Shown in pieces: positions 1 to 64,000 of a stretch of 64,000 nucleotides of DNA. The stretch is from Takakia lepidozioides (taxonomy: Eukaryota; Plantae; Bryophyta), in the NCBI GenBank assembly GCA_030704615.1, contig CM060731.1:77004001-77068000 (forward strand), in the 5' to 3' direction. Positions within the stretch are counted from its first letter, which is position 1. Every line of letters starts with the position of its first letter. Position numbers and translations under genes: made by a program. The notes beneath the pieces are model-generated. The model saw only the letters and a program-made list of their open reading frames with translations. It ran no database searches and was not told where the DNA came from.

Positions 1-1049
1 ATAGACTTGGGCCCATAATCTATTAGAGAATCTTGTATATTGCAAGTAACGAGTTCATATACATCCACTCGACACACGTAGGATATTGACAGATTTGTGA
101 GGATAACAAATTCAGATCTTACTCATATACAGATAAGACATTTATAATGATGCAGAATATAGAACAATTTTCGTAGCAGAAAATGAAACTAGAATACTCT
201 GTCTGTTACTGAGCTTCTGCTAGCGTAGATGGTTGTCACAAGAGAATAATAACACAATCTTAGCACATTGTACACCCTCAGAGTCTCTACATTCATCAAG
301 AATCTGTCCAAGAATGTCATAGCTAGAACTATGAGAAGCCAACAATTTATGGTCATCCACTAACCATTGTGAGATGTTGCTTCCATTAATCTGGTCCTGT
401 GGCGTTCAACATATGGTTGAGGCTCTTTTGGTTTTTTTCTTGTTGAAAGAGATGTTGCAAAGCATCAACGCATCGAAACCCTGTGCGTAGGTAGCCAACA
501 AAGTGAGAGAGACTTGGGATATGCCACTCTTTCATAGCTACCAAGGTCATATTTGCAGATGGATGTTAAAAACCTGTACCACCAAGTAACTTGGCTTGAT
601 CCATCCAATTTCAGTCTTTGTGAACTGAAACATATCTTGGAAGTGAATATAACTTCCCGCATCTACCCCTCAAATGGATAAACAAGTGGTACCTGCCATG
701 AAAGTGTGATATGGGCACAACTCTCCTCATAATATTTTCCCTTCCATAGATATTCATAGAAAAAATCTTTTCTATATTATCTTGAACTTCATCTCTTTCA
801 TTTTTTTAAATAATAAAATACATGTAATAAACCAACCATTGTCACTCTTGAGTTACCCTTTACCATGGCTTTTTGTCCTTTCAATTAAAAAATAATAATC
901 CTATGTTATTTGCACTCCATATTTAAAGAATGAATGTATTAGATATTAGTTACAATTCCCCTTTTAAATGCATTTTTCAGTTCACAGGGGATAGAGGCAT
1001 GTTGATCAAATTAAAAAGGAGAAAAAAACTCACTTTTTAACAACTCATT

Positions 1050-1415
1050 TCAGGTGGTTTAGTGTCAGCTCTTTCTATTGAGGTTTGTGATATGTCATTA
1101 GAAAGCCCCTTGCATTATCTATCTCTGGGCTGTTGAATCACAGCAACCCAAGATGATGTGGAAAGTGTATGACCCAAAACCTAATCCCCATGCGGTTTGC
1201 TTTCTTTTTTCATGGCAGTTTGAGTATGCTTCAGGTTCTGGCCTGTAGTTTAGTGTCGGGGCTCTGTTTGTGATATGTCATTAGAAATCTACTTGCCTTA
1301 TCTAGGTCTAATATGTTGAATCACATAAAGCGAAGGTGATATGAAAATTCTATGACCCACAACCTGGAGCCCCTTCAATTTGCTTTGTCTTCTCATGGCA
1401 GTTTAAGTATGCTTC
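1050..1415. repeat. Diverged tandem duplication (~190-bp unit), probably TE subterminal repeat
   Basis: Block tgatatgtcattagaaa...tgttgaatcac...tatgaccca...catggcagttt-agtatgcttca occurs at ~1085-1235 and ~1268-1415; a partial third copy lies at ~1470-1505. Confidence 0.7.
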
Positions 1416-2069
1416 ACAATAATTTCCGGCATGTATTTTTCTGCCAATGCCTTCAATTGGGATTTAAGGTATGTCCTTAGAAAGCTACTTCATTATCTAT
1501 CTCTAGAACTCCACGTAACGATCTGGAATTTTTTCACGAACTTACTCAATGTTGTGTACACTTCCAGCCAGACTTACTGCCACTATCTCCTAACTGTACA
1601 CCAGCAATTGCAATCTGTTAGCTCACTGTTAGGGCCAGAGGATTAAAAAGCTTGCGAGACTGCCTCCACACTGACAGCGAGTGCTCTAGAGATGCCACTA
1701 CACAGCTAATCTACACCCATCATGTCTTTATCTGAATTCATGGATGTCTTTCCTGACCTAGTTTGCTATGTGAATGGCCACGGATACAGAATAGATGTCA
1801 CCAAATTCTTGTTCTAAAATAGTCTGGACGGGCTGAGTAATTCTAGTATACAGACGAACTTGAAAGGGAAGGAAGTACCTTCATGAGTATGGCATCACCC
1901 GAGCTTGCTGTTATCCAGTATAGTCTCATGCAGGTGCTGCCAAGAGTCCATGAAAATTTTGTCCTGGTTGAGTAAAAGCAGCGCTGCCAGCGACAACCCC
2001 CGTCCTCACCGTTCACAAAATACCCTTGCTCAATGGCCCATAAGGACGCTCTGTCCTCCCTCGCTGATG

Positions 2070-2235
2070 GGCAGCGAGGAACACAACCACAACGAATCGT
2101 CATGCATGGATAATAGACTCGTGAAGCAGTCGATCCAACATGCCCGAATGTAGTAGTTTGCTCGGCATTGCCTGCACTGTAAGCTCTTCTGGGCTTTTGG
2201 CTTATATGGTTTCGGACACATTCAGCAAAAGTGTG
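2070..2235 (-). pseudogene. Decayed PHD-finger-like coding remnant, probably transposon-derived
   Basis: Minus strand reads HFC*MC..KSLQCRQCRANYYIRAC..DDSLWLC then, after a 1-nt shift, PRC. This is a C4HC3 pattern with a stop and an H>Y change. Confidence 0.45.
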
Positions 2236-2729
2236 GCCTTTACCGCCGCCGCCACGCAGCTCATTTTCACGAACTCCACAGCAGTCAGTCTTCTTTGTCT
2301 TTCTTAGACGCATCACGGCTGCTGGGGCTCGCCATTCTCGACCTCGCTCCCCATGTCGCTGTTTGGCATGGTTCTTCTAGTGTATCCTTAGGATAAATTT
2401 GTAGATCAAAACTTCCTTAGTTGTAAAGGCCAAGGTGGTTTCTTGTTTCTTCTGATCTCACACAGCTCATATTTGGCCCGTCTGAACAGAAAGAAAACTC
2501 GAGAAGAGAGCTCTAACGGGAGGACCCGAGCCCTTAGTTCATATTCACATAAATTCCTTCCTAAAAATGAGGATAGTTTCTCCTTGATCTCACACACAGC
2601 TTCAAGTTCCTTTCCTGGAAATCCAACACCATGCAAAAAGGAGAGCATAACTACTTGCCAGGCACCGAGCGGGTGGCCGCCTTATCAGCAGTACAGCTCC
2701 ATCCCATAATTCCATGTTAGGTCACAGAT

Positions 2730-3015
2730 CACTGTCCTCCTCTCTTCCCAATCTGTACAGTTGGTTCACGCAATTTCCCTGAGTAATGTACTAGTGTGAA
2801 ATCTCTCCACCAACGTCAGGTGACGGATCATCGCTGAGGGAGCGCTGTCCACTTCCCTTTCCAATCTGCACCGTGGGGTCACGCAATTTTCCTGAGTAAA
2901 TGTGTTGGTGTGATGTCTCTCTCACTAACGTTCGCTGACGGATCGCTGAGAGGTCGCTGTCCTCCTTTTCATTCCAATCTACACGGGACGCAAAATTTTC
3001 CTGAGTGAATGTGCG
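2730..3015. repeat. Tandem repeat, ~113-bp unit, ~2.5 copies
   Basis: Motif ctgtcc...tccaatct...acgcaattt(t)cctgagt..atgt recurs at ~2733, ~2845 and ~2957. Confidence 0.75.
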
Positions 3016-4469
3016 GGAGACGCGACTGAAAGCATTGGAGAGCAAAGAAAGGAAACCTGTATACTTTATACCCGAAAGGAAAGCAAGGAAAAGTAAAACA
3101 GAAAGGGGGAAAATCCTTCCATCCCCTCTTTAAGAAAAAACAAACAAAAATGAAAAATCGCTATCATCGACAGGTGTCGAATGGATGAAAAGGACACTAC
3201 ATGACGGATGGATGAAAACGGATGGGCTGAGGGGAGGACGTGGCTGGAGGACGAGAAGCGATGGCGGAAGGAGAAGACACGGCGACCACAGAGAGCGGTG
3301 TCCTGTCAGCGATCACCCGCTGCCCGTTGCGATGGCGATCACTAGCTCGCAATGGCTCATTCATCATCATCTTGGCCTCTTTGCCAGTTTTCATATATAG
3401 GCCCGTGGTTGCAACGATCTGGCTTCATCGCACCTCGAATTTGCCGCTGCAACTGTGGTGCAGTTCGATCTGTGCTCCGAAATTTGGAGTCTGGTGCGTG
3501 TTTTTGCTTCATTGTGGGAGTCTTTGTGTGGAAGAATGTGTGCGATGGCGGGAAGGGTGTTGTTTTTGTGTAAAAGGCTTGCGGGATTGTTGGAAGGATT
3601 CAGGATTGTAACCTACTCAATACATTGAGGTCCTTGCAGAGATTGGCTTTATAAAGCTGAAAACGTACCTACATTATCTTTCTAGCTTCGTTACGTTCAT
3701 CACGTACTTAGGAAATAGGGAGCACCTGATGATTATTCATCATACCGTTGCAATGTCGAACTACGCAGTTGTGAGGCAGCTGGTTTGCACGCAAGGACTT
3801 GTGTGTCTTGCATTTACAACATTCAAATCATAACGACTGTTAATGCGCTGGAAATATCGAGTCGACGCCGAAATTGTAGATTCCGTGTAGCAATTCGCCT
3901 GGCTCCCGCAATAATTCGAATAGGTGTGACTAATCACAAATGTGGCAGGCCTAATTACATGTACTTGCGTATTTTGCTCTCGAATGACTTGGAATGAGCT
4001 CCTACTTTGGGGGAGTCGAATTGGAATTTGTTTTCGGCCCGACTAGAGGAAGAAGGACCGACTGCAATTGGTTAGCATCGCACTTGCTTTTTGTGCAATT
4101 GCGAGCAGCCGACCAATCTAGCTTCACAGGATAAGAGGGAATGAAGGATTAATCTCCTAAGGGGGCAGGCTATATTGGGACAAGCGGACTTCAGGAGCAT
4201 AGTCACGTAGGTTGATTCGATAATAAGATTTAGAGCTGATTCTTACCTCTCGCTTCTAATAATGCACAGAAGCTAGATCGGTTCTTGCGTTTGTAAACAA
4301 AAAAATGTTACACCCTGGGAGTTACTTTTACCTGTCAGGGCATCATTAAGAATATGATTGGATCACTTCTGCTCAAGGCTCATCTCATCCTGTTGTGACA
4401 GAGTTTCCAAGGAGATCTGAAAACCGATTCTATCATTTTCACCATCAACGCTTGCAACAGAGGAGGAGG

Positions 4470-7400
4470 ATGGCTACCATTGCAGCTCCTGCAGGCCAAG
4501 ATTCCTCTAAGAATGGGGCCTTTCCTGAGAGGTCCACAAGGTATACTTAATGCGCAGACTTTCCTTTTTGAGTATACCAGTGGAGTACAAGTAAGTTGAC
4601 TGGTGGACTCTGGTTGAGAGGATTAAGAAGATACGATCAGAAAATTCAGAGCTATCAATTGGGATAATCCTGTAATAGTGTTCACAGAAATTTTTGCAGA
4701 AGTAGAATGTTCTGAAAGGTTTTTTTCACCCAATCACACCATTTTGTTGACATTTTGACAAAGTTCTCCAATCTCAGTTTTTCTTATCTGGACGATGTTC
4801 AATAGCAGTGCCCCACTGAAAAACTTGTATGTTGTTTCAGTAGCTTTGCTTCTTATTGTAATAAACATAGGAGAAAGAATAGTCTGAAACTCAGAAGCAC
4901 CAATCATGACTATGGCTACCAGGTGCCGTTACTTGGACAGTGGAATTCTGCGGAATCCATTTTTCCATTGGAATCCAGCAAACATTGTATTAGAGAATGG
5001 AACACAAGGCACATGCCATGATGATCTCGTGTCCAAGCCAAAATTCTGTCTACACCCAGTATCAGTGAATATCAAACACCCAAGCTGCAGGTTGAGTTCC
5101 AGTACTGGAAGGTCATCTACAATACTTGTTGGTAAGAACAACCCTGTGTCTAACTGGCGGTAGCAGATCTATTTTTGGCTGAAACTGTCTCATTGGCGAG
5201 CGAAAAGGAGTGGGGGATGCAGGAAGGTGGTGGAGCATGTTGTGCTGTTTCAAATGAAGGATGACTTGACAGAGGAGCAAGAGAAAGACATGCTAGACCA
5301 TCTCTACTCTCTGCAATATCAGCTCAAAGGCATTATTGCCATCTCATTAGGTGCAATATAAAGTCACTGGGCACCATGAATTTAGCTTCGTTTCTGTGTT
5401 GGATCATTTGTGATGTGGTTTGTATATTTGAATTATCTTCTGCTGTTTTTAGTCTGTACTTGCCATGACCAAGCATATAATAGTCCCCAGTAGTGATTGT
5501 CTTTGAAAAGGAGTGAGGGGTGGTACTCTCTAAGAGGTGCTAGGTGGCGAGGGGGGCAGGCAGAGTGCTAGGAAGGGCTCCTGAAGGTGTGACCCATGCA
5601 CTTTTTGAACGATTTTCATCAAAGGAGTTGCTTGAACAGTACATGCAGCATCCGACTCGCTGGAAAGTTGCTAATGAGCTTATTATTCCTTACTACAGTG
5701 TAAGCTTCTCTATCTTCTAGGCTCTGGACTGGGAGGGAGGTGGGTGGTAACAATCTGATGGGAAAAATGTTCCCAATTTATTGGAAATTTTGGGCAAAGT
5801 TTCACTGGTGTTATCTTCTGGGCCTGAGCCATTTCTTATGTTAGGCCTGTCCCCTTTCATGTCGGACCCAGAAGTTATACCCATCAAGATTCCATTGTTA
5901 CGACACTGCAAAACAGACAACTGAGATCTGCTGCTTCTTGAAGAGGACTGCAGCTTTTGATGTTTTAGTCCAATCATCATTAGGGCAAGCTGCAGTGTCG
6001 TGGACCATGATTGCTTAGGCGAGAGCTTGGCAAATTTTATCTCAAAGAATCACTTGGTTTGGTGGGAGGTCGATTACAGGAATACTACTGAGCATTAGGT
6101 TGATGAATCAGGTACACGAGGTCAGGTTGGGAGGCTTACAAAATGCAGGGATGGGCTGGATGTGCAGGGATTGATAATGGTTGACTTTGAGGCCGAGGTC
6201 GAAGATGACATTGAACAGCTATTTAGGCGTGGTGATGTAAGTGTCAATTCTGAAGTTGTAGCCTTAGAATTTCCCATGCTTCACTGTTTCAAGGATCCAG
6301 TTGCTTGGCCAGAATCATGGTGGTCAGAGGTGTGTGAAAGCAAGGATTAGCTGATGAAGTTTGAAGAGTGACAGGGGTTTCAACAAGGGATTGAGCATTT
6401 GGTGCTCTTAAAGTTGAAAGAAGGTGCCAGCGAAGCAGCGGTCAATAGAATGTTACAGGCCTTCAATGGACTATCTCAGGAGCTGGGCTCTTCAATCCTT
6501 GTCCAACTCACCACAGGTGAAGTTCCCACCTCCCAGGCTTTTTTTTGGCTGCAAGAGTTTGATCTTGTACGCTTGAAGTCATCGTACATCTGAACCTGCT
6601 TACTTGGAAATAAGAAGGATTTCTAATTCCTGGCAAATGGTTCATTCGGGTTCCTGCACATAGCCTTAGGGGCCTTCAGTGTGTGGTAATATTTGCAAAG
6701 CCTACATAACCATTTTGATCGTTTTACAGCCAGCCAGGGTAGGGGAGCACCTTGGGGTTTAGTGAGATGCAGGGGGTGGGGGGGAAGCTGGGCTTAGGTT
6801 TTCCAATGTTAACATAAATGATGGGACACCCTTTTGAATTCTGGTGATGTGGTGTACTGAGGGAGGCGAGTCGCTTCCCAAATGTCACTGGTTGATGATT
6901 CAGGATACTGGTTCAAGTACTGATTTGGTAGAGTTTGGGCTGTCTTGCAGGGACTAATTTTTCTCGTCTAAACAGAGGCTATACACATGGTGTTGTCGCC
7001 CGCCTACCTTCAGGTTTGTTTTGGGTTAAGTTCTCCACTGTTTTAGTTCCTCCAGGAAGCCTCCAGGCTTCCTGGAGGCATCATAAAAGAGTAGTGTCTT
7101 GAAAGTTCTGATTTTCATTTTCAGGTCTTGTTTCCTTTGCTTTTGTACCTCTCCCCCTCTCTTCTCCGTTTATTCTGTGGTGAAGGAAACAAGTAAAGAA
7201 GCAATACTTGTTTGCGGTAGTTGAAGTTAAGTTGCTTTGGATTGTTGATCCGTTGCCATTGCCTTGGTGTACTCCTGTTAGTAAGGTGAGTACATTCGGC
7301 AAGCTTAGAACACAAAATTATCTTGTGCTAGGGACATGTCAAGTGTCTATGCTACATTAGCCATATCTTCAGGCGTCTGCACATCCTTGTGTTTGCAAGG

Positions 7401-8068
7401 CTCGAGATATTCAAATTACAGCTCCATGCTCACTGTTATGGGTATGATGTTGGTTGATTGCAGAAGAGGCATTGGATGCGTTCAGCAAGCATCCTGCTTA
7501 TGTCAAGGTGAGGTCAACTTTCTTTGGTATGCTCATTCATTGTCCTCCAGGGAAACATGCAAGGTAATGCCTTTCAAGTCTGTTTCTAAGAATGTGAAGG
7601 CTGTAGAAGTTTTCGTTGCATCCAAGCTTTTACGAGATAGTTCCATGGTTAGGGCATTCTGAGCAAATGACTGCTGGTCATGGATTGGAATCCAAATTGT
7701 GGGCTAAGAGTAGGTTACTAGGTAGTGCACTGAGCTTTACCTTACCAATTTGTATACATAAGGGCTTCTGAGGCAATAAACATCCTGGAGGGAAAAGGTC
7801 TTGCCTACTCTGTGTCACTGTTGAATAGCCTCGGGATATTAGCCCTGATGGTCATGCTCCTCTCTCTTGTTGCTATCTGGAAGGAGATGGTTTTGAAGCA
7901 ACTGCCCTAGCATACAATTTTCATGAATATTGAAATACCTTCCTCAATTTTTTTAAGCTTTTGTTTTCATGTTGGATGCAGGTGTTCACAGAGAATGTGC
8001 TGCCAATCAGTGCAGGAATTCTGTCGGCTGATTATTACATTAACCCAGTGGGTACAACTGCTCTGTAA
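4470..8068 (+). CDS. Stress-response A/B barrel protein with two tandem Dabb domains (UP3-like), 247 aa, 8 exons
   Basis: GT-AG exons 4470-4540, 5223-5350, 5560-5699, 6168-6236, 6375-6516, 6951-7013, 7464-7507 and 7982-8068 splice in frame. Dabb motifs VVEHVVLFQMK..GVTHALFERF..YMQHP and IEHLVLLKLK..GTNFS..GYTHG..HPAY are present. Confidence 0.9.
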
Positions 8069-8571
8069 ATGGAGCCAAGCAAAGGAAAGAAACCACAGTA
8101 GTGTCAGGTAGAAAGAGTCTTTCCATTGGAGGATACATCAGAAATTTGTACAAGAGTTCCAATATGTTATGTTTTAGTTGTTGCAATCATTGATTGAGGC
8201 CGATGATGTTATTCATTCTTATTCTACTATAATGCATACTTAGGCCTGGGCCACAGCACATTCCAGACAAGGAATGGAGCACTTTTTGGGAATAATAATG
8301 TGAAATGGATGACGTATTGGCAAATGCTGCAAAAGCATTCCACTGATCCTGAACTACGTGTAAGGTAAACATTGTCCTCCTTTTGTCTTCCATCTTGTAA
8401 ATGCTGGTAGATGTTCTTGCTCAGGTTAGACAGTTAGATTCTCATGTGTTGATCACCCAAGTTTCATGACTACACAATTAGAGAGCAGCAATCGGTGGTA
8501 AGGAATGAACGAGAAGGGTGTGAATCGTTTTTAATGACAGTCTCTATCTGCGAACTAGCTGCACACGCATA

Positions 8572-9433
8572 TCAAGTATGAATCTCGGAAGTATTATTGC
8601 ATGTACATACATATGTGCCACTGAAATCTCCATTACCCTCTTGAGGATAGGTCTGGACTGCTACAACGTGGGAGAAGTGCACATTCTCAGCTTCACTGTC
8701 TGGTCCACGAGGGATGATGAGGCCCAACCGGACAGGTATATGACCAGCGGGAACCACTATTGCGCTAGTGTGCGATTCGTCCTCATCGATGTTCACTGTA
8801 GGTGGCTTGTCAACTGTCCATCCTTCCTTCGAGGTTGATGTGAACGTAAGATATTATCAGATTTCCTAACAGGTTGGAGGTATGCGCGAGGACAATCTCT
8901 GTTGCAGGTATATGGCTATTGGGAACGAACATGTTGTCAACTGCATAGGGGATGGTCGGACGTTGTTGGACCAAGTCCACGCACCTCTCGATTTTTGCAC
9001 TATACTGATGTCGAAACGTCGAAACGCTGGTCGACAAGGCCAGGTCAATAGCAATATACCTGTATCAGAGATTGTCCTCATGCATACCTTTAACATGACA
9101 GGAAAGCTGATGATATCTTGCGTGCACATCTACTTCGAAGGATGTGTGCATATCGCACACTGTGATGCAGGTATACTGCTATTGACCTCGCCTCCTTCGA
9201 GAATGCACATGTTGTCTCTGACAGGGCTGCTCGCGATTTCGGTATGGCCGGCTTCGCAGTTGGACGTTGTTGGACCAAGTCCACTTGCCGCTGGATTTCT
9301 GCACTATACTGATGTCGAAACGCTGGTTGACAATCCCACACAGAATCCTGATCGTCATTGTAAAAGCGATCCTCTGTATCCATTGCACATTCTCATGATG
9401 GTGAAGAGCTTGGTGAGCTAGCGTGTCCTCCAT
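8572..9433 (-). pseudogene. Degenerate coding-like sequence with an internal duplication and inversion; product unknown
   Basis: Direct repeat at ~8958-9035 / ~9262-9331 and inverted repeat at ~8824-8921 / ~9046-9142. Paralogous peptides NSHIPATEIVLAHTSNLLGNLIISYVHINLEG and NSNIPVSEIVLMHTFNMTGKLMISCVHIYFEG lie on opposite strands. Confidence 0.35.
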
Positions 9434-11009
9434 TTCCTCCTTCCTAATAAGGTGGTCAAGTACGTATAGCTCTCTAGAAACCGTTCCTCATCAAGACCGG
9501 GCTACAGCCATTGGAAGGTATAAAACTGCTCTTCATAGTTCGTTGTTATTGTTAGATTTCTGAACTGTCAGGTACGTTATTACTGGACATCTCTATACTT
9601 GTCCAATCTTCCTGGTCCTGCTCCATCTGTACGTTATTAATCATAGATAGGTGTCTCTATACTTATCCCAATCTTTCTACTGGCCCTGATCCATCTGAGT
9701 AATTATTGGACATCTCTAGCTAGATGTACATGTCAAATCTTTGTGGTCCTCTTATTCTTTATCTAGAACTACTCTTGATGCCTAATCCTCTTTTGACACC
9801 AAAGTCTTGCATCTGAGCTCTCCTATCCCTTCTTGAACACGGTTAATGAAAAGCATACGTCCCGCAGTGCAGGTGTAGAATGTCGGCCAAATCATCGGAA
9901 CTCAACCTTACGAGCACGATCATAAGGACTACCATTGGAGGACCACTGGTTAGATCGCAACCAGTTTATCATCTCATCATCAGCTCCCCGTCGAACATGA
10001 TCCCTCGCATGATCCATCTACCGGGGACGAGTGAGTCGTATACGTAAGATTCTTCAATGCCTGAGTAGAATCTGTTTTAGAGTGTTTACATTAATTGCAT
10101 TTCACAATAGCGACCGCGGGTTGTAGTAACACTGGGCATCAGTAGTCTTCTTGTTAACATCTGCAGCCTTCCTGCCAATAGCTTTGACACAACACGCGAG
10201 CTCCGAATTCTCCCTGTCCAGAAGCGTTTCTCAATTAGAGACGCAAACTTCACCTCAAGCTTGGAGAGGGCTGTGATCATGCGCCATGACTTGACTTAGC
10301 AGGAATAAGGAGGGAAGGTCACTAATTAGTAATTAAACACCAGGCGCTGTGGTCTATCGGGGGTGTATCCTTAGGCTTGAGCAGCATTTCTTAGAACGGC
10401 TCTCAAGGGGCCGAGATGCAGAACTTCGTCTCTTCATCTCTTCTGGTTCACCAAATGTTACGCACACTGTCCCGAGGGTGATGCACAACATCACACACCA
10501 ACACTTTGCAATGTCTCTCGGAAAATCCTTATTTTATTTCGCTCCTTAGTGGAAAGGAAGAGATCTAGATACTCAATAGTTCCATCTTACACCCTCCGAG
10601 GAGGAAGAAAACAAACTTGTACGAGGCAGGACATGAACCTATCTTTATTTGACTCACTCGCTATTAAACGCTGTTTTCTTTTCCCTAGTCTTTTTTGGGC
10701 GTTACCGCATGCACTTTGTTTCTGTCCACGGTTTGCCATGCCGGAAATCAACAATCTATCTGAGGATATATATAAACAAGTACACCACAACACAGCTCTC
10801 CATATAAACCTTAACTACAACGTTGAACAGTGCAACATAATTCGCAGAGCTCTGAAATACAACAAAAGCGTTACAATAGTCATTTTCTTGTACAAAGTCT
10901 TACACTCCGATCCTTCGGAAAAAGAGTAAACTGACATCACTCAAGATACTGGCCAGGCAGGGGATCCACTAAGTGCTGCTACACTAGACTATGAAGTAAG
11001 GGCTCTGTT

Positions 11010-12398
11010 TCAGTAAATGGCAGGAGGAGGGGGATAAGAATAGACTGGGGTGGTTGGGATGGGAATGTATGGAGGGGGGTTCGCGGTAACTGGGGGGATA
11101 AAACCGGGCACTGTGCCAGGAAAAGCAGGGGGAGGGATGAAGGCGAAAGGGTCGAATGGGGGCGGTGGGGTGCCGAAGATCCCAGCGATGATGGGGCCCA
11201 ACCCAGGGATTTGTAAGAGAGCACGCCCCCTCAGCAGTTTGTCTCCTTCGACAGTCTCAGAGATGGACTGTGCTTGCTGTGCAGACTCACTGTCGAGAAC
11301 TGGGGCTTCCATAGTGTTCTGGACTAGACCCTTGGACGATTTTTTGCAGGAAGCGTGTGCAGTTCTGGGCCGGAAGCTCAGGAATCCCACACTGTATACA
11401 TGCTGCTTTCCAAGCTTCGCCTTGAGGGTGAGTGGAGTGCTGGGGCTCCCATAGCCAGAGTTTGTTGGAATGTTACACCTGGGATGGAGTGGGCTGTTCA
11501 CCAGGGTGGCCTTACACAATCCCAAATCATTTGACTGCCCGAAAATGGTCGAGGGGAGTTCGACCCTGAAAGACCCGTGCTCATCGGTGACACCCCCCAC
11601 CCGTGCAATCACAGCACCATTGTTTGACTTGCACTCAACTTCCACAGCGGCACCTGTTCAAGTCAGGCCAACAGCATGAATGTTAGATTAAATCAACGCC
11701 AAAGAGACTGTTGAGCAGTATTCTAAGATGACATGGAAAGTACAGCTCCAACCCTGGAGTGACTTGCGAAGAAAAGCTGCAGTTTTGGAGAGAGCTCATT
11801 ACCAGGAGCCACAACAACTTCTACGACTCCCTCGAAAATATTCGTGGAGGTGACGCTTCAAGATAGTAGAGTTAACTCGATAAATACATGCAGATTCTCG
11901 AAGCATTATCGGTCGGGTGATAGAGGACATAGACAAATCCAGCATGAAACCACACCTACCGGGATAACTATGCACTTTTAGAAGATCAGACAGGTGGTTC
12001 GCGTTTTCATCACCGACACAGGTGTGACAAAGAGGAGACGGGTGTGCACACAACCGACGCCAGGGCGTGCGTCAGAAGAAGAAAAGCCGAAGAGGAAGAA
12101 CCCACATTTAGAGGACGGGACCGTCGAAATACTAGCTGTGATACTTTGCGGGAGAGATCAGTTGATAGAGAAAACAAGAGTTTCGAGCAATACCCGGAAG
12201 AAGTGCACTGTTCTTGGTGAACTGTCGGTCCAGGCAACGATCGCAGAATGCAGTACCCACTACCGCCACTGAGGCCCCATCCGAGCTCCCAACATCCTTT
12301 TGCAGCCCCGAGTCCGCAATCACAGGTAGAGAGAGGTGGGCGATGCATGCAATGAGCACCAACAGCCCCATGCACACCATAGCTGAGCCTGAAGCCAT
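11010..12398 (-). CDS. Pollen Ole e 1 allergen/extensin-family secreted protein with Pro-rich C-terminus, 282 aa
   Basis: Exons 12398-12194 and 11653-11010 (GT-AG, in frame). Hydrophobic signal peptide, then VVGTAFCDRC..LPGAAVEVEC..GVTDEHGSFRVEL..CKATLVNSP..C (Ole e 1 Cys pattern), then a Pro/Phe/Tyr-rich tail. Confidence 0.9.
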
Positions 12399-12761
12399 CT
12401 TCAGCCAGCAGCGCGCTCACCTCAGATACTTGCAGGACTGCTTGCTCCCTCTTCTATGGAACGCGGGCATTTATGTCAGGGCTTTGGGCGGGACATTTTC
12501 TCTTTACTACGAGGGTCGTGCATGGCTGGAAGCCATAAGTAGACTGACAGGAGCTGGATCACTGCGGCGACTAATTTGAGACTGCACACCAAACACATCC
12601 CTTCCCCTCACCATCCTTCCCGAGTTCCGACCTACAGAACCCATAAACACTTAAGAGACCCTGCATAGTGGACTGCAGGTTATGTGAAGGATGGCTCTGG
12701 CTAGGTTATTTTTCCTCTTTCTCCTCTTGTAGGCTCTGTAAATTCACTGGACGTTAAAGAA

Positions 12762-12793
12762 TCTCTATCTCTATCTCTCTCTATCTATCTCTC
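12762..12793. repeat. (CT/CTAT)n microsatellite upstream of the Ole e 1 gene
   Basis: tctctatctctatctctctctatctatctctc. Confidence 0.7.
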
Positions 12794-14109
12794 CTGTGAG
12801 TAACAGGACTCTGTTACAGTGTTGTGGGGGTTAGATAGATTTTTGCTTACCCTCCTGGCAAGGGTAAATTATTATATCTCCACTGTTAATCCTATGGGGA
12901 AAGGTATACCTATGAAATTTTGGTGATCTATTTATCCTTCAAGAGCGTTAAATGAATAATTATTATTTTATCCTACTCTTCATAGTGTTAGCGCACCTCC
13001 ATACTAATTAGATTCCATAAAGAGACATCCCCAAAATAGAGCATCCATTCATGCCTTTCCTTTTTCCCATGAAGTCAGGTACTGGAAAGTGATGGCTCTG
13101 GTTAAAGGTCGCAATGTGAGTTATGAGGATAGAAGATAGTATATACGAGCAAATGAACAAATGAACACCGGATGGAGAACTTCAATGAAGAATCAATTTG
13201 GTCACAACAACCCATAGTGTCATTTTGTGAGGTTCAAGTTGTCATTGACACTTTACATTTATATCTTGCGCAATAAAACACCGATACTAGTGGTTGTGGT
13301 GTGGTGTTTAGCAATCAGAATGAAGTGATCTTAGGCATTCTACTTGTTGACAAACTGACATTTTTACATATTTTCAACTTACTCAATGAATGAATGTTAT
13401 CTTTCATCGGCATGACCTGGTTTACTGTGCCTCTTGTAAATGTTAACTTATGAAAATTCGCCCTGCTTTCCAGTTATCCCTTACTATCTGTTAAGAAATT
13501 CATACTCTAGAGGCCTAACATTAAAGCAGTGTCGACTATACGAGGTAGTCTGCTGAGGATAATAAACCTCTACTGATAACTAACATGTCTGACAGTTGAT
13601 CAGTAGTTCAGATGCCAATAATGAGAGTGTCTGTCCCAACACCCATATTCTGAATCCATCCCTATCTTTTATGCAGGATTTTCAATGTCTTTGGTAAGAA
13701 CTATATAAGAACTGGAAAGCCCTACAAATGTTACGCAACTTGGTTGAAGATAGTGTTCTACATATATACTCTACCAAATTTTAACTGTACAGGGATGTTG
13801 ACTCCGAATGCAGGCCACCTATTGAACGGCCTCCCTTGAGGCTGCCCCTGCACACTGTACACCCGCCATGAACTGTGATATTACAATTACATGCTCAGAC
13901 TTGGTCCCTGCAGCTATCAAAGGCTCTATTCCACTTGTGTGTACTGGCCATGTGTGGCTGTGATTTTTTCGTAACTGTTGATCTCTCCATCTTGCTGTTT
14001 TGGTCAGACCTCAGTCAGTTTGGATCTTAAGTGAGCTATTAAACCCTGATCCTAAAAACTCTAACAGCATATTTGATTTGGGAATTCTAAGAAAGAATAA
14101 CCTCTTTTG

Positions 14110-15950
14110 CAGGTACTGGCCCTTGTCAGGGGATTGTTTCTCGCACAAGTCTCTGTTTCTCTCAATTTTATGCCCCATAACAAATGCTTCAAGTGATGAC
14201 ATATTGGGGTTTTGGTGCAGTTGCGGAGGTTGGGGCTAGCAGGCAATGTACTGCAGGAGCTGCCCGCGAGTATAGGCAAGCTGCAGCAGCTGGAGGGTCT
14301 TTGGGTCCATGGCAACATCCTTCACGTTCCGCCAGTCAAAGGTTTGTTTCGCAGGACAAAATGGCTTCCCCATCTCTTTGGGACCTGGATGATCCACAAG
14401 GTTTGCAAGGCGAAATCGCATAAAGCTCATAGCCTGCTCATGCAAGTGGAAATAGATATTGCAAATTGCTTCCTCTCTAGGACTCTGGTTTTCAGGTCTA
14501 CTTTTTTGAGAAGATGTGTTGGCATGGGTAGTACAGAGAGCTACGGCAGTTGCGCATGCTGGCACTTGCAGGGAACAAGCTCTCTACCCTTCCAGAGTCC
14601 CTGACTGAACTCAGTAACCTTCAGGTGTGCAATCAAGGTTGGCCATGTTTCCTCGCCTTCGGTTAGAAAAGGTGAGTGGTCTCCAAGTTAGCTTCTGACA
14701 GATGCTAAATACTTTTCCTTCATGTGTGAAGATAGTTCGTTGAGGCTACAGGGGAGTTGCTGTGTTGGTCTTCAGAGTTTGAAGTGCCATATACTATCCT
14801 TCAATGTGGAGTACTGTGGCTTACAAAAACCCAGTGGGTCATGTGCATCCCAGATTCTTTCAGTTGCTGGAAACCATCTCAAATCCCAGCTTGTAAGCAT
14901 CTACAGTCTTCAACCTCAGTAGTCAAGATCTCCTGCAGTTTTCAACATTGCTACCCCTCCCAACGTTACCCATGTAATTAAACATTAGCTGTCCTCATGT
15001 GTTTTGATACCAAACCTTTTGACCCTTTTGAACCCGTTATTACTGGAGCAGATCAACTTCAGCAGCACGAGCAACCAGTGGGATATCGAAAATATAGAAG
15101 GGAATATAGGAGGCCCCAAGGTGTCTTTAGATTAGAAGTGTTGTCAAATCCTCTTTTGAATACACATCAGTGCAGTGATTTGGCTTTGGCCACAAAGATG
15201 AACATATACTGGAGTTCCAGCTTCCATGGCAGGAAAACCACTAGGCTACATTCCATTTCATTTGAATTCTGGGTGGTCCTGGAAATCATCAATTATGTAC
15301 ATTCTTTCATTTGCCATACATGTATGTTTGTGTCTTAAGCATTAGTGCTTAATTAGCAAAACATTGCCTTTGATGCAGGTGTTGGAAGTTTGAAGGCACT
15401 GAAAGTGCTGGCTGTGTATGGAAATTGCTTAAAATGGGTTCCTGAAAGTTTGGGTCGACTTTCATCCCTTCAAGACCTGTGGCTTCAGGCAGGCATTGCC
15501 CCACTGCACTTGCTGCTGTATTCAATGACAGAAGAGACATCCTCTATGCTTATATCTTGTTTATCATATTCTCAAAAAATGATTCTATGATTTGCAAACT
15601 TCTCTGAGCTAGAAACCAATATCAAGTGTTATTGCAGGGCAATAGTCTGGAGGTTTTGCCTGTTGATTTGGGTGGATTGAGCTCCTTGCAGCAATTGTCT
15701 GTAGTGGATAATCTTCAGTTTTGCCTTACTCCATTGGGGAGCTTCCAGCTCTTGAAACACTTTGGTTGTAAGTCCCCTTCTCTTTGGGTCCTCTCACTGG
15801 CGTTTGTGATTGTTGTCTTCACAAAAAAATTATGGCATTGCACGTAATTGACCTGTGGTAGGCTGGGATGGCTCAGGTATGGAAACAGGTTAATTAGAGT
15901 TCCAAGGAGCCTGGAAAATTTGAAGAAGCTTGCATATGTATGGCTGGAGG
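14110..15950 (+). pseudogene. Intron-containing LRR protein pseudogene (SHOC2/PIRL-like typical LRRs)
   Basis: Exon fragments LRRLGLAGNVLQELPASIGKLQQLEGLWVHGN (14221), LRQLRMLALAGNKLSTLPESLTELSNLQ (~14541), VGSLKALKVLAVYGNCLKWVPESLGRLSSLQDLWLQ (15379), GNSLEVLPVDLGGLSSLQQL..LPYSIGELPALETLW (15639; frameshift ~15712) and YGNRLIRVPRSLENLKKL (15878). No intact start was found. Confidence 0.75.
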
Positions 15951-16776
15951 TGGGCTGCTTATGACTTTTTCTTGGAAGGTGTTTTTGATTCCTATGTTCC
16001 TTAACTTCACTCAGGGGTGGTGGATGGAGAATTAAATGAACTTCATTATTTCTGATCTTTGTACTTTAAATGGACGGATGCGGACTTGATGTTGCAACTG
16101 GTGACACATGCTCGAGTAGCATGCGTGCTTGTGAAACATGCTGGAGACAGTAGCATGTCTTAATTTCTTGCAAGAGCTAATGCACAAGTGCATTATTTTT
16201 TTTGTCTTGATCAATACTCAGATCAGTGGAACAAGATGTGGGACATTTTGTCAAGTGTTTCTCTCTGTGCAGGTGCTTAATCTCACTCCTATGTGAGACT
16301 TACGAGAGGGTGTCTCCAGAGTGCATGGTGCGAAAATAAATGTTGCATCGCCTGCAGCAGCTGACTGCATCATCCGCCCAGGCTCCATTGGCTCAGTGCA
16401 GCTTCCCTCTAACTACTAACCTTAAACACCAACGTTCAAACATACCTGCTGTTTGTGACCTCCGTGAAGAGCAAGAGTGTCCGACTCGCCTGTGTATCCA
16501 GCTTCCACGCTGCCAGGTTTCTATGTACAGACCACAAAACAAAAAGCACTGCTGAAAATAGTAAAAAGGGAAGTGGATGGCTAGCAAAGAAGGTTCAAGT
16601 ACCAGAATAGCAAAAGCAAGAGCGAGGCTTTTGATAACAAAGACATGATACCAACAATAGTCGGGCTCATGGGTATAAATTCTCAGAGGCCCAAGGCTCT
16701 GTCTTTCTCCTTTCCCCCATAATCACAAGAACACAATTAGCGAGGTTTTGTCGCCGAAACGATCTCGAGCGGCAAT

Positions 16777-17676
16777 ATGGAGGAGGAGATTTGGAGCAGG
16801 CTCCCCTTGGACAGTGTGATGGTAGTGTTGGCCTGGTTGCCGTATCGAAGTCTTGTCCGCTTTAAGTCGGTTTGCAAGTTGTGGAACTTCCTCCCATCTA
16901 CTGCTGGTTTCCAACAACACTGTCAGCACCTCTCTCTTCGCCAAGACTCCTATCTCTAGTTTTTTGACAGTTATAGAAGCCAAGTTATTTGCATGTTGTA
17001 TGCCCCCACAACTCGGCGGTTGCACAAAATCAGCATCAAATTCCCAAAGGAATTCCAATCATATTACAGCGTCTCGTGCTGCAAATGGAGGCTTATTTTG
17101 TGTTACGGCCGAGGACAAAGATTTATGGACTGTGTACAATCCTCTGTCGAACAGTTCAAGACAATTGCCTGCCCTACTCTCTTTGCTCTATTTTATACAG
17201 GAGAGAAAGGCTACATTTTGATGGCTTGTGACATTGGCACTGGGGTGTGGACTAGAGTTGCTGTGCAAATGCCTATTGTACTTTACTTTAATGGACGTGG
17301 TATGGTAGGTTGTCCTGGAAGGCTTGTAGAGAGTGATGAGCCGCTATTGCTAGCTGGGGTTATTGCTCATAGTGATGGACCCTTGCCAATATGTAGAATT
17401 ATCTTCCGTGTGTGGGAGTTCAAAGTTTCTACAAAGACTGTAGAGTGGCTGGAGATTGCAAGCACTAGTTTGGGCATTATCGACACTTACTTTAAAGTGA
17501 TGAGCCATGACAATCTCATATTCGTGTGGATGAGTATAAATCCACATTGCGACGAAATAGTTTTGATGTATAACATGAAGCAACACACATGGACACGCCG
17601 TATATTCTTTCCTCGTCGATTACGAAATAGGGCCAAGGAATACAAGAGCGGTGTTTGGTTAGCGGTCTTAGTTTAG
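16777..17676 (+). pseudogene. Intronless F-box (F-box/kelch-like) pseudogene
   Basis: F-box WSRLPLDSVMVVLAWLPYRSLVRFKSVCKLWN; in-frame TAG at 16957; the typical AANGGLFCV..VYNPL..RQLP segment is in a shifted frame (~17070-17190); C-terminal GRLVESDEPLLLAG..FRVWEF..WLEIA. Confidence 0.85.
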
Positions 17677-18208
17677 GTGCAAAAGTCTAGACAAGCTTTT
17701 CTTTTCTCTTAGAGCATGTTTCAATTCGTGAGACTTTATGGCTTCTTCTTTCCCTTCCCTTGTTGGCTCCCCAAGTGTTTGGTGCCTCATGGCGTGGAAG
17801 TTACTTTGAAGGAAAAAGATCAATTTTCTAAAAGTTACACCATTTTTCACTGTAGGGGTCCTAGTCTTTGAAAATGTCAAACTATGGCACTGGGCGTTTA
17901 AGGGTTAAGATTTATATCTTTTGCCAACCGGCAATATACTAAGAAGAGAACCCTAGAACTGGAGGATCTCAACACAAAGTTAGAATTTGTAGCCGGCTGA
18001 TATCAAAAAAATCAAATATATGTGCAATAGTGGTTCAACCTTCAGAGTATGAATTCATTAATCAAATTGAAGGAGATCTTTTTGATTTTTTGAATGGTAC
18101 AACTCAACTATATTTGTAGTCTCAGTTTAGTACATAATTTTATTAAGATTCTTTTGATAATTTTTGGTGTATTTATGTATTCGATGAAAAACAAGTAGTT
18201 GAAAGATA

Positions 18209-18405
18209 TCAATATTTGAATCAAGGCGATTTGTTTGTTTGTTTGAGATGTCCCAAACCACGGGCCCAAGCCCTGATGCTTGGTACGTTGGAAAGCCCTC
18301 GATGAGGAGGGGTGCACCGGCTTGGTCTCATGATTTTTTGGACCAGCGGTGTGGGAAATGTGGAATTTCAAGTACTTTCGGTCGTCGAAAATTCGCACAA
18401 AATAC
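18209..18405 (+). mobile_element. 5' fragment of the non-autonomous Helitron family found at 43-49 kb
   Basis: A|TC start followed by ttggaaagccctcgatgaggaggggtgcaccggcttggtctcatgattttt, near-identical to 47961-48190. Confidence 0.75.
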
Positions 18406-19740
18406 TCTGGGCTCATGGGTTACTTCGCTCATAGTCCCAAGCGGCACGATGAGTTCACTAAACTTGCGGCCTTGATGGAGACGAAAGGCCTCAAGATGCT
18501 CAAAAATGTAAAGACTTCATTGTTGGAACCTTTGAAAAGACTTCTGTCTGAATACATGATGCTCTTGGCAAAGATGATGGTTGCCAAGAAAGAGAACCAG
18601 TCGGCAAAGATAAGCGACCAATGGAATCTCGTGTGTTTTGATTTATTTCCGTGAAGGCAAATATTTTGATTTATTTGTATTGATATTTTCGGTGAAGGCT
18701 AATATTTTGATTCTACATTTTATTGCAGGCACTTCTACTCGTTTTGAAAGACCCCTACTGCCTGCTTGGCATGTGAGCTGCATCTTGCCTCTGCTAGAGT
18801 GCATTGACTGTTTGGTGCAGTTTGCACAACAAAGAGACGTGTTCATTTGTGATTTTATTGCAGCTATAAAAGTTTGCCAATGGCAGCTTTACACATTGTA
18901 TAATGACCGATCCACTTGCTTCTCCAATGATGAGTTTTGGGCTTTTAAAGGCCTGCTAGATTGCAATCATGAGCAGATACACCTCAAGTGGGTGGCAGAC
19001 CTCAATGACAATACCAAGTAGCTTGCCTTCATGGTAAACGGAGAGAAAATGTGGGCTATTCATGTTGATGCAGAGACTAGTGAGGAGCAGGGTGTAACAC
19101 GAGACTCTTTTCATGCCCTTGTTGCAAAAGTCAAATTGGAGTGCTCAAGTAAGTGACTACAACTATACTGTTTTTGATACATTGTGAACCTTTTAATTAT
19201 TATTTGAAAGTCACAGGGATTGTGGCAGGTGCAAATTTGTATATCTTTTTATAAGAGTCACATGGCTTGTGACAGCTGCGGCGGCTCAACTCATTGCCGA
19301 ATTAGAGGATCGATCTCCTAAGCAGTCTGTGCTTGATGCCCTTGGCATCATCTATTCTCAATATTGGATGCAAAGTGGGTATGAGGAAAGTTTTCGTAAA
19401 CACCTGGAGATCCTCAAAGTCATACTACTGTGAGCCTCGCAAGGTTAAGTTTGGTGACAAAAGATAAAAGATAAAGATAAAGTTTCTTTAACGTCCAGTG
19501 AATTTACAGAGAGGTGTCAGTCATTGGATTACTTGATCGGTGGAATCTCGATGCTCAGCAAGGCATGTATAAACTGTGCATGCAAAGCAATGCCAGAGCT
19601 ACCATGCATGGAGCCACCATTCGACCTTAACCCTCTTACCCGACTCTGGAGAACCATAAGTGCATCCAGAGTGCTCACACACTCAATACAGGAAAACCCA
19701 AGACTTGTAGGGATTGCAGTTGTTCATGTCTTTTGTCAGC
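18405..19740 (+). mobile_element. Degenerate hAT-superfamily (ZNF862-like) transposase, C-terminal part
   Basis: YFAHSPKRHDEF..LKMLKNVKT (conserved RW deleted)..SLLEPLKRLLSEY; LPLLECIDCLVQFAQQRDVFICDF; LIAELEDRSP..LDALGIIYSQYW; NPLTRLWRTI..LVGIAVVHVF. It carries introns, stops and deletions. Confidence 0.75.
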
Positions 19741-21678
19741 CATCTCTTTTTAAATCAGTGCTTCCTCCTTCAGTGGTTTTCAAAACAAAAACAGAAACAA
19801 GTTTTATTTTTATTTTTATCCGACAATAATATTATAAAATTTTAGTGTAGATATTTTACAAAATAGTTCTCTGTCAAGAAAACAATTGTAAGTATTTCTG
19901 TATTTCTTTCATATGCAACTACAATTTTATTTTTATTTTATTTTATTTTTTACAATTCCAAATTATAAGCACCACAATTTACTATGGCTCTCAATTAGAT
20001 CACATTTGGACCAATGCGCGTCACCGATATTACTTATATTGTATCAAACAAAAGCATACTGGTCATACCATAAATCTGTATTTATTATTTTTAAATTTCT
20101 AATTATATTTTTTGCTAGAAACATATCTCATCAACTAAGAGGAGCCGTTAGTACGCTTGTTTAGATTATATTTGATCTGAAAATGAACCTTGTTACTATG
20201 AAAGAGATTATTTTCTCCTCTCACTATAATTAAGGGGCCTGATTTGTGAGCGGTCGCTCTATGGTGTTTCTGATTTTAATATATGAGAAGCACAATTTTT
20301 TGGGGATGTACTAACACGTCTGAATTGAACAATTTTGAAATTGATAGGACCTACAGTTAATATAGCAGCCCAGTAGGATGGGTTAGATGCTCGGCTTGAC
20401 TCCCTCTCTCTTAGTCTTGGCTGTTGTCATATGCCCTCTTCATTATTCCTCCTTTCCCTTCGAATTTTTTATTTGTTTGAAGGTGTTAGCTCTTTGTACA
20501 ACCTTGTCAAGGGTCATGGAATGATCCCTTCTGCCTCATAGAGGCTTGTTAGGGTTGGAAACTTGTGTGTGGAAAGTCAGCTCATGGGGTTGATTTTCCT
20601 TGTACTTCAGTTCGAAAGTTAGTAAATTCTGTCCCCAAAACAAAACAGAAAAGAAAAGGAGTTTGTCAGGGACCGACCTCAAAGTTTCTTAAAATTCGTT
20701 TGCTCAGGACCCACTTCCCATCAACTATGTTGTATCTGATTCCAAGTCAAGTGCATGTAGTGAGGTCACCCAGTGCGAATTTCAGAAGCACAAAGATGTA
20801 CATGACGATTGAGACAATCTTAAGTTCTCATGTGGGACCACTCCCCCAGCCTTGCATCTGGATTCACAGGAGGGTTATGCACAGGAAACAGCATCGGATA
20901 ATCTCAAAAGCGGTACTTCCAGCTCACTCCCCATGAATCAAAGAATTTCCTTGTCTCAAAGGTGATAAGACAAGTTACAATTGGAAATGCAGCCATTGTT
21001 CTCATAAAGACTGGTTAGTCACCCTCCATTCAGTGTTCTTCATCCTTGCAATCTCCCAAGTGTTCCCCACAACTGGTGCATGTAAACTCTGCCACAATTT
21101 CACATGGAGACAACAAAAGGCCAGACCATGACGATGCAGCTCATTGTATGCAGATCTCTTCTGTCACTTTTTTTGTTGATGCATCTCTTGGGTTCAAAGT
21201 TCAAAGGTCAACATAAGACATAAAACCCGAGGTAGTATTCCTTGGATGTTAGGAGTTCACTCCTAGTTAATTACTCAAGAAGTTGCCAGACTGGACTTGA
21301 TGACGAATTCAGTGGTGATGAGAGGCAGCATACAGAACATTCGAGAGCCTATTACCCCCACCTTCAGATGCTAGGAGCTCAGCAACCAGCCAATTACCAC
21401 CCATATCCAGCTGCTCATACAATGGACAATGATCCCGTAAGTCTATGCCCAACTGCAAAGTCGAGAATGATGCAGACTCAATATTCTATTACTGATATCT
21501 ACTGAGATATCCTACCTATATGTACACATAATATCTGAATTGCTTGCAGAAGTCTCAAATGTCTTCTTGTCCAAATTGGCAGAACAATAAAAAACTGCAG
21601 TGCCGATTGGATTTTTGGGGAAGCAGGCCTCATATATGCCATGCTAAACATCACAAAGCAGAATAGACCTATGGCTTT

Positions 21679-23184
21679 CTAGCTTGTGTCTTTGACTTTC
21701 CCTCGAATCAGCCCTCTTTCCTGCCAGTGGAGACCAAAAGATCCTCGTCAGACTACATGAATGGCATCCACAAGTTTAATTGCTGACTCCTGATACCTGG
21801 CCCACCAACATTTGTCAATAGAAGGTGTGAAAGATTGGAGAAATAACAACAAAAAAGTCAATAAATAAATTCATCAAGCCTTTCCGGAAGGTGAATACCT
21901 GGGGATCAGGTTGGGGTCGTGTTCTCTCCACGTAAAGATGGCGATCATTCTCCCTCATCATCGCAGCCTTTTCCTGCAGAAGAACATTCCACAGCACCCT
22001 GTCATTCCGTATTACCCATCAATCAGACCTCATCTCATGCATTGGCATGGGCGTTTCGGGAGAATATGGCACCAACAGGAGATTAAGGTAAGGATGCCAC
22101 CTTCTATGCAATTATGTTGCAGTTGAGTGGATCTTGGAAGGAAGAAGAAATTCTACCCGCTCTTGAGACTGCCAACAGGCCTCCTACAATCTAAATCTTG
22201 CACCTGCTTTCTGGAAGGAGAGGCTCAGATCTCAGAGCTTATATATACAACAATCTCTCCCCCCACATTGATGTCCATAATATGAACAAGGTGTGTATTT
22301 TAATGGACCAAGGTTCCTATATGTCCTCTCTTTGGGCTTCATGTGGTGATGTCTAACGTGTGCAAGGCCAGAACAGAAAGATCAGTCAAACTGCTACCAG
22401 AAAGAAAATCTGAAAGGCAATAATCAACATCATTTTTCAAGGTAAGCCGCAGTACTGAAGTGCAGCTTCCATGATGATAGTCCGGGCCTATTCCTCTATC
22501 CTCTCATCCCCATTCCCCCCTCTTGTCTATGCCATGGTCCCAAGTCTATACAATGCACACTCACTCTCTCTAGGTGTGATTAATGTGCCGCACCACCATC
22601 TCCCGTAATTTAACGTAGCAATCACATTTGCAGAGCTCAATTTCCAGTCACATGTTCCTGCCAACCTTATACTAGTCATCAATTCAACAACCCTATCAAA
22701 ACCGCAGATGGTAGGAAAAATTTCAGACCCTTGGGTGTTGTAAAAAGAATCGGTTCAAGGCTGTGTGTCTTTGTCTACACACACACACACGCTTGAACCA
22801 CACACTAAGCCACAAATCATCATAATTCCAGCACATACCCGATCTTGCCGCCATTCACCGTTGGGAATTGATCCATTAATATCATTGAACGAGCTACATT
22901 TTCAACAACGCACATGCATTATAGTTGGAGAAAAAACGGATTTGGGATTTCCGTCGATTAATCGCCATTGATTCTCTGCAAAAAAGCAATGGACTTAAGA
23001 CCCTCAAAATCAAACAAGAATCTACCTCCCGCTCTTGCTGAACCTCCCACTCAGGCTTGACCCAGAGATAATACGCAACAACCCCCGCTACCGTCCATGC
23101 CGCCAAATTTTGACCGCCTCTCAATCCACCAAATGCAGTTGTGAGAGATTCCCGTATGTTGCGAAGGACCGTTTTGCGCGCCAT
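21679..23184 (-). CDS. Conserved uncharacterised small single-pass membrane protein, 91 aa, 3 exons
   Basis: Exons 23184-23026, 21973-21899 and 21720-21679 (GT-AG, phase 0) give MARKTVLRNIRESLTTAFGGLRGGQNLAAWTVAGVVAYYLWVKP..RHLYVERTRPQPDPQERGLIRGK. I recognise the GGLRGG.NLA.W.VAG..AY.LW.KP / PDPQ.GLI.G pattern from a plant small-protein family. Confidence 0.85.
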
Positions 23185-23561
23185 TTGATGGACACTCAAT
23201 TGCACATACCACGACTCATTGCACGACTAAGCTTCATACCACAACAGGATAAAATCCTCTCTACCACAAAAACCTGCCTACGAGACCTCCAGCATCATCG
23301 CGCCTGCCAGATAAATCGATCCGATGCGTCCACAGCACCAAATTGAAAGAGAAGTCAAGAGACAAGGTCCACAAGGAACGTGTCCCTGTCCTGTCCACCA
23401 ACCCGCTTCCTCTTGCTGCCAGCCCTAACCCTAACCCTAGCCAGAGCCCTAACTTCTTGAACAGGTGAGCAAGAGTTCCCTTTGCGGAGAAGGGTCCCCT
23501 GCAGGAAGAAGAGAAAGAAGGAAGAGCAGTGTGGGTGAGTGTGGAGCTCTGAGGTGCAGGC
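23185..23561. promoter_or_regulatory. Compact bidirectional promoter/5'UTR with telo-box-like repeats and a probable 5'UTR intron
   Basis: 377 bp separate the divergent ATGs. ccctaaccctaaccctag lies at 23423-23440 and ccctaa at ~23447. Candidate intron gtgagc...gtgcag at 23465-23559. Confidence 0.55.
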
Positions 23562-26500
23562 ATGGTGAAGGCCTACTTGCGCTATGAGGAAGGCGCAACG
23601 TTTGGCGTGGTGGTGGCAGGGCAGTCCAGGGTTGCGTATGACACGTCGGGCAAGCTGTTGCTGGCGGGCGCCTTGGAGCAGTTTCTGGTGTGGAATGTGA
23701 AGCAAGGCCGCTGTGTGTCCGCCCTCACTCCCCCTGCCACCACAGGTGTGCGCCCACCTGTTACAGCAGTGGCACCCATGCCCTCGTCAGCTTCTCTGGT
23801 AGGCTCAGGTTTAGTTGGTGGGCATTTTCACAGAGAGAGAGAGAGAGAGTGAGAGAGAGAGAGAGATCATGCCATTCCTTGCAAATGTTGGCTAGCAATA
23901 TCCTTACAGCCAAAGAGGGAGAGAGACAGACCTAGAGGTGTTTCGATGACAAGGCTCTATATTGCGATGAACACCACCGTGGCGTCCATCCCCTTGTCAA
24001 ACCAACGTAGTGGAGTCAAAGGAACCTCGCTTTTGATGGTCAGCTCTGGGCAATGCCAGATATTCACAAGTTTATCTGTACAGCTTCTGGGGCTTTGCTA
24101 GATGTTTGATGTGGATTAGTTAGATGCACAGAAAAAAATTAGTTTTGTACACAATTGTTGTGCTACTGCGCTCCCTCAGAGGATGGGACTGCTGGTGACG
24201 ACTGGATGTTATTTGAGGCGTGGAATTGTTTGTGCAAAGAACTGGTGGCAAGTGGGGGGGCTAGGAGTTATGTTCACCGGTTCATGGTTTAGAGGTTTTG
24301 GGCATGTTAGCTATATCTGTGGATCGATGATATCCTGAGAGTTACTGTGTGATGCCCCAGTGGAAGGGTTTAGGGGTTTTGGGCATGTTAGCTATATCGG
24401 CGGATCATTGATTTCCTGAGAGTTACTGTGTGATGCGGCAGTGGAAGCTAAGCAAAGGAGGAAGTCACACCCTTAGATGCAAGCATGGTGGCAGATAGTG
24501 AAAATTTGAATCTGTTGAATGCCATATGTATCACGAATTAAGGTATTACCACTATTGTGGTAGAAACAGAGATGTTCTCTGGTTATGATTACAGTGCAAC
24601 GAACAGCTTTGTTGCCTTAGACCCTAGAGGGACATATCTTCCCAGATGAGTACCATCTTAGTAGTGTGGTGTTGGAGCTCCATATCGAAATAGTGCATGT
24701 TTTACCCAGCTGGTCTCTGCTTTGCACTGGTAGAGGGTTGGGAGCATAGGTATATGAAAACTAAGTGACAATGGTTCTGTGACTCTAAACGGTAGTAGCA
24801 GATCTTAGTAGCAGATCAGGGTTACAAGGCATTCTCTGGTGTACGCAGACTTGTTCTGTCCTTTCTCTCTTTTGTTGAGAAGCTGTATATGGTGGGATGT
24901 GGTCCGATTTCTCCCTCTTGGTCATTGTCATGACTGTGGGTGAGGGTTTTAATGGTGGGTATGGCTTGTTTGTCTTTGGGCAGGTGGCAGTGGGGTATGG
25001 AGATGGAACCATACGCTTCTGGGACATTTTGAAAGGCATGTGTGAGACAGTACTGACAGGACACAAGGGTGCCATCACAGCATTGACCTATAACTGTGCC
25101 GGCGCATTACTGGCTTCGGGCAGCACTGACACAGACATCCTTGTATGGGATGCAGTGGGTGAGACTGGTCTCTTTCGCCTCCGCGGCCACCGTGATCAGG
25201 TACTTATCTGCAGAACTGTTTTCTCATGTACACAAATCTGAGAGGATTAAGCACTTGGGCAGCTTGCTGGGGCATTGTCATTGTAATTGTAAGATCTCTC
25301 CCTGTATCTGGAGCTTTTGTTCACTGTGCAGGGTGCAGGAGGCCCCTTCATCTGCCCTTCAGCAACCTTCTTGACGCAGTTTTGCTCAAATGTTTTCTTT
25401 CTCAGGACAAGGCTAAAGTAAATTTCAGGGTCTACTTCGTAAGTGTCATGCTTGAAGGTGCAAACTGTTTTAGTTCTAGCTGACGTCATGGCTGAGTCTT
25501 CCCCTTACTTTCGGAGAAGTGGCAGAAACTCAGTGTGAAGATTGTATATTGGTATGCCGATGAAATTAGCGTAGTATGATATGTGATCTACATCCACTGC
25601 TGGGAGAAGATGAAGCTGGTGGGGGAGTGGTGGCAGCTTTCACTGCCACACAGAATGAAATTGATAGTTTGAGACTTTGTGAAACAACACATTGTTAAGC
25701 CTGCAGTTGTGTTAGTTTAGGTTTTAACTTGGACTTGTGCAACATCTGTTTGGGTTACCTTTTATTGTCTGTTTTGGGTTGTTATTCTGTACTGACATAG
25801 GACTTCTCTATCCTGGGACAGTGCAAGTAACTGCTAGCTCACTGAGGCTACTTCTGAAGCAGAATTCAGTGTGACAGAACCAGCTGGTGCTAGATTGCTA
25901 ACACAGCCTCTTGTCGATACATCTTACAACAGGTCACTGACATTGTCTTTCTGGAGAAAAGCAAGAAACTTGTGAGCTCCTGCAAGGACGCGCTGGTGCG
26001 AGTTTGGGACCTGGATACGCAGAGCTGTGTTCAAACAGTTGTGGGCCATCGTGGCGCCATCTGGTCACTGCATTTGGACCCCCTCGAGCTGCATCTTGTG
26101 ACGGGGTCAGCAGACCCTGAACTTCGAGTGTATGCAATTGCACAAGAGGTCAGTTCTATCTGTTTGTCTTTACTTATTACCCTTCCACATGGGTCCATGG
26201 GGGCCAAGTTGTGCGCGCCCAAAACTAGGTGATTATCCTCTTCTATTTTCTCCATATTCTAATAAGTGTACAGCTATGGGTTGTATAAACAATGCAGGAG
26301 GCTCACAAGGATGTGGCAAATGCTGACAACAAAGATGGGCAGATAATTAACAAACTTGGAAATGGAGATGCAGACAAGAGGAAGTGGGACGTCTTGCTGC
26401 ATATTGGGAGCATCAACCGACAGAGTTCTGATCGAGTTGCAAGAGTGCAATTCAATAAATCTGGATCACTTCTGGGTTGCCAGGTGGCAGGCAAGTCGAT

Positions 26501-29500
26501 TGAGGTGTACCGTGTCCGTGATCCAAAGGAAGCTCTGAAAAAGGCAAAGAGGAGGAAGAAGAGGAAACGGGAGAAAGCATCAAAAGCTGCCAGGGGGGTG
26601 GATGAGAAAAGGGCGGGGGATGTGACCGGGGATGCTAAACCACAAGAGGATCAGATTGATGGTGCTGAAGACATCTCAGCTGAAGATGAGTTCCAGCTGT
26701 TGCAGATTGTAAGGCTAAAACAGAAAATAGGCTCCTTTGCTTTCTCTCCTGCTCAGCCCAAGAAAGGGGTTGTTGCCACAATTGGCCTCTCCCTTCAAAA
26801 TAACAGTCTGGAGGTATACGAGCTCCAAGAGCAGGCGTCATCACGTACCCACTCAATTGAGCTTCCTGGACACCGCTCTGACATTCGCGTGGCAGCCCTG
26901 AGTTCTGATAGCACTCTTCTCATGACTGCGAGCCATAATGCAGTCAAGGTATGGAACCCGCAGTCTGGTGTGTGCCTGCATACTGTAGAGTCAGGTTATG
27001 GGCTTTGTGGCATTATTGTGCCGGGAAACCGACAAGCCATTCTGGGGACAAAAAGTGGTGCTCTCGAGATCTTTGATATTGCAGCTGCCGAGCGCATCCA
27101 CGTGGTGGAGGCCCATGGTGGTGCTGTGTGGTCAGTGGCACCTCTGCCTGATGGTTCAGGTTTTATTAGTGGGAGTGCAGACCACGATGTTAAGTTTTGG
27201 CAATATGAACTTCTTCAAGAGACTGATAAGGTGGATCATCTCTCTATATATTTTCAATTGTGCTTTGAGACAACATTCTTCTTGGTTGCCTTGTTGCATC
27301 TATTTCCCTGTGACTTGATTTAATGGTTTGTTCTGTCTTCAGCTGTACTTTTCTTGCATCTTCTATTATTATCCTTGAAAGTTCTTCTTTACTGTGGATG
27401 TGGGGTTCTTTGGTTACCTCTCAAATAGTTGTTTACTATGCTCACATAGATATGTTGCATTTGTGTTATGGAAGTTCTCTAAACATGCAAAAGGGCCATG
27501 AAAAGTTTCAGGTAACCTTGGCCCACTCTTTGCTGGGTTGGGGTTGACAGGCAAGCAAGAAGTTGAGCATCCGCAACACTCGCACATTGCAAATGGCAGA
27601 TGACGTGCTATCTGTTTGCCTCAGCCCTGATGCGAAGTATGTGGCAGTTGCTCTTCTTGACTCCACAATCAAGGTATCTCAATGTATGAGGACTGAAAGC
27701 TCTACTGTGGTCTTAGGTAGAACTTTTTCGCCTGCTACTTGGGCTTCACATCTAAGGATGTCTGTTGCTTCTGTAGCCTTAAGAGGTCCAGTGAATAATC
27801 TGGATTACCCCTGTATATCTAACTATTAGCAAACTTCCCATTCTCGACTGGCTAACCTGAATTTTTGCAAGGGTTCAATGAAGGGATTTCAAATATGCTA
27901 GTTCACTGAACAAAACCCTTCAAACTGCAGAATTACCAGGAACTGATACGTCCTCCTGGGCATGGACCTCTAATACTGTATGATCTTGTTTTCTACATTT
28001 AACAATGTAAGTGGCCAAAGGCATTTGTCATGTCCAAGGTGCTGAGATGAAGGCTTTGCCTGATGGCAATAGCTGTAGTGTCAGGAATCTACAGGCATCC
28101 TTAGTTGCATTCCTAAGTGTTTCATCGGGCTGTGTCAAGAGCAGGTATTCTTTGCCGACTCGTTGAAATTTTTTGTTTCACTTTATGGGCACAAGCTGCC
28201 TGTCTTGTCCATGGACATATCATCAGATGGGGCTTTGCTGGCCAGTGGATCTTCTGACAAGAATGTGAAGATTTGGGGCATGGATTTTGGTGACTGCCAT
28301 AAATCACTCTTTGCACATTCTGACAGGTAAAAATTACTGTCACTCTCTATCTCTTTCTTGTGTACTTCTACCAACACTATTTGATAAATGCTTGTTCAAT
28401 TGACGTCCTTAACACTTGGAGGTTTTTTTTGTTTAATGTATCTGTCTTTGCATGCTGCATGCCGGTGCTGCTGATACAACCTGAGATTTTGCACCTATAT
28501 CATGCCTTCAAGGCTCTTTTTTATTTGACTCAATTAATCAAACATGGTTCTTTCACATTGTGTTTGGGCAGTGTGGTGGCCGTCCTGTTCGTGCAAAAGA
28601 CACACTACATGTTCACTGCAGGAAAGGATGGGCTGGTGAAGTATTGGGATGCTGATAAGTTTGAGTTGCTGCTGACGCTGGAGGGTCACCATTCAGAAGT
28701 CTGGTGCCTTGCTGTCAGTTTGCTTGGAGACTTCCTTGTCACTGGCTCTCATGACCGCTCTATTCGTCGCTGGGACCGCACTGATGAGCCCTTCTTCATT
28801 GAGGTGGGCTCTATTACTTGGACTTGAAGCCTTTCTATTGTTCGGGCAGGATTCTCTTTTCAGTGGCAAGCCAGACATACTGCAGATAGAGATTGCAGGA
28901 CACAAGACGCGTGTCAGTTTCTTGCATTCCAGTCCATCAATGTAGTACTGCATAAGCCATACGTAAGTGTAGTAGAGGTAACACAAGGCGTGTCTGAACT
29001 GTTCTTAAGTGGGGGATTTGCAGGAGGAGAGAGAAAAGAGGCTGGAGACTATGTTTGAGGCTGGCCTTGATGAGAGCCGGCAGCAGAGCACGGGGGATGT
29101 GGGCGGCCGAGGCACTCAGGAAACTGTAACTGCTGCAGACTCCATTATTGAGGCACTGGACATGGCTGAGTCTGAAGTTGAACGTCTTCACCTACACAAG
29201 GTAGGGAATCTTTTGTCTTACCTAATGTTAGGTCTGGCTATGTGTCCATGGCCGTCTAAGCTTCACATATTTGGTGCTTTCAGTGTCTTGGGAAGGATAA
29301 TACTGGTTGAGTGACAAGGAAAGCTTCCTGTTGGTATTCAGAAAGGCCCAAATCAGATATTCATGAATGTATCAGATGAAGGATTTGTGACAATTCGGCT
29401 GGCTGGTTCATGGCAAGATCTTGTATCATTTGCAGATGGAGAAAACAAGCAATGGAAAATCAGTCTTCCAGCCAAATGTACTCATGCAGGAACTCTCTCC

Positions 29501-30932
29501 CTCCACTTATGTTCTACGTGCGATTGCGTCTGTCCGACCAAGTGACCTGGAACAAGCCCTCCTGGTATGCATATGCTGGTCTCTCACTACATGATGGCTT
29601 CTAAGGTTGTTATATCTTGGATGTGATGGAGAGTGATTTTGTAATCTGCTTTTGTTATCATTCGGGTGTCCTCTTTCAGCGGAGGTGGCATCCAAGGTTG
29701 AAGTTGGTAATAGGTTCACCTTGCAGGACCATTGATTAGTTTGATTCTTTGGTTGAACTGGATCCCATGATGCAGATGCTGCCTTTTACTGATGCGTTGA
29801 AGCTACTGGCCTATCTCGAGGATTGGATCTCTGGAGACAATGAGGTATGGAGGACCATTTTGTCCATTAGTGCTTCTGTTTACAGGAAGAGTTCCTCTTG
29901 AATGATTCTTCTGGATTTGGTCTGCAATGCTCTCAGGGAAATGGTGGTGGACAATCTGAAGATGGGAAACAAAGAAGTTAAAGTTTGTTTGAAGGCAGTA
30001 TGTAGTAGCATTTATGTCTGAGTCACGAGTAATACCCTTACACTGATCCTCTAGGGGGAAGACTGGTAACTGTGAAAGAACCTTTCCAAATTGCAGGTGG
30101 AAGTGGCGTCCCGGGTGGCGACGTCGCTACTCCGGATCCACCACCAACAGCTCACTGCAACTGCATCTGCTCGCTCAACCTTGACCTCCCTCCATTTGGT
30201 CCTACACGCTGGAGTACAGGTGGGTTTGACTTCGCCACTTCCCTGTTCTGGATGCAGAGGAATAGCCTAGACATGTCATGTTGTCATGCTGATGTTTCAT
30301 CAAGTTGCTTTGTTTGTGGCAGATAGTCTTGATAGAACTTCTGATAGGGGATATGTGCTAGTCCATTATGTTGATTTGTCCTCGTATGTATTGAACATTG
30401 GTCGCAGCGGTTGAAGGATACCCTTGGTTTCAATTTAGCAGCAATGGGGCACATACAGGTATGTCACTATTGCATTTGTAGGATTTCATCTGTTATGGAC
30501 ATGTAGTGTACATGTATGTGTCATCTTGTCATACATATTGGGTTTGCAATCTTCCATCCAGCAGGTGTGAAGTGTGAACTGCAAACAAAACCAGAGTTCA
30601 CGATGTTGAGTGATATACCCTGGCCAGTAGCTGCGGTTCTCAATTGCTAAAAATATTAGTGATGTCATTTCTAGTATACAGAGAGGCAGGTGGCCTCTCA
30701 GTTTACTTGTTTGTTAGGTTGTTGAAGATGCCATTTGGTTGGGCTCTTAGCTTGTGGTAAATTAGGAACTTACACTGGGTGTGGAGGGCAGCATTTGCTG
30801 GAGACGCGCTCAGATGCAATGTTCAAGGATGCTGGGATAAAACTGCTGGATATCAGAGCTAAACTGGCCAAGAGGAGAGAGGATGCCAGGCCTAAGAAGC
30901 GGCAAAAACCTCAAATTGCTGCCTCTACATAA
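23562..30932 (+). CDS. UTP12: WD40 SSU-processome subunit UTP12/DIP2/WDR3, 942 aa, 13 exons
   Basis: Exons 23562-23798, 24984-25199, 25933-26148, 26298-27230, 27551-27673, 28145-28326, 28572-28803, 29024-29200, 29436-29564, 29776-29844, 30097-30219, 30408-30458 and 30792-30932 splice in frame. Signature motifs [69 protein letters not shown] and [11 protein letters not shown] are present. Confidence 0.95.
23832..23866. repeat. (GA)n microsatellite in UTP12 intron 1
   Basis: agagagagagagagagagtgagagagagagagaga. Confidence 0.9.
24287..24447. repeat. Two-copy ~80-bp tandem duplication in UTP12 intron 1
   Basis: ggttta..ggttttgggcatgttagctatatc..ggatc..tgat.tcctgagagttactgtgtgatgc..cagtggaag occurs twice. 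Confidence 0.85.
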
Positions 30933-32277
30933 TTCTTGGTTCTTTATAGCGTTACAATGGCATGTAAAAGCCCGGCTGGTTTGCTTATGAGTGGTCAATG
31001 AGAACTTCCAATGTTCTAGCTTGAGCAGGAAATTGATTGTAATTCATCCTAAATCTTCGCAATTTGAAGCCAAAAAAGGAAATGTTTTGCAAAGTAGCAG
31101 ACAAATGAGGGACTGGATGTGGAGGCCCTTGGGCTGCCTGTCCATACGATCACCCACATTGGCCGACTTATTCATTCTGTAATATGACTCCATCTCTGCA
31201 TATCATTCTCTGTTTCTATCTTGTTCCTGCCACACGTTTGAGCATTTTGTTGTGGCTTTCAGTTCGTAAATCAAGTTCTGTACTGCTGCAGATAATCCAG
31301 ACATGTCTGTGTCATTTTACGCTTCATCACACAACGATAGGACTTGAGCACCTTTGATGTACCTCCTACACTTGCAATGTATGATGAATGCATGCCAAGT
31401 CGGTAAACACATGTTAACATATTCCATGGGCATTAAAGAGCCCAGCTGGTTTCATGTTGTTCATAACAGTTTGCAGACTATAAGCGAGTTCCAACTGCTG
31501 CAGCACTCTGCAAGCTCAAGCATGGCCTCTGGGTGTTTACAATCTTATGTGCCAGCAAAACTGGAAGACTTGTTTCAACATCCAAATACTTGAAGGTTTC
31601 AGAAGGTCTTCTCTTTTCCTATCTATTGCCAAAGATACTTTGAAAGTCTATATAGCCCAACATACTTTCAGTCTGCATCCATGGTATGTGCATCTGGCAA
31701 CAAATTTATAACACCAGAGATGTTAGAGCACCAAGCACTCCAGGACTGCGGAGCTTGCAGAGATATAAGGCATGGTTGCATGGGCTCCATCACAGAAGGA
31801 AAACACTGCTCAGTAAACGACGTGTGGGTAACGAACGATTCGCGGAGACGACCGTCGGTCGGAGGCGTTATCACCACGTGGTCTCCAACATGACCCACAG
31901 AGAATTTGTGGGCTGGATTCACAAGCTGGAATCTGCTTTTTGCCTCTGCTCTCACTCTACTTACTAGGATCCAGGCCAGTCCAATGCTGCAGAGAAAGGT
32001 CCTGCATTTTGCAGATTAGTGTGAGGGATAGGGTGCGGAGAAACATCTATCTGTGCATCTAGGCAGGCATGGCCTGGTAGCTGGATCCCTTTGCAATGCG
32101 TAGCAGCCCGTCATGGTGGTCCTTGATGCACAGCGACTGTTGTGTAACTGCTGTTGGGGTGGGAGCATGTAGATGCGACACAGTGTTTGTACTGTCGTGC
32201 AAGCATGAAATGAAATGATTCTGTGACCTTCTGTATGCTGTGGGTTGGACGCTTGCTGGAACCTCGGCAGAAGGAAG

Positions 32278-34846
32278 ATGGCTGCGTCAGTTGTGGTCAT
32301 CCCGCAATGCACCTTACTTAGTTTTAGATCGCAAGTCATTGTAGGTTGCAAGTATAATCATGGGAAGATGTGTACCAGGAGAAAGTTCTTATTGTCAAGG
32401 GTGCTAGCCCCGGAAAGGGTGTCACTGTGTGAGCAGTTCGTCTTGTACCAATCGCATAAGCAAAAAGTAGGGTACTCAAGCGAATTGTCAATTATGGCTG
32501 TCCTTGGGGAAGGAACTCCTGACGATGACGAGAATGGTACCGATGACAACTCTTCACCCAACAGCAGTTCAAATGATGTGAGCACGCCTTTTGCTTCACT
32601 AGGAATACTAGTCTTCCTTCACCTCATTTTTACCAGTATCGTTGTAGATTCAAGGTGGAACGTGCAAGTGGTATCGAGACAATTCTACGTGTGTTCTGTC
32701 ATTCATAAGCTGGTCGCGTCACTAGATTTTCACGGTTGCTCAAGATTTGGCTTTCAAAAGAATAAATCTTATTTGCATTTGTGTTGTGCAGATTGACGCT
32801 GAGTTGTTTCGTGACAAGATGCAAAGAATGTTAGATAGTGACGATGCGACATTCGGTGGAAAAGATTTGGCTACTCTTATAAGAAAGAAGTACGGGAGAT
32901 CGTACGATGTGCAGCTAGTAAAGAAGGCGAATCCTCCACCCCATTTCGTTGCTCAGTGAATTTTTATAAAGTTGCGATTTGGAAAATGAAGGTCTGTGAA
33001 ACGTTGTTCTACTTGTGGTGTCAATTGGGGTGTGTCAGAGATATTAACTATTTAGGATGCAACATGGAATCAAGATGATACTGTATGTCTAGGAGCCATC
33101 TGCAAGATATTATCTTGGGACAGAAGAGTAACAGGGTGTTACTTCTTGCCGAGAGTGGGTGACTGGATGGACTGAAAAGCTGGTGTAGCCAATTAAGCAG
33201 CCATGCAGGATTGTCTGTGTACTTTTACCGACAAGGTCAGGGACCAGACAATTTGAAGCAGTAAATCTCTTAATTTCTACATCAATGAGATATTTAGAGT
33301 GTACAGGGTAAAGGTATGTTGAAGTTTTCAGTGGTCTTTGAGAAAAACAATATGAAGGTGCAATCGACACTGAGAGATAGAAGTAAATAACTGCCCCACA
33401 GCCATTTACCCCATGCTAGGTCTGGTCCAAGCTGCCATGAGGCTGGTTGGACCCAAGCCTCGAGGCTATGTAGACCAATATCAATCACAAATTCTAAGAC
33501 ATACATGCCAAAGCTTTGTGCAGGAGTTCCTTGGCCGCCAGCTACTAGCTATGAATGTCATGTGGAAGTATCGGGAGCAGGTATGGTGCCTACCGCCAGT
33601 GGCTGTACACTATAACCTCCTTCGCTTAGAAGCTTATTAAGGTTGGGAGGAGAGTGTGGTCCAATCAGTGTCAAGGTGGAACTTAAGATGATAGGCTGGT
33701 TGAATCTGCACTTGATAGGAATCCCCCATAGTAACTCAGACGTGTAGGAAGGTCTGAGGTATTTTCACATTTGCTGTAGAAGACTTATGGCTGTTGGGCT
33801 GGATGCTTTGACCTCAGCGATCATTCCCATTGACGGAGGAAGAATATTTGCTACATTTGGATGGAGTTGCTAGTGCTTTGAAAGGTTGGGGAGCTGTCTC
33901 ATATGTCCAAAGTACTCTGGCAAAGACCAAAGAAAGACCCCGCATAGGCAAGGTATGTTTGGCTTCACATCTCCAGCATACTCCAGATGAAAAAACATAT
34001 TTCTGTCAATGTACACTGTACTGTTAGCATCTAAATTCAGGCGATGTGAGGAAGCCCAGAGAAAAAAAGTGTGATCAATCTGCACCAATAGAATCACAAG
34101 TTGGTTGTGAGAATAGAGGTGATACATCAGGATGTGATCTTTCCTGAAGATCAGCAACTGCAATAACTCGGAATCGAAAATCCGGAAGAGGTGAACGATG
34201 ATTCGCAAACGTCATTTGTCATGGTCAGAAACTGCTAGAAGAGAGGCTTCAAGGAGAGGGGATGAGGAAAGGTGAATCCATTTTGCCTTCTTAAAAATGC
34301 ACAACCAGTCAATAATTACTTGTTCAACATCACAATTAGCCTTGAATCAGCTGGTGCACCATATTGATCCTGGCTTTGCATCCGATAGGGGTAAAGGTTT
34401 GTGGTAGGGAGGATAGGGACACCTATGGCTTCAAATGTTACATCATCAAGAAGCTGCCACTTGCTCAAGTATACACCCACCACTGAATAGTTTTGCATCT
34501 GCTTCAGGGAAGATCTCTCCTCTCTTCCCCTTTTTTTCTTAATGTCCAATCTGATGTTCTTGCCACAAGGAGACAGCAAATGTGGCAATTAGCACATTCT
34601 CTCCAATAGAGACTAAGAAAGTCAGTGCTTTTGCTGTTGGGTTTTCTCTCTCTTTTTTCCTACCTTATGCTTGGTTTCCTCCTTTGTGATCGAACATCTT
34701 TCATGTGAAGTATTCAGTTAACCATATATTCTTTGGCTCTATTGCCACAATCTCAGTAGGTTTGTGGCCCTTGGTCGCAGGCGGTGAGCATTTTTATTGA
34801 CCTTGATCAATCTGGTGGGCGTGCAAATGAGTGGATAAGCAAGTGA
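32278..34846 (+). CDS. DUF3067-family protein with putative plastid transit peptide, 230 aa, 5 exons
   Basis: Exons 32278-32577, 32792-32926 (GC donor), 33524-33580, 33818-33952 and 34781-34846. Motifs KKYGRSYDVQLVKK, LAMNVMWKYREQRSFPLTEEEYL, WG..V and KERPRIGKAVSIFID are present. Confidence 0.9.
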
Positions 34847-35351
34847 AGGGATGCATTCTTGGTGCGCAGCTTTGTTGGAGTAAAACACATGGATCGATAC
34901 TCTGTCTTCTCCTCTCCTGGGCATGTACTAGAGCCAGCCATTCGAACGGCTGATATTCTACTTAGCCAGTGATCTCGGTGGACTTGATCTGCGCTGACTT
35001 CCGGTCTCGGTTGTCAGAGAACTCATTCAGCTTTAATATCCTGTTCATATCCCAGGAAATGTACCACAGAAGCCCTATCTTGCTTGTGGAACTCACTGGA
35101 GTCTTGCCCAATCTGAAGTGAGAGAAAACCCAACAGCAAAAGCACTGACTTTCTTAGTCTCTATTGGAGAGGATGTGCTAATTGTCACATTTGCTGTCTC
35201 CATATGGCAAGAACATCAGATTGGACATATTAAGAAAAAAAGGGGAAGAGAGGAGAGATCTTCCCTGAAGCAGATGCAAAATTATTCCGGGATACTTGAG
35301 CAAGTGGCAGCTGATTTGAAGCCATAGGTGTACCTATCCCCTATCGGATGC
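34377..35351. repeat. Long inverted repeat (arms ~34377-34650 and ~35120-35351) flanking the last DUF3067 exon
   Basis: The arms are reverse complements over ~200+ bp, e.g. gcatctgcttcagggaagatctctcctctcttcccc versus ggggaagagaggagagatcttccctgaagcagatgc. Confidence 0.9.
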
Positions 35352-36094
35352 GTTGACACAGTACTTATTTTTCTGCCATGCTTAATGAAAACAGCCTCAA
35401 AGGGGTTCGAAAAGCATCTCCTGGATAATCAATTAAGTAACTCCGAACACTAACCTTATTTTCTCTTGTATATCTGAAATGGTTCAACTTCAGGGAGTAG
35501 AGTTACCCTCAATGCCACAAAGGCTGATAACCACTCACCAAGTGACAGGCCTCGTATAAGAGGAACACAAAATGCCAAGGTTTGGAGGCTCGAAAGTTTG
35601 TTAAGGGCCTGCAATGACTTGGGAACCAACCTGTATGTAAGCCTGGGATTCACAATCAAAGCAGAAATCATCACAGGGACAATGACGTGTAAGGATACAA
35701 ATATTCGAACTGTATTCTTGAATCTCTACAACAGCCCTTCCTCAATTGAGTCTCTTCCGATTATGCATCCTGCTTTCAAAAGCTTCAACCATAACCATGC
35801 CTGCCACACAGCTCAGTTCTCTAACACATAAACCCACAAAATGGCCTCCTTAGTTCGAAATAGGGTGTCAAATGAAAGAGCCTCCTCATGGCAAATGAAC
35901 CACACAGGGGACAAAGGCCCAACCAAGTGTGTGATAAAACAACTGTGTAAGGTGGGAGGAGCGAGGTTCTTCAGCACAGTACTGAGCATGCACACTCAAT
36001 TGAAGAAGCTGTCATGGAAACCCCAAGAACAACGTGAGATGATCCAAAGACCTTGGCTACAGTATGTCTTACAGGGTGTACAACAAACACACTT

Positions 36095-36950
36095 GTAACA
36101 ATCCGCGATCTACTATGGGATCCAGGGGAGTGCGGTGGCAAGGATTTTTTGGAGTTCTGGCATGTGGATTTTTGGCTATACAGCACGGCTGGGCTATAAA
36201 ATTGGTTTGAAGGCTCAAGAAAGTCAGGCAAGGGCTTCAGAGGGTCTGATAAACCAGGGATTCAACCAACAAGAGAGGTTTCGATTTGGTGCCCCAAATT
36301 TTCCACTTTCCTTTGGCTTACTTTGAGTGGTACCGGGCTTCCAACAGGGAAGTGGAGTGAGAGGATGGGGCACTCCTCACTTTGTCGTGTTTGTCGTCTG
36401 GGATTGCTAAGGCACTGCCTTTGGGAGAGTGAGTTTGCGAAACAGGCTTGGGCCGCTTTAGACAAACTTGCATAGCGGTTGGGTTCGGGCCCTTCCTGTA
36501 CGATCAATGCCATTCAGCCCTTCTTGGGCATATTTCGAGGATTGGGATGTGGCTAGAGTGAGAGGCAGGAGAGATCCGTGGGACAATCTTAGATCCAACC
36601 TTCTTTGGAATCTTTGGCGCTGTGCTAGATGTAAGAATATCATTGACCAGTGACGGTAGTTATTCTCTGAAGTCGTCACGTTTTGCATAAAGCTTGGATG
36701 AACACTATTAGTGCTGGTCAGGCACAGTGGTCTCATTTGGTGAGCCATGCTGCCAGCAGGAGTTTCGAGGCTCAAGCTACCTTGGAACAAGAGTTCATTG
36801 TCTGTTGGACCTATCAGAATCTCTTTTGCACTTTGGATAAATGGGAAAAATTGGCATGTCCTCCTACTTGTTTTCTTCCTCGGAGGGTTCTTGGTTCTGT
36901 TGAGTGAATCTCTTCCTTTCCCCTGCGGGGCAAACTAAGAAAAAAGAATC
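36095..36950 (+). mobile_element. 5'-truncated degenerate non-LTR (L1-like) retrotransposon 3' end
   Basis: zf-RVT-like PKFSTFLWLTL..GLPTGKW..CRVC..HCLWE..AKQAW, then WDNLRSNLLWNLW..RC, followed by an A-rich tail at ~36935-36950. Confidence 0.65.
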
Positions 36951-37373
36951 AATATACAACAATATTATAGATCAATTGTTCTAGATGTTCGTGGAGCCTT
37001 TAGGAAGCCACCCAGAGGCTTTCAAAATGAGTCTTAAGCTTCAGTTTCTCTCTTCATGTTGAGGTGTTTGTGGTGCCGATCTCGTGCCCGGAAGTCTCCA
37101 AAGTTGGAGCTGGTCCGGAGCTCCTATAGTGCCTTGTAGAGCCTTCTCCTCTCTCCAATACTCTTGTCAACCTGTTCCATTCAAGCTTGGGAGAATCGAA
37201 CGAAAGCTTCTAGGAGGTCGGATTGGAAGTGGGGGGCACTGTCATGTTTTTCAGCAGATCCGATGGAGGACTATCCGAGTCTCGAAAGCTTCGGGTCCGT
37301 ACGTGGCCGTATCGAAAGACTTAAACTCGAGGTTGAGCTTTTATGATCTCCCCGGTGGTATTGGAGCTTCTCA

Positions 37374-40300
37374 TTACAATGCTTTCGCAGACGGTGAGGG
37401 CGTTTTGGCTGAAGTGGGACATTGGTAGCAGGCTTCGAAGAACCCAAATGTGTGGATCTGCCTAGCAAAGTTGGTGAAGCTTGCCCAGCCTCCAAAACCA
37501 AAGCCAATGACAAAAGCGAAAAGGGCCACAAAGGTGCTGATGCCAAACATGGTGAACCAATTCCGGAGAATCGGCGGCGGCTTCCACACCGAGGCCTGCA
37601 AAACAGTATCACCGGGAGTATTCAGGCTCAATGAGTTAGACTTCTAAACACAACCATTCCTCGCTTTTAACTTAGCTAAGGTCCCTGCATCACTTTTAAT
37701 GCCAGGCGATGTGAGATCTATAAAACCAACCATGGCACAAAACCCTGACATGGAATCATTCGAAGCCCCAGATAGAATCCTGACCTGGTGTTGAGAGCGT
37801 TACCTTTCGAGCTTCTTCAGAGCCATACACGTAGATGAATGTGATGCTCGGAATGATGTAGACAGAAAATGAGATCATGAAGGCACCCATCATGGAGTTG
37901 ATGGGTCCAAAGAAAGGAATTGCAAGCGCCAGAAACCAGATTACCAACACAACTGGTATTCGGGCAGCCGACTTCAGCAGATAGTTTCTGGACGTGTGAA
38001 GGCCGATTGTCTTCTCCCATATATGGAATAGAGGGGTTACGTTTAGCATCAGCGCTACGTACTGCATCAAAGTCGCACTACAGAATTAGAGATGACGGCC
38101 GCAGTTGAAGGCACCGGATTAAATCAAAATGGTCATGTGCACAATACCCTAGTTATCACAAGATTTTATCGAATCTAGAGAGAGGCATTCGCTTGACAGA
38201 GATTTGAGTCTGAGGTCACAGGCACGATTGACATCGATCTGGAGCCGCTTTCTTGACGTCTTGACTGAAGTTCGAGCCCATCTATATTGTTGGGTTTCTC
38301 TGGGTCACGGCTTTAAGATCAGGTACAGCAGAGCTGCATTAATCCAGTCAGACACATGTACGTCATGAATTGTAGAATTCGCACTAGGAACGTCCGATAG
38401 AATCTCACCTGATGAGCTATCATTGCAATGATTGAAATATTGCGTGCGGTTGATGGAGGCAAGACGCTGAATGCATTCGAGTGTGTCAAGAGGTGGTCGC
38501 CATAGGCCCAGTAGACAGAAGTGGAGTCCGGGATGGTCAAGAGGTATGTGTAAGCTACCGCAGAAAAGTAAGCAAATTTGTAGTTCTTCGGCTGCCACAT
38601 GGCCTCCATGATTTCCCTGCGGGAGTGAAACTTTGCTTAGTAACATTAGTCGACCGCTCCAACCAAAGGAGAGGCAAAGGAGGAGCTGCGAGCTTAATTT
38701 CTAACTAGATCCTATCTGAACTTTGTAGCTTCCAACAGCATCGCAAGGGGATTGCCACCGACAGTCGAGTAGCAACAAGAGTTCGTTCAATGCTGGCCAG
38801 GCACTCATCACTCTCCATGACAAACGGAATACGATGCAGGGCAAAATCCTGATCTCGAGTCGATTAACACTTACACGCAGAGACCATGGCTACCGAAGGA
38901 AAAGAGAATGTTAGTGGCGCCTGCGAAGAACTGCACCATGTCATTGGGCGCTGAATGCTTTACGTTTGGAATCTGCAAGCTTCCAAAGGAATCCAATAAG
39001 TACTTAACTTGTACCTGTACTAGTACACTTTCAAACAGCACTTCAGATTTTGGGACCAAACTTGAGCAGCTCTTAGACTCCGGTACATGTTCAGGAAGTC
39101 AGCATTGATCATGTCGAGTCTATACTACATCCACCTGCTCCAAGTTTGATTTCAAGACTTTTCCTGGGCTTATAAATCGTAATCCGGTTGAACACTTGTA
39201 CTTATGTAACTAGTAGACTTTCTACCTAGGGCCCACCAATCACTTCCCCGAAGCATCCCAGTAGTGCTCACAGTAATCCAGTACTACATGTATTGTGTGT
39301 ACACAGCAGCGAATCTCTCTAGAAGTAGATACCAGGACCCGTTAATTATTAGTGAGGCCCAGAATTTAGGTGGTACCTGGCCATGTTTCAAGGCGGCTGC
39401 TGTCATGTAGGCGGAGGTCCAGCTAGTGGTGAGGATGCCAATCAAGGAAAATAATCGGAAGTTGTGGATCGTGGGTATGAGGACACAGGGCAGAGCCAGC
39501 GCACCGAAGATGTACAGCCATTGTCGCTTGTTCCATCTTGAGTCCATGTAATATACGTCACTGCAAGACTGTTCGCTTTAGCACTAGAGCTGCCCGTTTT
39601 TTTCCGACGATATAATCACCGAAGGTGCCCAAGAAGACCCAAGAACTGAAGTTCGATTGATCATATATAAACCAAAATTCCCATCACAACATTGAGGAAC
39701 CAGGAAATGCAGGGCCACCCACAGAGGCGATCAGTTGACAGTAACCATGAAAGACCTCACTGCAGTTAAACCATGGAGAGTCGGACGTCGAAGTAACCAC
39801 CTTCAGCAACGTTGAGCACCATCGTGCCTCCTCGTAGATTTGAATAACTTTCTTTTAGTTCTATCTAGACTGTTCTCGTGGATCCAAGCGCAATCACCCC
39901 ACCTCTCCCCACCCGTTGGGCTACCTCCCAAAAGCACAAGCAAAGGTACGTGGTATAGCTCATCTACCTTGAGCAGGCGATCAGTTGCAAAGTGCAACCA
40001 AACGTCAAAGCTAAGATGATGAAGATCTTGGTGACGTAATGGCCCCACTTCCCGGTCAGCCCTCCTATCACTTCATGATACTGCACCAAACAAAATCACG
40101 TGAAAACCCATGGTGCCACACCCAGAAATTCGACGAGATGCTCTTACGTTAGCAAGTTACAGTCTTCAGTTGCAATCACAAAGTCTAAGCTCTGTTCTGC
40201 AAATAAACCCTCAAACCAGGGTTCGTTGGAGTGCACTAGAAATATGTAAAATGAGAAGGTGAAAAGATGCTGAATTCTAGTCGCGTCGACGCATGGTCCT

Positions 40301-41361
40301 CACATGGCTAAAACTATAGTGAGAACGGTGGCGCTGAGCCTGGATTGCAAAAACACCGAACATAACACACTCTTGGTGCTTGCAACCATTCACATCGTAG
40401 TTTCAATTTAGAGTTTTCGGAACTCAAGATCCAGGTCAGCTGTGGTCATAGAAAAATCAGCCAAAACCAGCTGGTGTTGAATTCCTCTTTCACCAGTCCT
40501 TTCATCTCAAATCCAAGTCTTTTGGAGAGCGGGTAGGCATATGGAGTAGTGATTATCTAGCCAGGGATACGTACATTCATGAAACAAAACTGTTCAAAGT
40601 GTGTTTGTGAGAGAGAGAGAGAGAGAGAGGTGAGTTTAGTGTTGTGAAGTACTTGTAAAATGTGACCTTTTTGCAGGGTACCCAGACTTATCCTGCGGCT
40701 TTTGAGCTCTGCGTACATCCAGCTCAGCAAAAATACTGTCCAGCAGCCGAACGCCCCATAAATAAACTGAAAGATTATGCCATACTTGTATCCCATTTGA
40801 GAGAATGTATACGGCAATGTGAGTATTACAGACCCCACCTGCGCATATTTGCAGCCCGGACCAATAGAGAGTTATGATCATTTGGAAAATTGGAATTGCA
40901 AAACCATCCAATGAGAGTATTCAAGCTAGCTAAGTTGTGGCAAGGACGTGATTCGCACCTGTCCCCACATAACGATCTGTTAAAGCTAGCATTGAGGCAC
41001 GAGAGATGCTCATCTGTGTACATCTCGTTCAGTTCTAATCGAGCTATCTAAATCTCCTGGCTCGTTAAACTAACAGATCTCAACAACTCAATTTCGAACA
41101 TACATTCGCTTCACAGAAAGAGAGAGCCCGGAGTACCTGGGCAGCAACGGCATTTAGCCACGCATCGAACCAGGAGCCCCCATGCCAAATGCTGGCTTTA
41201 ACCACATCCTTCCAGTGCCATCCGAGCACACTGATTTTTCGGGTATCTGCTAGATTTACATGTCCATTTTGTTCCTTAGACAACTCTCCTTTCATTAATT
41301 CTAAGCCTTTCTGTCGCTCCACAGTGACCCCGGTCTCTCCGTTCATTGCTTCCTGATCCAT
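37374..41361 (-). CDS. Divergent AUX1/LAX-family (auxin influx carrier-like) permease, 497 aa, 8 exons
   Basis: Exons 41361-41137, 40838-40653, 40080-39968, 39560-39377, 38972-38875, 38616-38409, 38061-37804 and 37595-37374 splice in frame. AUX1/LAX signatures WHGGS.FDAW, LTLPY.FSQ, QLIAC, GATNIL, HSNAFS, PFFGPINS and GFGFGGWAS..F..CYQC are present. Confidence 0.92.
40608..40629. repeat. (GA)n microsatellite in LAX-like intron 2
   Basis: Perfect GA run. Confidence 0.9.
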
Positions 41362-43123
41362 TTGCTGTGGCTCACCTGCATCAACAATCTAAGTTAGACC
41401 TCTCTTCAACCCCACTTCTGTCGACCCCTCGAAGAGCGCACGAGCCTCTTATACACTCACTCGGATAGCTTGAAACTCCATTACCAGCTGTCGCACCCGT
41501 CGCTCACCCGCATGTACCAATCAAGCTTGCGTTTCGTTCTTATACATGTCTACTTCTTTTTCCCACCTTCACTGTCAGTATGAGCTGCCAACTCCAAACT
41601 CCTTGGAGATGCCCAGTGGCAGAGCGAGTCAACCGGAGCTCGTGAAGCGATGGGGGGAGAATACACGGTCTAAACTCAGCTTGCGATCTCAAAACGATAC
41701 AAATTTAGAACTCGTACCAGATGAATATATCTAGAAATCTTATCAAAATGGAGACCGCGTAGCTGCATTCTCCTATCCACCTGTAATCAATCGCTCTCCT
41801 TTCTCTCGGTTATGGTCGGCAGCTAATAGATTCCATAGCTACCGTCATGGGGCCCGGAAAATGCTCAACTTGTTTACTCATCTGGACGAATCTGCATATA
41901 TCTCTACCACAAACTGGACAGTACTGTCTCTTTCTCTCCCAGCTGCATCCACCTTGAACAGTAGCCGGCCTGGCCTGGCCTGTCTGGCAGATCATCAGTG
42001 AGCAAATGTGTCTCTTGAAGATTATAAGCACCAACTTATTTGTGTGTTTAGAAGAAGAAAGTCTCTTAAACGTTGACAGCCATACGACTATTAAGAATGA
42101 TATATCTTTGTACCGCATATATCTCTTTCTTTTTGGCTCTGTCCCTTCAGGCAGAGACACTGTGCATCATGTTCAAGTCAATGGAAAATGTGGTGGACGG
42201 ACCTCACACCATGTCAAGAGTATAATTAGTCTAAAAGAGCACTTAAATGTAAGCCACGTGGCAGCTTGTCAAAAGTGTTGCTTCAATGGACAGAGCCTCT
42301 CGCGGTTTGCAGCTTGTTTTATCTATATTAGTTTTAGATTTTAGAACTTAATATGTAAGAATATTTGAGAAGTGAATCGACTTTCGTCCGTGGAATTGTG
42401 GTAGGTAGGGGCTGATATATTATGACATGGAACCTGATTCCATTATGACCATCTATTTGAGTCCTGCCAGATCTTCAAGTACTTGACGTAGGAGTACATA
42501 ATATTGCTTACAAAAATTGTTGGTCATTAGAAATGCCTTGGTCCAAAATAGCATGAAAGGTTTGTCTGGCCGTCTTGTAGCTTATGGCCAGCTAAGCCTG
42601 CCTGACCATGAAGAGGTACATTCTGTTGGATATTATGGAGCCTCATTAGGGGTAGTTGTGGTTTTCATCACAAAAGATCTGGCCACATCTACTTGATGAT
42701 TTGTCTGTCCAACATCATTCAAGTGCGATATGCGGAATGCATTAGGTGGTGGAATTGATAAGTTGAAAGGATATATTGGTCTTGCTTCCAATTTGTAATC
42801 ATCAAACTTCTATAATGTGTTCAAACAACTTGAGTAACTTAACCTCCCAATCAAAAGACATGTAGTGCTACAGAGCAAAATAATGTTAGATCCTTGTTAG
42901 AAAAAAACAATTGACACGCTACCAAGCAAGTGTAAATTTATTGCCCTCTTGAGAGCTTTTATCTTCATATGGCAGCATATCTTTGTAGATGTTAGTATTA
43001 TGCCTTACTCCATTATGTCTGTAAGACTGTCAGTTCTAGGCTTCTACTTTATTTCCAGCTTTGTATGTTGTGCTTTTCTCTCCATCTATACATGTTGTGC
43101 TATTAAAATATTTCAATCGTGTA

Positions 43124-46067
43124 TCAATACAATATATGAAGCGAGACGTTTGTTTGTTTGTTTGTTTGTTGTTTTGTTTTGTTTTGTAGCGTTGAGATGT
43201 CCCAAACCGCATGGCCCCAGCCCTGGTGCTTGGTACCGTTGGAAAGCCCTCAACGAGGAGGGGTGCACTGGCTTGGTCTCATGATTTTTGGACATGTGGT
43301 GTGGGAGATACAGAATTCCAATTACTTTTGGTCACTGGAAATTCACAAAAATTAGCAAAAATGACAAAGTGGGCATTCTTGGGACAATGGTTGGAGCCTC
43401 GAGGAGAGAGATATCAAGGGAAAGGTCTCCAGTCTGGTCGTAGGCTCTCTGGAAAAAACAAAATGATCAGATATGGGATTGCACTTGGACTTAAATGACA
43501 TTGGATACTTGGGCCTTTAGATGGAGATGCACTTGGATACATGAATAGAAGATTGCACTTGGGCTTAGATTTCAATTCTTCACACATGGGCCAACAGCAT
43601 AGGCTACACTAGAGGTCATACTTGGGCCTTGACATAGGTGACCCACTTGGATACATAAGAAATTGCACTTGGGCTTAGATTTCAATTCTTCACACATGGG
43701 CCTTGACATAGCTGGCCCAAGTGTCGAGGGTCATCTAAGCCCATGTGCAATCTCCTATGTATCCAAATGCGTCTCATATGTCGAGGCCCAAGTCGACATC
43801 TACAGATTAGGCCCAAGTCGACATCTGCAGTAGCTTGTGCGGCCGATGTGTAAATAATTGAAATCTAAGACCACGTGCAATTTCCTATGTATCCTAGTGC
43901 GTCTCCTATGTCGAGGCCCATCTAAGCCCAAGTACAATCTTTTATGTATCCAAGTGCATCTCCCGCGTAGAGGCCTAAGTGTCCACTGTCATTTAAACCC
44001 AAGTGCAATCTCATATGTATCCAATGACATCTCCCATGTGCGTCTCCTATGTCGAGGCCCATCTAAGCCCAGTGTGCAATCTTTTATGTATTCAAGTGTA
44101 TCTCCCATGTAGATGCCCAAGTGTCCATTGTCATTTCAGACCAAGTGCAATTTCTTATGTATCCCAGTGCGTCTCTTATGTTGAGGCCCAAGTGCGACCT
44201 CTTGTGTAGCCTATGCCGTTGGCCCATGTGTGAAAAATTGAAATCTAAGCCCAAGTGCAATCTTCTATTCATGTATCCAAGTGCATCTCCCATGTAAAGG
44301 CCTAAGTGTGACCTCAAGTGTCCAAAGACCTACATTTTGGGAGATCCACGGGGGGTCACTATATGTATTTTTTTCATATAACGTGGGTACAAAAGTATAT
44401 TTATACTAGGCTATATTTTTTAAATTTTGATTTTTTTTTTCCACCCTATCTTTAGGTAATATTGTAAAACCCTTTGTTTTCTAACACCCTATTTTTTTAT
44501 AATTTTCTTTTGCGACAACTAATTAGACCTATTTTAAATTATCATTTGAAATAATTACAAAAGTTCAAAGCATGTACACAAACAAGTACATTCCATATAA
44601 CATAAGTCAAATGCTAGACCCAAGAAAAAGTTTAATTTTCAATAGCCACGAACTCATTCAAAGCTCCAACATCACTTGGATCTAAAGAATACAAGTCTTG
44701 AGATGGTTCAAATGCCATAGTCACTGTTGAGATTATGGTATTAACATCAATCCACTGTGTATCACTGGAATCATATTTGAACTTCAGGTGACCTCTACCT
44801 GATCTCATCCTGATGGATTAGAGTTGGATGCAATATGAGAAACTTCACAAGGATGGATACATTCTACTGTAGATAAAACCCTTTATTACATTAATTTTTT
44901 AAAGTAAAACTCTGGATTTTTTGTGACCCTTACTGGGTGAAATGATATTGCCTTACCATATTTTATAAGTAACACTTTTCTAAAATTTATCTAAAAAAAT
45001 AAATTACACCCTATATTTGTTCTCACGTGGTTTTGAAAATATGGGGAGTGATCCCCCCAAGGGGAGATCTCTATGTCATTGCCCACTTTGCTATTTTTGC
45101 AATTTCCCCTGTCGAGGCTTCATATATTGATATATCCACTTTGCTATTTTTTGCGAATTTCCAGCGATCAAAAGTATTTGAAATTCCAACTCTCCCACAT
45201 GAAGGGCCAATCATTGCTCCAGGAAAGCCCACTTTGCTGAATTTTCAACGACCCAAAGCACTTGAAATTCTAGATCTCCCACACCGCTGGTCCAAAAATC
45301 ATGAGTCCAAGCCAGTGCACCCCTCCTCACCGAGGACTTTATAACGACACCAAGCACCCACGCCGGCCCCGCGGTTTGGGAGATCTCAATCTCAACGTGA
45401 CAAAACAACAAAACAAAACAGACGTCTCGATTCATATAAGTCCAAGTGCAATCCCCTATATATCTAGCGACCCTCCTGTTTGGGAGATCTAGGCCTAGGG
45501 TAGGCGACCCATGTGTTAAGTCCAAGTGCAATTTCTTACGTATCCAAGTGGGTCTCATATGTCAAGGCCCATGTATGAAGAATTGAAATCTAAGCCCACG
45601 TGCAATTTCTTATGTATCCAAGTGGGTCTCCTATGTCGAGGCCCAAGTGCGACCTCTAGTGTAGCCTATGCCATTGGCCCATGTGTGAAGAATTGAAATC
45701 TAAGCCCAAGTGCAATCTTCTATTCATGTATCCAAGTGCATCTCCCATGTAGAGGCCTAAGTGTCGAGTGTCAAGCAATCCCATATCTAATCAAATTCTT
45801 TTTCAGAGAGCCTATGACCAGATTTGAACCGGAGACCTTTCCCTTGATATTTCTCCCGTCGAGGCTCCAACCAATCTCCCAGGAATGCCCACTTTGCCAT
45901 TTTTGCTACTTTTTGTGAATTTCCAGCGACCAAAAGTATGAGACCAAGTGCACCCCTCCTTGTCGAGGGCTTTCCTCCAACGGCACCAAGCACCAAGGCT
46001 GGGCCCGCGGTTTGGGAGATCTCAACGATGCTACAAAACAAAACAAACGTCTCAATTCATATATTGA
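43124..46067. mobile_element. Two non-autonomous Helitron copies arranged tail-to-tail (plus 43124-~43715; minus 46067-~43720), the latter interrupted
   Basis: A|TC 5' ends at 43124 (+) and 46067 (-); shared ttggaaagccctc..ggggtgcac..ggtctcatgattttt core; internal tgcacttggg(c/a)cttaga minisatellites. Confidence 0.7.
44340..45071. mobile_element. AT-rich insertion with imperfect terminal inverted repeats (MULE/MITE-like)
   Basis: Left gagatcc..gggggg.tcact..tattttt..acgtg resembles the reverse complement of the right end cacgtgg..aaaatat..agtgatcccccc..gagatctc. It interrupts the Helitron repeat. No TSD was resolved. Confidence 0.4.
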
Positions 46068-46177
46068 TAATGGGAGACATCCACCTATTTAATTAATTCT
46101 AAACAAGTATCAAAATCCAAATGTATTGAGATATGACGATATGACCTAGAGAGATTATGTTATTTTTTATGAAGTAA

Positions 46178-49100
46178 TCAATGTATGAATCGAAACGTTT
46201 GTTTTGTTTTGTGTTGTTTTGTAGCGTCGTTGAGATCTCCCAAACCGCGGGGCCCCAGCGCGGGTGCTTGGTGCCATTGGAAAGCCCTCGAGGAGGAGGG
46301 GTGCACCGACTTGGTCTCATGATTTTTGGACAAGCGGTGAGGGAGATGTGGAATTCCAAGTACTTTTGATCGCTGGAAATTCACAAAAATAGCAAAAATG
46401 ACAAAGTGGGCATTCTTTGGACAATGGTTAGAGCCTCGAGGGGAGAGATATAAAGGGAAAGGTCTCCGGTTCAAATCTGGTCGTAGGCTCTGTGGAAAGA
46501 AAACTTACTTAGATGACATTGGACACTTGGGCCAATGGCAAAGGCTACCCTAGAGGTTGCATTTAGGCTTTGATATAGGAGACGCACTTTGATACATAGG
46601 GGATTGCACTTGGACTTAGATGACTCTAGACACTTGTGCCAATGGCATAGGCTACCCTAGACGAGGAAATTTGGGAAAAATAGAAAAGTAGGCTTTCATG
46701 ATTGGCCCTTCATGTGGGAGATTTGGAATTTCAAGTGTTTGCTGGAAATTCACGAAAAATAGCAAAGTGCATATATCAATATATGAAGCCTCGACAGGGG
46801 AGATTGCAAAAATAGCAAAGTGGGTTTTCGGATTGCACTTGGACTTAGGTGACATTGAACACTGGAGGTCGCACTTTGGCCTCTACATGGGAGACGCACA
46901 TGGATACATAGGAGATAGCTGTCGTGCGCATACATATCGCTACACAACTACATCGCTGTCCAAAACCACACAACACATGTGCACACCACACACTAGTATA
47001 CCACTAGTCCACCACTAGTCCAACCACTAGGCTACAACTAGTCAGTCACTAGGCTGCCACTATGCTGCCTACTATGGCAGTCACTAGTCCACACGTCGTA
47101 GTGTGGATTCCCCATGGCGTGGGGTGCACTTGGCTTGACTTGTATTTGAGTGATGAGGTTATATATGCATGAGTTTATGCTTCAGCATTGTGAGCTCGCA
47201 TGAGCTTGTGCTTGTATTCTTCTTCTTTATCACTCGAGAAAGATGAGCCTCCCGCGCTTGCCGTGAAGATAACCACTCCAGGGCCTAAATCTGCCTTGAT
47301 CCCTGGATTGACACTTGGGCCAATCCCAAATGTCAATATGTAAAAGCTAGCTATTTCCTAGCTAGTTTCACACTAGTGGTAAAATAACTTGACATAGCAC
47401 TTGGGCTTAGATTTTCAATTCTTCACACATGGGCCAATGACACAAGCTACCCTAGATCTCCCAAACAATGGGGTCTCTGGATACATAGGGGATTGCATTT
47501 GGACATAGATGACACTGGACACTTGGGCCAACGGCACAGGCTACCGTAGTCAAATATATGAATCGAGATAATTTGTTTGTTTGTTTATTTGTTTTGTCGC
47601 GTAGAGATGTCCCAAACCGCGGGCCCCAGCAGTGGTGTTTGGTACTGTTGGAAAGCCCTCGACGAGGAGGGGTGCACGGGCTTGGTCTCATGATTTTTGG
47701 ACCTGCGGTGTGGGAGATGTGGAATTTCAAGTACTTTAGGTCGCTGGAAATTCACGAAAAATAGTATAAATAGCAAAGTGGGCATTCATGGGACAACGGT
47801 TGGAGCCTTGGCAGGAGAGATATCAAGGCAAAGGTTTCCGGTTCAAATCTGGTTGTAGCCTTTATGGAAAAAAATGATTAGATATGGCTTGCTTCATATA
47901 TTGATGCATTTGGACTTAGATGACATTGGACACTTGGGCCAACAGCACAGGCTACCCTAGTCAATATATGAATCGAGACGTTTGTTTTGTTTTATTTTGT
48001 ATTGTTTGTTTGTTTGTAGCGTGTTTAAATCTCCCAAACCGCGAGGCCCCAACCCTGGTGCTTGGTACCGTTGGAAAGCCCTCGATGAGGAGGGGTGCAC
48101 CGGCTTGGTCTCATGATTTTTGGACCGGCGGTGTGGAAGATGTTGAATTTCAAGTAGTTTTGGTCTTTGGAAACTCACAAAAACTAGCAAAGTGGGCTTT
48201 CCTCCTGGGGGGGTTGTACTTTTTATAAAATGTGCGTATCACGTGCGTTCACCAACTAATCATAAAAACCCCTTATACGGATTCTTGGATAATTTATACC
48301 CCCTCTGTACATACTTTTTGAGGATTATAAAACCCTCTCCTGTACATATACAAAAATTTACAATTTTAAAAAAGTACCCCCTTCTATATGTATATTCTCC
48401 TTTTCAATCATTAAAAAATACCCTCAAATATGTATATGTATGTTTTTACATTATATCAAGTTTATTCATTTAGAAACAGAATAAAATCCAATAAATTAAT
48501 TAAAAAATATCTATTTGCCCTCGATAAGATTGTCAAAGACTTTCCGCTCATTGTAATTGTGTTTCCCTTCAATACCACATAACTTCCATAATACTAATAA
48601 GTTGAGCCAGCTTATAGAGTAGTTTTTAAGCTACCTACCATATTGATTAAATACTAAATAGTACCATGTTTCAGTTCTGAATCAGAATGTATTGTTCAAG
48701 ACATCTTATCTCCAAGAGTCCGGGGTTTTCAGATGTATAATGTTATCTCTGGATTAACCACCAAATGGTACAATATATACTCTTATCTCTGGCTGGCGAT
48801 TTGATCTCGCCGTGCATCGCGGCCTAAACGATGTCCTTACCACTAGACTACCCCTTAAAATTCAACAACCCCCTCCTGTAACATTATATTTAACGTGTTT
48901 TAAACCCCCACATTTATGTATAATGTTGTACATGGGGGGTTTAAAATACCCGGTAGATTGCCGTTTTGGGGCAAGTGTCGTGGCACCGTGGAGATGCTCT
49001 TAGATGACAGTTGACACTTGGGCCAACTGCACAGGCTACCCTAGAGGTCGCACTTGGGCCTCACTTAGGGGACGCACTAGGATACATATGAGATCTTGCA

Positions 49101-49358
49101 GTTGGGCTTAGATGACACTGAGCATTTGGGCCAAGGGCACAAGCTATCCTAGAGGTTGCATTTGGGCCTCCACATAGGAGACATACTTGGATATATAGGG
49201 GATCAATATACTAGGAGATATCAAAGAAGGTCTCCGGTTTAAATCTGGTCGTAGGCTCTGTGGAAAAAAAATGATTGGATATGGCTTGCTTCAAGTATTT
49301 GATGCACTTGGACTTAGATGACATTGGACATTTGGGCCAACGGCACAGGCTACCCTAG
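46178..49358 (+). mobile_element. Head-to-tail tandem array of non-autonomous Helitrons
   Basis: Starts A|TC (46178) and ends CTAG|T (49358). The 3' hairpin t(g/t)tgcc-aac-ggcacagg lies before CTAG. Internal junctions GTAG|TC at 47549/47550 and CTAG|TC at 47960/47961 delimit a 411-bp unit. Confidence 0.75.
46920..47394. mobile_element. Solo LTR (475 bp) with 4-bp TSD, nested in a Helitron
   Basis: Ends TGTC...GACA; TAGC flanks both sides (46916-46919 and 47395-47398); the Helitron repeat resumes across it; the first ~60 bp match 56020-56080. Confidence 0.75.
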
Positions 49359-49489
49359 TATAAGTTATATTAACACATATTTTTATTCACGTAATATATA
49401 TATATATAGGGGAAGTAGCCCCAGTAAAACTTTATTGATAAGGGGAAAAATAAAACCCCATGAGCCCATGAAGCAATTAACACACCAAC

Positions 49490-49805
49490 AAAGGTGCGGG
49501 TATTTCGCATCCGTGGGGTATGGTATCAGTGTGGGTATGTTTGGAACCCTAAACCCTAAGTTCTACATACACCCGGGGTATAGGTTGCATGACATACCAG
49601 CCGGGTTGGTTCTAGCATGTCCTTACCCATACCCTTGCACATACCCCCGCCGACTGGCACAAACCAGTACAACACTGGTGATAACGAGTGTCGGACTGGT
49701 ATATGTATTGGTATTAGATACCAGACCAGTCTGGTATCCTTTGGGAGACTCGATACATGGTCATCTACCATACCAGCCTAGTATCAGTTTTTTCATACCA
49801 GCCAC
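49490..49805. repeat. ggtatg/catacc motif-rich segment, probable DNA-transposon subterminal region
   Basis: Many (g)ggtat(g) and catacc(a/c) motifs occur in both orientations. Confidence 0.4.
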
Positions 49806-49899
49806 AATCCCACTACTCCCCCGCCATCTTCCTCATTTAGTCTAATATGTGTATTATAGTAATTTATGTGCACATATGCCTACATACTTGTATTTATGT

Positions 49900-51138
49900 A
49901 GAGTTGATATCTAATATCAGCTGGTATTGTGGTCATGATACTCACACTCATAGCAAGGTTGGGATCTATCCTCCCATCCACATGTGGAAGGTGACATGGC
50001 GCACAATTGCGCACATGGTCCTTCCATACCATGTCATCTCGACCCTCCAGAATCAGCACTCCTGAAGGCAACACCTCTCGGACCCTTAGAATCACACGAC
50101 ATGCTGTGACATCCAAGGTCGTAGACGATGTCTGCTGCAAATACACATAGTCCCCAAAGATGGAAACGTCGAACACCTGGCCAATATCCTCCTCCACATA
50201 TAGTGGCGTACCTCAATGTGTCTCGGTGTTGGCAATAGCAAGGTTCTCAAAAGCCATAGGCATGACTTTCTTGAACAACTCTACCCGTTGGGTACATGTT
50301 TGTGTCAACACATCCAGATCATCAAGGTTGAGGACAACTGCAATCTCCCTGCGAATAGATGCAAACAAATCTAGCTCTCAGCCAAAGAGAAGGAAATAAG
50401 GTGAGAACGAGGCAAGTGATGTTTGCTTGCTAAACCTGTAGCCCATGGCCAACCAAGGTAGCTGAAGGTCCCAATCCCCTAAGTGTCACTTCTGCAAGCC
50501 ATACTTACGCAAGCCTCTCTTGACTGTTTGAACAACTCTCTCTGCCAAGCCATCAGCCTCGGGATGATCCCGAGAAGTAATACGGTGGTCTATCAAGGCT
50601 TGCTCACACAAAGCCTGAAACTCCCCCAAGAACTCTCTCCCCTAGTCCGTGAATACCTCAGCTGGAGCACCAAATTGGCTAAGCATTCGATCTAAGAATG
50701 CATACGCAGCCCCATCACTTGCCTTGTCAAGCAATGCCACTAGTTCAATCCATTTGGAGAAATGTTTCACCATCACCAGCACATACTTGTTATAGCGAAT
50801 CGTTAGTGGCAATGGGGCTGCGAAGTCAAGGCTCTAACAATAGCCCAAACCCATAATGGATAAAGATGTAATTATGGGGTAGGGGCATTGAAAGAAGCCC
50901 ACACACCATGCATCTTGTCACTAACTGTTGCACATCCGTGTGCATGCCCCGCCACCAATACTGTCTTTGCAGCAAACTATGAGTGCGCCGCACCCCAAAA
51001 TGTCCCAACTCCTCATGGGCATGGTGTACCAATCGCGCTCATTATGTTGGATGAGGCACAATCCTCACTCATCCATCCTCCCATACTCGGAGTAAATGAG
51101 TCCCCTCCCACTTGAACCTCTTGGCTCGTTGTAGGATC
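49900..51138 (-). mobile_element. Truncated second copy of the Gypsy family: integrase region
   Basis: HAHEELGHFGVRRTHSLLQRQYWWRGM..C..C; FGAPAEVFTD; TSRDHPEADGLAERVVQ; VREVLPSGVLILEGRD..NCAPCHLP. It is collinear with 56520-57640. Confidence 0.9.
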
Positions 51139-51916
51139 AGCGGATGCCACGGCGAGTCGGGAAGTAATCGCCCACGCTCATGTGGCAGGACAGAAACGAC
51201 CATCTTCTACACTACGAACACCTTCTCCGTCTGTGAGTTGAAGTTCTTCACATTCACCATGATTGAAAGAATGTATGTTTTTGTTTCATTGATTCTTTGT
51301 GGTGGTTTTTCCTTTTGGTGGAATGTAGAGGGGTGCTTTGTTTTTGTTATGAGGGGCTCACAGCAGTAGTGCACAGTTCTTGGCACAAGCAATTAGTTAG
51401 GGCTTTCCAGACACTTCAAGCAGACAAATTGCAGGGACACTTATCTTTCATGGACCCATCAGGTTTGTCCCTTTGAATGCTTGATATTGATTTTCAGGAA
51501 CAACCCATACCTAAAAGTATTGGGAGCACATCATTGGGGCCAATCAAATTTGGGAGATTTACTGCCCAAGATCATACTGACTTTTGGGTAATCTTGTCTT
51601 TAATATATGCAGACAGAGCACAACTAAACCTGCTCTTTCTTTTGTAAGGCATCCTCCTTGGCTTTCAGCTCCTGTTCCTTCTTCAGTCCTTGATGTCAAA
51701 CAAGTCCTTGATGTAACTTCATTTCAACATTACCATAGGCAGCCTTACCTGAAATACCGATGACCATCAAGGAGTAAGAATTGAGAACACCCACTTTGAA
51801 TTCTAGGATTTGCTGCTTGCTGCCTATATGTATGTGGATTCACCCACATTGTACTTGGTGTTTGTCTTTTCAGGGCAAGCACAAGCGCTCTGTCAACATG
51901 ATCCCTGCTGCTAGCA

Positions 51917-54900
51917 ATGGAGGGCGCCCACAACAAGGCAGAAGGTGGCCCTAAGTCTCCCCAGGTTTTTGGTTCTTTGCCACCAGTATCCCCACCTTAT
52001 TATGGTATGCTTCAGTACCCACAAGCTGGCACTCAGTATGGTGAGGGGCAATATGGAAATGTTGCTGCGTATGGGCAGTATGGCCAGTATGCCCCTCCAC
52101 CATATTTGCCACCCCCTAATAGCTATGGGGGTGGCAGACCACCAGACTATCTTCCTGCTTATGGACAGTATGGCTAGTATGGTCCTTGGCCTTCTGGCCA
52201 ACAGCCATGGCCACCAGTCCCTACTTGGCGGGATCCTGCCGTGAATTCTCCTGTGCAAACGGAGATCTCTGAAGGAGGGGAGGGTGCCAATACAAAGAAA
52301 GATAGAACCAATGCTTTAAGGAGGGCTAATAGCACAGCCAAAGTTGAGGCTACGAAGGTGAAGGAAGAGAGGATAGCTGCAGGTCTTCCTCCGACGGTAG
52401 TTATGACGAACACCAAAGGAGCCCCGTATGGTCAGACACGGAATGTATGGCATGCTGCCCTTAAAGGACAGGCTCTTCATAAGCTAGATTGTTCCCTTAC
52501 CATCAACAACCAACCTGATGAACTTGTACACGAAATCAGAGATCACCTGGCTAAGCTATTTTCATATACGCCAAAGCAGTTGACTGACCGCCACCTAAAA
52601 GAAATGATTGGTCGTATAATGAAGAGCCAACGTTTTGATTCACACACTGCGTGGTTGAGTGGCAAGGGGAAACCCATTACTGTATCTGATGACACATGGA
52701 ACAAGCTTGTAAGTTATTGGCAGACAGAGGTGTTCCAAAAAGTGTCGGGCAACATGAAGAAGGCAAATGGTGCAATCCAAAATCCTACCAAAACTGGCCG
52801 TGGTGGGAAGGTAATGGTGGAGCAACGCTTGGTAAGTGGCATCATCACTACTATGTATTTCGTTCCTCATTGAAACACTATGTGTATATAGTGTGCCCTC
52901 ATATTGGTTATTGACTTGTGGGATGTTTTTGTTTGTGGCATGGGTTAAAAAAATTGCAGGAAGCACTATCAGGGTGCTTTCCTACATTACATGAAATTCA
53001 AGAGGGCTCAGTGTCACGGATGTCAGGTGGGAGCGAAATGCGGGTAATTCAATTTTCCACGTTTGCTTTCTTGGTTGCTTCATCTTGATTCTTGCTAGGT
53101 TTTTTTTCTATCTACGTTTTTGGGCTAGGTTTTCTTTCCAATTTTTAGGCAGAAAACTTCCCTTCACTTGTTTCCAGTCCTCCTTAGAGGCTGTAGTGTC
53201 CAAAGCCAGCATTGTTGCCATTAAATTGTCTGATGAAAATAAAGTTAGGCAGAAAACTTCCCTTGACTTGTTTCCAATCTGACTTAGAGGCTGTAGTGTC
53301 CAAAGCCGGGTCTGTTGCCATGATATTGTAAGATGAAAATGAAGTTAGGTAGAAAACTGACCTTCAATTGTTTCCAGTCTGACTCCGTGGGGGAGGGCAT
53401 CATTGTTTTGCTCAAAGTAGGCGCAAGGTCAATGGCCACAAGGCTACAACAAACAACGTCTTATGAGTACATTCTTTCCAATTGTTCAGTGTCGAACCAA
53501 CCAGTCTGACTTAAAGGTTGTAGTGTCCAAAGCCAACATTGTTGCTATTAAATTGTCTGATGAAAATGAAGTTAGGCAGAAAACTTCCCTTGACTTGTTT
53601 CCAATCTGACTTAGAGGCTGTAGTGTCCAAAGCCGGGTCTGTTGCCATGATATTGTCAGATGAAAATGAAGTTAGGCAGAAAACTGACCTTCACTTGTTT
53701 TCAGTCCGTGACATGGGGGAGGGCATCATTGTTTTGCTCAAAGTAGGCGCAAGGTCAATGGCCACAAGGCTACATCAAACAACGTCTTATGAGTACATTC
53801 TTTCCAATTGTTCATGCTAGGTGTTTTTGGTTTGATTCAACTCTGTTTTCATGGATTGGCAGGAAGGGAGTCGGGCATATGCTTTTGTAGTTGGCTGGAT
53901 GGAGGGCTTGGACAAACTGGTGGAATCACAAGGACGCGACATGTCAGATTTAAAATTGCAGATGCAGAGCATGATTGATTACCAAAAAGCCATTGTGGCG
54001 CGATTAGGGATTACTCTACCTGGCCCAGGCCTAGTGACATCTACGTTGGCTGCTTCTGGTGTGAATCAAAATGTTTGGAAGAGCAATTTCAGACGGTAAC
54101 TGGGGCTCACTCTAAGCCCTCATGTATTGCCCTCACTGATGATGGTTTGAATTTGTCCGAGCAGCAGCAAGATACAGGGAAGGCTAGCTGTGAGGTAGAT
54201 GCGGGAGGTCAGCCCAAGCGACATACAAATGAAGTAGCAGTCCAGAGGGCAATGGGCCTGGCACAACAGATTCTGGTATGTTGGTCTCACGAAGTTTACA
54301 TGGGGAGGAAGATGCAGATGCAGAGTGTGACAAAACAGACAAGGATGTTGCTATACTTTCTCCCGCTTACATGTTGAAGCCAGATGACAGTTTGCTTCCT
54401 GGACCAGCGAGGAAGCATTTGCTAATTCTGGACTTAAACGGTTTGCTTTGTGAATCATTTTATTCTGCTACTGGCGTTACATCCCTTCCCAAAGGTTTTG
54501 TGGGGAAGATGTGTGGCAAGAAGATGGTAGTTTTGAGACCACGCTGTTCTGAGTTTTTGCAAAAGTTTTTTGAACACTTTGAGGTGGCAGTGTGGTCTTG
54601 TTGCCAAGCTCGCAACTTCTTCCCAATAGTGGACTATATTTTTACAGCCCACACTAACCTTGTTTTCCAGTGGGATGCCCTTCACTGTGACGAGGATCCA
54701 GTCCTCTCATCTCGTAAGGGGTATGATTCAAAACCGTTGTTATACAAGAACTTGTCTAGAGTCTGGGCAGAGTGGCCAGAATGGAGTCACTTGGACACTG
54801 TTCTTGTTGACGACACACCGCGAAAGGCAGCAAACAATCCTCCATTCAGCGGGATTTTCCCAGCGCCATGGAAAGTGCAACCAGATTTGCCATGTGATGA

Positions 54901-55786
54901 TTATCTAACAAATGTGTTGTGGCCTCTCTTGTGGAAGGCATCCAAAGTTGCCAGTATTCCAGCTTTTTTGGAGTCTCAGCCTGTTTTGGGACAACAACCA
55001 TACAACTTTGCTTCATATCCTACTGAGAAGGTACAAACATTCTGACGCTAAACTTGTGAGGCTTGAACATTTGTGGGTTCCTTCATTGCATTGCTTTCCT
55101 GGATGCTTCTCCTCAGTTCCTTCATTAATGCTAGGTTGTCTTTGCAGGTCTTCATGCTAGGTTTTCTCGTTTGATTCATGCTTGGGTTTTGTTTTCTGTT
55201 CACTCTTCCTTGAGGCTTCACTAATACACTGTTGTTTTCTGGTCTATGACACAGGAACTTGTGACAAAGAAAAGTGGCCTTGTCGAGAACCCAGTAAAGG
55301 CCAGGGGCAAGACTATCGACCTGCCAAGTAGCCCCCCAAAGGAGGGCTCGCAATCACTCGAGACTGCAAATGGAGTAAGTCCAGACCCTCCTCTTGTCTG
55401 TTTCATTTTTTTCCAACCTCGGGGCTATCTTTAATTCCTAAATGCTGAGTGTCGTAGTGGTGCAGGTCATGAGTTTTCACAACTTGTTGTTTTTGTGTGA
55501 GATGGGATCACAGTTCAAGGTGGGTGACGCAGTTCGGCTGCTGGATGTGAACTCCAAACACAAGAAAGTAGGAGTAGGGCTGATTGTTGCTCTTCAAGGT
55601 GCTGTGGTGGGTTACAGGTACCCTGCTGTGCCCCTTGACTATGCATGTGTGTACATCAAAGAGGCAAGTGTGAGTAACACTCCTCTACCATATGTGAATG
55701 GTGTTACGAAACATACCGAATTGGGGCAGGTGGTTGGTCAGACAACGCTTTGGAGTCTAAAGTTGCTGAAAGTTATGGAGCCTTAG
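51917..55786 (+). mobile_element. CACTA/En-Spm TnpA-like spliced gene with an embedded FCP1/NIF-type HAD phosphatase domain; pseudogenised
   Basis: Exons ~51917-52831, 52960-53043, 53863-55030, 55254-55373 and 55466-55786. Ptta/En/Spm-like KPITVSDDTWNKLVSYWQTEVFQKVS..K..N....KTGRGG; NIF domain LLILDLNGLL..LRP..FL..FEVAVWS..KNL..TVLVDDTPRK; C-terminal Tnp1-like VRLLD..KVGVG..P..YACV.I..TPLPY..LGQVVGQTTLW. There is a CAG>TAG stop at 52175 and frameshifts at ~54075 and ~54280. Confidence 0.7.
53145..53815. repeat. Intronic tandem repeat, ~99-bp units within a ~330-bp higher-order duplication
   Basis: ttaggcagaaaact..ttgtttcca..ttagaggctgtagtgtccaaagcc..gatgaaaat.aag is repeated 5-6 times. Confidence 0.85.
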
Positions 55787-56364
55787 AAGGGATAAGAAGC
55801 TAGTATTGCACTGTTTAACAGGGTCCTTGATTCTAGAAGCACCAGAACAAACTAGTACTAGAACAATTCAGCCCATGTGTGGGCTTGCTTATTTTTTGCT
55901 TACTGGGTCTTTTCAGGCATGGATTTTTGGACCTCCTGGCCTTTGAGATGTCCATTGGGACATTGGTCTCATCTGGATTTTAATTTACAGGGCGTGTATT
56001 CCCCTGCACTTGTCTATTTTGTCGTGCGCATACATATCGCTACACAACTACATCGATGTCCAAACCACACCACACATATATGCACAATAAAGTAGTCTGC
56101 CACAATCGCCCCCCTAGCTGGTGGATAGGTCCCTCTACCTCCGGATAGCTACAAGATGTAATAGCCATAGCCGTACTAAGTCCTCTATCACTGTCCCTAT
56201 TGTACTCAAACTCTATAGACCAAGAGGCCGGGTACAAGAGTAGCCCCATCGTTAGTCGCCGTCTTGCAATCTATGTACTTGAGTCAAGACCTCGTGTGTT
56301 CAAGGTCTCCTAGTAGCTTGGCCTTGCATGTCTTGTTAGCCCTCCATGGTTGTATCCACTCCTA

Positions 56365-56510
56365 CTATCCAATGCAATGTGGACATAACCAATCCCCATC
56401 CGGAACCACCTCAAGAGGTGGTGTCAAGCATCCCATATGCCAACCTCGAGAGCATCGATCACACACCAGCATGGTGGCTGCCCCTCTAGCAGACCCACAC
56501 AACATGCACC
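56365..56510 (-). other. PHD finger at the integrase C-terminus
   Basis: CMLCGSARGAATMLVCDRCSRGWHMGCLTPPLEVVPDGDWLCPHC, an intact C4HC3 motif. Confidence 0.92.
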
Positions 56511-59500
56511 TCAAACCTGCAGATACCACTGCCAGGTTTGGGTCAATCCTGCCATCGACATTCGGAAGGTGACATGGCGCACAACTACGCACACGGTCCT
56601 TCCAAGTTATGCCATCCCGACCCTCCAAGACCAAGACGCCTGAGGGCAAGACCTCTCGAACCCTCAAATAACACGTCCTGCAGTCACATCCAGGGTCGTA
56701 GGAGCAGTCTGCTGCAGATAGACATAGTCACCAGGGTTGAATCTCCGAACCCCAGGACGATAGCCCCCACCACGTATGGTAGCATACCTCAACGTATCAC
56801 GGTGTTGTGCAATGGCAAGGTTTCGAAAGCCATGGGCATGCCTCTCTTGAACAACTCTGCACGCTGCTCACATGCACGTGTCCACACTTCCGGATCGTCA
56901 AGGTTAAGAACTGTAGCAGCTTCTCTGCGAATGGATGTAGGCAAATCCGGCTCTCGGCCAAAGAGAAGAAAGTATGGTGAGAAGGAGGCAAGTGATGCTT
57001 GTTTGCTGAACCTGTAGCCCATGGCTAACCAGGGTAACTGAAGGTCCCAATCACCTAGGTGTCCCTTCTGCAAGCCATACTTGCGCAAACCCCTCTTTAC
57101 TGTCTGAACAACTCTCTCTGCCAAGCCATCGGCCTCAGGATGATCCCGAGAAGTGGTGCGGTGGTCTATCAAGGCCACACAATCCAGGAATGCATACGCA
57201 GCTCCCTCACTAGCCTTATCAGGCAATGGAACCAATTCAATCCACTTGGAGAAGTGTTCCACCATCACCAACACGTACTTGTTGTGGCACATGGTCAGTG
57301 GCAACGGCCCTGCGAAGTCAAGACTCCACCTGTAGCCCAATCCCATGATCGGAAGAGGGTGCAATTGTGGAGTAGGGGCGTTGAATGAAGCACGCACCCT
57401 GTCACACACCATGCACCTAACCACAAATTGTTGCACCTCTGTGTGCATACCACGCCACCAATACTGCCCCTGTAGTAGACTATGAGTGCGTCACACCCCA
57501 AAATGCCCCAACTCCTCATGGGCATGCCGCACTAACCGTGCCCGCTGTGTTGGGTGAGGCACAATCCTCACTCGACCATCTTCCCACACTCGGAGCAGGT
57601 GTGTCCCCTCCCACCTGAACCTCTTGGCTCGTTGTAGGATCCGATCCCTCTCCTTGGCAGTCACAGTGGCTGCCGTGTCTCCAGTGCGGAGGTAGTCCAA
57701 CACAACTGAATCCTCATGTATATCTTTGGCGCCACCTTGCTCATTGTTGGCCTCAGGGTCCTCAGACACTTGATCTACAGTCATCCCTGTTGCAGGTCCA
57801 ACCTGGCCTTCCGCTGCCAAGATACACAGAAATGCAGATGCATGCCATCCGGGCACCATCTCCTCGTCCGTCTCACCATGTCACCGAGCTCCAGTGTCAT
57901 CCTGCCGGCTCGTGCATGGATTGCGACTCAACCCATCTGCATTGCGATTGACCAAACCCGGTCGATGCACCACCTGGAAGTCATACTCTTGAAGGATGAG
58001 TGCCCACCGTGCAAGCTTCCCCGTAAGCTTGTTTGACTCCATCAACCACTTGAGTGGTTGGTGATCCGTGACAAGGGTGAAGAGATTGCCATATAGATAG
58101 CACCTGAAGTGTGCCACGGCCCACACTGCAGCTAAGCATTCTCCCTCATATGAGCTATACTTAGACTCTGCAGCATTGTTCGAGCGGCTAGCATAAGCCA
58201 CTACGAACTCTCTTCCCTCATCATCCACCTGTGTGAGCACCGTTCCAAGCCCCAGCATGCTCCAATCTGTATGCAGCTGAAAAGGACGCCCCCTGATAGG
58301 TCGTCTCAAGATGGGCGCCGAGGTCAACCTCGCCTTGAGCTCTTGAAAAGCTTGTTCTTGCTCATCTTCCCACTGCCACTTCTGGTCCACCTTGGTCAGC
58401 TTGGTTAGAGCCTTTGCAATGGCACTGAATCCCTTAACAAACCGTCTGTAATAGTTTGCTAACCCCATGAAAGCTCGAACTCGGCTCACATCCGTGGGGC
58501 GTGGAACCTGTGCAATGGACTCTACCTTAGTCTGCTGTACCCCCAATCCTCCAGGATATATCATGTGACCCAGATACTCAATCTGGTTGTGGAAAAACTT
58601 GCACTTTCCCGGATGTAACTTCAATCCATGCGTCCTCAAGCGCTCAAATACCCCCTGAAGGTGTCTCTCATGCTCCTCCACCGTAGCACTAAAGATGATG
58701 ATGTCATCTATGTAGCACCGAGCAAACTCCACCCCTGCTAGAATCCTGTCCATGACTCTTTGAAACTCAGCGGGAGTTTTTAAGCCCAAATGGTAAGAAC
58801 CGCCACTGGTATAGGCAATCCTTCCCGTGCTCATTGATCCCCCAGAATGCCGTCTTTTGCTTATCCGCCTCCTTGATCGGCAACTGGTGATATCCGGATC
58901 GTAAATCCAACGTGCTAAAGACCTTGGAATGCCCAATGGCATCAAAGATCTCCTCTGGTGTTGGCATGGCATACCTATCGGACTTGGTTTGACGATTTAC
59001 AGGCCGGTAATCACCGCACATACGTCTCTCCGTCCAATTGCCATAGACATCCTTCTTAGCTGGCATCACTGTGGCTGAAGCATACTCTCCACCAGAGAGC
59101 TCCACCAAACCTGCCTCCCAAAGATCCTGAGTTCTCATCTGAATCAAGGACCTCTCCATGTCACTGTATCTATAGGGTCTCCGAAAGATTGGCGTGTCAG
59201 TAGCCAATTCAATGCAAATCTCTTGACCCTTCAGTGCTCCCAAGTCCTTCAAACTGAAGGCAAAGCAATTCCTATAAGCCCTCAGGAACCGCCGCATACG
59301 TCATCTCTCTCCTCCGGTGACAATGGGTCCAATGTCAGGCTCCCAATTGTCCTCCGAAACTGTAACCTTAAGTCCAGTGGGCTTAGAGGTAGAGGACGCG
59401 TCCCGTGGTTGCTATGCTGCAACCTCTTGAGCAGTACTCCCTTCCTGCTCAGTCAATGACAAGGCCTCATCCTGCCCCATCATCTCATCATTGAGAACCT

Positions 59501-59699
59501 CCTCAACCCGAGAAGAATCCCCAACCTCATCCATCACAGCTGCCTTGGCTGCCAACTCCCTCTAGACCTCGAGCACCTCCCACGTGTGCCATGGATGTCT
59601 ACACCCCGTGGTCCTCACCGGCTCGCCCCCACTCGCTGCCTATACCGTCTCGGTAGGCAGAGAGACCGTCAAGGGAAGTGCGCTCTGCACTCTACGTTG

Positions 59700-60690
59700 C
59701 TCAGCCATAGCCAAGCTGATAATCCAGGTCAAGCAATTGAGATCCATTGCTTGCCCCAACACCTGACGACGTGATGCCTCAGAAAGAGAAGACACCGCCG
59801 TGGTCCCAGTGGAAAACCCCATAGCCCGCTCTCGCTAGTCGGCATTAGGCTCCACTAACTGTTGCAACTGAGCATCCCATAGGAGGCCAGGTCCACCATC
59901 CCGAAAAGCATGGGATCCTGGGAAGCTGAGCAGTGTAGGTAATGCTGCTCGTGGTTGACCCACCCTGTTGACCACTGCCAAAGGCAAACGGTCATCGTGT
60001 CTCACACGTTGAGACTGCCTCCCTGTGTCCAAAATGCCATCCACGGTGAGGTGTGCTGGCCGCTGCACCCCATCAAATGCACGCTTGAGTAGTGCGGGTG
60101 GCATCAAGTTAGTCCACCAAAGCCGTGGACGATGAGCCCGTGACCCCACTGCAGCTGCATCCAGCAACACTGCTGACCCAAGCCACGACCGGACTTGATG
60201 CACACTGGCCATCACCCTGGCCCGAGAATCACCCATCAGTGGTACATTCTCCAAGATGTATGCTGGAGATACAGCTTGATGAAGCTGCAAGTAGCGCAAA
60301 ATCCGCACCATCTCCCAAAACAGACCCGTCCTCGAGTCTCGCAATCCATTGCCATGCCCGGCTGATGAATGCCCTTGGCAGGGCCAACTTGCCACTACCA
60401 GATCAATGGAGCCAACCTACTCCAAATCCTGCGCCCCCAGCAAAGAAATGTCTGCTGGCAAGGCTTGTTGGTATCCACGAACTGCAGACACTGGCAACAA
60501 GTCAGGGTATTGCTGTACCAACTGAGCAACATGGCGCAGTGAGACGCATCGTGCAGTCTCATCCCTCTCCACATACAAGTAACGTCGAACTCGTACACCT
60601 GCCTGTAGCACAGCAGCCAATCCGGTGCTGATCCCGCCAAACAAGTCCAGAAGGCAAATGCCTTCATCCGGATACTGCCACACAATAGGT
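59700..60690 (-). pseudogene. DNMT3-like C5-cytosine DNA methyltransferase domain within the Gypsy polyprotein
   Basis: Motif I LLDLFGGI; II YVERD; III ADI; IV DLVVASWPCQGHS; GLFWE; VI ILENV; VIII LDAAAVGSRAHRPRLWWTN; IX RERAMGF; X RRQVLGQAM. There are two internal point stops (60417, 59835). Confidence 0.92.
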
Positions 60691-62520
60691 GTGGTATCCA
60701 ATGGTGACAACTGAGGTGGTCCTGGTGCAATATCCGCACTCTCCTCCTCTCCTGACGGTACAAAAGCCTCTACCCAGGCTTGTTGCACCCGTCGATCAGC
60801 AATCTGCTGCAAATCCTTGCTCGTACCCCACAATGGAGTGTGAGCAACCATGGTAGGCAACTCCGCCATACCATGCATGTCATCCTGCTCTGCTGGAGGT
60901 GGCACATCTTTTGCATGGGCATTGTCTTCCAGCAACTCTCCAGGCCAACTAACTGCAGCTGTAAAGGCGGCTAGTGTTGGCATCTTGCCCCGCTGGGCAG
61001 CCGCTATACCCCCAATGAATGTCACAGGGAGCTGTGCACGGCGACCATCGCCTGACTACCATCCAGGCCTGTAGGATGCTGACTCCTCCCAAAAGTCCAG
61101 GGTGAAGCCCATGGGGTATAACACTGCCCCACCAACGAGGACATCGTAAGAGACCGCGTCTGTCACAATGGCCTTGGCTCGCATTACTGAGCCATCGATA
61201 GGATGATCCGGCTGCAGTCTAATGGCCAACTGATGCCGTGTCATGCCCCGAGCCTGCTCTGATCCTCCCAGAGATGTCTGTATCTGGAAAGGACAAGGCT
61301 CTATATCCGCCTCCATGAGGCCCAAACCTGCAATAGTAGCTCTGCCCAACATCAGTGGCTGAGCTCCCGAGTCCAACAAGACCCGCAGTGGCCGGTACTT
61401 CCTGCCTGCCGGTCCACTCAAAGAGAAAATGCCATCCTGGTTGTCTAACAAGACAACTCCAGGTGTCACCATGGCGCGCTCAAAGGCTGGCCTAGCTGGC
61501 AGCTCCGTCAACCTGGCAGCTGCAGCTTGCCAGGGCGCAGCCGTGGCAGTCTTGACCCTCATATCCGAGGATCCCTCTGCCACTATACCTTCCACTAACT
61601 CCGCAGAAGATGAAGTGACCTCCCCACTCTCGCAGAGTGTTGCTGCTAGTCTGAACACTGCAGCTGGTCTTACCCCCGGCGTCGCAATCATGGTTGCCGA
61701 AAACAGTGGGGCTTGACACACAGAGGTGGCTGCCCCCAATAACACACCGGCTGCACTAGCCTTGGTAGTAGGTGTCAGTGCTGCACGTGTAGCTCTCCCC
61801 AATGACATAGAAACCTCCGCCTCGGTAACAGTCGGGCAAGAACTAGGTGCCGTGGATGGCGTTGACACTGTCTCCGCCAAGGTGAATGACTGAGGCAGCC
61901 TCGCTTGACGGCTTGCCTCCCCACGTTGTGGATCCAACTCCACCTCTGCACCTCGTGGCTCAGGAACTCGTGCTGCTCCTCGAGTCACGGCTGCAGCAGA
62001 CTCCACCTGCTCTAGTGGTAGTGCTGCTCCGCACATGAATCCCATGCCTCCCATATCTCCTCCCTCAGGAGCAGGAGGTGGGCCATCCCGCCTGGGAGCC
62101 GGTACCGCCTGAGCTATAGCCATGGCAGCGAGCCTCTGCTCTAGCTGCTGAAGCCGATTGGCCATGCCTTGGTCAACACCCTGACCTCCGCGTCCTTGGC
62201 CATGTGGAGCTTGCCCCTCGTGCCCGACCACCTCGTCCTCTTTGGGCTGGTCCACCTCGCCCCCGGCCACCATTATTCCCTTGGAACTGGGCGCAACTCA
62301 GGATGCAAGTCATAACACTGGGAATCTCCATGCCCATACTTGTCGCAATGCCCACACTGCAACTGTGCAGGCTGTGCTTGTGCCGGCCTTTTGCCACTCT
62401 CTGGGCAATCTCTCTTGACATGGGGTCCTCCACATGTCCAACATATCACCCCTGGTTGCTGTTGGCCTGCAAAAGATGCCACGGGCCTCTGCACCTGAGG
62501 CGCCGGGTAGACACGTGCGT

Positions 62521-63019
62521 CACTGCGGATTTGACACGTCACAACTTCAGGCGTGATCATATGACTATATGTCTGCACAGTGATGCCTACATGGAAAGTT
62601 GTTAGTAGGACACCTGTTGCATTTCAGATGTGACATGTGGCACTTAGACAGAATATATGACTAGCATATATGACTATGTATCTTTACACGTGGTGAAATA
62701 TGGATAAAAGAATGTCGTGTCATATAATGCCACGTGTTCTAGTTCGAGCAGGGTTTATGCCATCTGTCATCAAGAATGTTATTTGAAAATAATTTAATAG
62801 TTTATATTCATAATTTTAAATTCTTAAAGTTATATTTTATTTTAAAAACAGGGGAATATCAGCTTGGTAAATTTTATTAAATGGTTTTATTTTTTATTTT
62901 TTAATATTATATATTAAAATAGATTAAATGATTTAAATTCTTCATTACATGGTGAAATTCCAATAAACAGAATGGACCCCTCTTGCATACTAGTTAGCAA
63001 CCACAAGGACAATCAAAAT
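62521..63019. mobile_element. Possible CACTG-type (En/Spm) element end that truncates gag
   Basis: Gag similarity stops exactly at CACTG (62521), followed by repeated catatgactat/acacgtg motifs and an AT-rich tract. The other end is not seen. Confidence 0.35.
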
Positions 63020-63490
63020 TGTCAAGTTAAATAAGCACAGTGTGAAAACAGCTAGAATAAAACTAGTTATTTGTATTTAACACTTGGATTTAGGTCAAGT
63101 GTTAAATCAGGTGTCAAGTTTAGTTTGACACCTGGTCCGTCTTATCTTCACGAGAGCGGCAGTCGCGCAGCTCATCTCTCTCAAGTTGAGCCTGCGCGAC
63201 CGAGCTCCTGCATGTGTTTAGGTTTGAGTATGCTTATGTAGGGATACAGGTTGTTGTGGGGTGGAGTCCCCATAGCTTGGGGTGCCCCTGGTCGACTTCT
63301 GTTTCAATGAGTGATAGCGATGGATTTTATATTTCTTGTGTTGGGAGTGTGTGTCCTTTTTAGCTTGTTTATCACTCGAGAGAGATGAGGCTTGCATCTG
63401 TGAGTGCCAGAGGTGAGTTTAGTTTTAAGCATTTGTGGTTTTTGTTTTAGAAGTGAGAGAAGAAAATTATGGTAGATTATGTTTGTGACA
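63020..63490 (+). mobile_element. LTR-like segment (471 bp, TGTC..GACA) related to the solo LTR at 46920-47394
   Basis: 63020-63185 resembles the reverse complement of 47230-47394; 63250-63395 resembles 47098-47250 directly. It is followed by TGGTGGAG (possible PBS). Confidence 0.5.
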
Positions 63491-63736
63491 AGGCTGGTGG
63501 AGCAGCAGGATGATGCGCAAATGTAAGGAAGACTATGTTTGTTGGTAACTGCTGACAACCGTAACTCTGTCCCTGGACTTCTTCTCCGGAGGTGGAAGAC
63601 TGTATGTAGCATGCATGCAAGAGTGTGGTTGTGACAAGGGAACAAACGCTTGCAGTTGAATAGTTGTTGCAAGTTGGGCACTCGGTGCGTCGCTATAACT
63701 GCAACTGTACAGGAGCACCGCGAGAGGCAGATTGCT

Positions 63737-63991
63737 CTATAGCCTTTGCTGTACTTGGTCAGTCCAATGGTGACAAATCCAGACCTGGTTAAAGCAACAT
63801 AGACAGAGAAGCGATTTATAGAAAGAAGGTGATGAGCAGTGAAGAGTGTACGGGAAAGGGAGCCCTGGCAGCCATGGCATAGCATCGTGCTCCGCACCAC
63901 GGGTTATCGCGAAAGAATCGATGAAGAGTAACGATGCGAAAAGCCCGCTTACAGTGTTGAAAATATTCAACACAACATGCGGATTATCTAC
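63737..63991 (-). CDS. Possible terminal exons of a gene entering from beyond the window
   Basis: cag|VDNPHVVLNIFNT|gtaagc (63991-63953) and ccag|VWICHHWTDQVQQRL* (63784-63737). Support is splice signals only; no recognised domain. Confidence 0.25.
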   Translation of the reverse strand, partial: VDNPHVVLNIFNTVSGLFASLLFIDSFAITRGAEHDAMPWLPGLPFPYTLHCSSPSFYKSLLCLCCFNQVWICHHWTDQVQQRL

Positions 63992-64000
63992 CTGAGTGCT

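Follow-up and report, generated by a model that had tools for sequence, protein, structure and literature searches.

KnitGypsy-Dnmt3, a Gypsy retrotransposon with an intronless and non-permuted DNMT3-like domain, has been reported from Klebsormidium nitens alone (de Mendoza et al. 2018, PMC5890265), although two later papers write 'streptophytes' in the passages where they cite that work. It is described there as being under purifying selection and as carrying DIRS-like repeats (A1 ... B A2 B), features also found in the family studied here. According to its authors, the DNMT shares an open reading frame with reverse transcriptase (RT) and RNase H, and the domain produced no methylation in yeast, a result they considered inconclusive. 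The available text of the paper mentions no PHD finger and notes no 4-bp target duplications, whereas the present family has both. The same study reports SymbioDIRS-Dnmt3, whose domains carried out de novo CG methylation in yeast, and SymbioLINE-Dnmt; these are also retrotransposon-borne C5 methyltransferases, but they belong to other element classes or DNMT clades. The EpiLTRs of Cymbomonas and Euglena (bioRxiv 10.64898/2026.05.21.726589) likewise pair a DNMT with a chromatin reader, but their DNMTs are sister to DNMT4 and stand alongside DAM and a chromodomain, unlike this family. In Chlamydomonas, the polyprotein of Gypsy-7a_cRei includes a PHD finger, as here, which was proposed to lessen harmful insertions, and no methyltransferase is among its listed domains (PMC9940879).

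Concerning land plants, the Ty3/gypsy lineages surveyed by Neumann et al. 2019 (PMC6317226) share the PR-RT-RH-IN order and the TG...CA ends with the element presented here, and 4-bp duplications were recorded there in 6.2% of elements. That survey required two near-identical LTRs, and methyltransferase and PHD domains go unmentioned in its accessible text. Full-text literature searches, with subscription papers, theses and Repbase outside their scope, returned no land-plant description of Gypsy-DNMT3 elements. In the papers searched, such elements are described from algae only, and their presence in land plants and chlorophytes is an extension. Marchantia, Sphagnum and Physcomitrium are absent from one supplement file of PMC12344493.

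The window, that is the whole 64-kb stretch of DNA analysed, contains on its minus strand, in this order, Gag knuckles, protease, C5-methyltransferase, RT, RNase H, integrase and PHD finger. What is left of gag, a 3' portion carrying two CCHC knuckles (62276..62560), has no Pfam match and is 59% identical to residues 290-354 of Marchantia Mp_4g09160, while residues 1-289 of that protein find no match within the window. The aspartic protease (LLDSG; 61059..61460, from about 61460 to 61059) matches PF13975 weakly (E 0.055) and a Marchantia protease at 57% identity; it also lies upstream of the methyltransferase in related loci. The methyltransferase (59697..60668) is followed by RT and RNase H (57983..59300; PF00078 in two pieces, E 5.4e-9 and 8.5e-16, and PF17917, E 9.8e-36), with a frameshift near 58775, and by a DDE integrase with H2C2 zinc finger, core and C-terminal part (56670..57610; PF17921, E 2.3e-7, and PF00665, E 2.9e-4). 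The protease, the methyltransferase and the beginning of RT lie in one frame, as the sequence-only reading had stated; this frame extends on the minus strand from 62297 to 58769 and is interrupted by stops only. With the PR-RT-RH-IN order and a DDE integrase, the locus is very probably a green-plant Gypsy-DNMT3 element. A chromovirus assignment was discarded, the integrase being followed by a PHD finger only and not by a chromodomain. Other genes in the window (Ole e 1-like, spliced WDR3, an amino-acid transporter, LRR and a CACTA transposase) fit a land plant, which is therefore the probable host, as had been supposed.

This copy is dead and 5'-truncated. Its death, already recognised from the sequence, follows from two copy-specific stops inside the methyltransferase domain (60419 and 59837), frameshifts near 62290, 58775, 56800 and 56670-56730, and a 28-codon deletion in the integrase at 57175/57176 which, in an alignment with 13 loci, removes the second catalytic Asp. 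Position 60419 has a different reading in most other contigs and position 59837 is open in the relative P0016. Nothing upstream of about 62600 on the element's 5' side survives, the A repeat included, and the contig depth, summed, drops from 772k to 13k over 62175-62975.

The methyltransferase domain matches PF00145 (60668-59697) at E 1.8e-11 and 44.5 bits, against a cut-off of 22 bits, which answers the HMMER check proposed earlier. Its motifs follow the canonical order (LFGG, YVE, WPCQG, LENV, HRPRLWW, ERAMGF, GQAMD); they are of the DNMT3 type, I-X, non-permuted, with the catalytic Cys, ENV and RxR present. By sequence, the closest solved structures are DNMT3A/3B (E 3e-10), whereas residues 3-126 of the query align with just the C-terminal part (230-347) of the DRM structure 4onj, as expected if the query is non-permuted. 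The predicted structure (pLDDT 86.7) matches DNMT3A at E 2.6e-17 and TM 0.71, and all 33 fold matches listed are DNMT3A/B/C. Thus, the description of a non-permuted, DNMT3-like enzyme held. The domain shares its fold and motif order with animal DNMT3A/B and, as far as reported, with plant PpDNMT3a/b (Yaari et al. 2019, PMC6453930), of which PpDNMT3b performs de novo CG and CHH methylation. Nevertheless, when aligned by structure it shares only about 21% identity with DNMT3A and, unlike the host DNMT3 enzymes of plants and animals, it is transposon-encoded and carries no PWWP, ADD or plant-specific extra domain. Among the 10 matches listed, phage enzymes reach up to E 1e-15, with about 31% identity over 57% of P0002.

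The domain order is unchanged in 80 related loci wherever the neighbouring domains are present on the contig, which shows the methyltransferase to be a feature of the family. None of the 80 is intact and just one has a stop-free stretch of at least 500 aa. Between the window and 46 loci, pS in the methyltransferase is 0.72 and pN 0.205, with pN values of 0.17 in RT, 0.155 in RT/RH, 0.156 in IN and 0.29 in PR. The corresponding methyltransferase dN/dS of about 0.09 is a rough figure because synonymous sites are near saturation; on the other side, among the decayed loci themselves, dN/dS is 0.56 in the methyltransferase versus 0.39 in RT and 0.34 in RT/RH. The catalytic Pro is retained in 46/46 loci, the Cys in 44/46 and the ENV Glu in 43/46. 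Neutral evolution of the domain, which the sequence-only reading had named as evidence against itself, is contradicted by the dN/dS of about 0.09 and the retained catalytic residues. Summed depth in run X1 is 0.86-1.24 M over the methyltransferase and 0.86-1.32 M over RT and IN; contig depth marks the element as a very high-copy repeat in the host, although depth is not a copy number. Trees of the methyltransferase and RT/RH show the same broad groups; they are quick trees with SH-aLRT support only, drawn with midpoint rooting and built without host DNMT3 or prokaryotic rows, from which P0016 was excluded for short coverage; in one of them, row L011 is a different element entered twice. These data support the view that the methyltransferase is an integral, conserved part of the element under purifying selection and not a later insertion. 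That this single copy was hit by a chance insertion of another element or of a host DNMT3 gene is vanishingly improbable and is refuted by the same position in dozens of related loci and named genomes and by the even depth; the lack of introns and the congruent trees also argue against it.

An in-frame stop separates the methyltransferase from RT. The TAG at 59414-59412, followed by CAA CCA (59406..59414, minus strand), is a natural feature of the family and not damage: a stop stands at the equivalent position of 45 out of 47 related loci, and in the 684 contigs of run X1 neither the TAG nor CAA CCA shows any variant reaching 2%. CAR YYA is the readthrough hexamer of TMV (PMC2754532). In KnitGypsy-Dnmt3 the two domains share one ORF, whereas here they share the frame with a fixed stop between them. 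The earlier claim that the domain belongs to Pol therefore needs amending: it is integral, but the stop puts it at the end of Gag-PR-DNMT, ahead of RT, which makes the enzyme part of the Gag-side product. Judging from the sequence, readthrough of TAG CAA CCA is the likely source of RT-integrase.

Splicing or re-initiation could instead produce RT-integrase, leaving a role in cDNA methylation unaffected, but this is improbable. Re-initiation is suggested by the Sphagnum-like loci, which have an ATG at +7 and mostly read CAA CCC, a hexamer that departs from CAR YYA at its final base. Splicing is suggested by the bryophyte (Marchantia, Sphagnum) gene models P0133, P0135, P0141 and P0168, where the methyltransferase is joined to RT via a shortened linker, fusions that fit splicing or a prediction artefact. 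On the other hand, the host family has a perfect, invariant CAR YYA and no ATG at that place, and the linker is in frame in 34 of 47 decayed loci, which favours readthrough. In 13 further related proteins the C-terminus lies 83-142 aa past the methyltransferase domain. Five relatives without the stop have the DNMT in one ORF with RT and RNase H, and the methyltransferase lies after RNase H in 20 of 53 long matches; a dosage at the Gag level is therefore not needed.

The PHD finger at the integrase C-terminus (56374..56508; PF00628, E 4.1e-11) confirms the integrase-linked reader noticed earlier. It is out of frame with the integrase in this copy and in frame in 17 of 23 related loci. Its nearest solved relatives are CHD4, KDM5B, PHF12, KDM5A, ATXR5 and PHF21A, and the residue two before the PHD His is Gly in 51 of 57 sequences and never Trp. 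The finger is predicted to be a reader of unmethylated H3K4, an assignment that leans partly on general rules of PHD specificity. REM1 is reportedly grouped with the PHD-bearing Chlamydomonas Gypsy elements. One relative, P0171, carries both a PHD finger and a chromodomain. Integrase-linked PHDs are common in algal relatives, and the pairing of DNMT and PHD is the rule in algal-type relatives; thus, the architecture proposed as belonging to an embryophyte-type genome fits the land-plant setting but is not peculiar to it.

Beyond the PHD finger, the copy has a conserved block ending in a purine run, a putative polypurine tract (56107..56140; 84-90% identity to the block preceding repeat B in 14 loci), and a single terminal repeat B ending in ...GACA (56020..56106), which forms the 3' end of the element and shares its terminal motif with the repeat B of relatives. 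In run X1, 65 contigs have unlike loose ends before 56020. This 3' end is kept while the 5' end is gone, and no LTR pair was found in the 64-kb window. Moreover, the relatives end not in ordinary LTRs but in split repeats, A...B-A-B or A...B, with TG...CA, and the two complete identical LTRs by which Gypsy elements are recognised were not found. B-A-B was seen in seven loci, four of them also with A1, and a single B in 12 others. All seven related loci with both ends have a 4-bp target duplication (five exact, two with one transition), L060 and L064 among them being one insertion. A DIRS/Ngaro tyrosine-recombinase element was ruled out by the DDE integrase together with these duplications. Ends of the A-B-A-B type may escape two-LTR searches such as that of PMC6317226.

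Named relatives were found in liverworts, Sphagnum, Closterium, Klebsormidium and Scenedesmus. Intact Gag-PR-DNMT frames occur in Marchantia, their methyltransferase domain being 74% identical to that of the window copy, so the proposed survey for intact copies succeeded there, while none was found among the 80 related loci. Five of these frames, 1278-1281 aa long and 95-96% alike, have every motif in place and stop 77 aa past the domain; Mp_4g09160, Mp_5g06330 and Mp_Vg00370 of Marchantia polymorpha are annotated as hypothetical proteins. In Klebsormidium and Closterium the methyltransferase comes after the protease, and in Scenedesmus its place is between RNase H and integrase. K. nitens GAQ93235.1, which we infer to be a KnitGypsy-Dnmt3 copy, has Gag knuckle, protease and methyltransferase in the same order (37.6% identity over 322 aa), and it forms a long, poorly placed branch in the unrooted quick tree. 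Given this range of relatives, the element is probably the land-plant branch of the published KnitGypsy-Dnmt3 and not a new capture; a separate land-plant invention is improbable in view of the same post-protease domain in Klebsormidium and Closterium.

The reading preferred for the mechanism as a whole, with a probability of roughly 0.45, joins these features. Most ribosomes would stop after the methyltransferase, so that the enzyme would be made at the Gag level, and occasional readthrough of TAG CAA CCA would yield RT, RNase H and integrase-PHD. The enzyme would be packaged in the particle and freed there by the protease, and the new cDNA would be methylated de novo before or at integration, thus arriving marked like host transposon DNA. 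The PHD finger would steer the integrase to nucleosomes with unmethylated H3K4, away from active promoters, and the B|A junction (GACA-NN-TGTC) would template both integrase ends in reverse transcription. Packaging of the methyltransferase and methylation of new cDNA are likely as far as the sequence can indicate.

Alternatively, the enzyme could be active and do most of its work in the nucleus once the element has integrated. Its target would then be resident copies, or host DNA in trans, and it would either silence the element as a form of self-limitation or provide de novo methylation more generally. Expression at the Gag level would yield enzyme well in excess of what a single cDNA requires, the host contains the family in great abundance, and a host benefit through slowed transposition was raised in PMC5890265. 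This is nonetheless rather unlikely, since the domain is fused in a particle-forming polyprotein in all three arrangements and the Klebsormidium methylome is reported as not unusual (PMC5890265). CpG and CHG ratios do not separate the element from the host (CpG o/e 0.53 versus 0.48 in the host background) and so speak for neither side. Likewise of low probability is a non-catalytic or non-DNA role, such as nucleic-acid binding in the particle, cDNA shielding or RNA methylation. It would agree with the yeast result for the Klebsormidium domain (PMC5890265) and with the Pro-to-Glu change of motif IV in many algal-type members, the motif being W/F-E-C and not P-C in 58 of 120 long proteins. On the other side stand the DNMT3 fold, the Cys kept in the decayed loci, and the SAM loop, catalytic Cys, ENV Glu and both arginines, intact in all five Marchantia cluster members examined.

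A question standing since 2018, in part owing to the difficulty of manipulating the known hosts, is whether the methyltransferases borne by retrotransposons methylate the cDNA of these same elements; the intact, near-identical Gag-PR-DNMT frames in Marchantia polymorpha, a transformable model, make this question testable. These results widen the range of Gypsy-DNMT3, previously a single alga, to include land plants and chlorophytes, add a plant retroelement with a candidate site of readthrough and describe integrase-made insertions with split-repeat ends. Furthermore, counts of DNA methyltransferase genes in bryophytes can be inflated by transposon copies. A broader proposal is offered tentatively, being itself doubtful: a DNMT3-type writer, in most cases accompanied by a PHD reader, could have belonged from early in green-plant evolution to a single ancient Gypsy clade whose range covers chlorophytes, Klebsormidium, zygnematophytes and land plants. 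The writer would have moved within the polyprotein, reaching Gag-level expression through a leaky stop in land plants, and de novo methylation would come from a hidden source encoded by these transposons, which would mark their own cDNA in advance. The same proposal includes a recent amplification of the intact Marchantia copies and very many copies in the host. If it is true, the split-repeat ends would explain why the element was missed by LTR-based surveys, and the writer of this clade may shape the methylomes of non-seed plants.

On the minus strand of the window, positions 62297-58769 form a single frame, interrupted solely by stops, that comprises a protease (PR), a C5-methyltransferase (MTase, 60668-59697) and the start of the reverse transcriptase (RT), as the sequence-only reading had described; the PF00145 search suggested there matched the MTase at E 1.8e-11. 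Downstream of the MTase lie RT, RNase H (RH), integrase (IN) and a PHD finger (E 4.1e-11). This Gypsy copy is indeed dead: stops and frameshifts interrupt the coding sequence, a deletion has removed 28 codons of the integrase, and the 5' part of gag is gone. Three of the stops (60419, 59303 and 57493) are private to it, since almost all the depth of contigs from a run of the host organism reads differently there.

The methyltransferase domain is a family trait. A domain search returned 214 relatives, and the 120 listed include named proteins from Calypogeia fissa, Sphagnum troendelagicum, S. tenellum, Marchantia polymorpha, M. paleacea and Riccia sorocarpa. The order Gag knuckle-PR-DNMT-RT-RH-IN-PHD was found in the best 80 of 181 metagenome stretches, wherever the neighbouring domains are on the contig; these loci cluster with Sphagnum proteins in the tree, and every one is decayed. 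Furthermore, 76,673 contigs of the host run fall on the region; their summed depth is about 1 million at each of MTase, RT and integrase, versus 177 at one flank position. Although depth does not equal copy number, the repeat is thus shown to be very abundant and to retain its MTase domain. The shared order and the equal depth agree with the earlier view that the MTase is integral to the element and no later insertion. In Marchantia, a cluster of 18 proteins contains five full-length members, 95-96% alike, with all motifs kept.

Concerning the enzyme itself, the motifs of the window domain are in canonical order and DRM matches only in permuted register, so the absence of a DRM-type permutation holds. 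The proposed DNMT3 resemblance was recovered in sequence, with DNMT3A and 3B ranking first among solved structures, and in the modelled fold (pLDDT 86.7; top match 6f57, E 2.6e-17, TM 0.71, 21% identity). Matches extend to C5 enzymes of phages, with 425 records, the best of those listed reaching E 1e-15 over 57% of a homolog.

Comparison of the window with 46 loci gave the MTase a pS of 0.72 and a pN of 0.205, near the pN of RT (0.17), RT/RH (0.155) and integrase (0.156) and lower than that of the protease (0.29). The resulting dN/dS of about 0.09 is rough, synonymous sites being near saturation. Among the decayed loci, dN/dS is 0.56 for MTase and 0.57 for PR versus 0.34-0.47 for RT, RH and IN, which is read as decay after insertion. 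The catalytic Pro is kept in 46/46 loci, Cys in 44/46 and the ENV Glu in 43/46, and each arginine of RxR in 31/46. Beside this conservation, a non-catalytic domain or a role with RNA seems unlikely; in the available text of PMC5890265, related dinoflagellate domains gave CG methylation in yeast, and the Klebsormidium domain gave no methylation there, a result its authors call inconclusive.

The MTase had also been assigned to Pol. The frame common with RT stands, but a conserved stop before RT had been overlooked. It lies in frame 32 codons before RT in 45 of the 47 loci having the whole linker, mostly followed by CAA CCC ATG; in the window it reads TAG CAA CCA (59414-59406, minus strand). Across these nine bases no variant is present at 2% or more among 684 contigs, while variation is 20% at 59417 and 10% at 59418. 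Intact Marchantia Gag-PR-DNMT frames stop 77 aa past the domain, and 13 further proteins terminate 83-142 aa past it. The TMV readthrough signal is CAR YYA after UAG, and rice gypsy elements include readthrough candidates (PMC2754532, available text). We infer from the sequence that Gag-PR-DNMT would be the major product and that RT-RH-IN-PHD may be made by predicted readthrough. However, the Sphagnum-like hexamer lacks the final base match and is followed by an ATG; in addition, the stop is spanned with short linkers in four gene models from bryophytes. Splicing or re-initiation as the source of RT-integrase is judged unlikely, and readthrough is preferred.

The integrase-linked PHD finger was confirmed as well, being in frame with integrase in 17/23 loci and present within full-length polyproteins. 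Its nearest solved relatives are the PHDs of CHD4, KDM5B, PHF12, KDM5A, ATXR5 and PHF21A, which read unmethylated H3K4. PHDs that read methyl-K4 typically have Trp two residues ahead of His; among 57 relatives this position is Gly in 51 and Trp in none. PHDs have been reported before from Gypsy elements of green algae (PMC9940879, PMC8557442, available text).

No LTR pair was found in the window. Relatives carry a repeat A (339 bp) at the 5' end and B-A-B (B, 115 bp) at the 3' end; B-A-B occurs in 7 loci and a single B past the PHD in 12. Elements start with TGTC and finish with GACA or AACA, a 4-bp duplication is present in 7/7 loci with both ends (six independent insertions), and the B-A junction consists of element end, two bases and element start in 8/8. 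The window element terminates at 56020 in a single B, preceded by the same purine block as in relatives, which would fit recombination between B1 and B2. These split repeats resemble the DIRS-like repeats of KnitGypsy-Dnmt3, the Klebsormidium nitens element with a Gypsy domain set (PMC5890265, available text). A separate B-type end (46920-47004, 85% identical to 56020-56103) is followed by GCTATC, like the B-A junction, and a second family fragment, about 81% identical, runs from integrase to just short of the PHD (49949-51138, minus strand). Other Gypsy fragments (42-55% identity) adjoin family copies in two metagenome loci (L072:12586-14466, L011:1-2034), the L072 neighbour having RH-IN-PHD plus a 3' repeat pair.

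Directly beside the 3' end of the retroelement is a CACTA-like region (52178-55786, plus strand; Transposase_24 E 1.9e-4) with an intronless NIF-phosphatase ORF (54233-55045, PF03031 E 5.4e-14), possibly transposon cargo. Dense short direct and inverted, MITE-like repeats occupy 43100-49400, with another copy at about 18200-18400, and a further very high-depth repeat (62976-63242) lies a short way upstream of the 5' truncation. Host genes encode an Ole e 1-like proline-rich protein (11010-11657, minus strand), of a kind typical of land plants, a spliced WDR3 (23553-28827, plus strand) and an amino-acid transporter (37759-40871, minus strand). Window genes such as the Ole e 1-like and CACTA ones, together with the neighbours of the element in the trees, point to a land plant as the probable host.

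Beyond bryophytes, a profile search gave 554 representatives at E <=1e-30. Among the best 150, 139 are new: in 86 of these the domain sits between RNase H and integrase, in 12 it follows the protease or precedes RT, and the remaining 41 were not classable. The 20 looked up include seven named Closterium, one Scenedesmus and one K. nitens, whose protein is 37.6% identical to the window domain and shares the Gag-PR-DNMT order of the window element. In quick trees, the window and all named bryophyte rows form a 99-100% group, with the window outside the Marchantia-Sphagnum subgroup. Trees of the MTase and of RT/RH alike set the RH-DNMT-IN type apart from the PR-DNMT type, except for RH-DNMT-IN rows across the midpoint (two in one tree, three in another). 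A single old lineage would explain this most simply, but the trees are without a host DNMT3 outgroup and have a long Klebsormidium branch. The large RH-DNMT-IN group (proteins P0144, P0150, P0269 and the 86 rows) has a PHD too and includes the Scenedesmus member; many have Glu replacing Pro ahead of the catalytic Cys. Relative P0171 has a chromodomain in addition.

As stated in the sequence-only reading, DNMT-bearing retrotransposons had been reported in dinoflagellates and Klebsormidium (PMC5890265, available text). The concept is thus already published, and probably the lineage too; the element is real, a new variant on the published Gypsy-DNMT3 theme. Full-text literature searches found no description from land plants, no mention of the MTase/RT stop and no chlorophyte RH-DNMT-IN-PHD form, each of which supplements and closed literature could alter; the available text of two later papers says 'streptophytes' and names no land plants.

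Regarding function, we give a probability of about 0.45 to a reading in which the MTase would be packaged along with Gag and would methylate newly made cDNA, while the PHD would direct integration away from active promoters. Action of the MTase in trans is considered improbable. The main point of interest is that Marchantia makes it testable whether such an element methylates its own cDNA.
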